Assembly: GCA_951406725.2 (NCBI GenBank)
Contig: OX597823.1
Location: 101,122,001-101,186,000, forward strand
Direction of reading: 5' to 3'
From: Octopus vulgaris
Taxonomy: Eukaryota
Length of the DNA: 64,000 nt
Shown: positions 1 to 64,000 of the stretch, piece by piece
Position numbering within the stretch: position 1 is the first letter of the stretch
Layout of the letters: every line of letters starts with the position of its first letter
Program-made: the position numbers and the translations under genes
The notes under the pieces: generated by a model
The model's input: the letters and a program-made list of their open reading frames with translations, nothing else
What the model was told of the DNA's origin: nothing
Database searches by the model: none

Positions 1-969
1 ATTACCAAAGTATTTCAGTCCCTCAACCTCTATGCCAGCATACAATTATTTGACAGGATAGACTGCACAAGAATTTTCAAGTATGCGCACATTTGAAGAA
101 TATCCACATCTGGCACCTAATTCCGTATACGTTTTCTTCTCAAACATTTTCCTCCTCCACACTTCTTCTATACTTTTCTTCGTCCGAAACGTTAAAACTT
201 TTCCCCGTCTTTTTAAGCGTCAGACTAACACAACATTTGTTAAAACTTGTCTCTACCGTATTATCTTCTTTATGTGCTCCTTGCCTTCTTACACACACAC
301 ACGGCGTACGCGCGCAGACACACACGCACATACACATACACACATACACACACAACATACACACATCTGTCACATTGTCTTTCTAGCTGTGTTACATATT
401 TGCTGACAATATATTAAGTGTCTGCCTTTACATAATCTATCATTCTCTGTACTTATTATCTTCTTCCCGCTTATTCTTCATGATAATTCAACAAATCGCA
501 AAATCTTTGTCATATTCATTCAAATATTCTTTTCACAATGGAGAGTTCACAGTCTTCTATATGTATGCTTCCTTTCTCAGACGCTGTGACTGTTTTATCA
601 CGACGCTTTCGCCAGTGAAAAATTGGTCATAAAATTCCTTTCAATGATATAAAACCAAATTAATACCTCCGAGTGTAAAAACTCGCAAACACTCCATCAT
701 TTACAAAGTGACACTTCAGTAGTCATGCTTAGAATTTTCAATTAAACTGTTAATGTGGTTTCATTGTTCTTGTACAACACTGATACAGACAATATGCCAA
801 TAGAAGACGTGTGTATAGAGAGAGTTTTACACCCCCCACATACACACATGCACATACACAAACATACACATACACATACACACTGTATTGCTTATATATT
901 GTATATTCATTATTAATTTTAAAGGACTTACTCGTGAGATATGTACTGTTGCAAAAACAGGCACATACA

Positions 970-1172
970 TATACACACATGCACACAGACACACACATCT
1001 TACATGCATACACAGTCATACAAATACAGTTACATATCACACAGAACGACAAAAACATATAACACAGAACGACATATACACACATGCACACAAACACACA
1101 CATCTTACATGCATACACATGCATACACAGTCATACAAATACAGTTACATATCACACAGAACGACAAAAACA
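970..1172. repeat. Local direct duplication (~90-100 bp x2) in CA-rich low-complexity DNA
   Basis: ATATACACACATGCACACA...CATCTTACATGCATACAC...AGTCATACAAATACAGTTACATATCACACAGAACGACAAAAACA occurs at ~970-1058 and ~1074-1172. Confidence 0.8.
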
Positions 1173-1516
1173 CTCACAAACATACACACACACATTTATG
1201 TGGGGCCAACGAGGAAGCCTCTATGTGATCTCTCGACCTTCTAGGAATAGCAGCCGAATCTTATGCTAGTGAAACATTGCATCTTTTGTAAAAATGTCCA
1301 TTGGATAATGTGGCTTCAGATACACTGTGAACGAATGTATGATGGGATGGTCATGGCTGGAGTGCCTCAGACTATATTGTCTGCTTAATCAGATATAACT
1401 TTGAGATAAACAACAACAATGGCAGCAAATACCGTCAAACGCAGACGGATTGTATTTGTGTGTGTACTATACATGCATACATACATATATGCATGTATAT
1501 ATATATATATATATAT

Positions 1517-1675
1517 ATATTTGTTTTGTCCTTTGGAACGCGCGTATGTATTGAAACCTATTTTGTATTAAATCTAATTCTGAGTCAACATCCTTTTCTC
1601 CTCCATTTTCTATAATTGTTGATGGTATATTTATACCTGTAACGATATTTTTCAATATATAAATACATACATACA
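1517..1675. repeat. Left arm of ~155 bp inverted repeat (partner 4607-4772) bracketing the PLE
   Basis: Near-identical reverse complement; both arms translate to ILKNIV.GINIPSTIIENGGEKDVDSELDLIQNRFQYIRAFQRTKQI on opposite strands. Confidence 0.9.
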
Positions 1676-1699
1676 TACATACATACATACATACATACA

Positions 1700-1735
<36 letters not shown>

Positions 1736-1786
1736 TATATATGAATAAATGAAAGAATGGAGTCGAACGAAGATGTTAACAAAATT

Positions 1787-1879
1787 CCTTTACTCACGAC
1801 ATATATTTCGAAGACAGCATGTTTTCATTCCAAAGGAATAAAGGGTGCATTATGCAATCTTCTCATCAGGAAAGAAAGG
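1787..1879 (-). ncRNA. Type I hammerhead ribozyme motif in PLE 3' region (imperfect stem I)
   Basis: Minus strand: cctttctttc-CTGATGA-gaaga...tcttc-GAAA-tatatg-TC-gtgagtaaagg. Confidence 0.6.
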
Positions 1880-2192
1880 GAGCCTCTCTCGACAACAAGA
1901 CAAACAAAAATTTCGATGATTGCCTACATGGTAAACAAAGCGATAATGAGTGCTTTTTTAAAAAAAATCCGTTAGAAGAATTGACGTCAAAGTTAGATAG
2001 TAGGAAGAGAAGGGATAAAGGAATAATAGGTAGGGAACAAGTGGAGAGGGAAGGGTACGTTGATTGAAAGAATGTTCGAAGGCTTAGGAAAGAATTTCTC
2101 TATAGTAGTGGGGTGGACGTAAAGCTAATTGTTCAAACCACAGTGACTATCGTTATCATTTATATGAGTAGAAAATGTGTTTCTGCCAGTGT

Positions 2193-2543
2193 TTACATTT
2201 GTATGATTTTTCTGAGTGTGTTTACTAGGGGAACCTTAGAGAAAAGAATATGGAAGAGTTCAGAATTACAAATGTTACAAAATCTCCTGCCCTTATCAAA
2301 AGGAAAGGATACAGACAGTATGAACCAATCTAACTTGAAAATTATATTGTTGTCTTTAAGACGCCAAACTAATTTACTTAGCCCTGTACTATGTCGTTTT
2401 TTACTATCCCTGAATGTTGAATAGTGGTTTGAAATTCTCTTGGATAACTGGGAAGTGGACGCTCCTATATAGAAGAAGACATCGGTACCGGAAGAAATTC
2501 TACACTGGTAAATAGAATTCTTAATCTTAGAATTACTAGACAA
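2193..2543 (-). pseudogene. PLE GIY-YIG endonuclease fragment
   Basis: SIYQC-x9-YIGAS..R...H, STGLSKLVW, CNICNSE..IL. Confidence 0.8.
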
Positions 2544-3467
2544 AAATTTAATTCTGTTGGGGTTGTCCTCCGAGATCGAAACGAAGTTTTTATTGTTATG
2601 ATTGTTGTTACTATTATTATTAGCGCTAACAACTACACTATTTCTATTATTATTAGTATTATTAATGGTACTACAACCGGTAATACCACCGACAATAATA
2701 CCGTTATTGCTGTTACCATCAACACTACCATTATTATTAACACGACTAATACTATTATTAATATTATCATTGTTAACACTTTCGCTGCTACCGATGCTGT
2801 TACTATTAATACTATTCCTATTATTATGATTGTATGATGGGTTGGATTTAGCAAGATTAGATTTGGAACTCCCGGGTGAAGAATCTTGGTATTGTGGGAA
2901 GATATAATTTGTGAAAGATTCCTAGTGTTAGAGAAAGCGATTCTGACCTTGTGGGAATTGATAATAGAATGATATCTAGAATTTCTGGGAAAGTTCTTAG
3001 CAACGGCTTCACGGAACTGTAAGGGAAGGTTCGATTTAATTTGTTTTCCGAAAGGTATTACGAACCAGATACAGTTTTTTGTGGCCTTTGAATTGTTCTT
3101 AGTGTTATTTGTGATAGTAAGGGGAAAATTTCTGGGTTGGAAATTTGGGGCTGCATGGCGCTTACCTCCCCTAGTCCGTAAAGAATTTATTTTATGTACA
3201 GGATTGCTGGTACTATTAGAATTGAAATCATTATTCCTATTACGAGTAACTTTACTATCTGGAGAAGCAGATGTTGGTTTAGAATGAGCTGAGTCGATGT
3301 ATGACACTTTCTCCTTATAACCGGCTCTTAACAAGGCGGCGTTATAGAAGTCTGCCTTTTGGTTAAAGATGTCGACATTAGCAGATAATTTTGACAGTCT
3401 CAGAGATATGTTTTTAACTAAATTATTGGTAATTGGCCTGGCATGATTACTGAAAATGCTAATATAC

Positions 3468-4376
3468 TTAAGATTTGTGGAAGTATGTGGAAGGGAAGTA
3501 TGAGTTATTCTGCAAATTGAGGGTAATGTCTATGAAGTTGGCTTTAGTTAATTCATCGTCAAAAACTATGCGCAAGCCCATTCTACTAAAAAACCTAACT
3601 AATCTGTTCTTAACCTTCTGTATTTTTTGGTTCGAAACGTTTTGGAGGTAAAGCAGACAATCGTCGCGATAAAGACCTCCACAGATGTCCGGGAATTGGT
3701 CGGCCATTTCATAAAGAATATAAATTCCGACCAAATCGGCTATCTGGGCGCTGTTTGTACTTCCCATTAGTACATCAAACGCATTAGGGGTATCTCTACG
3801 GACCCACAACTTGTTATCGAACTGGATGAAAGATTTCCTAGCAGTCAATATCACACTAATTTCCTCCCTGGAGAGGCCTGCCTTATTGTGTGCGTGCCAT
3901 AGGGCCTTATTAAGTATAATAGGGTTGATTGAAGAATAGAAACTAGATATATCGAATTGGATAAATTTAGTGTTGGCCTTATCAGTAATAGAAGTAAACC
4001 AATCTACGACTTGAACAGAATTGGACCATAAGCTAAGTTTTAATTTATTAATTAATGTAGGGATATACTTATCTAATATGTATTTACTAAGGGTGCCGAT
4101 GTCTGAACTGGAAGGGCATATGAGCCGCAATGCTGGGTTAGTATGAAAGTTCTGCTTGTGGTCCTTTAAGATGAATCTGGGTTGCCTAGGGTTCAATGGT
4201 TCCGTCTTTATCTGTAATCCGTAAGTCTCCATAATCTGCTTAGTTTCTAAGTTGGCCTGCCTGAGAGTATTCCTACTGGTGGTCCTGTAATTCTTATGTA
4301 TCTCCTTTTCAAGCAGTTCCAAATAATGGCTCTTGGTAAGCTTATAGATGTTGCCGGTTTTATCCGATTGGACCAT
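3468..4376 (-). pseudogene. PLE reverse transcriptase fragment
   Basis: RT motifs FDISSFYSSI, LMGS and GGLYRDDCL; frameshifted at both ends. Confidence 0.85.
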
Positions 4377-4606
4377 CTCTGGAGACGTTATCGAGGTATC
4401 TGAGGGGCTTATTCCTGAGGGGTGATTTATGAAATTTAATATTCTTTACGATGTCCCAAAGATCATCTTCGAATTTCTTCAATCTAGGATTAGGTGGAGG
4501 AGTTCCCATCAACTTAAATAGTTTTTTATATTCAAGGGAGATGTCGTTTTAGGTTCTCATTATCGTGGAAGAAGGCGAGCCATCTGATGCGGATGATAAA
4601 TGCATT

Positions 4607-4772
4607 GTATGTATGTATGTATGTATTTATATATTGAAAAATATCGTTATAGGTATAAATATACCATCAACAATTATAGAAAATGGAGGAGAAAAAGATG
4701 TTGACTCAGAATTAGATTTAATACAAAATAGGTTTCAATACATACGCGCGTTCCAAAGGACAAAACAAATAT
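4607..4772. repeat. Right arm of ~155 bp inverted repeat (partner 1517-1675)
   Basis: Direct sequence comparison. Confidence 0.9.
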
Positions 4773-5349
4773 GCAAGAAAAAAAAAATTATAACCATACT
4801 AATTATAATTAAATTTATGCATTGTCACTTTCATCAGGGTGATGAATTTTTGTAAGGACATCAAAAAAGGTTTAATAAAATAAAGTAAATTAAAATATAA
4901 TACAATAAGAGAGAATAAAATGGGGCAATATGGAAAAAAATCGGATATTTACAAGCAAGTTGTAAAAGGGGAAAAAATAACAGTAATAATAATAGTAAGA
5001 GAGACGAAAGAGAAAAAAGACAGACATATCAATGTGTATGCATGTCTATATGTGCGGTAAACTATAACATAAAAATAAGAATGAAAGGCTAACGGCTATG
5101 TTTAAAAAATGGTAACAGGTCGAGACAAATGTATAATAAATAGGGCTACGTTTGTATAGTAGAATATAACGCAACAAGTGGACTAGCAGAAACCCAACTA
5201 ATATTTTCATATTCTTATTACTTGCTCTGGCTGTTTATTTATGAATATGATGAATCATATTAGAAATTATTCTTTCTCTCTTTTTGGACCTCTCAAAAAG
5301 TTTGAATTGTTCTCTTTTGAACTTATTTTCCCTATATATACATATACAT

Positions 5350-5382
<33 letters not shown>

Positions 5383-5386
5383 CATG

Positions 5387-5435
<49 letters not shown>

Positions 5436-5587
5436 GCATGTATGTAGACACACACATATATGACTACATACACACCGACACACATATACATGCACTCCAT
5501 ACACACATATACATATATGTATTGTGTATGTGTTAATATGCATATATATATATATATATATATATGAGTGAGTGAGTGAGTGAGCGA

Positions 5588-5622
<35 letters not shown>

Positions 5623-5889
5623 CGTATCTGTTGAGTATTGTTTTGCGAGCAATAATAAAAGAAAAGAATATTACCATAGTTCCAAAGCTGATAATTTACA
5701 GATCCGAAACCTTTACATTGTGTCAAACATTAACTGCAGAGAAGAACCCTCCAAAATACGGATGCGTGAAGCCTTTTCTTTGTTTTTTTTTTCTAAATAA
5801 ATATCTAAAACTTACCGACATGATTACAATATTATTAGTCATGTAGCTAATTTTCTGGCAACCCCTTCTCATTATAATTTTTAAAATTC

Positions 5890-6300
5890 ACTATCGTCCA
5901 GGTGCCTTCTCTGTGTTCAGAGGTCGGATTGACAAAACTCTCAAGTTTTCTCTGCATTGTACTGCGTGCATACAGTTAGCCAGGATCCTGTTTCCATCCC
6001 ATTCTTTGATATCGTCAGTCTGCAAACGTCCTTGACGGTCTCCTGTTCTCTTCCTCCCGACACGTCCTGTCAGACTCGTGGCGCATCGTATGTCCAAAAT
6101 TTGATAGATTTGTGCACTTGATTCTTCACAATAAGTGTCTTTTGACTTCCAACTTTTCTATTACTGCAGCGTTTGTTAACGTGTATTTCCAGCTCATTGT
6201 GCTCAATTTACGGAAGATCCACATCTCAAGCAGTAAATCAGAAATGTTGATGATTTTAATATTAGGTATTTACTATTCGCCATTAAATATGTTCACTAAT
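5890..6300 (-). mobile_element. Degenerate RTE-like LINE 3' fragment
   Basis: GRVGRKRTGDRQGRLQTDDIKEW resembles the RTE C-terminal G+R.RGRP..W.DDIKEW segment. Confidence 0.45.
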
Positions 6301-6694
6301 GCTTAACTGTTGATTTTTATGCAGATGCCTTCTCTATGTGATTAACGTTAATATTTTGTTGGGCTGGGAAAATGAAGTTTCTGCCTGGAAACGTGTATCA
6401 ACAATTGAATAGATTTCAGTGTCAACGTCTCAATATCAATCTTGTTAACATCATATTGTGGGGCCATTTAGTGATACATATTTTATCTAACTCTGACCCT
6501 TCATATCAAAGATTACTCACTCTTTACCATACGATCCCTTGTATTAAACAGTAGTTCTAATGGCTGACGAAATAGAGTTGTTCGGGTGTAGCTTTTCACA
6601 TTGTTCAGCAATGCAGTTCAAAAATACTTCCTCAAGGAAGCAAAAGCAGCATCTATAACCTTTTATTATTTCTTTTTCGGTTGAGGCGGATTTA

Positions 6695-6890
6695 AGGCGG
6701 TGGGCTGGCAGAATCGTCCGTTTTCATTTTTCTGAGTTTTTACGTTCTGAGTTCAAAATACCGCCATGGTCAATTTTGCCATTCATCCTTTCGGGATCGA
6801 TAAAATAAATATCAATTGAGCATTGAAGACAGTGTAATCGACTCTCCCATCCCTCAAATTTGTGGGCCTTGTGCCGGAATAGGAGATTAT
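6695..6890 (+). mobile_element. tRNA-derived SINE with Nin/Deu-like central domain
   Basis: GGCGGTGGGCTGGCAGAATCG head, GAGTTCAAA B-box-like motif, GCCATTCATCCTTTCGGGATCGATAAAATAA; related copy at 14470-14672 (-). Confidence 0.6.
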
Positions 6891-7206
6891 TTAAGATACA
6901 TAAGTAATTAAATTACAGCGATGTCTATCTCAAATCATTGAGAATATAATAAATTAGGAAAATTCAAAAACGGCACGCGTCACGTTTGTATTTAAAGAAG
7001 TAGCGGTTTCTCATTTGATAATGAGATAACTTATAATACTCCCAATAATTTGGGTTAATTAAAATAAATTTAACTTAAAATAATTAGGTATGCATATAAA
7101 TTACGTAATTATGATATAAATGATACTTAGTGCTAATGAAACAGTTATTGAGCGTATTTGAGCTACTATAAACTATTTCTGAAATGCATACTTACAAACT
7201 TTTTAT

Positions 7207-7395
<189 letters not shown>

Positions 7396-7952
7396 GTAAT
7401 TCTCTATATGTATATATATTTACACATCTATATTATAAAATATATATTTATACATATTTATATACATATACACATACACATACACACACACGCACGTGCA
7501 CACACATTTATCTATATGGTGGCTCCCCCCTCGTTATCGAGTATGGCCATTGCACGAAGCTAAATCAATGTTGTTATCGTGCAATGCTTGTGCAAGAAGA
7601 TTTTTTTTTAAAGTGAGGAAAGGCTGTGCACTGAGTCAATCCCACTCACCAAGCAACAGCAGCCATAATCCGAAAAGAAGAACAAGTCAATATCATCGGT
7701 AACAACTGAGCCGCAGGTTTTATGTCGGAGTTATCCCAGTTACCTGAGTTACCTTCTCCTAGAAGGATGCCCTAACAAAGGCTAGGAGTCCTTCACTCCC
7801 AATGGTTTAACCGCGCGATCGGGTATTCAGTCCGATTATTTCTATGTCCCCGCGCATAATACAGCCTTACGACATTTATTGGATGGCCGTTGACTCTCAA
7901 GAGTTCCTCCGCCCTTATATATTCATACATACATACATACATACATACATAC

Positions 7953-8029
<77 letters not shown>

Positions 8030-8030
<1 letters not shown>

Positions 8031-8960
8031 GGGAAGAAATGGAGGGAAGAAATGGAGCTGAATGAAGATTCTACAAAATTCCTTTTTATTATTTTCTACA
8101 CATGTTTCAAAGGCTGCAAATTTCCAAATTCGGATTGAATAAGGAGACCATTTTGCAGCTTTCTCTTCAGGAAAAACCAGGAATTTAAATCTCCAAACAA
8201 ATGCGCAGCAAGCTATTCGAACAAAACGCTCCCTAGAAGCCCATGGTAAGGCACAAAACTGTCTCTCAATGTGCGTTGACGTCAGGGTGGGTGAAGGCCG
8301 ACGAAAAAGTCCGTTGGAATAAATCGAGGTCAAACTGCGGTTAAATTTGGTAGGGGAAGAATTCCAGAAAACCAAAGAGTGTGAATATATTCTGTATAAC
8401 TAATGTTAATGTTCGAATTGTTTTAAGAATGAAAGCTATCTTATTTGGATGTGAGAAACTACTTACATGTATGTGTGTGTGCGCCTGTGTATGTGTGGCA
8501 GTATGTTAGGAAGCAGCTAGAGGGAAAATATATTGCAGATATTGTAGGTCAAGCGGCTGATAAAAGCCTGTGTCTGTGTGTTCGTCTGTGGTCAGTTTAT
8601 ACACAGATGACTTGTCAAACAAGGGGAGTATAATCCCTGATATTATTTCTAAATAAGTAGCAGATCATACGCTAAAAGGGGAGTAATTTCCCTTTACAAA
8701 TTTAATTCAAAATTTTTTTCCAAATGCTTTCCAAAATTTTTTTCCTTTCTTAGGACATCAAGGTGTTAATTATCTTAGGCTTCAATTGTATGCAAGAAAT
8801 GTGTGCCGCCTCTAGTGGGGACATCTGAAAGAGTTTTGCAAAATCGCGTTAACTAGCTGCCCTCGGGCGAACAAAATGTGAAAAATTTCAGAGTTGCAGA
8901 GATTACAGATTCTTTTGCCTCTATCAAACGGTACAGACACCGATAAATATATATAACAAG
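8030..8960 (-). mobile_element. PLE 3' fragment (GIY-YIG C-terminus + 3' region), related to 1741-4600
   Basis: LSVSVPFDRGKRICNLCNSEIFHILF matches LSVSFPFDKGRRFCNICNSELFHILF of ORF 2193-2543; similar terminal sequence next to (TA)n; hammerhead at 8092-8175. Confidence 0.75.
8092..8175 (-). ncRNA. Type I hammerhead ribozyme
   Basis: Minus strand: ttttc-CTGAAGA-gaaagctgcaaa...tttgcagccttt-GAAA-catgtg-TA-gaaaa; all three stems pair. Confidence 0.75.
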
Positions 8961-9030
8961 GATAGGAATTGCTCACAAACTGTTCTGATGATAAACCAGT
9001 TTCATTATGGTACAACATTATGTACGTCTG

Positions 9031-9067
<37 letters not shown>

Positions 9068-9221
9068 TCAAATGTGTGTGTAGGATGTTTTGGCATCGCT
9101 GATGGAACTAGATATAAATTGCGAAGTAGCTATAAACATTTCAGGTCTCACTTCTCTGAATTTTGTTTAATTATGTACATGTATAAGTATGTGTTTATAT
9201 CTATATCTATTTTTCTATCTG

Positions 9222-9335
<114 letters not shown>

Positions 9336-11256
9336 CGTCGCTTCTATAAGTATTGACTCTCGAGCCATTATTGCGGAAGCTGGCAACTCTGAGGGGCATC
9401 CCGCGAGAACTGGGATGCGGGACGAGCGTGTCTGCATACGCGTACGACGTCACCGTCATAGTGTCTAGCCACGAGCACATCGAGCAGGTCGGCGAGACAC
9501 TGAAAAACTACGAAGCGGTGACAGGAGCGAAAATCAACCGGGAAAAGTCAGTGGGCTTGCGACTCGGCACCTGGAGAAGCAAGCCCATGCCGTCCACCAG
9601 CACCTCCGTCGTGGGACGCTGGACCGACGGTCCGGTCGAGTTGCTCGGAGTCTGGTTCGGTCCGGACCTCCAAGTGGAAAAGAACTGGAACGAGATAACG
9701 AGTAGGGTGGTCACTCTCGCCCGGCAATGCGCCGAGAGGAAACTGTCCCTAAGAGGTCGGGCGGAGGTGGCGAACACGTACATCGCGTCCGTCATCTACT
9801 ACTGCCTGACCGTCGTGCCTTGTCCCGATCCTACCATCACCAAACTAGAACGCATTCTCTTCCGCTTCTTGTGGAAAGGATGCGTCCCGATGGTCAGGCG
9901 ATCCATTTGCTGTCAACACCCGTTAAAAGGAGGACTGGGCATGCCGTGGTTGATGATGCGCAGACACGCGCTGAGACTGCGACATCTCAGGCTCTTCGTA
10001 GACGACGGTGATCAGGTATGGTCGCCGTTTGTGGGGCACGCTTTCCCGCAGCTCGTCTCTATGACCGAACTGCAGTCGTGGATCAAAAAGAGGCCGAGGA
10101 AGGGCGAATGGCACCGCGAGTGTCGCGTTGCTCTCAAGCAACTCTGCCGTCTTGGGTCGACCTTGAGTGACTCCATCACAACCAAAGCATTCTATAGGGG
10201 ATTAGAGGAGGGAGGTACGACGACGAGTTCGGGGCGAACCTGGATGATGAGGAATACCTGACTCGCCTGTTCGGGACGACTTTCGGGCCAGGGCTCATGG
10301 ACAACTTCCAGAGATCCCTGGCCTGGCAGTGCTACCGAGAAGCGCTACCCGTTCAGGATAAGCTCTACAGACACGGCTCGAGAAACACGGGGCCGACCTG
10401 CCCGAGATGCGTTCTGAGCGACGAAACCGTTCTGCACGCACTCGTGCAGTGTCCAACAATTTCCGACCTGTGGGCTTATGTCGAACAACTGCTGTCACGT
10501 GTGGGACGAGTCGGTTTATCAGCTGAGTCTATCGTCAATATTGTAACGCCTCCTTCCTTCAAATGGGAAGGAAGAGCTATTTTCATCATCCTTGTGGCTA
10601 TGGCGAAAGAATGTATCTGGTGGACACGTCTGAAAGGATTGGAGACAAACACTTTCCTCTCTGGTCAATCTCTCATCAACTTCTTCAAGTACCACTTGAA
10701 AAGGAAAGTGAGAGTAGAGAGGCAAGTTTTGTCTAGCGAATGTTTAAAAATAAGATGGGTGAATGTAGCAAGGATGGCACGTATGAATAACAAAGCCACC
10801 TTGAGCATAATCCTATGAACCCAGAAATTGAAAACAGAGGGTTACCCACTTGCAAACAAATGTGGTAACATATAACAATATTGACCGAGGTTACCGTGGT
10901 CTTTTTCGTAGGCTTTTCTTCCCACGGATAAGCCTTATCTGCTTCCCCCTTTACACCGTACATCATGACACTGATACACGATCCCTATTGATCGTTTTTT
11001 TCCTCTTCCCCTTTTTTCCTCTTTTTTCTTCTTTCTTCCTTTTTCTTTTCTTTTGTTTCTTTTCCTATTTTTCCTTTTTTTCTTCTTTATTTCTTTTTTT
11101 CCCCTTTTTACGGTCCCTTTTGATCGAAAACCTACGCCACTTTTGTTTTGTTTCTTTTGTTTTTTGTTTTTTGTTTTTTTCATCCCCCAAAAGAAAAGCT
11201 CTACCTTGTAATTTGTTCCATCTGTGTGCAGCCCTGTGTGGCCAATAAAGGAACTT
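9336..11256 (+). mobile_element. 5'-truncated L1/Tx1-clade non-LTR retrotransposon inserted in a (CTAT)n microsatellite
   Basis: ORFs 9353-10261 and 10297-10818: LEPLLRKL, SAYAYDV (degenerate YADD), GAKINREKS, LSLRGRA, GGLG, C-terminal CPRC..ETVLHALVQC; T-rich 3' UTR ending AATAAA; (CTAT)n on both sides. Confidence 0.9.
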
Positions 11257-11303
11257 ATCTATCTATCCATCCATCCATCCATCCATCCATCCATCCATCC
11301 ATC

Positions 11304-11383
<80 letters not shown>

Positions 11384-11388
11384 GTCTG

Positions 11389-11429
<41 letters not shown>

Positions 11430-11431
11430 AT

Positions 11432-11561
11432 ATAAGTTCAGTTAAATTTAGATTCAGTTGAATATGGTACTTAAGTTAAAGGCACCAGAATTTGGTATGG
11501 TATTTATCCATATAATTCAAAATGGGGTGATTACAATCATATCCTTGTTGCTTATTTTGAT

Positions 11562-11566
<5 letters not shown>
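11432..11566 (-). mobile_element. Very short copy of the terminal segment of the 21892-22965 element
   Basis: Reverse complement matches 22860-22965 (ATCACCCC..ATGGATAA.ACCATAC..AATTCTGGTGC..TAAGTACCATATT..GAATCTAAATTT..GAACTTATA), plus CTTGTTGCTTATTTTGATTATA. Confidence 0.65.
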
Positions 11567-11595
<29 letters not shown>

Positions 11596-12065
11596 TGTAT
11601 GTATGTGTGTGTGTGAATATGAATATAGAATATAGTGAATATAGTGTATGTTGCAATGCACGAAATATCTTCCAGTTCGCCGGGTCCTGAAATTTATACG
11701 TAAGAAGAAAAAAAACACTGAGCTGAGATTCACACTTCTGAAAGGACGTTGTACTTGAGACCATTCGTTCAGATATCCAAACAGATGATAATCTACAGCC
11801 TGTAACAGCACACCACTATTATTGTGAATATTTATCTTTCATTTCGCTCTGTTTACGTATGTTTATTGGCCATATAATATCTCTCTAGCTAGAATTTCAC
11901 AACTTGTGAGGTAATTATCTCGTTTAATCCAGTCTCACGACGCTTCCGCGATCCCCTCGCGTTTAATACGATGAACTCTTACTCATTATCGTCTCCATCT
12001 AACGGCACCACAGTACCACAGTAATGGAAACAATTATATTGGATGAGACGTTTTTCTGCATAAGC

Positions 12066-12133
<68 letters not shown>

Positions 12134-12289
12134 ATTTCCATATGCACGTAAATTTACACACACACACACACACACATATGTGAATATACACACACACACC
12201 TACAGTCAGAAAGAAACAGAAGTGTCTTTTTCCGTTTTCTTTCTTTTCTTTTCTATTCTTCCATGTATGCATGCAAGTATGTATAATAG

Positions 12290-12640
12290 GTGCTAGAGCG
12301 TAACAGACCTGACCTAATGGTGGTCGACAAGATGCACCACGTTTGCTGTATAGTTGATGTTGCGTACCCCTTTGACCCACGAATAGTCAAGAAGGAAGGC
12401 GACAAAAAAAAAAAAGAAAAGAGAAATACAACCCTCCTAAGTACGAAATAGTCCGGCTATGGAAAATGAAGAAGGTAAAAGTAGTGCCAAGTGTTGTTGC
12501 GTTCTTGGGGACAGTATCAGGAGGCATGAAGAGGAATATAAAAGAAATTGGAATGAAGTGCCCAGAAGAACTGTAACAAAAGTTTTACCTCCTTGGTACG
12601 GTCTAAATAATCAGGAAAGTCTTACATAAGTGAAAAGAAC
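12290..12640 (+). mobile_element. Degenerate RLE-type (R4/NeSL-like) non-LTR 3' fragment
   Basis: Reads across frames as RPDL..VD...IVDVAYPFD...K.EKY..LKYEIVRLWKMKKVKVVP, homologous to the RLE domain of 14866-16161. Confidence 0.55.
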
Positions 12641-13059
12641 GGATAGCATGGTACCGTACAGCAAACTTGCTACGCATGTAAGACTCCAGGAGTTCCAACG
12701 AAACCTGTGATAAAAAGAAAATAATAATAACAGTAATAAACTATGACGATTTGCAGTATGCAAATTCGCAGGTTGTAGGAAATGAAGAGAGTGTACGTCA
12801 TACCAATAGTAATTGTCGCACTTGGAAGTATCGGCACTCAACCACCGACATGGCTCAAAAGAATTGGTACAAATGCAAAGATAGAACACCTATAAAAATC
12901 ACCATTGCTTGGAAATGCAGGAGTTCTCCGCAACGTTCTTGAATCAGGACCGGGAAACAAGTGTCAACTTAGTCTGCTGGTTGTGAACAGCTGACATTTT
13001 CCACCATACGCAGCCAAGTAATCTGAGAGTTTTCGTCAAATACTAATAATCATGATCCC

Positions 13060-13402
13060 ATAGACATGGCTGTGTGGTTAAGAAGCACAATTTGGGGCTA
13101 CATGGTTCCGGGTTCAGTTCCTTGGGCAAGTGTCTTCCACTATAGCCCCGAGCTGACCAATGCATTGTGAATGAATTTGGAAGACGGAATCTGTGCGGAA
13201 GCCAGTCATGCACAGAAATACATGCACCGATATAGGTTTACATTAATCAAAGTATTCAGTGTTTATCGTTTCATTTCAGCCGAGGTTACCTATCTCTTTC
13301 GTATTGGCTATTAAATAACTAAATATTAGAAAATAGAACGGTTAAGCGATTAATTAATATAATTCAGAGGTGGTAATACACACACACACACACACACACA
13401 CA

Positions 13403-13494
<92 letters not shown>

Positions 13495-13730
13495 TATATG
13501 CATTTATGTATCTATGTATGTGCGTTTGTGTATGCACCCCTCACCGCTTGACAACCGGTAATAGTTTTTCTACGTCCGTGTAGCACAGCGGTTCGGCAAA
13601 TGTCTTTCATAGAATAAATACCAGACTTTAAAATAAAAATGTACTGGGGGTAAATTTGTTCGACTAAATCCTTCAAAGTAGTGTTCCAGCATGGCCACAG
13701 TCCAATAATTGAGACAAGCAATAAATAAAA
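13060..13730 (+). mobile_element. tRNA-derived SINE with internal (CA)n; same family as the SINE targeted at 51322
   Basis: TGGCTGTGTGGTTAAG (A box), GGTTCCGGGTTCAGTTCC (B box), GGGCAAGTGTCTTC.ACTATAGCCCCG, tail CCAGCATGGCCACAGTC. Confidence 0.7.
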
Positions 13731-14162
13731 GATTAAAGGTAAAACCTAGATACACCGGATCTTTATTCAATTGGGATTTTCGCTCAGAAACCTCACGTTC
13801 TTAAAATATATTTCTGTAGGAGATGATTAATCAGCGAAGTCTCAAGTAAATGCTATTATACATAGGTAGGGCAACTAGGAAGAGAGTGAGAGTGGGGGGG
13901 GGGGGGGGAGAAAGAGAGGGAGAGAGGAGGAGAGAAAGAGAGGGTGAAGAAAGAGAGGGAGGGAGAGGGTAAGAAAATTTAAGATGCTTATCTGATTAGT
14001 CATTTGATTGTAATATATGCTGATTCTCTGAGTGTTTGCTGAATATGCATATTTTAATGATAATTCGGTAAATGTCGTTTATGTCCTCATATCCTCAAAT
14101 TCTATTCTCGGAAATATATTTAATTAATGATCTTGATAATGCGTTGTCAATGTAGTGAGATA

Positions 14163-14253
<91 letters not shown>

Positions 14254-14469
14254 CAGACAGAGAGATAAATATATGGACAGAAAGAGAGCGAGAGAGTTGA
14301 GGAAGGAGAAAGAATGTAAATTAACATGGTCACAAAATTATAGCTTTATTAAACGTTTGAAATATGAATATAAATACGGTTGTAGCGATATCATTAACAT
14401 CTGCTATCATCAGTCAACACTACAATTATAACCACCACCAACATCGCTATCATAGTTACACTACCGAAA

Positions 14470-14672
14470 CCTATTTCTTTACTACCCACAAGGGGCTAAA
14501 CACAGAGAGGACAAACAAAGACAGACAAACGGATTAAGTCGATTACATCGACCCCAGTGCGAAACTGGTACTTAATTTATCGATCCCGAAAGAATGAAAG
14601 GCAAAGTTGACCTCGGCGGAATTTGAACTCGGAACGTAACGGCAGACAAAATACGGCTACGCATTTCGCCCG
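14470..14672 (-). mobile_element. tRNA-derived SINE with Nin/Deu-like domain
   Basis: Reverse complement: GAGTTCAAATTCCGCCGAGGTCAACTTTGCCTTTCATTCTTTCGGGATCGATAAATTAAGTACC. Confidence 0.65.
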
Positions 14673-14736
14673 TCTCCAAATAGAATCTGTTCGATCAGGC
14701 TTATATAACTAAACAACAACAGCACCACCACCAACA

Positions 14737-16373
<1,637 letters not shown>

Positions 16374-16600
16374 TGCTCTGATGCAATACCAGGCAGTGGC
16401 TCTCATGGCTTCTGATCTTAACTGATTGGAAGCCACGTGAGAGCATCTTTCTAACGACTGACAAGGGAGACAAGCTCTTTCCCTACGGCAAGGAAGATGG
16501 AGTCATAACGCTGAATGCTGGTGCTCACTACCACCCTCGTCACTTTAGTAATGACCATACCTGTTGCCTTTCGGTTGTAAATTGCGAATAGCCACCTTAA

Positions 16601-16645
<45 letters not shown>

Positions 16646-16931
16646 CCTGCTCGCTTAGCCAGCGGGGTGGCGTCGTACGAAAGCTAAAAAACAATGCGAA
16701 CGCATTGTGACCAGCGATGTGTAGCAACATTTGATGGTCTGGTCAGTCCAAAAAAAAAAAAAATATATATATATATATTTATACACATACATACATACAT
16801 ACATACATACATACATACATACATCCATACATACATACATACATACATACATACATACATCCATCCATCCATACATACATACATACATACATACATACAT
16901 ACATACATACATACATACATACATACATACA

Positions 16932-17133
16932 ATTAATCCAAACATGAACAAAGAGGAAACACAACAATGCGAGGACTTGGAACAAGTATAGTGTTATTGG
17001 ACGCTCAGGAAAGGAAAGAAAGAAGGAGGATTTAATGTTTCGAGCGGAGCTCTTCATCAGAAACATAGGAAAAGGAAAGATCCAGAGAAGGGAAGACAGA
17101 GGAAAAATCGCCAACGGTACACACGCGTTCACA
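16932..17133 (-). mobile_element. ~200 bp hammerhead-containing repeat (PLE pLTR/retrozyme-like), copy 1
   Basis: Near-identical to 17156-17365 and 40104-40311; minus strand gttt-CTGATGA-a-gagc-tcc-gctc-GAAA-ca-TT-aaat. Confidence 0.7.
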
Positions 17134-17155
17134 GTATACATATATATTTATATAA

Positions 17156-17365
17156 AGTTAATCCAAACATGAAAGCACAAAAAAACACAACAACGCGAGG
17201 ACGTGGAACAAATATAGTATTATTGGACGCTCAGGAAAGAAGGAAAGAAGGAGGCTTTAACGTTTCGAGCGGAGCTCTTCGTCGGAAACATAGGAGAAGG
17301 AAAGATCCAGAGAAGGGAAGACAGAGGAAAAAAATCGCCAGCGGTACACACGCGGTCACATTTTG
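17156..17365 (-). mobile_element. ~200 bp hammerhead-containing repeat, copy 2 (tandem with copy 1)
   Basis: Core reads CCGACGA...GAAACGTT (palindromic stem III, U4 mutated); flanked by TA runs. Confidence 0.7.
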
Positions 17366-17606
17366 AAATATATATATACGAAACCGCGGTATGCTTGAAT
17401 CTCTTCAATAATCTCATAATAATGATTTTTATGACGTTTATTACTTTTATTCCTACCTCAGTTCATCTAATTGTATGTATCTGTCGTTACCTTTCATAAA
17501 AAGCCTTTTCTTTTTTTTATTTACAATGTGCATTTTCGTTGATTTTTCTCACGTGTAGTTTCTATTTTTTTGTAACATATTTCAACTATATATATGTATA
17601 TATATA

Positions 17607-18447
17607 TCTTTATATATATAAAACTGAGAATGTGTGTCTGTCTGTCTGTCTACCCGTGTGTTTTCCTAAAACTTGAGAACTACACAACCAATTTCATTCA
17701 AATTTTACACATGTCTTACTTAGGATCCGGGGAGTGTCATCGGCAAAAATTTTTTAACTTTTTGCCTAGGGCGAGCCCACAGCAATATCATATCTTCTCC
17801 ACTACGATTCCCTAAAACTTGAGAACTACACAACCAATTTCATTCAAATTTGACACATGCCTTACTTAGGGTCCATGTAGTTTCATGGGCAAAAAAAAAA
17901 TGTTCAACTTCTTGCCTAGAGCGAGCCCATAGCAATATCATATCTTCTCCACTATTTCAGTATTACGTGTTAAAAGTGAAACAAAAATATTTCTCTATTT
18001 TATGTCAGATAATTGAATTATATGTAGTAAGTAATAATTAAAATCAAACTAAAGTATAATATAACAAAAGTAAAAATAGCAATTGGTATAAAATTGCATC
18101 AATGATTTGAACTTGAATAAGTGATTTCACATGAATGGGAATAAATTAAAAATAAAATTAGCGTGCAGAAATGGAATAGTCCAGATGGATAATAAAAAAT
18201 TAAATTAAAGAAAAGACTATTGTCTATAAAGTATACAATGAAGAGAAAAAAGAAGAGCTAACAATTCCAGTTTGTTATATATTTTGAGTATTGTTATCAC
18301 TAGCGATATCAAGATACAACTTTGTATTTTGCATTTTGTGTGTAGATGTATATATATATAGATGTACATGTAATATGTACACATATATATACACATATAT
18401 ACATGCACTAGCACTATGACCCGGCAACGACGGGTCTTTAATGCTAG
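17607..18447 (+). mobile_element. Non-autonomous Helitron-like element
   Basis: 5' A^TC-TTTATATATATAAAA followed by (GTCT)n; 3' hairpin GACCCG-GCAACGA-CGGGTC then CTAG^T; internal ~145 bp direct repeat (17665-17955). Confidence 0.7.
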
Positions 18448-18566
18448 TATATATATATATATATATATAATTTCAACAATTGAGGGTAAAATTAATTAAT
18501 TATTAATCAATTTCACCAAGTGTTCAGTATGCAAAGGGACCATTTAAGGCGAATTCAAATTATTAC

Positions 18567-18879
<313 letters not shown>

Positions 18880-19419
18880 GCTGTGCACGCGTGCATGTCT
18901 GTCTGTCTGTATATATATATATGTATGTATGTATCTATCTATATAGCTAGCTTTATGTATACACGTTTGAAAAGGTTTTATGGTTTTTTAGCTTCGATGT
19001 AGAACTTGTTTTACATATGACTTAATCTTCAACCCTCCGTTTGAAAGTGAGACAGATTACATCTTGCAAGATTCGTTCTGGCCATTTAAGAACACCTAAT
19101 AACTGTTTTTATTCAATTTTCATTCATTTGTTAACAGTGAACACCATTATGAAGTGTGAAAAAATTTCTTTGCGCTACTGCGACCAGGTCACTGGAACCA
19201 TTTCACTTTCTTTCTTTCTTTCTTTCCTTTTCTTTCTTTCTTTCTTTCTTTCTTTGTTTCTTTCTTAGTTGACTTTTAGGACCAGCTGTTGTTTAAAACA
19301 CTAGTGACAGATATTATTCAAGTTTCTTCTATATCTTTACCCTTTGGAATCTGATTTTGAAGGAATGTTTTTGTAAACTAGCATAGGTATTTTCATTCCA
19401 GATATTGTCTTACAATTTT

Positions 19420-21700
19420 TTTGACATATGACACAAGTCGTAAGAGGTTGTTGGTGTCCAAGATCATTTCATGTGACTTCACATGGTTTACGTATCCTGC
19501 TTTTGACAACAGAACACAATTACATATAATACATACCTAATGTTCACTGTTCTAATTGTTCCTTAGCGACAGGTCCGTTAAGTTCAGAGTGCTCAATCAT
19601 CTTTTCGTCCCATACATTACAATCAGTCCTAACAGCACCTCTCCACTTGTTCCGATCTAGAGCATCATTTTCCTAATAATTTTTGTTCATATCTATTTGC
19701 TTCAGGTTTTCCTTCACACAGTCTTTATACCTTTTCCTCGGCTTATGTTGTGGTCGCTTACCAGAGTTAGGCTCACAATAAAAAAGACGTTTTGGCAAAC
19801 GCTCGTTTTTCATTCTAATAACATGTCCAGTCCATCTCCTTTGAACCAAGATAACATGTTGTTCAATTGAGCTGCAACGTGCCATGCGCAAAACCTCTGT
19901 ACCTAGTATGAAACATACCCACATGACTCCTAAGATACGTCAGAGGTATTTCTGATGAAATGTTTCTGCTTGTAAGTGGTCCATGTCTCACATGAATAAA
20001 AAAGTGCAGACAATGAATACGCTTTATAGACACTGATTTTTGTCTGCAGGGAAATACCTCTATCCGCCCATACTCGCTTTTCGAGCTTTCCAAATGCAAT
20101 ATTTCCCTTCCTTATTCGATAGTATATCTCTGTATCAAGACCACAATCTCTAGGTAAGCAAAGGTGTCAGAGACTTCTAACCTTGTTCCATTCACAAAAT
20201 GTTTGGTTCAGAATAAGTTTGTCCTGGCATGGGAGTAAACATTACTTTGATTTCCCCCCAACTAACTGTGTGTCCGAAATGTTCACATGCAGTGTACATT
20301 AAAAATGTTGCATATCCCCCTCTGAGTGTGCCAACAAATCAGCATCATCAGCAGAAAGTAATTCTCTAACAAGTATTTTGAAAGTCTTTGCTTTGTAGTT
20401 AAACTGGGTCAAATTAAAAGTACGACCAGATGTCCGAAATCTGGTTCCGGTTCCCCTGTTGCAATCCTTGAAAGCACACCAAAGCAATGCAGTAAAATAA
20501 ATAGAGAAAAGTGCAGGGGCAGGAATATCTCCCTGTTTGACACCATTGTCAACCGAAAATTCATGAGATAGCTCACCATTAAAGACTACCTGAGATTTCA
20601 TATTTCTATGTAGTTCCCACAAAATCTGTTGGACAACCAAGTTTACACAAAATAATCAACAATGCCTCTGTTAACCGTGTCACATGCCTTAGTTAAATCT
20701 ATGAAGACCTGCTATAGTGGCATTTGTTCCTCTACGCATTTATCTTGAACCTGCCTCACAGAACATATGTCCATTGTTCCTCGCTCAGGTCTGAAACCAC
20801 ACTGTTCTTCAGGAATCACAAGTGGACACACATTCTCAGCAAGACGATCTAACATGATCCTCGAAAGTATCTTCCCGGTACGTGCCAGAAAAGTTATCTC
20901 TCTAGAATTACCACACACTGCTTTCGGGCCCCTTACCCTTGTATACAGAGATTAAAATGCCATTTATCCATTCTTATGGCACAGAAGATTCATTCCAAAC
21001 TCGTGTTATCAGGTTATGATTTTCAGATGAAATATGATCCCCACCTGCTTTCAGAATTTCAACTGGAATACTATCCAATCCAGGAGCTTTACCTGATCTC
21101 AGTTTATATAATGTCAGATTTACTTGTTCAATGGAAGGTGCATCATTGATATGTTGCACCTCTTTGCATAATGTTGTTTATGATATCCATGTTCACTACT
21201 GACGGATTGTTATCTCCATCTATTCATTATTCCCAGAGGATCTTTAATAACCCCATCTCCATCTTTCGACTTCAAGGGAACATACAATGATGAAGATTGC
21301 AGTCCAAAAGCTTGTCACAATAAACTATAAAAACTCTTAATGTCTTTCCTGTCATAAGCTGCCTGTACTTCCTCAGACAAATTTCTCCACCAAGTGTTTT
21401 TAAGTTTCCTGAGTTCTTTTTGCAAGTTTGCTTTTTGAGACTTGTACAACTTTTCTAGCTGCATTTTGTTCTTAACGTTTAGGTCAAGAAGCTTTTCACG
21501 AGTGGATCTCTTTGTTTGCTAAAAGCTTATTTATCACTGTATCATTGGAATCAAACCAGTCTCAGTGTTGCCTCCTCTTAAAACTTAATACCTCTGATCC
21601 CATTTTTTATATATTCCATTACGGAAAGATTGCCATGAACCTTCAAAGTGAACATCGCTGCATCTCTTCTGAAAGAACTGCAAAACTTGTTCTTTTAGCT
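19420..21700 (-). mobile_element. Degenerate RTE-clade LINE (RT domain)
   Basis: KAPGLDSIPVEILK, EEQCGFRPERGT, GVKQGDIPAPALF, LSADDADL and RWTGHVIRM..ERLPKRLFY spread over several frames. Confidence 0.85.
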
Positions 21701-21704
21701 GCTC

Positions 21705-21772
<68 letters not shown>

Positions 21773-21775
21773 CAC

Positions 21776-21806
<31 letters not shown>

Positions 21807-21828
21807 TGTATGTATGTATGTATGTATG

Positions 21829-21884
<56 letters not shown>

Positions 21885-21891
21885 TACATAC

Positions 21892-22965
21892 ATAATCAAA
21901 ATAAGCAACAAGAATGATTCCGGTAATTTGGAACGATCGTTTCGTACCTAACTAATTTTTACCTAACTAATTAACTTTTATCCGCAGGTAGTAAATTTTA
22001 TTCCCAATAGATCCTATTTTTTAATTCATTAATATCAACTCACCATCCATGAAATTTGAATAATTTACTCTTCTAAACCACCTCCCCTCATATTATAAAA
22101 TATCACATTCTACTAAATCTTTGAATATCTTCTTTCTTTGATTTTCCCTCTTCCATCTTTCTTAGTATATATTTTGACCCATAATAGGTTCACTTGATTA
22201 ATAAGGCTTTTCCCCCAGTTAATAAGTACTATGCCTAAATGATAGTCTTTTTCTCCAAATTGAATAAATTTTAGATTTATATTTTTTCCTTTATTCTAAC
22301 GTGTCAAAGTACTTGGAACTTATTGACCAACTGTTGTGATGATGTGCATAGGGTTTGTAAGGTCTCTGCATTCTCTGTGAATATTATTGTGACCACTTGA
22401 CATTGACCTAGTTCTCCTAACGCCGAATCTGTTCATCAAATAGTAGTAATTGGCATTTAGTAGTGACAATGGTGTCTTCTACATAAATTCCTTATATGGA
22501 GCTCCGAAATCCCCTTTACCCCATTTCTATAATTAGAAAATCTTTATTGTCTCCTTCCACTTATTCTTCCCTCTCAGAACCTTACAGGAGTCTGGAACAA
22601 CCAAATCTTAGTCAGTCAGTTGATGGGTTCCACTACCTCAGACGTTCTTAAAATTTAAATCCACATCTTTGTCTATATATATACCTTCTCTATAATGTTG
22701 CCACTTGATATGAACATTTTTGTATTAATGGAAAACCTCTATAATTGGCTGATGAGTGCTCAGCATTTTAAAACTGTTGTAATACTTACAACATTTAATA
22801 AAATGATGTAGTACGAAACGATCGTACCAAATTACCGGAATCATTCTTGTTGCTTATTTTGATTATAATCACCCCACGGATTTTTATGGATAACACCATA
22901 CAGAATTCTGGTGCATCTAAATTAAGTACCATATTAATTTGAATCTAAATTTTTGATGAACTTAT
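21892..22965 (+). mobile_element. PLE-derived insert between TA-rich microsatellites, with inverted terminal segment and hammerhead
   Basis: 56 bp inverted repeat 21892-21947 / 22811-22866; hammerhead at 22745-22830; no intact ORF. Confidence 0.55.
22745..22830 (+). ncRNA. Type I hammerhead ribozyme with long stem II
   Basis: ttgg-CTGATGA-gtgct..catttta..tgttgtaa-tac-ttacaaca..taaaatg..agtac-GAAA-cgatcg-TA-ccaa. Confidence 0.75.
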
Positions 22966-23005
22966 ATATACATACATATATATATATACATACATACATA
23001 CATAT

Positions 23006-23094
<89 letters not shown>

Positions 23095-23197
23095 CAAATT
23101 CAAAAATGCGTATGGCATACATGTCAATACCTAGATTAATGTTTGTTTTTATGTTCAGCTAAGCCATTGTCCGACGATGATTTAGTTGACCAAAACT

Positions 23198-23276
<79 letters not shown>

Positions 23277-23295
23277 CTGTATCTCTGTATCTCTG

Positions 23296-23368
<73 letters not shown>

Positions 23369-23649
23369 GTCTATCTTTATGATGTATATATGTGAATATA
23401 TATATGTGTATATTTATGTACATACACACATGCAAACACGCGCACACGCATATAACAAATATAGTTTGATTGTTCGTTTGCAGTATAAAGAGATGGCAGA
23501 GCACTCAATGTAAATGCTAAGTATAATGTACAAGTCTATAGTAATTTTTCATCGCAGTTACATCAAATTTCTTGACTTGGCGGGGGTGGGAGTTCACTCT
23601 TCAGACCACATCCATTTACTTCACAAGTTTTCCAGACTAATAATGGAAC

Positions 23650-24645
23650 GCTGCTTATCACATTTGGAACGGTGCTACTGCTGCATACACAGAAATCCAA
23701 TATCTACAAAGGAGTACTGGATTCTCATTTGGATCGGTGCGGGCGTTGGAGCTGCGGTTACACGTACAGACATTCTGGACCCGCAACAAAGTTACTGCTC
23801 CAACGTCTGACACGCTATTTCTGTTGCTACACACGCAGACATCCTTTACCACATTGTAGCTATAGAAACAGGCATTGTAGCTATAGAAACAGGCATCTAA
23901 GTTTTCGCTGCTACTACAATCACTGACATTTTCGTATAGATCGCTGGTACACACGAAGATCCTTGATCGAGTTGATGTTGCGTTTCGTGCTACTACTGCT
24001 GCACATTTAGGCAATGATTTTGTTGCTTATAAAAAACATCCAAACTAAGTTATTGCCACAGATACAAGCATCCGAGACCGTGTTACTAGTCTTATACTCA
24101 GGCACACCCGAGACTCTATTAGTTACTATAGGCATGGACGCATTCTAGACTACTGTTGCTATACATTCTGTCGTACAAGACTAATGCTGCTACACACATG
24201 GATACTCTGGACTGTTGATACTGTTGCGCACAGTTGCTACATTCTCGGACGCACCAGATACTACTGCTGCTACATACACAAACGGACAATCTGGACTGTT
24301 GCTACGTGCAGCTGCTACATACACGGACACCCAAGATTGTGCTGCTGCTACACGTATGGACATCCTAAACGGTGATTATGACAGACTAGATTTCCTAGAG
24401 CGAGCTGTTGCTGTATATAAATCCGAGACCGTGTTGCTGCTACGGACACTGACATTTAAACAATGATTCTTTGATATATACAATCATCCGAGACCGGGTT
24501 ACTACTTCAAATACATCAGAGACCATACTGTCCGTTTTGCACACATGGACAGCTCAGGCTCTATTGGTTACTATGACACTTACAGACAACCTATACTGCG
24601 CTGTTACTACACACACGGTCATCCTAGTCTATACTACTGCTACAC
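23650..24645. repeat. Degenerate ~30-36 bp tandem repeat
   Basis: Recurrent (T/G)GCTGCTACACAC..GGACA(T/C)CC...GAC units. Confidence 0.5.
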
Positions 24646-24756
24646 ACACACACACACACATACATACATATATGCATACATTCATGTATGTATGTATGTA
24701 TGTATGTATGTATGTTTATATGTATGTATGTATGTATATATATGTATGTATGTTTG

Positions 24757-24825
<69 letters not shown>

Positions 24826-25027
24826 TCCTTTTGGTGAGAAACACTGGCTTTCGAAGAACATTAAGCTGTAAGTAATAGCGTGTAAATATTGGGTTGAAGA
24901 ACCCTTTGGATTTTTACACACTATTATTTATAGCTTTATGGGATTCGAGATCCACTGTTCCAAAAAAGGATTAGTTAGCGTTTTCTCGAAGTTTATAAAT
25001 TATTGTAACCTTAACTCTTTCTCTCAC

Positions 25028-25110
<83 letters not shown>

Positions 25111-25134
25111 CACACATACACACATACACAAATA

Positions 25135-26352
25135 CAGAGGTTGGACAAAATAATGGAAACATCTAGCATCATAGCATCATAATTTTGAAATATCTATAAA
25201 ACCGTCAAAAGCTTGTTTAATTTATGTTTTTTGATTTACTATCAGTGCTGTTTAATATGTTTTGCTAAAATTGCTGTTTCTTTTCAGATATCATAAGTAA
25301 AAAGGTAATTAAAATTCATTAAAATTACGGATCTATCGGACTTTCAAAGAGGTCAAATTGTTGGTGCTCGTAAAGCAGACGCTAGCGTATCGAAAACAGC
25401 CGAAGTGTTTGGTGTATCAAGAAGTACTGTCTTGAAAATAATGACAGCCTTTGAGAAAGAGGGGAAAATTTCCTTGTCAAAACAAAACTCCGGAAAAAAA
25501 TCAAAACTTTCAGATAGGGACCGTCGGTCTCTTACGCGTATTGTTAGAAAGGATCACAAAATTACAGTTCCCAAAATTACTGCAGAGCTTAATGACCACC
25601 TCGAGAACCCAGTTTCCACAAAAATTGTTCGCTGGGAGCTGCACAAAGCCGGATTTCTCACGGGAGGGCTGCAATCAGAAAACCACAACTTTCAAAAACA
25701 AACGTTGCAAAACGTTTAGAGTTGAGTAAAAACCTTCAGAATTGGTCCCTAGAGCAGTGGAAGAATGTTATTTTCTCAGACAAGTCATCCTCTACCTTAT
25801 TTCCGACCACCGTCTGAGTATAGTGTGGAGACAGCCAAAAGAAGCATTTGATCCAGACTGCCTTCTTCCAACTGTTAAACATGAAGGGTGATGTGTGATG
25901 ATCTGGGTGGGTGGGTGGGTGGGGGCTATATCTTAGAAATCCGCCGGCCCAATGGTTTCCCTTCATGGCGGAATTAATAGTCAAGACTATTTAAGCATTT
26001 TAACTGATCAAATTCATCCTATGGTTGCGGAACTGTTTCTGAAGAGAAACGCAATCTTTCAGAATGATAATGCACCAATTCACACAGCTAAAGTTGTTAC
26101 TGAATGGCACAAGAAACATTCTAGTGAAGTTGAACATCTTACCTGGCTACCACAGTCCCCAGATCTCAATATTATTGAAAATTTATGGTTCATTTTAGAA
26201 AAAAAACAATTATCACTACAAGAACCGGAGACTGTTTTAGCTGAAGAATGGCCAAAAATTCCTTTGGAAACAATTGTAAGTTTGTACAAGTCCACACCTC
26301 GTAGAATTCAAGCTGTAATTACTACCGAATGCGGTCCTACTCCATATTAAAT
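25135..26352 (+). mobile_element. Tc1-family DNA transposon, degenerate, right end missing
   Basis: TA + CAGAGGTTGGACAAAATAATGGAAAC left end; HTH region (FGVSRSTV..KLSDRDRR); FSD, FQNDNAPIH and SPDLNIIENLW (DD34E). Confidence 0.9.
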
Positions 26353-26359
26353 TCAATTT

Positions 26360-26485
26360 GACTTCAGAGCACCAATTAGCTGGTAGCGGAGGGCTTGGAA
26401 TTTGCCTGCATTAAATTGCATGTCGTTGTCCTCAGCCCATTTATATAAGGCATCCAGGTCTTTCTGTAGAAGTTCAGCATACCAA
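26360..26485 (-). mobile_element. Short CR1/L2-like RT fragment
   Basis: LQKDLDALYKWAEDNDMQFNAGKFQALRY. Confidence 0.6.
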
Positions 26486-26940
26486 TAAATTGTTGACACA
26501 CAACGAAGTATTGTTTCCATATCCATGACAGAGGTATTGCTACAACACACAGCCATCCGTGAACGCATCCAAAGAACGACCATTCTACCTCTAACTCACA
26601 GACGTATTGTTTCCTGTCCCTACTTTTTCCACCGCTACTCTTGTAGCCTCTGCTCCTCGAAATGGCTGGTCTCGCGCCACTTCCATGTAGATACTCCCGA
26701 CCCACTCGTTTCTCCTTGTCTCGCCATTACACCCTGTCCTTCTTCCTTAGAAAGTGATTCCTTTGGAGTTGTCCCGTTCTGCTCATGCTTTTCGCTTAGC
26801 AGTCGTCGACTTGCAACTGTTCATGGGAAGCATTAAGCACGTCGAACTCATTGGTCTCGGAGAGGCTACGACCGAAGGCCACGGGTACAATCCCTTCCTC
26901 CAAAATAATGTAATTGTATATTCCATACAGAACAATTTAT

Positions 26941-27027
26941 GCAGGCGCAGGCGTGGCTGTATATTTAAGATGCTTGCTTCGTAACCACATAGTTCAGAAA
27001 CCCGTCATGTATGTGTGTACGTCTCTA

Positions 27028-27063
<36 letters not shown>

Positions 27064-27193
27064 TGTATGTATGTATGTATGTATGTATGTATGTATGTAT
27101 GCGTATGTATGTGTGTGTGTGTATGTATGTATGCATATATGTATGTATGTATATATGTATGTATGTATGCATGCATGTATGTATGTGTATATG

Positions 27194-27236
<43 letters not shown>

Positions 27237-28262
27237 ACATGTGTGTGTGAAGGGAGAGAGAGAGAGAGAGAGAGAGAAAGAGGGAGAAAGATAGAAAGAG
27301 AATTAGTATGTCTGTGTTTGTCTTCCACAGCTCGATAAAGTTGGTTTGTTTACGTCTCTGTAACTTAGCGATTCGACAAAATGAACCGATAAAATAAATA
27401 CCATGTGAGACATGGACCCTTTACAAACGTAACGTAAAGGTCCTTGAACACTTCTGTCAGAGATGTCTGAGACTCATTCTGAATATTGGCTGGACCTTAA
27501 AAGCCCACATATACCAATCTTGAGGAAAGCCGATATCCTGTGTATTGAGGCGATGGTGCAGGATGCTATATGAGGAACTTGTTAGTGGAAAGCGACCCCG
27601 GCAGAAGCCAAGACTGCGATTTAAGGAGTGTGTAAAGTCCTCATTAAAGACTTGTGAAAATGTAGGAAGCTGATTGGGATAGCAATACTTGTCATCGCCA
27701 CGGAGTCGATACCTTTGAAAGAGCGAGTCGGTACCTTTGAAAGAGGGAGTCGATACCTTTGAAAAAGCACATATTCTTCATGAAAAATTTAATCTTGCTG
27801 CTCGAAAACGCTAGTGTAATGAATGGGGAAAGCTTGGTCTGCAATGTTTGCAGTCGTGTATGTTTGTCAAGAGCAGGGCTCATTAGTCACCAACGGAACC
27901 ACAAGTGTAAAGTATAAGTTAGTCTTGAGCGCACAATGTTCCTAAAGGTCAGTAATGGTTTTCGTCGGTCACGAGTGGACGGTTATCATGCATGTATGTA
28001 TGTACATGATTGTGTGTATGTGTAAGGGGGTAGAGAGAGAGAGAGAGGGATAGTGAGACAGAAAGAGAAAGAGTACGTCTGTGTTTGTTTATCACAACTC
28101 GATAATGCTGGTTTGTTTACGTCCCTGTAACTCAGCGATTTGACGAATAAATAAATACCAGATTTAGAAATAAGTGGAGGGATTGATTTTATCAATTAAA
28201 ACCCTCCAAAGCGGTGCTTCTTTATGGTGGCACTTCAATAACCGAAGCAAGTAAACGAATAA
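26941..28262 (+). mobile_element. Degenerate SINE (same family as 50930-51336) containing microsatellites and an inserted RTE 3' fragment (~27400-27985)
   Basis: Head GGCGCAGGCGTGGCTGT..TAAGATGCTTGCT..AACCACATAGTTC; SINE body segments on both sides; the RTE piece encodes CNVCSRVCLSRAGLISHQRNH. Confidence 0.55.
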
Positions 28263-28354
28263 AACTATGTATGTATATTTGCCTGTTTGTTTGTGTATGT
28301 ATATACACAAGTACATACAAAATATACGTATATATATATACGTATATATATATG

Positions 28355-28400
<46 letters not shown>

Positions 28401-28426
28401 TGTATGTATGTATGTATGTATGTATG

Positions 28427-28477
<51 letters not shown>

Positions 28478-28494
28478 AGTATGTATATATGTAT

Positions 28495-29139
28495 ATCAAC
28501 TCTGTTATCCACCACCTTCCAACAAATATCACTACTACAATATCACCACGACTACAACCAAAACAATCACGCTTACTTCTCACCATCGTTATCACCACCA
28601 CCACCATCACCACCACCACCAACGACAACACCACCACAAACATTACACCACCACCGACAACACACATTAACTACTACTTACTATACCATCACTATCTCAA
28701 CTACAGCCAGTACTGTCCCAACCACTATCACCACCATTACCGCCACCGCCACCACCACTCCAACACTACATATCTCTACCACACCTAAACACATCTAATG
28801 TTTTAACAACTACTATCATCACCGCAGTATTACCACTATCACTACCACCTTAATCCACCCACCCAATCACCACTACTGCCACTATCACTGCTCTGCTACT
28901 ACCATAGTATATACCACTGCCATCACCATTACCACATTAACCGCTACTGTGTCACTACCACTATTACGATACCTCCTATACTGGTCCAGTAATAGCCAGT
29001 GACAAAGGCCAATCTGGTCTCCATAGTGCAGACCATCCAACTCGTCTATCTTTACCATTGCATCTACAATTGCCTCTCATTGCTATGGTAACAAATTAAA
29101 ACAAACGGATTCTCAAGCACAGTATTTCTTCTGTCTGTC

Positions 29140-29179
<40 letters not shown>

Positions 29180-29520
29180 GTCTCTGTCTCATTCTCCTAG
29201 CAACTATAACTCTTCCTACTTCCTCCACTCCGACTCCTGCCGTTGTCATCCATCACCACCACCATCATCATAATGATCACGTTGCTATGAATGTTATTGT
29301 CACTACACCCATCATCATCATCATCGTCATACTACGCTGAACCTACCTCTATATCACAGCCACTAAAACCATCATCACCCCCTCCTCCTCCATCACACTA
29401 CCCCCACCACCATCATCACAACCACCATCATCATCATCGTCGTTGTCGTCGTCGTCGTCATCCTCCTCCTCCTCCTCCTCCTCCTCCTCATCATCATCAT
29501 CATCATCACGTCTTCCGCCA
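28495..29520. repeat. (CAC/CAT/TAC)n trinucleotide low-complexity region
   Basis: Direct reading; produces poly-T/H/P ORFs. Confidence 0.85.
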
Positions 29521-30149
29521 CTGCATCTGGCACAAGGCACTATAACCCCAATCAAGTGTCAATAAGGAGGCCTTTACATCCATGATCGACCAGGTAGAAA
29601 TAACAGTCAAATCTCGCCGAAATCTCGCCCTACCGTCTTAAAAACGAAAAGGACATTTAATATTCTGAATATTTATTGTTCTGAATATATTGTGTAAACA
29701 GGACGAAGTGGTCATGAAAGGAATGTCCGGTCATAGGCTTGCTCAATCATAGCAAACCGGATGTCGAAACACCTAAAACATCAACACTGATGAATTTCTT
29801 TGTTCTGTCCCGTCCCACACGACATAGTCATTTTCTAGTGTTGACACCTTCAGAACTTGCAGCCAACAAGGGAATATCCTCTTGTTCGCTTGATCGTCCA
29901 GAAATAGTAGTCAAATCTCACCAAAGTCACACACTTGAAGAGAAGTCACACTGGATATTGTTGCTATGCATGAAAATGGAGAGGTGATCGTGGTTGGAGC
30001 ACCTTTGGTCATAGATAAGTTTTATCAACCAGAGTCGAACTGCAACAACCAACTCTTAAGTAGTCGTTCACTTTGCTAAAATAGCAACCAAATCCGCTTC
30101 AGATCATCTCCTGCTGTCTTAAAGAAGAATACATTATAGCATATACTTC

Positions 30150-30460
30150 TAGACATAGTGGCACTCCGTCGGTTGCGACGACAAGGATTCCAGTTGATAT
30201 TATCATCGGAACAGCCTGCTTGTGAAATGAATGTGCACGCGTACTCTTAATATAGGTCTCAGGGAGATTCAATTGACACAGGATGTAACAAGGTCGACCC
30301 TTTGAAATACAGGTACTATACGTTTTTGCTAGCTGAGTGTACTGGAGTAAAGTGAAATAAAGTGTCTATCTTAAGGACACACCGTGCCGCTAGGAATCGA
30401 ACTCATGACCTTACGAACGTGAGCCAATTACCCTAACCGCTAAACCATGCGCCTTCACAG
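30150..30460 (-). mobile_element. tRNA-derived SINE
   Basis: Reverse complement begins GAAGGCGCATGGTTTAGCGGTTAGGG (A box) and includes GAGTTCGATTCC (B box). Confidence 0.65.
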
Positions 30461-30719
30461 GTGTACAATGTCTGACCAAAAATACTGTCATAGTTATAGT
30501 TGAAATATCTTCTGACCATTGGCCAGCTCAATGAAGGCTGACCATTACACCAACAGCCATATTAAACATCACAGGACCATACAGTGTCTTATTATCAACT
30601 AAGTTATTGGCACTAACTCCTACAATATAAAGATGGTGACAACAACCGCCGCTACCGCAACCACCACCACCACCACCACCACCACCACCACCACCACCAC
30701 CACCACCACCACCACCACC

Positions 30720-31240
30720 GCCGCCGCCGTCGCCGCCGTATGGGCATCAAGTAACAAGGACTAGGAACTTACAGCAATACTTTTTGTCTGTTCCATCTAT
30801 CTTGACGCCGTTGCCATAGTGTTTCTTCCGATGGAGGGTGGCCATGAAAGTTGAAACGAGGACAAATTACCATGCTTTAATGAAAGTAAAGATGGTTTTA
30901 AACTTTTAAACACGGCCAACACTTTGGTGATGAAAGAAAAATTATATCCATCCTCCCACCTCTATTCTCCGCCAGCTGTTCTTAGGAAAGTCTATAGGAT
31001 CGTATCAGAAGCAATTGTCATTAGGCTTTCTGGTGGGATTCCTATGCATGACCAACTGAAAAGATGGATATTATCCAACCATCTTACTTTTGGTCTACTC
31101 CTCAGTCACCTGTCGGTTGTCTTGGCTCGAAGAATGCGTTTTGTGACATTTTTCTACGACATTTTAATCACATATCCTCAATACCAGAGTTGTGACCTCT
31201 TAATGCAGTGAAGTAACGGCTCGGACTGGAGAATCTTTGA
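30720..31240 (-). mobile_element. Degenerate RTE 3' fragment ending in (GGT)n
   Basis: Reverse complement resembles IRKRR..Y.GH..R...YD..Q.I..G...G.R.RGR...W.DNI..W; many stops. Confidence 0.4.
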
Positions 31241-31739
31241 TCTCTGACCTACGCGCGATTATGTCGAGTAACGTCACGCCAGAGATCTTTGAAAGGAAAA
31301 ATTACTTTGTCTTCTCATTGATGAAGAAGTCGAAGATGAAAACTTTTCTCTAATATTTCCTTTGGTGCTGTTTGAGAATCATTGCGCTACAGGAGTTTGA
31401 TTTACAAAAGTGTTATTACATATAAAATTTTTAAAGTGAATTTTGTACCGAGATCATTCTACTTTCTCCTAATTTGCGTGATACAAACTGGTGCACAGGA
31501 TACTTACGTACCATATACAAAAGGACATATGAAAGGGGAGGTGGGGGTTGAAAATCCAAAAGCGGCTCTCAAAAACCAAACTGGAATATACAAAATAACA
31601 TACATAACCACAATGTGAAACGTCAAATTTTTATACAGTTTTACTCCTGCTTGCTAGCAAAGGTGCAGATATAGGTGTGTAGTTAAGAAACACGCTTTAC
31701 AGGCACGTGATTTCGGGTTCAGTCCCATTGCGTGACACC

Positions 31740-31773
<34 letters not shown>

Positions 31774-31775
<2 letters not shown>

Positions 31776-32369
31776 AGTCTCTCTAAAAGAGATCACGGCA
31801 GCGTTCCTGGAAAATAATAGTTATCGCCATACTAATATGTTCGAAGGGTATATAGATACAGTTTGTGTATCAAATAGCTAACTTAAGGCGATGGCCTCAT
31901 GGAGCTAATAAGCGGACAGCTTTATTCTTATCTTTATAAGAATGCTATATTAGTATGGCGATAACTATTATTTTCCAGGAACGCTGCCGTGATCTCTTTT
32001 AGAGAGACTTAGTAATTTTAATATTTCTATTATTGAAAACAAGTGGATGTATTCCACTGAAACTAGGTAAATAAAACCTTCGAACAGAGATTGTCAGAAG
32101 CGACACCTACTGGTCTGACTACGCTACATTGAAAAGGGGCAATACCCCGAAACGCGTCTGTAGCTGTCGGTCAAGTAGTGTGGAGCGACTGAGCTCCCTT
32201 GTTCGAAGGTTATATGGATACAGTTTGTGTATCAAATAGCTAACTTAAGGCGATGGTCTCATGGAGCTAATAAGCGGACAGCTTTATTCATATTAGTATG
32301 GCGATAACTTATTTTCCAGGAACGCTGCCGTGATCTCTTTTAGAGAGACTTAGTAATTTTAATATTTCG

Positions 32370-32372
<3 letters not shown>
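31774..32372 (+). mobile_element. Retrozyme/pLTR-like insert: inverted 65 bp segment + ~1.5 tandem units with a hammerhead, between (TA)n tracts
   Basis: 31774-31838 is inverted versus 31947-32011; 31838-32030 is repeated at 32201-32372. Confidence 0.7.
32123..32164 (+). ncRNA. Minimal hammerhead ribozyme, U3-A8 core variant
   Basis: gctaca-TTGAAAA-gggg-caata-cccc-GAAA-cgcg-TC-tgtagc. Confidence 0.7.
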
Positions 32373-33902
<1,530 letters not shown>

Positions 33903-33907
<5 letters not shown>

Positions 33908-34416
33908 TTTAAATATGAAATATATGTTCTCAAGCCGATAAATTGACTGCCGCTAATTATTAGCTGCAGGCTGGTTTTTCGAGTCTCAGCGCGCCAAAAG
34001 TAGAGGCATTTGAAAGATACATCCGAACTTAATAGGTTGTACTTTTTGCATACGGGACTCCGGTACCGTTTTTCATCTAGTATAGCATATTATGCTCATA
34101 ACAAACTGCGCTGACGAAGCTACAGATATCCTTGTGATATTAATAGCTGAAACCGTTCGGTACGCAGGTGATTATTCCATTTCGTATATTTCTTTTGTCT
34201 TATCTATTGCTTTAGGTCGTGCTGAATTTTATTTTATTTGAGAACAAAATCTTTGTGGAGAATGGCGATTTGACGTCTATATCTAGCATGTTGACTGTCC
34301 ACTTTTTCGTGTTCAGTCCTTAATTGGTATATATAAATATTTTAATCTTCGGATTCTTTTTAATGTGCTAGACCACTGGTTTTAATTGACTAATATCAAT
34401 TTTTACCCTTAATTTT

Positions 34417-34420
<4 letters not shown>
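33903..34420 (+). mobile_element. ~520 bp hammerhead-bearing insert between (TA)n tracts (PLE pLTR-like)
   Basis: Hammerhead at 34106-34167; terminal AATTTTTACCCTTAATT resembles the reverse complement of 18470-18500. Confidence 0.6.
34106..34167 (+). ncRNA. Canonical type I hammerhead ribozyme
   Basis: ctgcg-CTGACGA-agcta..atatc..gatat..tagct-GAAA-ccgttcgg-TA-cgcag. Confidence 0.85.
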
Positions 34421-34456
<36 letters not shown>

Positions 34457-34533
34457 TGCAGCGTGGAAGGTGTTTATAAGCCATTTAAGAAACACACAAA
34501 AGCCGTTCGATTCACTTCAACATTTAAGTTTAA

Positions 34534-34583
34534 TTTGTCAAAATATTTTCGTCGCTAAAATCCGCGACCTGTTCACTGACAAA
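34534..34583 (-). ncRNA. Minimal hammerhead motif, G3-C8 core variant
   Basis: Minus strand: tttgtca-GTGAACA-g-gtcgc-ggatttta-gcgac-GAAA-atat-TT-tgacaaa. Confidence 0.65.
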
Positions 34584-35292
34584 AATCCGTGCTGCATCTG
34601 AGAAAGTAACAGTCAGTTCGTCATATATATGTACGTATGTATGTGTGTATGTATGCATACATGTGTGTATGTATGTACGTATGCATGCACGTACATACGC
34701 CTGTGTATGCATGTATGTATGTATGTATGTATGTGTGCGTATATGCACGCACATACACACTATAAACATAAAGCTATAAACCTGTAGCGATGGATAGATG
34801 TAGAGTGACCACTCATCACAATAATATCAAATTTCAACTTCCCCCGGCCGAAGCCTGGAAGTGATTTACGACCCTTACTCCCAAAACTATACCCTAAAAC
34901 CTATTATCAGATATTTATCTCTATATCACAGAACTTTTGTTTTACTATTGTGCGTATGTATGTATGTGCGTATGTATGTATGTATGTATGTATGTATGTA
35001 TGTGTGTATGTACATACGTACGCATGTGCGTATGTATGTATACGCGCACGTATGCATGTGCCCATGTATGTGTGTGCGTACATGTACGTGCGTATGTACG
35101 TGTGTATGCCCATACGTAGGTATGCATGTATGTTTGTATTCATGTGCTACGTATGTATGTGAGTGTCTAGGAGAATGGGCAGACGTGTCTGTGAGAGTGT
35201 GTACATGTGTATGTGTATGTGAACGTATGTCCGTGTACTGGCATGTGTCCGTCCAAGTTGTATACATATTCACATATATGTTTGTATAGACG

Positions 35293-35335
<43 letters not shown>

Positions 35336-35487
35336 GTGTGTGGGTGTGTGTTTGTTCCTCTCATCACCGTCTAACTGTGAATGGATACAACGCCTAAGTG
35401 CAACTGTACGTATCAAATAACGTACGCTCATACTGTTATATATAACTGCACATACGCATTGCAACCTGTATGTAAGGACTACAAGTA

Positions 35488-35529
<42 letters not shown>

Positions 35530-36640
35530 GGTTATAGAATAGTCCTTCTGAATGGGATCTGGATGTTACTCCATTCGGACTTTCGGTTGAGAGTAGGTTT
35601 GTATTCTTGTATACAAACTGCTTCTGTGACCTGTCTCAACATTGCATCGGTGGGATGTGTTGATAGGATGTTCAACTTAAGTTTCCCTAAGGATCCTTTG
35701 TGGCAGTCTACAGCATGTTGGTAGAAGATGGAGTTTGGCTTCCTTTCAATGTAGTTGTCCAGGTGTTCTTTGAACCTATCATTGATGCTTCTAGAAGTCT
35801 CACCTATGTATGACTCTGTGTTAGTCGCGCAAGCTCCCTCCTGGCACTTAATCTGGTATACAGTGCCCTTGGTTTTGCCATTTACATGTGGATTTGTCGA
35901 ACATACTGCACAATTACTTTGACAGGTGATTCTATCAAATGAATATGATCTGCATAATGCCGATTTGATAGTCCTACCTGTCTTTTCTACAACTTTAATT
36001 TTTAGGCCCGTAGTGCGCAGGATTTTCTTGAATGCCTTACTTAGCTCGTTCTTAGGTGTGGCGTCAACGAACATTACTCCGTGAAATCTCCTGTTATCGT
36101 ACCAAGTAACGTTTCTCATCCTTTTGTTGGTGTCCCTCTCTAACCTATTCCAGAACTTGTTGCGGTATAGGGGGCATATACCGTTTTCGTCGTTCCTTAG
36201 AATGCGTTCGAATCTAGCTTTCGCTCTTTTGTACACCCTGACTCTATCGTCTTGTGTCTATCCGGAGTGTTGCATTCGGAATATGTAGTGTTGGATGTGT
36301 CGTTGTCGTTCTTGTGGTTGGCATAGTGGTGATACATTCCTCATTACTCTAATTAAGTCTGCCACTAGGATGTTGAGTTTGGCAGTATCCGACATAGCTG
36401 AGTCACTACGGATTACTAGTGGATCAGCCATCGGTTTCTGATAGTGTGAGTGGAGTATACAGGGTTTAATGGTTCCATTAACCATAGCATCTTCCATCCA
36501 TAGCTCAGTATCTAGGACGGGTAATCGTTTACTGGGGTGTTTAGAGGGGTAGTCTATGGTAAATTTTATACTGCTGTGGATAGGGTCAGCTATGTGTTGT
36601 ATAGATGTCATCACCTGTTCTTCACTTGGTAGAGGGCCCA
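35530..36640 (-). mobile_element. Second-family PLE fragment (RT thumb + GIY-YIG) with one in-frame stop
   Basis: SIKFTIDYPS..LPVLDTEL..YQKPM and GTVYQIKC..C..SYIGETSRSINDRFKEH..RQVTEAVCI..PTLN; ORFs 36258-36746 and 35532-36236 are in the same frame, split by TAG. Confidence 0.85.
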
Positions 36641-36894
36641 TAACTGTGTCTGTATTATATTTCACAACAAGGTTAATGGCGATGAAATTTTCTTTATTAT
36701 GATAAATTGATCTAACATAGAATGGGTACATTACAGGAGAAAACAATTACAAAAATGCTATGCGAGTTCGAATGAAATTATAAAAATTACAAAATTAAAA
36801 TTTTATGTAACTTGAACGAAAACTTGGCTTACTTTGCATTGAAACGAAACCTTGGCTTACTTTTGCCTTTATCACGAGAACTTTAGTGCGTATG

Positions 36895-39800
36895 TTTTCT
36901 TTTCTTTTCTTTTTTTTATTATTAAGTCTTTATTTTAAACAGTTATGTACAGTGAAAGGTAATGGGAGGTACCAGTTTCAATTTTGAACCCGGCAGCCTA
37001 TAAACCCCAGCAGCTGATTTTTCCTTTCCTCGATGGTTAAGCTGGGTTACTCTCACCCACCTTTCTCATCACATCCTTCCAACGTTCCATATACTCTTTC
37101 TGTGGAAGGCTCCTCTTCTCCAACCCCATCTTGCTCTTCAGATGATATCCGAAGTATTTTAACAAACCGGGGCCAGAGATAAAGGACCCTTTCACTAGAC
37201 CTTCCACTCTAGTTCTCCATACACACTCTTTCAATACTGCCACCGTACAGTAAAAACAAGCCTTACCTTCATTTGAGAGTCCAGTTAGCGGTATCATCTT
37301 AATCATAGATCCAACCGACAACTGTACTCGTCCCAGATGCGACAACACGTGTTCCACGTAACTTATCAAGCCTGACAGCTCCCGACATTGTACAAAAGCG
37401 TGTTGAACGGTTTCATCGTCCAACCCACATCTTGGACACGTCGGTGGCACTGACATTCCGTGCCTGGATAACTTCTCGCGAACAGGTAATGCATTCCTAT
37501 AGCACTGCCAGGTCAGGGATTTTTGGTAATTATCCAAATACCCCGGCCTGAAAGTCTTCTTAAACAGGTTGGAGAGTTGATCCTCATCGAACCCCAGAGC
37601 CCTTCCTAGGACGTCGTCATTTTTTCCTCCTACCAGCCCTTTATAGAACACCGAGGTGGTATTCCCGCTGCCGGCCTTACCCATCTTGTGGATCAGCCAG
37701 AGTGCCTGTCGGCACTCCTTCTGCCATGAAGTCAGTTTACGTCCTTTAATGAGACCGGGTGTAAATCCCTCCATAGAGGCCGGTCGCGGGAAGAATTCCT
37801 CTGCCAGCGAACTCCACACCTTATCATCCTCCAGGTAACACCAGAGGTGTCTCAGCCTCAACGCATGCTTGCGCATCATTAGCCAAGGCATCCCCAGTCC
37901 ACCCTTTAGCGGTTCCTGGCAACACACGGAGCGGCTCACAGGTGGCTTTCCTCCTTTCCACAAAAAGCGGAAAAGGAGTCGTTCCAACTTGTTTAACCAC
38001 GAATCGGGGCAAGGCACGACGGTCAGGCGGTAGGTGACGACAGAGGCTATAAACATCTGTGCCACCTCCGCCCTCCCTTTCAAGGAAAGATGCCTTCCGG
38101 ACCACTTCCGTACTATGGCATCCACCTTGCTCGTTACCTCGCTCCAATTCTTCTCCGTCTGGGAGTCTGGACCAAACCAGACTCCGAGCAATTTAACAGG
38201 ACCATCCGTCCAGTGTCCAACAACACTGGACGGTATCGGCTTGTTCCTCCAGGTGCCGAGGCGCAAACCGATGGACTTGTCCCTGTTAACTTTTGCCCCT
38301 GCCACCGCTTCGTATCTATGGAGAGCACCTACTACCCGAGGTAGCTGTGTTCCGTTGGACACGATGAGGGTGACGTCATCCGCATAGGCAGAAACAGACT
38401 TACCGCATCCGATTTCATTAGGGTTGCCTCCCAACTTCTCCAGCTTCCGCAGCAATGGCTCAAGAGCCAAAACATACAGGAGCGGGGACAAGGGGCACCC
38501 TTGACGAACTGAACGCTTGATCGAAAACGGCTCCGTTAGGTAACCGTTTATCTGGACTGTGGACTTGATGCCGCTGTACATAGCTGAGATCCACCCGCAG
38601 AAGCCAGGGCCCAGCCCAGCCGCTTCGAGAACCGCCGCCAAGTACCGATGGTCTACCCTATCAAACGCTTTACTTTGGTCTAAATGGACCAATGCCCCTC
38701 CTTTGCCGTCTAATTTCCCGACCCTATCTATAGTGTAGCGGAGAAGGTGAAGATTATCCTGGATCGACCTGCCTGGGATTGCATATGTCTGTGCCTTCCC
38801 GACGAGTTTCCCCACGACAGCCGTCAACCTTTTTGCTAACACCTTGGCAAAATCTTAAACTCTACATTAAGTAGAGTTATGGGCCTGTAATTACTAATAC
38901 TGTCCCCCTTGCTCGGGTCTTTCTGGACCAGCGTCACAACTCCCCGACTCACAGAGCTGGGAATCCTCCCATTCTGTTGCCAGTTTGCATAGACGCTTGC
39001 CAGTATGTCCCCGAACAAGTCCGGCATACAACAATAAAATTCATAGGGTAGACCATCCAATCCCGGTGACTTTTCCCCGGCGCACTCGGCCATAACCCCT
39101 CTTACCTCTGTGGGAGAGATCGATCCTTCACAGCACTCCGCCTCACCTGCCGAGAGCCGAGGCCCACCAGCTAGGAAGTCCTTTAAGGTTTCCCCACGCT
39201 CGAGCGGACCACCACCCCCAAACAGCCGTGCGAAATGCTGGTGAAGGACCTTCTGCATCTCCTCCTGTCCATAGATCTTGCGGTCCTGCTCGTCAGTTAA
39301 GGACATAATACAGGACTTTTTGCCCTTCTGACTCTCCTCACGACGGGCCCATCCGGCAACGTTAATACCTTCTCGTTTTCCTGCACGTAACTTAGCTCTG
39401 ACTCTACACCCCTCGTGCTTGGTGTTGAGGTGACGGTACAATACCGCTCTCGCTGCCAACACTCCGGATGCACAGCCAGATTCCATAGCTTCGTCTAAGT
39501 TCTTAACTAATTCGCCCTCTATTCTAGTCCTATCTAAACGTAGCTGCTTGCTAAATCTAATGGACTCCAAACGGATGGCTCTTTTGAGGGCGAACCACCA
39601 TCTATTATTAATGATGGTGCCACATAATGCTCTCTATACTAATTCCTTAATCCGGGTACGGAAAGCTTCACAGGTCAAAATAGACTTGTTCATCTTCCAG
39701 TACCCGGGACCTTGTCTATGGCATTTATCTACATGTACCTCACACGTTACAAGTTTGTGATCCGTGTAAGGCACAACAGAGAATTGTGGACAGCTAACAC

Positions 39801-39990
39801 TATTCCTATCTCGTTCCTTAACAAATACTCTATCTATGTACGATCTGCGTGAGCCGTCGTTATTACTCCACGTCCACTGTGGAACGTTCGGCTCATCCAG
39901 TCGAAAACGGTCTACTAGATTAAAGCTCGCTAGTAGAGCCTTGAGGCCAGGAGCGATAGGAAGCGATAGGAAGTGGTTAGCCATGATAAG
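36895..39990 (-). mobile_element. 5'-truncated L1/Tx1-clade element (APE C-terminus + RT + CCHC)
   Basis: WTWSN..SYIDRVFV..TDHKLV..GPGYWKMN (APE end); KSPGLDGLPYEFY, NYRPITLLN, DQSKAFDRVDH, SVRQGCPLSPLLY, AYADDV, CPRC..ETVQHAFVQC; AATAAA plus A-rich tail. Confidence 0.92.
37037..38842 (-). pseudogene. Tx1-type ORF2 RT/C-terminal segment, frameshifted from 38836-39570
   Basis: 601-aa open stretch with YADD; clearly homologous to 9353-10818. Confidence 0.9.
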
Positions 39991-40055
39991 ATGGCTTCTA
40001 TACTTTACATTATCGAGCGATTACTGTTTCAATCTCATTCTGAGATTTAATTATG

Positions 40056-40103
<48 letters not shown>

Positions 40104-40108
<5 letters not shown>

Positions 40109-40311
40109 ATCCAAGCATGAAAACACAAAGAGAAAACACAACAACGCGAGGACGTGGAACAAGTATAGTATTATTTGACGCTCAGGAAAGGAAGGAAAGA
40201 AGAAGGGTTTAATGTTTCGAGCGGAGCTCTTCGTCAGAAACATAGGAAAAGGAAAGATCCACGGAAGGGAAGACGGAGGAAAAAAATCGCCAGCGGTACA
40301 CACGCGGTCAT
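40104..40311 (-). mobile_element. ~200 bp hammerhead-containing repeat, copy 3, in (TA)n
   Basis: Minus strand: gttt-CTGACGA-a-gagc-tcc-gctc-GAAA-ca-TT-aaac. Confidence 0.7.
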
Positions 40312-40777
40312 ATATATATGTATGAACTTGTGTGTGTCTTTATATCTGTGTTTGTCCGTCACCACTTGACAACCAGTGTTGTTAGCAGTTTGATAAAGAG
40401 AACCAATAAAATGAGTATTACACTTGAAAATATGTAGATACTGGGACCGATCTGTTCAACTAAAACTCTACAAGTTAATGTCCCAACATGGTCACAATAC
40501 AGTAACTGAAACAAGTAAAAGAAAAAAGATAGTGAAAAGAATGCGATTTCTTTTGAGATACACTTTTGGAAATTTTTCAAAATAATGCCCACCTGCTCTA
40601 GTTATTGCTAAATGGTTGTTGACCCCATGTTAATTTCATTCGCCCTTTTGACAGGCTTTGTTTTTGTTCTGCTGATTTTGTAACGGTTGTCATAGGTGAC
40701 AACCACGATATTACAGGTTGAGCTATATCTTTAGCGTGAATGCGCGTGGCTTAGTGGTTAGGGCATTCGACTCACGA

Positions 40778-40980
40778 TTATAACTCTGAGTTTCATGTTG
40801 CCAATCATTCAGCGACTGAAGTAAGGAAGGAGAGACACAATATAAATATATGTATGTGTATGCATGTGTGCGTGTATGAGTATGTGTGTTATAGATATTT
40901 GTTCGATTATAGAAATTCCTCGACAGACATGATTTCCACCGTAAAATCACCATAATAGCTAAATGTATATAATGACTAAA
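40778..40980. repeat. Left arm of ~200 bp inverted repeat (partner ~42410-42652)
   Basis: CTGAGTTTCATGTTGCCAATCATTCAGCGACTGAAGTAAGGAAGGAGAGACACAATATAAAT...GATTATAGAAATTCCTCGACAGAC is found reverse-complemented at 42410-42652. Confidence 0.85.
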
Positions 40981-41364
40981 AGTATATGAGTGCAATATTA
41001 TAGTAATAAAATGCTATTCGGTTTGTTTGTTTTTTGTGTTCGTATGTCAGCTAATATGTCAAAGATTTTTGGTATTTGACAGAACAAAATAGAATGAATT
41101 ATGGTACTAATAATCATTCTTTTTGACGAATTTTATAGATATTTGACCAGTTTTTGTTAATGTTAAAACGTTGGTTATGCTTCAAGTTTGGTAAATTTTC
41201 ATATTTTAGATTCTTTCGTATTCTTTGGCATATCAAACGTGAAATCATTAAAATTTCACTCGAACATAAAAAAAAGATAACAAGGTTAAATATCGTAGTA
41301 CTTAAACTGTTTTAAAAATAATTCAAAGAACATCATATGGGATATGTGGAATCAAATTTATACA

Positions 41365-41747
41365 TCTCTCTATATATAAAGCTGAAGTATGGCAGGTTTG
41401 GTAGACTTCAACTAACACCATCTCCTCCGGGACCCTGAGGCGCAAGTTGACCAAAATTGAGAGTATGATAGAAGTAGGCTTGCTTTTCCTTCCGTAGAAG
41501 AAAAAATTCAAATCGGACCATGTTAACACCAAAAATTATTTACATCAAAAAGGTGCTTTTTTTGCTATGAAAATCTTAATTTTTTCTAATTTTTGACTGC
41601 AGTGTCGCCATTTTTCGGTGTATTTCAACTAGGAAGATGTTCACTTAAAGAGATTAACAAGCTACATAATGCAAAACGTTTACTTTTCAAAAATTCCAAT
41701 TCTAAAGGGTCGAAACAAACCCGAGCAACGCCGAGCGATACTGCTAG
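41365..41747 (+). mobile_element. Short non-autonomous Helitron-like element
   Basis: 5' A^TCTCTCTATATATAAA; 3' CCCGAGCAACGCCGAGC (degenerate hairpin) ... GCTAG^T. Confidence 0.6.
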
Positions 41748-42499
41748 TATTAGTATATAACTCTCAAAACATTCATAAAACTACATCATGTGCCAATGAA
41801 CAAACATCGCCACCACTATGATGAAAACCAACTACAACATCAACATCGTAGTCAGTATTTTGATTTCCCATTTTCATGACAAACGTTGCCGCCACCACCA
41901 TTTGTACCATCACTACAACAACACAACAACAAACAAGCATCACCGCTGTCGCCACCGCCAGCATCTCAACCACCTCTGCTATCAAGACTACTAATAACAA
42001 AAAGACGTCATCACTGTTGTTACCAGCGCCATCATTTACAGTTATGATTATTTCTTATTTGTATTTTCTTTATATATTTTAAAAGTTTATTTACGCTTTT
42101 TTCTTCTTATTTCTCACTTATATTCTCCCTCCCCCACTCATACCCTCCTGTTGCTTGTTCTCGTACATTTTCTTTCGTTCTCTCCTTATGCACTTCTCTC
42201 TCTCTCACACACGCTCTCCCTTTTTCCTTCTCTCGCTCTCTCTTTTCCTTCTCTCGTTCTCTCATTCTCTTTCACTCGCTCTCTCTTTCTCTCCTTCTAC
42301 CATTATCAACGTCACTGATACCACATCCATTATCATGAGAGCTAATAGTCTCTTTGTTACTCTTTGAATTATTTTCTATAGTGTTTCCCAAACCTTACAT
42401 ACGAAGGCACAGTCATTATATACATTTAGATATTATGGTCTGTCGAGGAATTTCTATAATCGAACAAATATCTATTACACACACACACACACACACACA

Positions 42500-42538
<39 letters not shown>

Positions 42539-43049
42539 GCGCACGCACATACACACACACATATGCATACACATACATATATTTATATTGTGTCTCTCCT
42601 TCCTTACTTCAGTCGCTTGAATGATTGGCAACACGAAACTCAGAATTACAATCCAGGAAGCTTTAGTTTCTCATATAATACGTGTGTATATTCAAGCATC
42701 GCGGAGCTGATGCTATAAGCGGTTTCAAATACAAATTAATGTTACCATGCGGCAAAGATGGACCAAACATTCGCCAACGTCCATGCTTTTAAATTTACTT
42801 CCTTAAATATGAATTAGTTACCGACGGTAACTACAACTCCGGAAAAAAAAAGAAAAAGAAATCTTTACAACCGACAGAATTCGTGATTTGGAAGTGTGAA
42901 ATGTATTAATTAAAATTTGCTTGTATGTTTAGTAAAAAAAAAATCAATTATAGGATGCTCTTTCAAAAAGAAAAATAGTCTCAATTATAGAACTTGATTA
43001 TTTAACTCAATTTACTATTTAGCCAGTCAGAATATGAAGAAACTCTTTT

Positions 43050-45480
43050 GTCTACGCTCATTTCAGGAAACAAATTTCGTAGTAATTGCATCAGATTCAT
43101 TTTGTGTCATTTCTTTGTGACATACAAGATAATTTAATCATTCTTGTGTCTTTAATCGTTGTAACAAGACATATCTTTAATCATTTTATTTGAGAACATG
43201 TCCTCTCAGCTGTAGTAGATATAGAATTATTCGTATAAAAGCTGGCAAATTGTTCAAATCTCTGATTTTAGGTGGTTACCATTGACTATACTTTCCTTTG
43301 TCAGCCAATACAAAATTCAAATGCCGGAAATTGAATTATCAAAGAATTAATGTCAATGTCATGGGTATATATTTTCTAAATAGAATTTATTTCTGATGAG
43401 GTGCTGCTCTCTTTGTTGATTACCTTCAAAAGCAGAGTTTTCAGGCTTGTAACACGTTTGATCAAAATGTTTCTATGTAGAAGTAGGTATTATATTTATG
43501 ATATACACGTCTGTCTGTGGTGGTTTGGAGTTGTCGACGAGAATGCACGTTCGCTAATTGATACTTCGGTTTTTTAAAGGACCTTTTGCTTCTGTGGTAA
43601 AACAGGTTTTGAGACGAAATGGGACAAAATTTTTTTATCATAAAATGTGTCAAACGAATTTTCATATCTCACATCTTTCGAAACATCTTTAGTAATTTCA
43701 GCCATCTTCTTCCTATCTGTTGATGATATTTTAGCTTATAGTAATGATTTTGATGAATTGTCTATATGCAAAAATAAAGGTTGTCTTAAAGTAATATTTA
43801 GTTCAAAGAAAAAAAATCACATTTCCAATCATGCTTGATATTCAATTTACCTGGCTTGAAACATCGGTATCCGATTCTAACATTAAAGCGTTTCGCCAAT
43901 ATTTAGGTAGGCCCAAATAATTTTGTTGATCGTAATAATTTGTCGAAAGCAAGCAGCATATACTGTCTACCTAGTTGCACTGAAGTTAAGATGTCACCTA
44001 GTATCAATTTGCTTTCAAGCCTTTCTGTTTTTCTGATATTTATTTCCAAATTGCTGAGAAACTTCGACCTCATTGGTGAATACTAGGCTAGAGTAACAAC
44101 GTTACTGTAACTCATCTTGTACTTATTATACATTCTACTGTTGTGTCCTACACGATCAGCCTAAAAGAATGTGCTTGACAATGTGATGCTAAAGCTTTCG
44201 AAAGAAATCCTCCGAAACGCTGGGCTTCTTCAGGAGTGCTAGAGTGGCCAAAATCTGGAGTGACTAAATGCTTGGCCACTCATGATTTTTCACAAGCATG
44301 TTACTCGCTCCGTCCATGCATACTCCTTTCTCTACAGATGCATACACTTAGTTACTATCTTGTTAGTGCATCTACGACAGCTGAAGATAGAGTTGAATAG
44401 TTTATATCTGCCAAGAAATAAAAATCAAGAACTTTCTCATTGTCCTCAAGCATTGGTCGATTCAACGAATATTTAATGCAAATAATTCTTTATTCAATGT
44501 ATCATTATTTATTCGTCAGCAATAACAGGAGAAAATACTTGTGTTTATTTCTTCAAGTAAATCGTATAACAAAGTTTATTATTATAGAACAAAACTGATT
44601 TTGTATACGGTGATTCGGGCAGATATCTGTAACAGTTTTGTCAAGTAACCTCAGAGGATCGGCATCATATTTCCCTACGCTATATAAGTTAATGAATTCT
44701 TCAACAATTCTGTGCATGGCTTTTACGTTGATACTAAGGGAAGTTCAAATACTCGATTATTTTTTTATATGCATTTACTATTTGTTTGCATATGTTTTCT
44801 GGCAGCTTCATCTGATCATTCTTTAAAGTTATTACATTTAGGAATCAGCATTTTCAGTTGAACAGCAGAGTTGAGATATTCGGGGAGCTAATGTACATCA
44901 AAACACTGACGAGCATTTTTTAGAATTATAAAATCCTTCCATTAGAAACACCTTTTTTTTAAAATCTCTAATACGCTGCAATTTGGGATTTTGTTATATT
45001 TCACACAGAAAAATAATTTGCATAATCGCAGATCTAGTCATAATGAATAAAGTCAAAAGCAGCGAACCAAATTGATTGAAAAGAACGTTTTAAGTCGCCA
45101 AATACCCACTTGGGAAAATTGAGATTCATCGGTTAATGTGGGCGAGTAATTTAATCAAACAATTCCTTGTTTGATTATATTCATGTTGAATATGAAACTA
45201 TTAGAACAGGGACGACTTTACCAGAGTTTTACGATTGCAGTTGGTGTCAGTAATGAAGGAGCGTATGTACAGATTGGTTTGGGCCGAAAAAAAAATAGCA
45301 TCGTTTGTTGCTTGCTATCGTTGGATATATCTGAAATTGTTTTATAATGTTATTATTTTTCTTGTGGGTATTTGACATTTTGATTAATTACTAGCTTGCA
45401 TGTTAATGATTTCTGGCCGCTCAGACTTATAACAAATATCATGTATGAACACTTACGTATCAGATTTTGGAGTCTATTTA
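43050..45480 (-). mobile_element. Highly degenerate hAT-like transposase remnant (boundaries uncertain)
   Basis: Minus strand near 43130-43225 reads ..STTAERTCSQIK*LK..TQE*LNYL, resembling the hAT dimerisation motif AERSFSKLKLIK..QERLN.L. Confidence 0.4.
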
Positions 45481-45564
45481 GAATAAACAACTGGTTAATA
45501 ACTCGGTGTTTCTATACATGTGACAGTCATATTCTCCTTGGTTCTTCATAACAAATATCACGAT

Positions 45565-45752
45565 CACGTGACCGACCAGACCATCAGATGTTGCTACACA
45601 TCGCAGGGATCGCCACTACCCCCTGCCGGAGCCTCGTGGAGCTTTTAGGTGTTTTCGCTCAATAAACACACTCAACGCCCGGTCTGGGAATCGAAACCAC
45701 GATCCTACGATCGCGAGTCCGCTGCCCTAACCACTGGGCCATTGCGCCTCCC
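45565..45752 (-). mobile_element. tRNA-derived SINE (second family)
   Basis: Reverse complement GGAGGCGCAATGGCCCAGTGGTTAGGGCAGCGGACTCGCG...GGTTTCGATTCC; same head at 50278; tail matches 16700-16745. Confidence 0.75.
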
Positions 45753-46748
45753 ATAACAAATATATTTATTGAATATTGTAAACATGTTGAATAGAGACAT
45801 TTGTAATTATGATTTGTAAGAAATCATATTTCACATTACTTTCGGATTGATATGTCTCGTGAAAACGTATAGTGATCTACTCTAGAAATTGTAATTTTTT
45901 AAAATTCTGACTGTTACCTGTGTAATTTTGCACGTGATATTTTATGCTGTTCGGTATATTTGATGCTGTCATTTCCAATTCACCACTTCAGTTATTTTAA
46001 ATCATGAAAGCATTTTCTCCGCATAAAGAAATAAGTTAGGCATGAAAGGATTAATTGAAAGCAAAACAAATTACAGATTCTATCAGGAATAATTTTTTTA
46101 AAAAATGAAACAAAGTAGTTACCTGATGAACAAAACAGTGGAATCCTTGGAAACTAGTGACGTGCTGCATCGGCAAAAATTAATGCTCATATTTCAAATA
46201 GTGGGATTAATAATAAACGGACGAAGCAAAAACGTGATGCAATACATAAAAACGGCTTAAAAAAATTAGTACGCAAAATTTAATGACTGCATTTCACTCA
46301 CAAAGAAGGAAGAACAAGGCACCGATACAGAATCGCAACACTGCATTTAGCTCTGGGCATTGAAGCCTGGTACTTGCTAATGTGTCACGGAACATCTTCG
46401 GTGTTGGTCAAAAAGACAAGACTCCTATATCTTTTTGGCAGCTCAACCTTAGCTGTTGATAAATTGTCAAGTGGTGGTGAGGGTATAAACACAGACACAA
46501 AGACACTCTAATTTTGATGTTTTTAACTTGTCTTCCTACAGTTCATTAATCGAATTCATCACCAGTTTAGATAGACGTGAATCTGAAGTGGTCCAGCTGG
46601 ATGGTCACCTCGTAAAGAAGCGCTCTGAGCCTTTGTCTTACCTTTATAGTTTGGACTCATTCTTGTTTTAGTCCCTACGAATCTACTTACTTTTTTCTAT
46701 TGTTTCCAATGGTTTCTTTTCTTTCCCTAGCCTTCATGGAAACTGAAA

Positions 46749-46786
<38 letters not shown>

Positions 46787-46979
46787 CTTTGTGTCTGTGT
46801 TTGTACCCTCACCACCACTTGACAATTGGTGTTGCTGTGTTTACTTCCCCGTAACTTAGCAATTCGGCAATAGAGACCGATAGAATAAGTACCAGGCTTA
46901 ACGAGATAATTCGACTAAAAATTCTTTAAGGTGGTGCCCCAGCATGGCTGCAGTCTAATGACTGAAAAAAAGCAGAAAA

Positions 46980-49790
46980 TATAAACGTTTGTAAGCAACA
47001 ACTATAAAACAAACTGTATAACACTCTCATCAACAGCGGTCGCACTATATCTATGTCACAATGATAATCTCAAATGCCCATACTGCAACACTGAGCCTTA
47101 TTAGACATTTCAATCACCCAAAAGCACACAATGGCGACAGGGACATAAAACGAAGAATATACACTTTCCCCCAAAAATGTCAATTCAAAAAAATGTTTAA
47201 AGACCCAGAAAACCCAAAACCAGCAAAATCACAAATGCATCTAAAATGTTAAGGACCCGAAGGATCCCCTGTACACATTAACATCTACGATTTACACGTG
47301 TCAACACTTTCAAAACTCCAGAATCTGGAATCTGGTCAAAATAATAACAACTCTATCAGCCTAGTTGCATAGCTTAAAGAATTTTGGAATTATATCACTA
47401 ATCCACACATACTCCTCTGCAAATCACATGAAAAAAACTTCCCACATGTATTATTCGACATCATCAAAAGTTTTGACTTCATTTTCTCCACTCCATTCAT
47501 ACAAAAATTACTCAATACCACCTTAAAACAATAAAAAAACCTTAACAAACCACTTGCCAAACCGTCAAACCTAAAAAGTGCACAAAACTTCCCGGTAGAG
47601 TACGACAAGAATTCAAACTCTCACTAACTCTCCTACACAACCTTTCCAAACTCACCAAATTATACTGATAGCCTTATACGTAGTTGATATCACTCTCACA
47701 TCTTCCTAAAATTCTCCAGACACTGCGGTGCAATTACTCCCAGCGTACATAAACTAAACCCAGAAACTCGGCGCCACAGCAACCAACTTAAAGTAGAATC
47801 TGTCAGATATATTAATTTTCATCTTACCAACAACTCCCGAGGACATCAAATACAATCAAACATCATATGGAAATGCATAACCATATTACACATTCATATA
47901 TATGAATGCTAGATGCTAGTAGTTGTATGTAATTCCTTTACAACATTTAGAACGCATACAGAAAACAACAAGAAAGCAAAACACCATACACAGTCACCAA
48001 ATCTGGTCCAAAGAAAATAACGAGAATAATGTCTTACTGACACTAAATTACATCTATTATGGACTATAATACCTCTAAATGGGCCATCAATCAGTCTTCA
48101 ACATGTCTACTCAGTACTTAAAACAGTGCATTACGAATCATGACAGTCGTACATAAACCACACTCACAAACAAATTACGCTATGAAACGAAAATGATCAA
48201 AATGAAAGACACCTAGAAATGCTAGGAGCCAGTTCTTTTTTGACATAGCACGCGTCAGTCATAACAAGCCTTGCCACAATGCACAGAGAAATATTGGGTT
48301 GGCTACTAAGTTCCCGCGGTTTTTAAAAAAAAATTTGGAATCTATTTTTTTTTCGAGAATTCTATTTTTGAATCATTTTGGAATCTATTTTTTTTTCTAG
48401 TTAATTTTAGTTAATTTTTGTTTATTTTCAAATCATTAAAATGGAATGTCAAGTTAAGAAAACGAACATTTTCGACACCTCCTTCTTTTTGCTTTTAATC
48501 AAAGTTCTAAGGTCGCAAAAGCTGCTCGCGACATTTGTGCTGTGTATGGAGAGGATGTCATAGCTGAAAGAACCGCTCGTGATTGGTATGCCAAGTTCAA
48601 AAATGGAAATTTTAACCTCAAAGACGCACCTCGTTCTGGCCGTCAAATTGAGTTCGATGAAGAGCGTTTAAATTAACTTTTGCACGAAAATTCTCGTCAA
48701 ACGACAAGGGAACTGGCAGAGAAAATGGAATGCTATAGAGAAACATCTTCACTCGATGGGAAAGGTTCAGAAGTATGGAGCATGGGTTCCGCAGGCTTTA
48801 AGTGACAACAAAAATCAACGAGCCACAATCTCCGCTCGTTTGCTTGCTCATCACTGCTCAACTCAGGGACACAAGCAGCTATTTCTTTACCGAATCGTTA
48901 CTGGCGACGAAAAATGGTGCCTGTACATCAATATGAAGCAGCGTAAGAAATGGCTTAGCCCCGGTAAACAAGCGACACCGCGCGTGAAACAAGATCTTCA
49001 TCTGTGTAAAATGATGTTGTGCGGGTGGTGGGACTGGGAAGGGATTATCCATTACGAATTGCTTGAACGGAACCAAACGATCAACGCGGAACTCTATGTT
49101 CAATAGATGGAACGACTCAACACGACTATTCAAGAGAAAAGACCTAATCATCAGCATGGAGTTCTTCTGCAGCACGACAACGCCCGCCCTCATATCGCCA
49201 ATATGACCAAGGAAGCCATTCAAACGCATGGCTGAGAAGTGCTGCCATACCCGCCGTACTCTCCTGATTTGGCACCAACGGATTTCCACCTCTTTTGATC
49301 TCTTTCAAATGCTATGCGCGGAGTTTCGTTTAATACTGATACAGAATTGAGAGCTTGGTTAGATCAATTTTTCGAGTCGAAATCAGGTATTGAAAATCTT
49401 GTTGAACGTTGGGAAGAAGTTATAAACAACAAGGGTGAATACATTATTGATTAATTAGTTGTTGTTTTTTATTAAACCTTTTAAAAACTTTAAATTTTAA
49501 AAAACCGCGGGAACTTAGTTGCGAACCCAATAGTTTCAACATCAATAGTTTCATTAAACTCAAACAATTTGTTAGGATGTACACGACCTGAACTAAGTAC
49601 ACAAGAAGAATCACTATCGCGTTCTCGTCGAATCTACTTTGGCTGTGGTCACTACCATAATTTACGGGCATTCAGAAATGGACAAGTTAGTGAAGAGAGT
49701 ATAACATGTCCAGACCGTCAATGTTCACCCCATACGAGCAATCACTGCATGTCCAAGCATGAAGCATGGTTGTCAGTTAAATGAATGTAT
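46980..49790 (+). mobile_element. Degenerate non-LTR element interrupted by the mariner
   Basis: A/C-rich coding-like strand; right of the mariner it reads NNLLGCTRPELSTQEESLSRSRRI..GH; no intact ORF. Confidence 0.35.
48294..49530 (+). mobile_element. Full-length mariner (DD34D) transposon, inactivated
   Basis: TA duplication; ~30 bp TIRs TTGGGTTGGCTACTAAGTTCCCGCGGTTTT / AAAACCGCGGGAACTTAGTTGCGAACCCAA; WVP, VTGDEKW, HDNARPH and YSPDLAPTDFHLF, with stops and frameshifts. Confidence 0.95.
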
Positions 49791-50277
49791 GATACAATTG
49801 CGTTTCGTTGATGGACCGAATCTATGCTTGTTATAGGCAGACCAGGAGCGACACTGCAAAAACCTAATCTATTCAAATGAAATTAATTTTGCTTTCAGAA
49901 TAGTGTTTGATATAATAGTGTTTAAACAATTGCAATTAATTTCACACTTTATATCATTCCAATTAAAATTTCGTTTCAATTAATAAAAAACACAAAATCT
50001 ATTAAAGTCTCATGCTACATTGAACAATGTCTTAAAAACCGCCTTTAGCAACAGTTTTTCATGCTACATATATTAACTGCATCACTGTAATCACCAAACC
50101 TGCTAGAATTAGTTATCAAATCTCCCTCAAATCATACTTTACTGTTTTAGAAAAGGAAATACATTTGATAATGTCGTCCCAAATACAAAATGCCTGAAAA
50201 AAGAGAATGACTTTTATTAAAATTTTGCTCAATTAGGAATAAACTACAAGCACAAAGACGGCAACAGCAGCAGCTGT

Positions 50278-50460
50278 GGAGGCGCAATGGCCCAGTGGTT
50301 AGGGCAGCGGACTCGCGGTGTAAGAACGCGGTTTCGATTCCTAGACCAGGCATTGTGAGTGTTTATTGAGCAAAAACACCTGAGCTCCACGAGGCTCCGG
50401 CGTGGGGTGAGCCCCGCTGTACTCTTTCACCACAACTTTCTCTCACTCTTTCTTCCTACT
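50278..50460 (+). mobile_element. tRNA-derived SINE (same family as 45565-45752)
   Basis: GGAGGCGCAATGGCCCAGTGGTTAGGGCAGCGGACTCGCGG..GGTTTCGATTCC. Confidence 0.75.
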
Positions 50461-50929
50461 TCTGCCACAAAGCAGAGGAACCATGGTGTAACCCACTATG
50501 GCGTGGTAAACTTTCAGACCCTAGTCTAGATTGCGAATCCTCTGTACCCCAGGATGGTTCAGCTCTCCACCCGTTAAAAGCCACCGTTTACAGAATGAGG
50601 ATAACAACATAGCTTTTGCGCCCGTACAATCGCCAGTCTATCGAGTGTGGTGGGTGGATCTTCAAGTTGCCACACGCATTCTTAGAAGCTTAGAGTAGTC
50701 TCGAATTAGAGATTATTCTTTGTGGCTAATGGCGTGAGTCCTGAGTGGAAGTAGAAGAAGAAGAAGAAGAAGAAGAAGAAGAAGAAGAAGACAGCAGCAG
50801 CTTTCAGTGCCGAGCAACTTGTGTGGTCGCTTTTGCCTGCTGAAAATAACAGCCAAATCTCCTTTAAATCATACCCCGCGCACTTAAAAATAGAAAAACT
50901 AGTTTTCATAATATACCCTTAAATATACA

Positions 50930-51131
50930 ATACTCTTTACTCTTTTACTTGTTTCAGTCATTTGACTGCGGCCATGCTGGAGCACCGCCTTTAGTCGAGC
51001 AAATCGACCCCGGGACTTATTCTTTGTAAGCCCAGTACTTATTCTATCGGTCTCTTTTGCCGAACCGCTAAGTGACGGGGACGTAAACACACCAGCATCG
51101 GTTGTCAAGCAATGCTAGGGGGACAAAAACA

Positions 51132-51187
<56 letters not shown>

Positions 51188-51336
51188 CATATATACGACA
51201 GGCTTCTTTCAGTTTCCGTCTACCAAATCCACTCACAAGGCATTGGTCGGCCCGGGGCTATAGCAGAAGACACTTGCCCAAGATGCCAAGCAGTGGGACT
51301 GAACCCGGAACCATGTGGCTGGTTAGCAAGCTACTT
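50930..51336 (-). mobile_element. Well-preserved tRNA-derived SINE whose head is interrupted between the A and B boxes by the ORF1-only array
   Basis: Minus strand AAGTAGCTTGCTAACCAGCCACATGGTTCCGGGTTCAGTCCCACTG...GGGCAAGTGTCTTCTGCTATAGCCCCGG...(TA)(TG)n...GAAACAAGTAAAAGAGTAAAGAGTA; the A-box part seen in copies at 13060 and 26941 is absent. Confidence 0.85.
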
Positions 51337-53567
51337 TATTTCAAAACATTTGCCATAAAGGCAGTACACAGATTAAGTTAGCTTTGCGGGCTGGACGAGG
51401 ACATTAATGAGGTGAATGATAATGAAAGAAGGATGATAAGGATGGGAGAAGACAAAAAGCGCCCGCCGACTTTTGCTTCTCTAAAACATTGTTCTTTTTA
51501 AGGATAAACACAAAACGAGGTATTAAACCTCTTACAATTTTTCTAATTTTTGGACTTAGCAGTCCATTATTAATATAAAACGAGGTATTAATCCTCTTAC
51601 AATTTTTCAATTTTTGGACTTAAGTCCATTACTAATAATACATATCGTCCTCGAAATAGCTTGTGCCCGCGCCCTCCACCATCAACCACGCCTCCCTCAG
51701 AACGTAATCAAGTTCCGAGTTCGCGTCGCCCGGGACCAAGTTATAATCTTCATTGAGCTCCTTTAGCCCAAGCGTCACGTCGAACGCCACGGCCTCCACA
51801 GCTACCTGTGGAGGCCATTCGGGGTCCTGTGTGAAGGCTAAAGGTGCTCCCTTGTAGTGCTCTTCCATCACTTTTTCAATTTCTCCTCCTCTATAGAAGA
51901 GGACCAATACGTTCAGTTCTTTCGTTGGCGGCACAGTTCCCGCCAACGGTATTCCTTCTCTTGTCGGTGGCACAACCCCAACCGACGTAGTTCCGGGACA
52001 TTCCGGTGCTACACTGACAGCCGGTAATGTCCCGTTTTTCTTCCTCTTTTTCTTTTTTTCCCTTTTCAACTGAGGGAGGGTGCGTCTCCTCCGTGGCTGG
52101 AAGATTCGCCTTCCTCTCCTCATCCCTATTATCCTTTGGTGAGCACCCATTGTTGCTCACCTTCCTCTTTCGGCCTCTGTTTGAGGAGTCCTCTGCTTTC
52201 TCGGCCGTTATCGTTCCCTCTTCTAGAGGGGTTTTACTTAACTGATCCGGGATCCTATTTTGTTCCCGAGGACAGTTCTTCTTTATGTGGCCGGACTCCA
52301 AGCACCGATGACACTTAGGGGGGGGGCGACCCTCAAGCATCACCGGGTACCTGCACCCGGCCATTTTCAAAAAATCTGGAAGAACCAGATTGGCTGATTG
52401 GGTCCACAGGGTCAAAATTGCTTTTGACCCAACCCAAGCAGCCGCAGGAAGAACTTTTACATTGAGGAGCTTAGTTTCGCTGTCACCCAGACCCCGGCGG
52501 ATAGTCTCCTCTATCCACTCGGGTTCTATGTCGGGTGGCAATCCGCAGATCCAAGCTTTCATCAATTTCTTTTTTTTGTACGTGGGCAGGAATAAGATTT
52601 CCTTACCCTCCAGGAGTTTGCTAGCAAATTTGCAAGCCTCTTCAGGGGTGTCAAATAGCAACCACACCGTTGCATATTTGACACCCCTGGAAATGAATTT
52701 AATTGTTGGCAAATACTCTTCCAACTCCTCCTCAATTGCCGTCTTTTCGAATAGGGCGATGGTGTCGAGTGCCTTGGAGTAGGTTCTCAACACCACCGTC
52801 CTATCTTCACGGTCTTTTAACCACTTTTTAGGTGGTATGATTTCCCACTCCAAAATTTTGTTATTTTTCATTGCCATGTTTTTTTTTAAATATATTCAAA
52901 TTAAACTCAAAAAGCAGGAAGAAAAAAGTTCAAAAGTCCAAATAAAATTTGATAGATTTTTGAAAAAACAAAAAAGGAGAAAGCACAACAGAAGGGAAGA
53001 AATCAACGGAAAGTCGCAATAAAGAAAAAAAACAAAAGGGGGGGTTAAGTGAAGTTCAAAAGAAAGTTAATAAACAGAAAAAACACAGCAAAAATATTCT
53101 GGCCTTGCGGTACTCCCGGCCTGGGTTGAACCTGGAACGCCGCAACTGCAACACAACCTCCACAAAAATGGGTCCGAAAGGTAATCCAATAGTGGCTTAT
53201 TTTTATAATTTTCTTGCGAAGTAGTAGTTTTCACAATTCATAAAAGTTCTTCACAGCACAATACAATTCTCACAATTACGTGAGAAAACTATTTACTCAA
53301 TTTATCGAGGACAGATACGCCCCCCCCCAAATTTTCTCAGCGAGAAAAATATATTTGCCACATGTCGGCAGAATCAGAATTCTGAATCCAGTAGGACTTC
53401 CTGCCTGTAAAAAACAATTCTCAACAAAAACTCCCACTGGACCCAGAAAACAGAATCTTACCTTACATGGGGCTTCCAAAGTTTTCAATTTAAGACGGCT
53501 TCAATAGCACGTCTTCACCGCTTCAGTGCCAAACACAACACTGACTCGCACATGCGCAGAAGCAACC
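51335..53567 (-). mobile_element. ORF1-only element, unit A1 (divergent family-A variant, ~2.2 kb)
   Basis: Bounded by GTTAGCAAGCTAC at 51322-51334 and 53568-53580; ends in AATAAA; homologous leader and ORF to A2-A6. Confidence 0.85.
51632..52877 (-). pseudogene. L1/Tx1 ORF1-like protein (RRM-like + CCHC), one frameshift in the purine run near 52050
   Basis: KFISRGVKYATVWLLFDTPEEA, AWICGLPP, PVMLEGRPPPKCHRCLESGHIKKNCP; C-terminus in the 51632-52150 frame aligns with A2 (VSV..VG.VPP..L.Y..G.E.E..WPPQVA.E). Confidence 0.8.
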
Positions 53568-53580
53568 GTTAGCAAGCTAC

Positions 53581-55571
53581 TTTATTTTATATAATTTGCC
53601 ACTAGGGCAGCACACAGAGTAGTAGCTACGGGCTGGACAAGGACATTAATGGATGATGGTGGTGGTGGATGAAGATGGTGATGGGAGAAGTCGAAAGCGC
53701 CCGCCGACTTTCGCTTCTCTAAAACAATGTTTCAATAAATACATTTAATAAAATGTTCACAATGATTTAAATTACATAAAAATGTTCAACAATTCTTCTC
53801 GTCAGGTCCCCGAAGCAAATTGTCTTGCCGCCTGCAGACAACTCTGCGACGACAAGTCGGGGCCTGCAAAGAGAAAAGTAAAGTCTTTCTTTTCAAAGGT
53901 CTCTGCGACCCTTGACAAAGTATCTTCTGTTACTTTTTCCGCAGCTACCCGCGGAGGCCATAACGGACTCCTTGAGCCGACCGTGCCCTTACGTTCTCGG
54001 TCACCCAAGCCATTCAAGAATCTTTCCACCTCCTCTCCCTTGTGGTAAAGGAGGAGAAGCATCTCCTCTTCACAGGGAGGGACCTCACACTGCTCCGTCA
54101 GTGGCACGCTTCCTACTGGCGGAGCCTTGTCCGCGGGTGGCACACATCCCACCCGCGGCTCCGTCGGCGACACAGAAACGTCAGTCGTCCGACCTCTCCT
54201 TTTATTCCTCCTCCTTTTGGGGGAGACTGCTGACCCAGGGGACTCCGTCACCAGACACGGGGGATTGCTATCCCCCTTCGCCCCCTGAGCGTTCTTTGGC
54301 GGGCAACCATTGTTGCTCGCCTTTCTCTTTCTTTTCGTGGAGGCAACCTCCTCCACGACTTCCATCGTCTCCCCCTCCAATGAGGGGGCGGCGGGCGCCT
54401 TTTCCCCTCTCTGCTCCGGGGCACCACCACGGCCCCTGGGACAATTCTTCCTGATATGTCCGGGCTTCAGGCACAGGTGACACTTGGGGGGGCGACCCTC
54501 GAGTATCACCGGGTACCTGTGCCCAGCCATTCTCAGGAAGTCCGGGAATTTCATTTCCCCCACGGCTACCGGTGTCCACAGGATCAAAGTTGCCCTCGAC
54601 CCCTGCCAGGCGACCGCGGGAGCCACCTTCACACTCAGCAGTCTGGGTCCGCTATCCCCCAGGCCTCGCCGGATGGTCTTCTCGATCCATTCCGCCTCCG
54701 TGCCCGGGGGCAGCCCACACACCCAGGCTCTTTTCACTTTTCTGCCACAATACGAGGGGAGGAACAAAATTTCATCTCCCTCCAGTGGCTCGCTAGCAAA
54801 TCTGCTAGCTTCCTCGGGGGTACCAAACAGCAACCAGACCGTTGCAAATTTAGTCCCCCGAGAAATAAATTTTATAGTTGGCAGGTATTCCCCCAACTCT
54901 TTCTCTATAGTATTCCTGTCGAAGAGGGCAATGACTCCACGCGACCTAGAATAGGTTCGTAGGACCACCGTCCTCTTCTCAAGACTTTCAATCCACTGCT
55001 TGGGTGGGACGACCTCCCATTCCAAAGCGGTGGTTTCTTTTGTTGCCGTGTTTTTTTTGTTTTTTTTTAAATAAATGTATTTAGAATAAAACTAAAAAAC
55101 GAGAAGAAAAGGAAATCCGAAGAAAGTCACAATGAAAAAAGGAGAGAGTCAAATAAAGTTGAAAAGAAAGTCAAATAAAGTTAAAAAGAAAGTCAAAAAC
55201 ACAGCAAAATCCTTTTGGCCATTTGGTACTCCCGGCCTAAATCGAACCAGGATCGCACAACTTCCACAAAAATTGGTGTAAAATTGGTAGTTCTTCACAG
55301 CACCATACAATTTTCACAATTCGAAGACGGATACGCCCCCAAAAACTTTCTCAGCGAGAAAAATATATCTGCCACATGTCGGCAGAATCAGAATTCTGAA
55401 TCCAGTAGGACTTCCTGCATGTAAAATATAATTCTCAACAAAAACTCCCACTGGACCCAGAAAACAGAATCTTACCTTACATGGGGCTTCCAAAGTTTCA
55501 ATTCAAGACGGCTTCAATAGCACATCTTCACTGCTTCAGTAGCAAACACAACACTGACTCGCACATGCGCA
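53581..55571 (-). mobile_element. ORF1-only element, unit A2 (~1.99 kb)
   Basis: Bounded by the junction motif at 53568-53580 and 55572-55584. Confidence 0.9.
53802..55049 (-). CDS. ORF1-like nucleic-acid-binding protein; open frame, but start codon reads ACG (ATG in sister units)
   Basis: CHLCLKPGHIRKNC (CX2CX4HX4C); basic KRKRK and PKRRRNKRR stretches. Confidence 0.75.
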   Translation of the reverse strand, partial: TATKETTALEWEVVPPKQWIESLEKRTVVLRTYSRSRGVIALFDRNTIEKELGEYLPTIKFISRGTKFATVWLLFGTPEEASRFASEPLEGDEILFLPSYCGRKVKRAWVCGLPPGTEAEWIEKTIRRGLGDSGPRLLSVKVAPAVAWQGSRATLILWTPVAVGEMKFPDFLRMAGHRYPVILEGRPPKCHLCLKPGHIRKNCPRGRGGAPEQRGEKAPAAPSLEGETMEVVEEVASTKRKRKASNNGCPPKNAQGAKGDSNPPCLVTESPGSAVSPKRRRNKRRGRTTDVSVSPTEPRVGCVPPADKAPPVGSVPLTEQCEVPPCEEEMLLLLYHKGEEVERFLNGLGDRERKGTVGSRSPLWPPRVAAEKVTEDTLSRVAETFEKKDFTFLFAGPDLSSQSCLQAARQFASGT

Positions 55572-55584
55572 GTTAGCAAGCTAC

Positions 55585-57092
55585 TTTATTTCAACTATTT
55601 TGCCATAAAGGCATTACATAGAGGGGACACTACAAAAACATGTGGGGACATATAACAATTAAAAATAAAATGGTACTGTGAGTGACATGAAAATGAACGT
55701 GAGAAAATAAATTAAGTTTATGATAACATGCATGATATCTGAAAATGAAATATGAAATATGACGAGTGTGCTACTCACCCCACTTTGAGCAACACCACTC
55801 GCTGCCTTTGAGTCTGAATTCTTCTCTAATCTCTGGTCTAGTCCTTCTTTTTCCATTCTCGCTATCACTTAAAGACAACTTTCTTTCGCAACCTTTTTCA
55901 CCGGGGGAGGGGTTTTCTGAATTCTGTGGTGTCTGCTCTTTTTTCTTTTTCTTTTTTTCTTGTGGGGAATGGGAGTGGGTGGGTCTGGTGTCTGTATGGG
56001 GCGGGTGGGTCTGAGTGGTCTTGGGTGGGATGGAGTTGGACTGGGGTACCATTTCACACTCAGTGTTCTTTCTTTTCTTCCTCTTCTTACTTCTGCTCTC
56101 TGCTACTATCCATTCTACCTCCTTTCGTCCGTCTTTGTCTTCGTCCTCTTTTTTCTTCTTTGTCTCCGCAACTGGTTCATCTATTTTTTCCTCTTTTTCT
56201 TCTGTAGGGAGCAGTGTGCTCTTTTTCTTCTGTAGGGGGCAGTGTGCTCTAATGTGGCCTTTTTGGCCACATTTAAAGCACCGCGGGGTTCTGCCTTCTA
56301 CCCATACTCTCAGTACCATTTCTCCCACTGACACCGTTTCCGCCAAATTTTCCAGCTCCTTCGCCTCCGCTTGTATGGTCATTTCCAGTAGTTTTCCTTT
56401 GTAACTTCTTTCCTCTGTCTCTGTGGCTTGGAGGACAGTCACCTCCTCACTTCCAACGAGGACGGCTGCCGCAACCCAAGCCACCTTTATGTCAGGTGGA
56501 ATTCCTTCTACCCTCACCTTAGAATTTTTTCTTCCAAGATAAGAGGGTAGAAGCACCAGTTCCTCAGCTTTTACGGTTGCACTTGCCAGCCTTCTCGCCT
56601 CCTCCTCTGTTTTAAACTGGACAACCACCGTCCCATATCCGCTTCCGTTTGCTATGTATGTTACTTCGTTCGAAAGCCCCTTGAGAGCTTTTTCTATTTT
56701 TTCCATATTCATCTGCTCCACTCTCCTACTCTCCACTGAGTGCACCTTGTAGGTGATGGTTTTTCTTTCCATATTCACCATGACCGTTTTCGGGGGTAGT
56801 AACTTTACGTCACTTCCCACCTTCTGTGTCATCTTATACAGCTCCTTCAGTTCAGTCAGGTCCACTTCCTTTCTCTTCACTCCCGCCGCGTCAGCAAAAC
56901 TCTTAATTTTCTCCAAATGTTGGTCCATCCTGTTCACCGCCTTAACGAGCTCCTCCTCAGATGTGGACAGCTCGTACTCGCTAAGGTCCGAATACATTAT
57001 TTTCCACTCGCCAACAAACCACTGGCGAGCAGCTCAAAGGATTCTGTCCGCCTAGTCAAAACTTGACACAGTAAACAACTCGACGCATGCGC
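55585..57092 (-). mobile_element. ORF1-only element, unit B (distinct family, ~1.5 kb)
   Basis: Bounded by junction motifs 55572-55584 and 57093-57106; body not visibly similar to A in nucleotide sequence but shares terminal motifs. Confidence 0.85.
55771..56997 (-). CDS. Intact 408-aa ORF1-like protein (helical N-terminus, RRM-like, CCHC, Lys/Glu-rich tail)
   Basis: YGTVVVQFKTEEEARR, LLPSYLGRK..VRVEGIPPDI, VWVEGRTPRCFKCGQKGHIRAHCP; motifs colinear with family A. Confidence 0.85.
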   Translation of the reverse strand: MYSDLSEYELSTSEEELVKAVNRMDQHLEKIKSFADAAGVKRKEVDLTELKELYKMTQKVGSDVKLLPPKTVMVNMERKTITYKVHSVESRRVEQMNMEKIEKALKGLSNEVTYIANGSGYGTVVVQFKTEEEARRLASATVKAEELVLLPSYLGRKNSKVRVEGIPPDIKVAWVAAAVLVGSEEVTVLQATETEERSYKGKLLEMTIQAEAKELENLAETVSVGEMVLRVWVEGRTPRCFKCGQKGHIRAHCPLQKKKSTLLPTEEKEEKIDEPVAETKKKKEDEDKDGRKEVEWIVAESRSKKRKKRKNTECEMVPQSNSIPPKTTQTHPPHTDTRPTHSHSPQEKKKKKKEQTPQNSENPSPGEKGCERKLSLSDSENGKRRTRPEIREEFRLKGSEWCCSKWGE

Positions 57093-57106
57093 GTTAGCAA
57101 AGCTAC

Positions 57107-59091
57107 TTTATTTTAAATAATTTGCCACTAGGGCAGCACACAGAGTAGTAGCTACGGGCTGGACAAGGACATTAATGGATGATGGTGGTGGTTGATGAAG
57201 ATGGTGATGGGAGAAGTCGAAAGCGCCCGCCGACTTTTGCTTCTCTAAAACAATGTTTCAATAAATACATTTAATAAACAATGATTCAAATTACATAAAA
57301 ATGTTCAACAATTCTTCTCGTCAGGTCCCCGAAGCAAATTGTCTTGCCGCCTGCAGACAACTCTGCGACGACAAGTCGGGGCCTGCAAAGAGAAAGGTAA
57401 AGTCTTTCTTTTCAAAGGTCTCTGCGACCCTTGACAAAGTATCTTCCGTTACTTTTTCCGCAGCTACCTGCGGAGGCCATAACGGACTCCTTGAGTCGAC
57501 CGTGTCCTTACGCTCTCGGTCACCCAAGCCATTCAAGAATCTTTCAACCTCCTCTCCCTTGTGGTAAAGGAGGAGAAGCATCTCCTCTTCACAGGGAGGG
57601 ACCTCACACTGCTCCGTCGGTGGCACACTTCCCACTGGCGGAGCCTTGTCCGCAGGTGGCACACATCCCACCCGCGGCTCCGTCGGCGACACAGAAACGT
57701 CAGTCGTCCGACCTCTTCTTTTCTCCTCCTTCTTTTGGGGGAGACTGCTGACCCAGGGGACTCCGTCACCAGACACGGGGGATTGCTATCCCCCTTCGCC
57801 CCCTGAGCGTTCTTTGGCGGGCAACCATTGTTGCTCGCCTTTCTCTTTCTTTTCGTGGAGGCAACCTCCTCCACGACTTCCATCGTCTCCCCCTCCAATG
57901 AGGGGGCGGCGGGCGCCTTTTCCCCTCTCTGCTCCGGGGCACCACTACGGCCCCTGGGACAATTCTTCCTGATATGTCCGGGCTTCAGGCACAGGTGACA
58001 CTTGGGGTGGCGACCCTCGAGTATCACCGGGTACCTGTGCCCAGCCATTCTCAGGAAGTCCGGGAATTTCATTTGCCCCACGGCTACCGGTGTCCACAGG
58101 GTCAAGGTTGCCCTCGACCCCTGCCAGGCGACCGCGGGAGCCACCTTCACACTTAGCAGTCTGGGTCCGCTATCCCCCAGGCCTCGCCGGATGGTCTTTT
58201 CGATCCATTCCGCCTCCGTGCCCGGGGGCAGCCCACACACCCAGGCTCTTTTCACTTTTCTGCCACAATACGAGGGGAGGAACAAAATTTCCTCTCCCTC
58301 CAGTGGCTCGCTAGCAAATCTGCTAGCTTCCTCGGGGGTACCAAATAGCAACCAGACCGTTGCAAATTTGCTCCCCGAGAAATAAATTTTATAGTTGGCA
58401 GGTAGTCCCCCAACTCTTTCTCTATAGTATTCTTGTCGAAGAGGGCAATGGCTCCACGCGACCTAGAATAGGTTCGTAGGACCACCGTCCTCTTCTCAAG
58501 ACTTTCAATCCACCGCTTTGGTGGGACGACCTCCCATTCCAAAGCGGTGGTTTCTTTTGTTGCCATGTTTTTTTTTGTTTTTTTTTTTAAATAAATGTAT
58601 TTAGAATAAAACTAAAAAACGAGAAGAAAAGGAAATCCGAAGAATGTCACAATGAAAAACGGAGAGAGTCAAATAAAGTTGAAAAGAAAGTCAAATAAAG
58701 TTAAAAAGAAAGTCAAAAACACAGCAAAATCCTTTTGGCCATTTGGTACTCCCGGCCTAAATCGAACCAGGATCGCACAGCTTCCACAAAAATTGGTGTA
58801 AAATTGGTAGTTCTTCACAGCACCATACAATTTTCACAATTCGAAGACGGATACGCCCCCCAAAATTTTCTCAGCGAGAAAAATATATCTGCCACATGTC
58901 GGCAGAATCAGAATTCTGAATCCAGTAGGACTTCCTGCATGTAAAAAATAATTCTCAACAAAAACTCCCACTGGACCCAGAAAACAGAATCTTACCTTCC
59001 ATGGGGCTTCCAAAGTTTCAATTCAAGACGGCTTCAAAAGCACATCTTCACTGCTTCAGTAGCAAACACAACACTGACTCGCACATGCGCA
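57107..59091 (-). mobile_element. ORF1-only element, unit A3 (ORF 57321-58566 with two homopolymer frameshifts)
   Basis: Junction motifs GTTAGCAAAGCTAC at 57093 and 59092; near-identical to A5. Confidence 0.9.
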
Positions 59092-59105
59092 GTTAGCAAA
59101 GCTAC

Positions 59106-61089
59106 TTTATTTTAAATAATTTGCCACTAGGGCAGCACACAGAGTAGTAGCTACGGGCTGGACAAGGACATTAATGGATGATGGTGGTGGTTGATGAAGA
59201 TGGTGATGGGAGAAGTCGAAAGCGCCCGCCGACTTTTGCTTCTCTAAAACAATGTTTCAATAAATACATTTAATAAACAATGATTCAAATTGCATAAAAA
59301 TGTTCAACAATTCTTCTCGTCAGGTCCCCGAAGCAAATTGTCTTGCCGCCTGCAGACAACTCTGCGACGACAAGTCGGGGCCTGCAAAGAGAAAGGTAAA
59401 GTCTTTCTTTTCAAAGGTCTCTGCGACCCTTGACAAAGTATCTTCTGTTACTTTCTCCGCAGCTACCTGCGGAGGCCATAACGGACTCCTTGAGCCGACC
59501 GTGTCCTTACGCTCTCGGTCACCCAAGCCAGTCAAGAATCTTTCAACCTTCTCTCCCTTGTGGTAAAGGAGGAGAAGCATCTCCTCTTCACAGGGAGGGA
59601 CCTCACACTCCTCCGTCGGTGGCACACTTCCCACTGGCGGAGCCTTGTCCGCGGGTGGCACACATCCCACCCGCGGCTCCGTCGGCGACACAGAAACGTC
59701 AGTCGTCCGACCTCTCCTTTTTCTCCTCCTTCTTTTGGGGGAGACTGCTGACCCAGGGGACTCCGTCACCAGACACGGGGGATTGCTATCCCCCTTCGCC
59801 CCCTGAGCGTTCTTTGGCGGGCAACCATTGTTGCTCGCCTTTCTTTCTTTTCGTGGAGGCAACCTCCTCCACGACTTCCATCGTCTCCCCCTCCAATGAG
59901 GGGGCGGCGGGCGCCTTTTCCCCTCTCTGCTCCGGGGCACCACTACGGCCCCTGGGACAATTCTTCCTGATATGTCCGGGCTTCAGGCACAGGTGACACT
60001 TGGGGGGGCGACCCTCGAGTATCACCGGGTACCTGTGCCCAGCCATTCTCAGGAAGTCCGGGAATTTCATTTGCCCCACGGCTACCGGTGTCCACAGGGT
60101 CAAGGTTGCCCTCGACCCCTGCCAGGCGACCGCGGGAGCCACCTTCACACTTAGCAGTCTGGGTCCGCTATCCCCCAGGCCTCGCCGGATGGTCTTTTCG
60201 ATCCATTCCGCCTCCGTGCCCGGGGGCAGCCCACACACCCAGGCTCTTTTCACTTTTCTGCCACAATACGAGGGGAGGAACAAAATTTCCTCTCCCTCCA
60301 GTGGCTCGCTAGCAAATCTGCTAGCTTCCTCGGGGGTACCAAACAGCAACCAGACCGTTGCAAATTTGCTCCCCGAGAAATAAATTTTATAGTTGGCAGG
60401 TAGTCCCCCAACTCTTTCTCTATAGTATTCTTGTCGAAGAGGGCAATGGCTCCACGCGACCTAGAATAGGTTCGTAGGACCACCGTCCTCTTCTCAAGAC
60501 TTTCAATCCACCGCTTTGGTGGGACGACCTCCCATTCCAAAGCGGTGGTTTCTTTTGTTGCCATGTTTTTTTTTGTTTTTTTTTTTAAATAAATGTATTT
60601 AGAATAAAACTAAAAAACGAGAAGAAAAGGAAATCCGAAGAATGTCACAATGAAAAACGGAGAGAGTCAAATAAAGTTGAAAAGAAAGTCAAATAAAGTT
60701 AAAAAGAAAGTCAAAAACACAGCAAAATCCTTTTGGCCATTTGGTACTCCCGGCCTAAATCGAACCAGGATCGCACAGCTTCCACAAAAATTGGTGTAAA
60801 ATTGGTAGTTCTTCACAGCACCATACAATTTTCACAATTCGAAGACGGATACGCCCCCCAAAATTTTCTCAGCGAGAAAAATATATCTGCCACATGTCGG
60901 CAGAATCAGAATTCTGAATCCAGTAGGACTTCCTGCATGTAAAAAATAATTCTCAACAAAAACTCCCACTGGACCCAGAAAACAGAATCTTACCTTCCAT
61001 GGGGCTTCCAAAGTTTCAATTCAAGACGGCTTCAAAAGCACATCTTCACTGCTTCAGTAGCAAACACAACACTGACTCGCACATGCGCA
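59106..61089 (-). mobile_element. ORF1-only element, unit A4 (ORF 59320-60564, frameshifted)
   Basis: Junction motifs at 59092 and 61090. Confidence 0.9.
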
Positions 61090-61103
61090 GTTAGCAAAGC
61101 TAC

Positions 61104-63088
61104 TTTATTTTATATAATTTGCCACTAGGGCAGCACACAGAGTAGTAGCTACGGGCTGGACAAGGACATTAATGGATGATGGTGGTGGTGGATGAAGATG
61201 GTGATGGGAGAAGTCGAAAGCGCCCGCCGACTTTTGCTTCTCTAAAACAACGTTTCAATAAATACATTTAATAAACAATGATTCAAATTACATAAAAATG
61301 TTCAACAATTCTTCTCGTCAGGTCCCCGAAGCAAATTGTCTTGCCGCCTGCAGACAACTCTGCGACGACAAGTCGGGGCCTGCAAAGAGAAAGGTAAAGT
61401 CTTTCTTTTCAAAGGTCTCTGCGACCCTTGACAAAGTATCTTCCGTTACTTTTTCCGCAGCTACCTGCGGAGGCCATAACGGACTCCTTGAGTCGACCGT
61501 GTCCTTACGCTCTCGGTCACCCAAGCCATTCAAGAATCTTTCAACCTCCTCTCCCTTGTGGTAAAGGAGGAGAAGCATCTCCTCTTCACAGGGAGGGACC
61601 TCACACTGCTCCGTCGGTGGCACACTTCCCACTGGCGGAGCCTTGTCCGCGGGTGGCACACATCCCACCCGCGGCTCCATCGGCGACACAGAAACGTCAG
61701 TCGTCCGACCTCTTCTTTTTCTCCTCCTTCTTTTGGGGGAGACTGCTGACCCAGGGGACTCCGTCACCAGACACGGGGGATTGCTATCCCCCTTCGCCCC
61801 CTGAGCGTTCTTTGGCGGGCAACCATTGTTGCTCGCCTTTCTCTTTCTTTTCGTGGAGGCAACCTCCTCCACGACTTCCATCGTCTCCCCCTCCAATGAG
61901 GGGGCGGCGGGCGCCTTTTCCCCTCTCTGCTCCGGGGCACCACTGCGGCCCCTGGGACAATTCTTCCTGATATGTCCGGGCTTCAGGCACAGGTGACACT
62001 TGGGGGGGCGACCCTCGAGTATCACCGGGTACCTGTGCCCAGCCATTCTCAGGAAGTCCGGGAATTTCATTTGCCCCACGGCTACCGGTGTCCACAGGGT
62101 CAAGGTTGCCCTCGACCCCTGCCAGACCGCGGGAGCCACCTTCACACTTAGCAGTCTGGGTCCGCTATCCCCCAGGCCTCGCCGGATGGTCTTTTCGATC
62201 CATTCCGCCTCCGTGCCCGGGGGCAGCCCACACACCCAGGCTCTTTTCACTTTTCTGCCACAATACGAGGGGAGGAACAAAATTTCCTCTCCCTCCAGTG
62301 GCTCGCTAGCAAATCTGCTAGCTTCCTCGGGGGTACCAAACAGCAACCAGACCGTTGCAAATTTGCTCCCCCGAGAAATAAATTTTATAGTTGGCAGGTA
62401 GTCCCCCAACTCTTTCTCTATAGTATTCTTGTCGAAGAGGGCAATGGCTCCACGCGACCTAGAATAGGTTCGTAGGACCACCGTCCTCTTCTCAAGACTT
62501 TCAATCCACTGCTTTGGTGGGACGACCTCCCATTCCAAAGCGGTGGTTTCTTTTGTTGCCATGTTTTTTTTTTTTTTTTTTTTTTTAAATAAATGTATTT
62601 AGAATAAAACTAAAAAACGAGAAGAAAAGGAAATCCGAAGAATGTCACAATGAAAAACGGAGAGAGTCAAATAAAGTTGAAAAGAAAGTCAAATAAAGTT
62701 AAAAAGAAAGTCAAAAACACAGCAAAATCCTTTTGGCCATTTGGTACTCCCGGCCTAAATCGAACCAGGATCGCACAGCTTCCACAAAAATTGGTGTAAA
62801 ATTGGTAGTTCTTCACAGCACCATACAATTTTCACAATTCGAAGACGGATACGCCCCCCAAAATTTTCTCAGCGAGAAAATATATCTGCCACATGTCGGC
62901 AGAATCAGAATTCTGAATCCAGTAGGACTTCCTGCATGTAAAAAATAATTCTCAACAAAAACTCCCACTGGACCCAGAAAACAGAATCTTACCTTACATG
63001 GGGCTTCCAAAGTTTCAATTCAAGACGGCTTCAAAAGCACATCTTCACTGCTTCAGTAGCAAACACAACACTGACTCGCACATGCGCA
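61104..63088 (-). mobile_element. ORF1-only element, unit A5 (intact)
   Basis: Junction motifs at 61090 and 63089. Confidence 0.9.
61318..62562 (-). CDS. Intact 414-aa ORF1-like protein (RRM-like x2 + CCHC knuckle + basic region + C-terminal domain)
   Basis: ATG preceded by an A-run; CHLCLKPGHIRKNC; no RT or endonuclease ORF follows before AATAAA ~210 nt downstream. Confidence 0.85.
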   Translation of the reverse strand: MATKETTALEWEVVPPKQWIESLEKRTVVLRTYSRSRGAIALFDKNTIEKELGDYLPTIKFISRGSKFATVWLLFGTPEEASRFASEPLEGEEILFLPSYCGRKVKRAWVCGLPPGTEAEWIEKTIRRGLGDSGPRLLSVKVAPAVWQGSRATLTLWTPVAVGQMKFPDFLRMAGHRYPVILEGRPPKCHLCLKPGHIRKNCPRGRSGAPEQRGEKAPAAPSLEGETMEVVEEVASTKRKRKASNNGCPPKNAQGAKGDSNPPCLVTESPGSAVSPKRRRRKRRGRTTDVSVSPMEPRVGCVPPADKAPPVGSVPPTEQCEVPPCEEEMLLLLYHKGEEVERFLNGLGDRERKDTVDSRSPLWPPQVAAEKVTEDTLSRVAETFEKKDFTFLFAGPDLSSQSCLQAARQFASGT

Positions 63089-63102
63089 GTTAGCAAAGCT
63101 AC

Positions 63103-64000
63103 TTTATTTTAAATAATTTGCCACTAGGGCAGCACACAGAGTAGTAGCTACGGGCTGGACAAGGACATTAATGGATGATGGTGGTGGTTGATGAAGATGG
63201 TGATGGGAGAAGTCGAAAGCGCCCGCCGACTTTTGCTTCTCTAAAACAATGTTTCAATAAATTTCCTCTCCCTCCAGTGGCTCGCTAGCAAATCTGCTAG
63301 CTTCCTCGGGGGTACCAAACAGCAACCAGACCGTTGCAAATTTGCTCCCCCGAGAAATAAATTTTATAGTTGGCAGGTAGTCCCCCAACTCTTTCTCTAT
63401 AGTATTCTTGTCGAAGAGGGCAATGGCTCCACGCGACCTAGAATAGGTTCGTAGGACCACCGTCCTCTTCTCAAGACTTTCAATCCACTGCTTTGGTGGG
63501 ACGACCTCCCATTCCAAAGCGGTGGTTTCTTTTGTTGCCATGTTTTTTTTTTGTTTTTTTTTTTAAATAAATGTATTTAGAATAAAACTAAAAAACGAGA
63601 AGAAAAGGAAATCCGAAGAATGTCACAATGAAAAACGGAGAGAGTCAAATAAAGTTGAAAAGAAAGTCAAATAAAGTTAAAAAGAAAGTCAAAAACACAG
63701 CAAAATCCTTTTGGCCATTTGGTACTCCCGGCCTAAATCGAACCAGGATCGCACAACTTCCACAAAAATTGGTGTAAAATTGGTAGTTCTTCACAGCACC
63801 ATACAATTTTCACAATTCGAAGACGGATACGCCCCCAAAATTTTCTCAGCGAGAAAATATATCTGCCACATGTCGGCAGAATCAGAATTCTGAATCCAGT
63901 AGGACTTCCTGCATGTAAAAAATAATTCTCAACAAAAACTCCCACTGGACCCAGAAAACAGAATCTTACCTTACATGGGGCTTCCAAAGTTTCAATTCAA
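63103..64000 (-). mobile_element. ORF1-only element, unit A6, with ~1020 bp internal deletion; runs off the window
   Basis: 3' UTR joined to ORF codon ~94 at AAAT (63259-63262). Confidence 0.85.

What the first reader, a model, noticed from the sequence alone, without database searches (positions are those of the whole stretch)
51322..51340. The junction motif is a duplicated piece of a tRNA-derived SINE head: a SINE-targeting element
GTTAGCA(A)AGCTAC occurs at 51322, 53568, 55572, 57093, 59092, 61090 and 63089, always between one unit's 5' end and the next unit's TTTATT (AATAAA on the element strand). At 51322 it is contiguous with the SINE body (minus strand AAGTAGCTTGCTAACCAGCCACATGGTTCCGGGTTCAG). 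Related SINE heads at 26941 (TAAGATGCTTGCT..AACCACATAGTTC) and 13060 place this segment between the A and B boxes. It therefore behaves as a 13-15 bp target-site duplication, with the target's AA completing the AATAAA and no poly(A) tail. Inference: the element parasitises a high-copy SINE as a safe harbour and splits its Pol III promoter.
Basis: partly seen in the sequence, partly recalled or inferred. Interest (0 to 1): 0.82.

Follow-up and report, generated by a model that had tools for sequence, protein, structure and literature searches.

The report
SINE-targeting ORF1-only retrotransposon array
In what appears to be octopus DNA, seven copies of three different short retrotransposons that encode only an RNA-binding protein sit head-to-tail at one spot inside another jumping element (a SINE), each separated by the same copied 15-16 base piece of that SINE, which likely means they are repeatedly pasted there by an enzyme borrowed from a related full-length element.

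Summary
Observation confirmed. The motif stands at all 7 stated places (3 plain, 4 with one extra A), always between one unit's 5' end and the next unit's AATAAA, with no poly(A). The array holds three families (A, B x5, C; 29-53% protein identity), all ORF1-only (two RRM-like folds plus one CCHC knuckle), under purifying selection and without any RT or endonuclease trace. Their 3' tail resembles that of an L1/Tx1-type RT element elsewhere in the window. Best reading: non-autonomous, HAL1-like, probably Tx1-clade elements inserted site-specifically and repeatedly into one SINE subfamily, with a 13-15 bp target-site duplication. Not shown: the SINE head beyond the array, genome-wide specificity, the helper element; part of the B run may be DNA-level duplication. 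Close precedents exist (Tx1 in Tx1D, Tx1-Mar/SINEU in Mariner-N4, HAL1, HeT-A); a SINE as target was not found in my searches. New variant of a known kind.

The parts
51195..51336 (-). 3' part of the host SINE (from the target segment through the B-box-like motif at 51296-51308 to the tail); head missing on this side
   Evidence: summed contig depth 1.9-12.7 million in this bin against 10^0-10^5 on the units
51129..51195 (.). (CA)n(TA)n microsatellite at the SINE's 3' end
51322..51336 (-). target segment, plain form (AAGTAGCTTGCTAAC on the element strand), contiguous with the SINE body
51335..53567 (-). unit A, 2233 nt, ORF1-only; ORF split over two frames (51891-52895 and 51632-52156); 9 extra bases at the 5' end
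53568..53582 (-). target segment copy 2, plain form
53581..55571 (-). unit B (older copy, U2), 1991 nt; open frame 53805-55049, ACG where the other B copies have ATG
55572..55586 (-). target segment copy 3, plain form
55585..57092 (-). unit C, 1508 nt; intact ORF 55771-57000 (409 aa from the frame used): helical N-terminus, two RRM-like folds, CCHC knuckle, disordered basic tail
57093..57108 (-). target segment copy 4, +A form (confirmed without a gap by a contig of run X1, 56917-57122)
57107..59091 (-). unit B (U4), 1985 nt, ORF frameshifted
59092..59107 (-). target segment copy 5, +A form
59106..61089 (-). unit B (U5), 1984 nt, ORF frameshifted
61090..61105 (-). target segment copy 6, +A form
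61104..63088 (-). unit B (U6), 1985 nt, intact ORF 61318-62562 (414 aa)
63089..63104 (-). target segment copy 7, +A form
63103..64000 (-). unit B (U7) with an internal deletion of about 1.1 kb at 63259-63262 (4-nt overlap); runs off the window
9340..11254 (+). 5'-truncated RT/zf-RVT element of L1/Tx1 type inside a (TATC)n array; its 3' tail resembles the tails of the array units; a relative of the presumed helper, not the helper itself
26940..27002 (+). related SINE head, uninterrupted, without the motif
13062..13208 (+). related SINE copy, uninterrupted, without the motif
31665..31740 (+). related SINE head, uninterrupted, without the motif

Best explanation
The junction motif is a native piece of a SINE subfamily that is repeated between seven head-to-tail ORF1-only elements of three families, and it is likely a target-site duplication left each time one of these non-autonomous non-LTR retrotransposons was inserted at that site by a borrowed, probably Tx1-clade, endonuclease-RT. 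Shown: motif native to the SINE; same junction for three families; ORF1-only anatomy; purifying selection on ORF1; 3' tail like that of an RT-bearing L1/Tx1-type element. Inferred: the unit is transcribed from its own 5' end, its ORF1 protein binds its RNA, a helper ORF2 protein recognises the shared 3' tail, nicks the SINE at the TT opposite the AA just behind the A-box-like head, primes there using the AA overlap (or a few read-through target bases) instead of a poly(A) tail, and cuts the other strand 13-15 bases on. Because each insertion regenerates the segment, the site is hit again and an array grows, most likely at the copy next to the SINE head (older A, B, C near the SINE body, young B copies outward). 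Recombination or block duplication has probably added to the young B run.
For: 7 of 7 junctions identical but for one A, sharp boundary at the unit 5' ends. Intact SINEs carry motif+TT+head in 369/463/182/161 records of 4 of 4 runs. Three families, A-B 53% and C-B 29% protein identity, C with almost no DNA similarity to A or B outside the last 40-60 nt. Other unit orders with the same spacer in other runs: a C-to-C joint 57092->55572 in X2, and a C-like 3' end behind 53601 in 2 records of X8. ORF1: zf-CCHC in 4 of 4 main ORFs (E 0.0005-0.03, each just under the curated cut-off), model pLDDT 76 with top Foldseek hits to tandem-RRM proteins, i.e. the Type I ORF1p that PMC5203782 links to Tx1-type elements in non-mammalian animals (passages). 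No ORF2 trace in 51-64 kb by tblastn of 6 ORF2 proteins at E<1. A vs B dN 0.215, dS 1.75; old B vs young B pN/pS 0.35 (bootstrap 0.17-0.71). B tails vs tail of the RT element at 11195-11254: 0 and 2 of 5000 shuffles reach the score; A 42 of 5000. ORF1 relative P0104 and EN-RT relative P0166 are each on one ENA contig of length 5758, a hint of one autonomous element. Precedent: Tx1-Mar and SINEU-3 in Mariner-N4 with tandem copies sandwiching a 16-nt TSD (PMC4494074).
Against: The SINE head at the far end and any element-5'-end-to-SINE-head junction were not seen. Only one locus was read; 3 of 3 other SINE copies in the window lack the motif, so they are no test of preference. The +A form goes exactly with the four young B units, which fits a motif carried on the RNA or block duplication as well as serial insertion; informative sites among B copies conflict (4 sites U2,U6|U4,U5; 3 sites U2,U5|U4,U6). 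The X1 contig over the C-motif-B junction has depth 354 against 50-85 for one-off joints, a weak hint that this junction is itself multicopy (the tool warns depth is no copy number). The C tail does not match the RT element's tail (3753 of 5000 shuffles); as a blind scan of 51 kb the B-tail match is only about 2 SD above shuffles; the tail hairpin is not unusually stable (z +0.2, -0.6, -1.7, 0.0). That RT element sits in (TATC)n, not in the SINE, so the actual helper is unseen, and Tx1 versus other L1 lineages was not resolved.
Confidence: 0.72

Rival explanations
1. The motif has become part of the elements' own 3' end (carried on read-through RNA); the array was built mostly by template jumping between such RNAs or by DNA-level unequal exchange after one or a few insertions into the SINE, so most junctions are not independent target-site duplications.
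For: +A form tracks the young B units; B copies 99.2-99.4% alike with mosaic informative sites; possible multicopy C-motif-B junction; no poly(A) between AATAAA and motif.
Against: Three families as distant as 29% protein identity end in the same SINE segment and the first copy is in register with the SINE body; DNA-level duplication cannot make the A/B/C order; different orders in other runs. Even here the SINE segment had to be the original target.
Confidence: 0.16
2. The true, selected target is another multicopy sequence, such as a tRNA or snRNA gene or its spacer, and the SINE is hit because its tRNA-like head resembles it.
For: tRNA genes and U2, U5, 5S genes are known targets of site-specific non-LTR elements and Dada transposons (PMC4640811, PMC4494074, PMC8869645; passages). 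No octopus tRNA set could be searched.
Against: Contigs that pass the motif continue into the SINE head as their majority sequence in 4 of 4 runs (agreement 0.66-0.80); the segment and B-box region do not fold notably (z -0.27) and no tRNA or other structural RNA reaches a curated score in the window.
Confidence: 0.07
3. The units are terminal additions in the manner of HeT-A (3' ends inward, 5' ends outward) on a chromosome or broken end that began in a SINE.
For: ORF1-only, mixed-family, head-to-tail, one polarity; right end unseen; ORF1-only arrays are common among Drosophila telomeric elements (PMC13534243, passages).
Against: Six of six complete units have full, sharp 5' ends followed by the same SINE segment; terminal addition gives no reason for that spacer.
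Confidence: 0.03
4. The array or the +A variant is an assembly artefact.
For: Homopolymer-length differences and frameshifts in U4 and U5; no laid contig spans the whole stretch.
Against: B copies differ by 11-44 substitutions; a contig of X1 crosses the 57093 junction with the +A form and no gap.
Confidence: 0.02

Closest known systems
Tx1-Mar LINEs and their non-autonomous SINEU partners in crocodilian Mariner-N4_AMi (Kojima 2015, PMC4494074; parts 2-4 of 5 and passages read)
   Same: Target is another high-copy transposon; fixed site; TSD of about 16 nt; tandem copies sandwich a TSD; non-autonomous partners share the target.
   Different: Target there is a DNA transposon (or LTR elements, Harbinger); the partners are non-coding and have poly(A); here the target is a SINE head and the partners keep a conserved ORF1 and have no poly(A).
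Xenopus Tx1L in Tx1D (as cited in PMC4494074; the primary paper was not held)
   Same: Site-specific insertion into a non-autonomous mobile element.
   Different: Tx1L is autonomous and its host is a piggyBac-type DNA element.
HAL1 (half-L1) (passages of PMC5753468; primary paper not held)
   Same: Non-autonomous L1-group derivative encoding ORF1p only.
   Different: Described for mammalian L1; ORF1 here is RRM+CCHC (Type I), not Transposase_22; site-specific tandem arrays are not part of what I read on HAL1.
HeT-A and other ORF1-only telomeric elements of Drosophila (passages of PMC13534243)
   Same: ORF1-only families that persist and diversify in mixed head-to-tail arrays, dependent on another family's ORF2.
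   Different: Jockey clade, chromosome ends; here an internal SINE segment separates every unit.
Kibi/Koshi and other microsatellite-targeting Tx1 families (PMC4494074)
   Same: The RT element at 9340-11254, whose tail resembles the array units' tails, lies inside (TATC)n.
   Different: Autonomous type, different target; only a relative of the presumed helper.

Membership tests
Tx1 clade (L1 group) | RT domain groups with Tx1 families in a tree | tested here: inconclusive
   Units have no RT. A full-length relative (P0166) of the tail-sharing RT element matches L1 ORF2p at E 1.5e-80 against R2 at 2e-20: L1 group; no named Tx1 references were available for a tree.
Tx1 clade (L1 group) | ORF2 with apurinic-type endonuclease | tested here: not met
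   No ORF2 in any unit; 8 of 21 longer relatives of the 9350 ORF2 carry PF03372. The units can only be non-autonomous dependants.
Tx1 clade (L1 group) | Type I ORF1p: RRM(s) followed by CCHC knuckle | tested here: met
   definition from passages of PMC5203782. Not exclusive to Tx1.
Tx1 clade (L1 group) | Insertion at a fixed site of a multicopy target with a TSD | tested here: inconclusive
   Met at this locus for 7 of 7 junctions and target native to the SINE; outer flank and genome-wide share not seen.
HAL1 (half-L1) | Encodes ORF1p only | tested here: met
   ORF stop lies 186-297 nt from the 3' end in A, B, C
HAL1 (half-L1) | Derived from mammalian-type L1 (Transposase_22 ORF1p) | tested here: not met
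   No Transposase_22 match in the units or among the 25 families listed for the 66 aligned proteins; works like HAL1, not a member.
HeT-A-like telomeric elements | ORF1-only units in head-to-tail arrays | tested here: met
HeT-A-like telomeric elements | Array at a chromosome end | not testable with these tools
   Right end lies outside the window; no genome held
HeT-A-like telomeric elements | Jockey-clade ORFs | not tested
   No Jockey references; the linked RT is L1-group
tRNA-derived SINE (host) | High-copy short element with A-box and B-box-like motifs and simple-repeat tail | tested here: met
   the box consensus is recalled, not from a call
tRNA-derived SINE (host) | Head alignable to a tRNA | tested here: inconclusive
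   ARAGORN 0 genes; Rfam no tRNA match on the window or on the heads at 13050 and 31655; these copies are diverged and the target copy's own head is outside the window

The most novel reading that the evidence does not exclude
Octopus carries an old guild of ORF1-only hyperparasites specialised on one SINE subfamily: several families, kept coding by selection after losing RT, share one helper endonuclease that cuts between the SINE's A and B boxes, build polar arrays that grow from the head side, and so knock out SINE copies, with the second SINE subfamily (different sequence at the same segment) as an escape variant, an arms race between non-autonomous elements.
Probability: 0.2. Interest if true: 0.75.

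Novelty: new variant of a known kind. Interest (0 to 1): 0.52.

Why it matters
It would add a SINE head to the list of targets of site-specific non-LTR retrotransposons, and join two traits known separately: ORF1-only dependence (HAL1, HeT-A) and Tx1-type targeting of another mobile element. The arrays record an order of insertion, and ORF1 kept under selection in elements that must borrow ORF2 makes the open question of what ORF1p does in cis testable. A helper endonuclease with a 15-bp target would be a further natural site-specific RT-endonuclease. For octopus genome annotation it explains 10-kb-scale gag-like arrays that gene callers report as uncharacterised proteins.

Tried and rejected
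No genome is held, so the far end and genome-wide counts could not be read. Junction and target patterns found 0 matches in metagenome contigs and genome contigs; the ORF1 alignment found no relative in viral contigs (40 pattern matches, none confirmed). Earlier findings: nothing in 4 look-ups. No RNA holder listed; run X10 is only guessed to be RNA, so its cover is not used for expression. Rfam on the whole window gave only sub-threshold microsatellite-driven matches, and nothing meaningful on four small stretches. The 3' tail hairpin (GCC-loop-GGC) is visible in A, B, C and the 11231 tail but not more stable than shuffles; the pattern that picks 7 unit ends plus 11231 was written after seeing them (0.13 expected in shuffled background). 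The second RT element (36900-40050) has no convincing tail match (28-1964 of 5000 shuffles). ESM Atlas gave only unnamed CCHC and ZCCHC3-like clusters at 0.89-0.92 and unnamed RT clusters. No L1 ORF1p structure was listed among the fold hits. LTR or retroviral origin rejected: no LTR-like terminal repeats within units, no RT or integrase frame. PMC9004415 and PMC3747384 passages added nothing on SINE targets.

Full report
Observation. The motif is at the seven stated coordinates and nowhere else in that form. Three copies have two A (51322, 53568, 55572), four have three (57093, 59092, 61090, 63089); all seven are followed by TTTATT. The 13-mer has 5 matches at up to two mismatches against 1.08 expected, 0 of 100 shuffles reaching 5. 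On the element strand each junction reads AATAAA, then GTAGCTT(T)GCTAAC, then the next unit's first base, with no poly(A).

Source. No genome is held. The nearest named proteins are from Octopus sinensis (61% over 68% of the B protein; 40%), O. bimaculoides, O. vulgaris and Argonauta, so the window is very probably octopus DNA (inference). Twenty of 24 listed runs hold part of the stretch, under four organism labels and ten studies.

The target. Left of 51322 the sequence is a SINE body with a B-box-like motif and a (CA)n(TA)n tail. Three related copies in the window align with it and put the segment behind the head, but none has the motif. Laying four runs on 51262-57150 settled this: records that fit the SINE body and motif leave the window behind 51336 with ACCACACAGCCACTCCTGC(GCC), in 369 (X1), 463 (X2), 182 (X8) and 161 (X10) records, of 46805, 45375, 21437 and 13336 laid. 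So intact SINEs read head, AAGTAGCTTGCTAAC, body: the motif plus AA is native SINE sequence and the duplicated stretch is at most 15 nt, the AA being shared with the unit's AATAAA. A second SINE subfamily leaves at 51322 with GAAGCAAACTTCTTACCACACAGCC (50 and 70 records in X1, X2), so the segment is subfamily-specific. These counts depend on the likeness filter and give no genome share. The tRNA origin of the head and the A/B box reading rest on recalled consensus; ARAGORN and Rfam did not recognise the heads.

The units. There are three families: A (2233 nt), B (five copies, 1984-1991 nt, the last internally deleted and cut by the window) and C (1508 nt), in the order A, B, C, B, B, B, B away from the SINE body. 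A and B share the first 270 nt at 92%, the coding part at about 70% and the last 160 nt at 78%; C shares only the last 40-60 nt. Each has one ORF with one CCHC knuckle (E 0.0005-0.03); identities to the intact B protein are 97, 53 and 29%. A model of C from 66 sequences (pLDDT 76) matches tandem-RRM proteins best (18 hits at E<=0.001; Z up to 9.5 for the first domain), the RRM+CCHC ORF1p that PMC5203782 calls Type I and ties to Tx1-type elements in non-mammalian animals (passages). The profile finds 846 relatives at E<=0.001. Six ORF2 proteins give no tblastn hit in 51-64 kb at E<1, and the stop lies 186-297 nt from the 3' end. ORF1 is conserved: A vs B dN 0.215, dS 1.75 over 203 codons; old B vs young B 14 synonymous and 15 non-synonymous changes, pN/pS 0.35 (0.17-0.71). 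A and B have homologous C-terminal coding parts and 3' UTRs, so the ORF1-only layout probably predates their split (inference).

The likely helper. The window holds two truncated RT/zf-RVT elements. The one at 9340-11254 lies within (TATC)n and ends in a tail with AATAAA and no poly(A). The B tails match it better than all but 0 and 2 of 5000 shuffles, A 42 of 5000, C not at all (3753 of 5000); the A, B and C tails match each other (0-4 of 3000). As a blind scan of 51 kb the B match is the top hit but only about 2 SD above shuffles. Full-length relatives of this ORF2 carry an apurinic-type endonuclease and are L1-group. One ORF1 relative (P0104, 25% over 210 aa to C) and one such ORF2 (P0166) each come from a single ENA contig of 5758 nt, a hint, unverified, of one autonomous element. 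The helper with the SINE target was not seen, and Tx1 against other L1 lineages was not resolved.

Mechanism. Most likely target-primed reverse transcription in trans at a fixed SINE site, primed through the AA overlap or a few read-through bases, with a staggered second cut that regenerates the segment and so invites the next insertion (inferred, 0.72). Other unit orders with the same spacer occur in other runs: a joint from C's 5' end back to C's 3' end in X2 and a C-like end behind 53601 in two X8 records. The order of ages (A frameshifted, old B 97%, young B 99%) and the run of +A copies fit growth at the head-side copy. Against a purely serial history: the +A form tracks the young B units exactly, their informative sites conflict, and the X1 contig over the C-motif-B junction has depth 354 against 50-85 for one-off joints (weak). 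The decisive junction, unit 5' end to SINE head, is not among the 24 loose-end rows shown; 1530 rows were not shown, so this is neither support nor refutation.

Comparison with what is known. PMC4494074 (parts 2-4 of 5 and passages) describes Tx1 in the DNA element Tx1D, Tx1-Mar and SINEU in Mariner-N4 with tandem copies sandwiching a 16-nt TSD, and Tx1 families in LTR elements, Harbinger and microsatellites. [quoted passage not shown] HAL1 is the ORF1-only L1 derivative (PMC5753468, passages); ORF1-only mixed arrays are common at Drosophila telomeres (PMC13534243, passages). A 2026 O. vulgaris annotation reports 13 recently active L1-Tx1 families and 11.6% SINE content and, in the two of three parts read, nothing on targets or ORF1-only families (PMC13282606); its supplement and library were not read. 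No report of a SINE-targeting or ORF1-only Tx1-type element came up in searches (listings seen); the library lacks most subscription papers and Repbase entries, and the target labels of Kojima's figure 3 were not visible, so prior description there cannot be excluded.

Verdict. It works like Tx1-Mar/SINEU in targeting and like HAL1 or HeT-A in being ORF1-only; it is a member of neither HAL1 nor, as an autonomous element, Tx1. New variant of a known kind; interest 0.52.

Noticed in passing
window 9340-11254 (+): 5'-truncated L1/Tx1-type RT element inside a (TATC)n array, no poly(A); looks like a microsatellite-targeting family.
   Followed up: partly
window 36900-40050 (-) and 35535-36746 (-): Second truncated L1/Tx1-type ORF2 starting at a (TA)n run, A-rich tail, directly upstream of a GIY-YIG (Penelope-like) element.
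   Followed up: partly
window 53559-53567 (-): Unit A has 9 extra 5' bases (GGTTGCTTC) one mismatch from the corresponding segment of the second SINE subfamily seen; possibly a captured target remnant.
   Followed up: no
window 55560-55571, 53547-53558, 57083-57092 and the other B 5' ends (-): All three families begin with a GCGCATG(T/C)G-type motif resembling an NRF1 site (recalled), a candidate internal Pol II promoter.
   Followed up: no
window 55270-55571 (-), same in A and other B units: The 5' UTR folds strongly (-101 kcal/mol, z -4.9, 0 of 100 shuffles), with one long hairpin.
   Followed up: partly
window 55470-55478 to about 55090 (-), same in A and other B units: A donor-like AAG|GTAAG near base 100 and a pyrimidine tract ending in AG shortly before the start codon suggest an intron in the 5' UTR that is nevertheless kept in every copy; no such joint among the 15 shown.
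   Followed up: partly
window 55225-55255 (-) and 53108-53140 (-): A B-box or tRNA T-arm-like stretch inside the A/B 5' UTR; no Rfam match.
   Followed up: partly
window 63259-63262: Internal deletion of about 1.1 kb in unit U7 with a 4-nt overlap, not at GT-AG.
   Followed up: partly
window 50290-50400 (+): A different tRNA-like SINE head about 0.8 kb left of the target SINE; no Rfam match.
   Followed up: partly
window 14848-16158 (+), 25309-26347 (+), 48672-49304, 2196-4445 (-): Further mobile-element fragments: an R4/Dong-like C-terminal ORF, two Tc1/mariner-like transposase pieces and a second Penelope-like element (read from translations; family labels recalled).
   Followed up: no
proteins P0104 and P0166: ORF1 and EN-RT relatives each recorded on one ENA contig of 5758 nt; may be one autonomous element.
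   Followed up: partly

Follow-up and report, generated by a model that had tools for sequence, protein, structure and literature searches.

Reverse transcriptases (RTs) of stringent-type LINEs recognise 3' stem-loops that are common to their SINE partners. In ZfL2-1, ZfL2-2 and UnaL2, specificity lies in the loop of the 3' stem-loop, and the stem can be exchanged (PMC4176376); monocot L1 elements share a 3' stem-loop with ZmSINE2/3 (PMC3472496). As a concept, a common LINE tail that contains a stem-loop has long been known. It is an open question whether L1-group elements were first stringent at the 3' end and later relaxed to poly(A) (PMC3472496, PMC3747384), and Tx1 is the target-specific branch of this group. 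Tx1 families target other transposons, as does Tx1-Mar with its SINEU passengers, or microsatellites, as do Kibi and Koshi, and tandem passengers sandwich a duplication (PMC4494074). SINEU passengers have been matched to their Tx1 helpers by the common target, and no shared 3' tail has been found for SINEU-1, so that some Tx1 RTs may be relaxed (PMC4494074). Two accounts of ORF1-only non-autonomous LINEs (PMC5786205, PMC5753468) list HAL1 of the L1 clade, HeT-A of the Jockey clade and Ag-Sponge of the CR1 clade. For Octopus vulgaris, 80 consensus L1/Tx1 families have been reported (PMC13282606). No description of a Tx1 3' signal was found in the literature searched.

ORF1-only units at one site in a SINE head

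The window, the whole 64-kb stretch of octopus DNA that was analysed, contains seven ORF1-only units on the minus strand (A1 to A6 and B), which are stacked head-to-tail and are 1.5–2.2 kb long when complete. Unit A2 (53581–55571) has its ORF1 frame at 53802–55091, with ACG where the other copies have ATG. The ORF1 of A1 (51335–53567; ORF1 frame 51891–52895, second frame 51632–52156) is 52% identical to that of A2, and the ORF1 of B (55585–57092; frame 55771–57033), with a predicted RRM-RRM-CCHC order, is 28% identical to it. Units A3 to A6 occupy 57107–64000; A3, A4 and A5 are 99.2–99.5% identical to one another, the ORF1 of A5 (61318–62562) is open, and A6 is internally deleted and cut by the window end. 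A3 to A6 could be DNA-level duplications; with regard to retrotransposition, the analysis covered one locus, which holds three lineages with defined ends and a repeated junction. A1 is a mosaic, in which the first 200 nt are 85–97% like A2 and the remainder is about 60% like it. Outside the last 38 nt, the DNA of B and that of the A units show purine-run matches only and no useful similarity.

A structure model of ORF1 with a pLDDT of 94.9 has two RRM-like domains in tandem followed by a CCHC knuckle; a single-sequence fold reached a pLDDT of 42.8 and was unusable. The Pfam matches of ORF1 to zf-CCHC (E 5e-4 to 0.03) and RRM_3 (E 0.013) all lie below the Pfam cut-offs, and an Atlas search gave only leads below 0.9. 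Among 120 relatives of the RT, ORF1 profiles match the non-RT parts of long gene models, five with the window-only profile (best E 5.8e-12) and eight with the expanded profile. When six full-length ORF2 relatives served as tblastn queries (E up to 1), nothing matched beyond 40 kb, where a remnant of ORF2 in A or B would lie. No ORF1–ORF2 fusion closely related to A or B was present in the three longer matches, nor in the best 150 of 819 representatives, which contained distant fusions only. The structure model, the profile matches and the lack of ORF2 support the descent of A and B, as ORF1-only elements, from a Tx1-type lineage.

All seven A/B junctions carry one SINE-head sequence of 15–16 nt. 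The repeat AAGTAGCTTGCTAAC lies on the minus strand at 53568–53582, 51336–51322 and 55586–55572, and recurs with one extra T at 57108–57093, 59107–59092, 61105–61090 and 63104–63089. The 15-nt repeat is likely to be a target-site duplication, the 5' junction of the array lying outside the window. The 3' remainder of a tRNA-like SINE (50948–51336, minus strand), with a B-box-like GGTTCAGTCC, continues from the last junction with its register unbroken. An uninterrupted relative of this SINE lies near 13064–13210 on the plus strand; its agreement with the junction repeat is limited to 6 of the first 7 nt and to the spacing. Since ARAGORN finds no tRNA gene (0), the target of the array is a SINE head and not an intact tRNA gene. 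From AAG onward, the last bases of the unit RNA are the target sequence. No poly(A) is found at the seven array junctions, nor at the end of the Tx1-type element at 11.2 kb.

The terminal motif and the ends of Tx1-type elements

On the minus strand, A2 ends at 53620–53581 with ACTCTGTGTGC-TGCC-CTAGT-GGCA-AATTATATAA-AATAAA. The sequence TGCC-N5-GGCA occurs seven times in the 64 kb, each time at the end of an array unit and 15 nt upstream of its terminal AATAAA. The loop is CTAGT in A2 to A6 and TTTAT in A1 and B, and these ends read as an earlier note had described them. That note had taken the hairpin to be the signal; conservation is no lower in TCTRTGT and AATAAAG on its two sides, and the larger conserved unit is composed of TCTRTGT, the hairpin and AATAAAG-N-A-N-N-TT. 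In A2 this unit (53574–53618) comprises TCTGTGT at 53618–53612, the hairpin at 53609–53597, AATAAA at 53586–53581 and GTAGCTT at 53580–53574. The corresponding units, all on the minus strand, lie at 51328–51372 in A1 (hairpin 51363–51351), at 55578–55622 in B (TCTATGT; hairpin 55613–55601) and at 57100–57144 in A3, with near-identical copies in A4 (59099–59143), A5 (61097–61141) and A6 (63096–63140). Because A3 to A5 are nearly identical and A2 is 97.8–97.9% identical to them, the seven ends represent only three independent lineages and two loop variants. In an alignment of A1, A2 and B, the final 38 columns include 25 without any change. An Rfam scan at E up to 1 gave 152 matches; of the 150 listed, none reached a gathering score and none overlapped a terminal motif, and almost all of the Rfam matches lie on microsatellites.

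A similar end belongs to Tx1a (9336–11255, plus strand), a 5'-truncated Tx1-type ORF2 that retains the C-terminal half of the RT, zf-RVT and a 430-nt 3' UTR. The earlier note had called it an ORF2-coding Tx1; the copy is decayed: it carries an in-frame stop at the 5' edge, is frameshifted near 10200 and reads YAYD where its relative reads YADD. Tx1a, a single case (n = 1), lies between (TATC)n arrays at 9216–9335 and 11256–11426, with at least about 30 TATC-type units on each side. Its end at 11221–11249 reads TCTGTGTGCA-GCC-CTGTGT-GGC-C-AATAAA, and the terminal motif (11221–11256) consists of TCTGTGT, the hairpin at 11231–11242, AATAAA at 11244–11249 and GGAACTT, followed by (TATC)n. Tx1b (36686–39948, minus strand), which of the proteins compared is closest to Tx1a, is a 5'-truncated, frameshifted Tx1-type ORF2 with part of the endonuclease, the RT and zf-RVT; no target-site duplication was found for it. 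Both elements match RVT_1 and zf-RVT in Pfam, and full-length relatives carry PF03372, PF00078 and PF13966. These are the features of an L1-group RT that has an APE endonuclease and a zinc motif at the C-terminus. The best solved relative of the Tx1-type RT is human L1 ORF2p (E 1e-30), ahead of R2, and one relative, at 29% identity, is named 'Transposon TX1 putative 149 kDa'. The RT tree has 44 rows, with no outgroup from other clades and no named Tx1 reference families.

Some 340 nt past the stop of ORF2 in Tx1b, a distal motif (36686–36721, minus strand) comprises TCTATGT, GAT-CAATTT-ATC at 36712–36701, AATAAA at 36698–36693 and GAAAATT. It may be the end of Tx1b or that of a short tandem fragment. 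The frame that follows it has no Pfam match and is provisionally labelled Penelope-type from a motif and the adjoining GIY-YIG frame. A proximal AATAAA at 36929 has neither TCTRTGT nor GCC/GGC. However, TTTAAAATAAAG is common to this site and to A3, A4 and A6, and among non-training sites it has the best score under the covariance model, so that it is a possible end of Tx1b and not a clean control. The E values of the model, 0.24 at the proximal and 2.6 at the distal site, are not significant.

The end of Tx1a agrees with that of A2 in 22 of 26 aligned columns and ranks first of 129 control AATAAA sites, with an alignment score of 27 against 18 for the next site and a mean of 10.1; 6 of 5000 dinucleotide shuffles reach this score. 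Against A1, Tx1a ties for rank 1 only and 42 of 5000 shuffles reach the score, and against B the match is at chance level (rank 38 of 129; 3174 of 5000 shuffles). The description of the Tx1 end as strikingly like family A thus holds beyond chance for A2 and weakly for A1, and the hairpin said to be common to A, B and Tx1 is common to all as an architecture, while B and Tx1a do not match beyond chance. No 3' UTR homology between Tx1a and A or B was found beyond the last 30 nt, where there are T-rich chance matches only. The ends of Tx1a and Tx1b are identical at 22 of 47 ungapped positions (rank 1 of 88). Of the 89 AATAAA sites outside the array, two have TCTRTGT in the 45 nt before them, and both are behind a Tx1-type ORF2.

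The Tx1a family itself might act as helper and mobilise A and B by way of the common hairpin, given that its end is the best match to A2 in the window and that GGAACTT and GTAGCTT are alike 3' of AATAAA, so that RNA–primer pairing could steer passengers to differing sites. However, the (TATC)n arrays on both of its sides contrast with the SINE head at every A/B junction, Tx1 targets are family-specific, a common target being the criterion for pairing (PMC4494074), the loop and the outer pair of the hairpin differ, and B has no match. The motif does not single out Tx1a because there is a similar one behind Tx1b. Tx1a as the helper is therefore very doubtful.

The motif could also be mainly a signal for Pol II 3'-end processing, composed of AAUAAA, upstream U/GU-rich and UGUA-like elements and a small hairpin. 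It would place the end of the RNA slightly within the target duplication, and the RT would be relaxed and require only a target-matching tail. AATAAA is invariant at a constant distance from TCTRTGT (32 nt in A and B, 23 nt in both Tx1 ends), and tandem units need an internal end signal. UGUA plays a role in polyadenylation, and TGTAAT stands at an equal offset in both Tx1 ends; TGTA is not invariant, however, being missing from the A2 motif. Poly(A) is missing at the array junctions and at Tx1a, and a host need for an invariant GCC/GGC would be unexpected in units whose ORF1s are so divergent. That SINEU-1 passengers lack a tail common to known Tx1 (PMC4494074) is in agreement with such a signal, which we nevertheless consider unlikely.

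Predicted folding of the terminal hairpin

The stem has 4 bp in A and B and 3 bp in Tx1a, where the outer U–A pair is replaced by A·C and the loop has 6 nt; the claim of an invariant stem and a variable 5-nt loop therefore stands within A and B and does not extend to Tx1a. Among A, B and Tx1a, none of the four pairs shows a two-sided change over seven distinct rows. The motif behind Tx1b has GAT/ATC for GCC/GGC, with double-sided changes in two of three pairs and a slip of 1 nt, which by its letters is suggestive of covariation. This stem is weak evidence because a 3-bp stem in the Tx1b register arises at 9.3% of random positions and follows 3 of 30 TCTRTGT sites.

In the 60 nt ending at AATAAA, the predicted pair probability of the hairpin is 0.00 in A2 and A3, 0.84 in A1, 1.00 in B and 0.40 in Tx1a. 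With eight more downstream nucleotides, that of A2 is 0.68–0.91 in stretches of 40–100 nt and at most 0.08 at 150–300 nt, and so hairpin formation as predicted depends on the stretch that is folded. The folding z-scores of five terminal domains are mostly unremarkable (−2.1, −1.1, −0.6, −0.2 and −0.9). RNAalifold on five family-A 3' UTRs gave no two-sided change in 35 pairs, and the terminal hairpin is outside the consensus structure. A longer 3'-UTR hairpin, GAGAAG...CTTCTC (53685–53719, minus strand), is present in family A only, with −16.7 kcal/mol in A2, −12.6 in A1 and −10.7 in A3 and A5.

A predicted closing helix in A2 (53575–53627, minus strand) pairs AGCTAC at 53627–53622 with GTAGCT at 53580–53575; it was found post hoc and its register is not conserved. 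Tx1a has an analogue (GTTCC at 11215–11219 with GGAAC at 11250–11254), that of A1 is bulged and B has none, and a perfect closing arm of at least 5 bp is present at 2 of 88 control sites. True covariation of this helix, attractive for A2 and Tx1a, was rejected: the arm occurs in 4–9% of shuffled upstream stretches, the register relative to TCT is +1, −2, −4 or −5, and B lacks it. The arm is also ruled out as a guide RNA, since that of Tx1a complements GGAAC and not the (TATC)n target. The modelled closing helix is a lead only.

The motif might instead be read as sequence, or have been spread by recent 3'-end exchange among co-inserting families, the hairpin being incidental. The stem letters are constant throughout A and B, the hairpin energy is marginal (−3.1 to −5.7 kcal/mol), and A1, besides being a mosaic, shares a 20-nt stretch with B at 95% although its ORF1 is closer to that of A2. 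Over A1, A2 and B, however, three of five loop positions vary and none of the eight stem positions does, the motif behind Tx1b retains three pairs with altered letters, and exchange does not readily account for the likeness to a Tx1 element that has another target. This explanation is rather improbable.

Proposed recruitment of a Tx1-type RT and known systems

Since the motif is shared between A/B and Tx1 ends, the insertion sites differ (SINE head and (TATC)n) and the loops differ, a lineage-wide Tx1 3' signal that the ORF1-only derivatives have kept is most likely, with a helper that probably belongs to another Tx1 family. TCTRTGT-hairpin-AATAAAG would then be the inherited 3' recognition signal of the Tx1 lineage, kept by the ORF1-only units for an ORF2p acting in trans, the helper being a Tx1 family specific for the SINE head. 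We put the probability of this reading at roughly 0.55. In agreement with it, the conserved ends make a cis signal that recruits a Tx1-type RT, as the earlier note proposed, the best reading of the letters, while the Tx1a family as the partner is at odds with the two kinds of site. No ORF2-coding Tx1 that targets the SINE was seen in the window.

The units start out, as observed, with a Tx1-type ORF1 and without ORF2, stacked at one SINE-head site with a repeated 15-nt junction. They would have arisen from autonomous Tx1 elements that lost ORF2 and retained both ends. The unit RNA would be coated by its own ORF1p, and the ORF2p of the helper would bind the terminal domain. The endonuclease of the helper may nick the SINE-head site, so that the last bases of the RNA could pair with the nicked strand, and copies would stack because each insertion is proposed to regenerate the site. 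The helper would be a Tx1 family with SINE-head specificity that is absent from the window, and the family flanked by (TATC)n would be a relative, in which the signal is common by descent.

The analogy with stringent LINEs, drawn in the earlier note, does not carry over directly: those tested read the loop (PMC4176376), and here the loops differ between A2, A1/B and Tx1a, as does the CAATTT behind Tx1b. Under the stringent model, the loop mismatch excludes the Tx1a and Tx1b copies as cognate, and not a family outside the window. More tentatively, and with the odds against it, the octopus may have at least two divergent Tx1-derived ORF1-only families that home to the SINE head, and the whole Tx1 lineage may use one structurally conserved terminal RNA domain (TCTRTGT, hairpin, AAUAAAG and a helix closing to the target-matching bases) for stringent recruitment of the RT. 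If true, no stringent 3' signal would have been described earlier for the Tx1 clade, and this one would depart from the L2 model in combining a generic stem with a loop whose changes are tolerated. If borne out, Tx1 would join the clades that spawn ORF1-only elements, and a site-specific element would parasitise a SINE head. At about 40 nt, the motif, which both ORF1-only passengers and coding families have kept, is a small and mutable test object.

HeT-A stacks head-to-tail, and the A/B array resembles it in this respect. A and B are like HAL1, HeT-A and Ag-Sponge in having a 5' region, a single ORF1, a LINE-type 3' end and no ORF2, with a presumed dependence on a helper, and unlike them in having a Tx1-type ORF1 (RRM-RRM-CCHC), a source not in the list of clades above, in being apparently site-specific in a SINE head and in lacking a poly(A) tail. 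A, B and Tx1a resemble ZfL2-1, ZfL2-2, UnaL2 and monocot L1 in the short terminal stem-loop before the tail, present in coding and non-autonomous elements. They differ from the stringent LINEs in the stem of only 3–4 bp and in the clade, and their motif is known here from sequence; there, a conserved, specific loop goes with a stem that changes in a compensated way, whereas the stem letters of A, B and Tx1a are fixed and their loop varies. Like Tx1-Mar and SINEU, A and B have an apparently fixed site in another repeat and a likely duplication of about 15 nt sandwiched by tandem copies, and Tx1a may be microsatellite-targeting like Kibi and Koshi. The apparent targets here, a tRNA-like SINE head for A and B and (TATC)n for Tx1a, differ from those of the Tx1-Mar, Kibi and Koshi system. 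A and B also encode ORF1, and they have a 3' motif in common with Tx1 ends, whereas the tail of SINEU-1 is not that of any known LINE.

The array and its ORF1-only units

The window is AT-rich animal DNA full of microsatellites, and from 51335 to its end on the (-) strand it carries seven head-to-tail units in the order A1, A2, B, A3, A4, A5 and A6, the last internally deleted and cut off by the window end. Outside the array are two Tx1-type ORF2 remnants, one on the (+) strand (Tx1a, 9.3-11.3 kb) and one on the (-) strand (Tx1b, 36.7-39.9 kb). Pairwise identity is 99.2-99.5% among A3-A5 and 97.8-97.9% between these and A2, and so the seven ends represent three lineages (A1, A2 type and B) with two loops. 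Outside the terminal motif, B resembles A in DNA through purine runs only, with an ORF1 identity of 28%. A1 is a mosaic (53288-53567 (-)), its first 200 nt being 85-97% identical to A2 and the remainder about 60%, and its terminal 20 nt match B most closely. A6, a shorter derivative that retains the terminal motif, joins mid-ORF1 straight to the 3' UTR at 63255-63265 (-), with about 1.1 kb absent.

The units of A and B also share a motif at their 5' ends, GCGCATG, no more than some 10 nt from the junction (approximately 53557-53551, 55570-55564 and 57093-57086 (-)); it resembles an NRF1 site. In the family-A 5' UTR (55480-55060 (-) and copies), AAG/GTAAG resembles a splice donor and a long run of pyrimidines precedes the start of ORF1, so that this may be a retained intron. 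Other elements include an RT element whose C-terminal part, carrying a restriction-like endonuclease motif, lies between arrays of (TAA)n (14848-16340 (+)), probably of R4/Dong type; the heavily decayed remnant of an RT from a different clade, with weak tblastn matches (19500-21500 (-)), probably RTE; and two Penelope-like remnants with GIY-YIG frames (2193-4445 and 35532-36746 (-)), the second of which starts immediately beyond the distal motif that lies behind Tx1b.

The single ORF of A and B is predicted with high confidence to fold into two RRM-like domains (pLDDT 94.9, from an 82-sequence alignment), and a CCHC knuckle comes after them. Foldseek ranks tandem-RRM proteins highest for this model, and its best structural match has Z 9.3 and rmsd 2.8 with 82 aligned. 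A2 ORF1 has a single match among 5860 candidates, an Octopus sinensis protein (61% identity, 67% of the query), and a longer relative comes from O. bimaculoides, which makes an octopus the probable host. ORF1-core profiles match non-RT parts of long fused gene models among 120 RT relatives of Tx1b, five with the window-only profile and eight with the expanded one, and no ORF2 remnant was found inside the array. Therefore, A and B are ORF1-only derivatives of a Tx1-type lineage, and PMC5203782 describes RRM/zf-CCHC combinations in ORF1p as consistent with the Tx1 clade.

The predicted terminal hairpin

Every 3' end quoted in the earlier note is present in the window, where TGCC-N5-GGCA occurs at seven sites, all of them unit ends, with the loops CTAGT (A2-A6) and TTTAT (A1, B). 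Of the last 38 alignment columns, 25 do not vary over A1, A2 and B, among them all eight stem and two of five loop positions; since B is otherwise barely similar to A, this terminal conservation is real and local. The description of an invariant stem with a variable 5-nt loop thus holds within the array (three loop positions vary) but not for Tx1a, where the outer pair is broken, three pairs are left in the stem and the loop has 6 nt. The alignment of A, B and Tx1a contains no two-sided change in the four stem pairs, and so it cannot favour structure over sequence.

The isolated hairpins have energies of -3.1 to -5.7 kcal/mol, and folding z-scores of the terminal domains range from -2.1 to -0.2. 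Predicted pairing varies with the folding window, being strong in B and mostly so in A1; in A2 it is zero if the RNA ends at AATAAA, 0.7-0.9 with eight bases more, and back to almost zero once windows reach 150 nt. The recovery in A2 arises because a closing helix is predicted between the bases after AATAAA and an arm just upstream of the motif. This helix, also predicted in A1 and Tx1a and not in B, is a lead, its register not being conserved and its discovery post hoc. The shared ends are real, but the sample is smaller and the structure weaker than previously stated. A1 and A2 also have a longer, strongly conserved 3'-UTR hairpin, GAGAAG...CTTCTC (53685-53719 and 51446-51481 (-), with equivalents in A3-A6), which A6 keeps despite its deletion and which B and Tx1a lack; it showed no two-sided changes and could be a family-A-specific signal.

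Relatives of the motif at Tx1-type ends

The Tx1a end was scored without AATAAA itself against 129 control AATAAA sites and 5000 shuffles. It ranks first of 129 for A2 (score 27, next 18; reached in 6 shuffles), ties for first for A1 (42 shuffles), and is at chance level for B (rank 38; 3174 shuffles); among 3416 sliding windows (1-51300) it is the top for A2 and not for A1 or B. The proposed striking likeness to family A therefore stands for A2 and is reduced to a tie for A1, and the Tx1a end is no more like B than chance allows.

TCTRTGT upstream of the stem occupies invariant columns in A1, A2 and B, and Tx1a also fits. It occurs 30 times outside the array, where only two of 89 AATAAA sites have it within 45 nt upstream: the Tx1a end and a distal site about 340 nt past the Tx1b stop codon. 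Its distance to the hexamer is 23 nt at these two sites and 32 nt in all seven units, and G-N-A-N-N-T-T follows AATAAA at all five sites. The conserved motif extends beyond the hairpin and is probably lineage-wide. The Tx1a and distal Tx1b ends are identical at 22 of 47 ungapped positions (rank 1 of 88), and in a comparison of 45 proteins each RT has the other as its nearest relative (66% over 238 aa, against 51% for the next). At the distal site GAT-N6-ATC stands in place of the GCC-N6-GGC of Tx1a, so that two pairs have changed on both sides, with a slip of one base. This sole instance of covariation is weak; 9.3% of random positions are followed by such a stem. Under a model built on A, B and Tx1a, the distal site does worse (E 2.6) than an AATAAA that lies closer behind Tx1b (E 0.24), and the distal motif could thus be part of a short tandem fragment.

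Target site and recruitment in trans

All seven junctions read AATAAAGTAGCTT(T)GCTAAC, and beyond the last unit the sequence passes into a SINE that has a B-box-like motif. An uninterrupted SINE relative near 13064 aligns ungapped across the junction; the match starts at AAG (6/7 nt) and resumes 13 nt further on, the stretch between having diverged. The junction repeat is best read as a SINE-head duplication some 15 nt long. The four upstream junctions have the extra T, consistent either with units inserted stepwise at the 5' side following one mutation or with A3-A6 having been duplicated at the DNA level. The SINE tail contains a small hairpin, CAGTC-AAAT-GACTG (50975-50950 (-); partial copies near 13700 and 46955), a candidate for a separate, classic SINE 3' stem-loop.

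The earlier proposal that the terminal motif is the cis signal by which ORF1-only elements recruit a Tx1-type RT remains the best explanation (probability roughly 0.55). The observed part of this mechanism is the anatomy, the junctions and the motif sharing with its statistics. A Tx1-type ancestor would have lost ORF2 and retained both ends; ORF2p from a helper would bind the terminal domain of the passenger RNA, the SINE site would be nicked, RNA bases identical to the target may aid priming, and each insertion would regenerate the site, so that copies stack. The main rival is that the motif has a 3'-processing role and the RT is relaxed. In the accessible part of PMC4176376, where "TX1" denotes mutants and not the clade, tested stringent LINEs read the stem generically and the loop specifically; if this holds here, the presence of four different loops would imply either distinct cognate RTs or a reader that tolerates loop variation.

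The Tx1a family, whose end matches A2, is itself an unlikely helper. Tx1a is flanked on both sides by (TATC)n arrays, whereas A and B sit in a SINE head; according to PMC4494074, some Tx1 families are microsatellite-specific and others transposon-specific, and helper-passenger pairs are assigned through a common target. Tx1a would thus be a relative and not the helper. No title, abstract opening or passage in the literature searched, which lacks most subscription papers and Repbase, describes a 3' stem-loop for Tx1, an ORF1-only family descended from Tx1 or insertion at this target in a SINE; this is not proof of novelty.

The 16-nt duplication given for SINEU-3 in PMC4494074 is close to the approximately 15 nt of the A/B array. 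As ORF1-only elements, A and B are of the same kind as HAL1, HeT-A and Ag-Sponge, which derive from the L1, Jockey and CR1 clades, respectively (PMC5786205).
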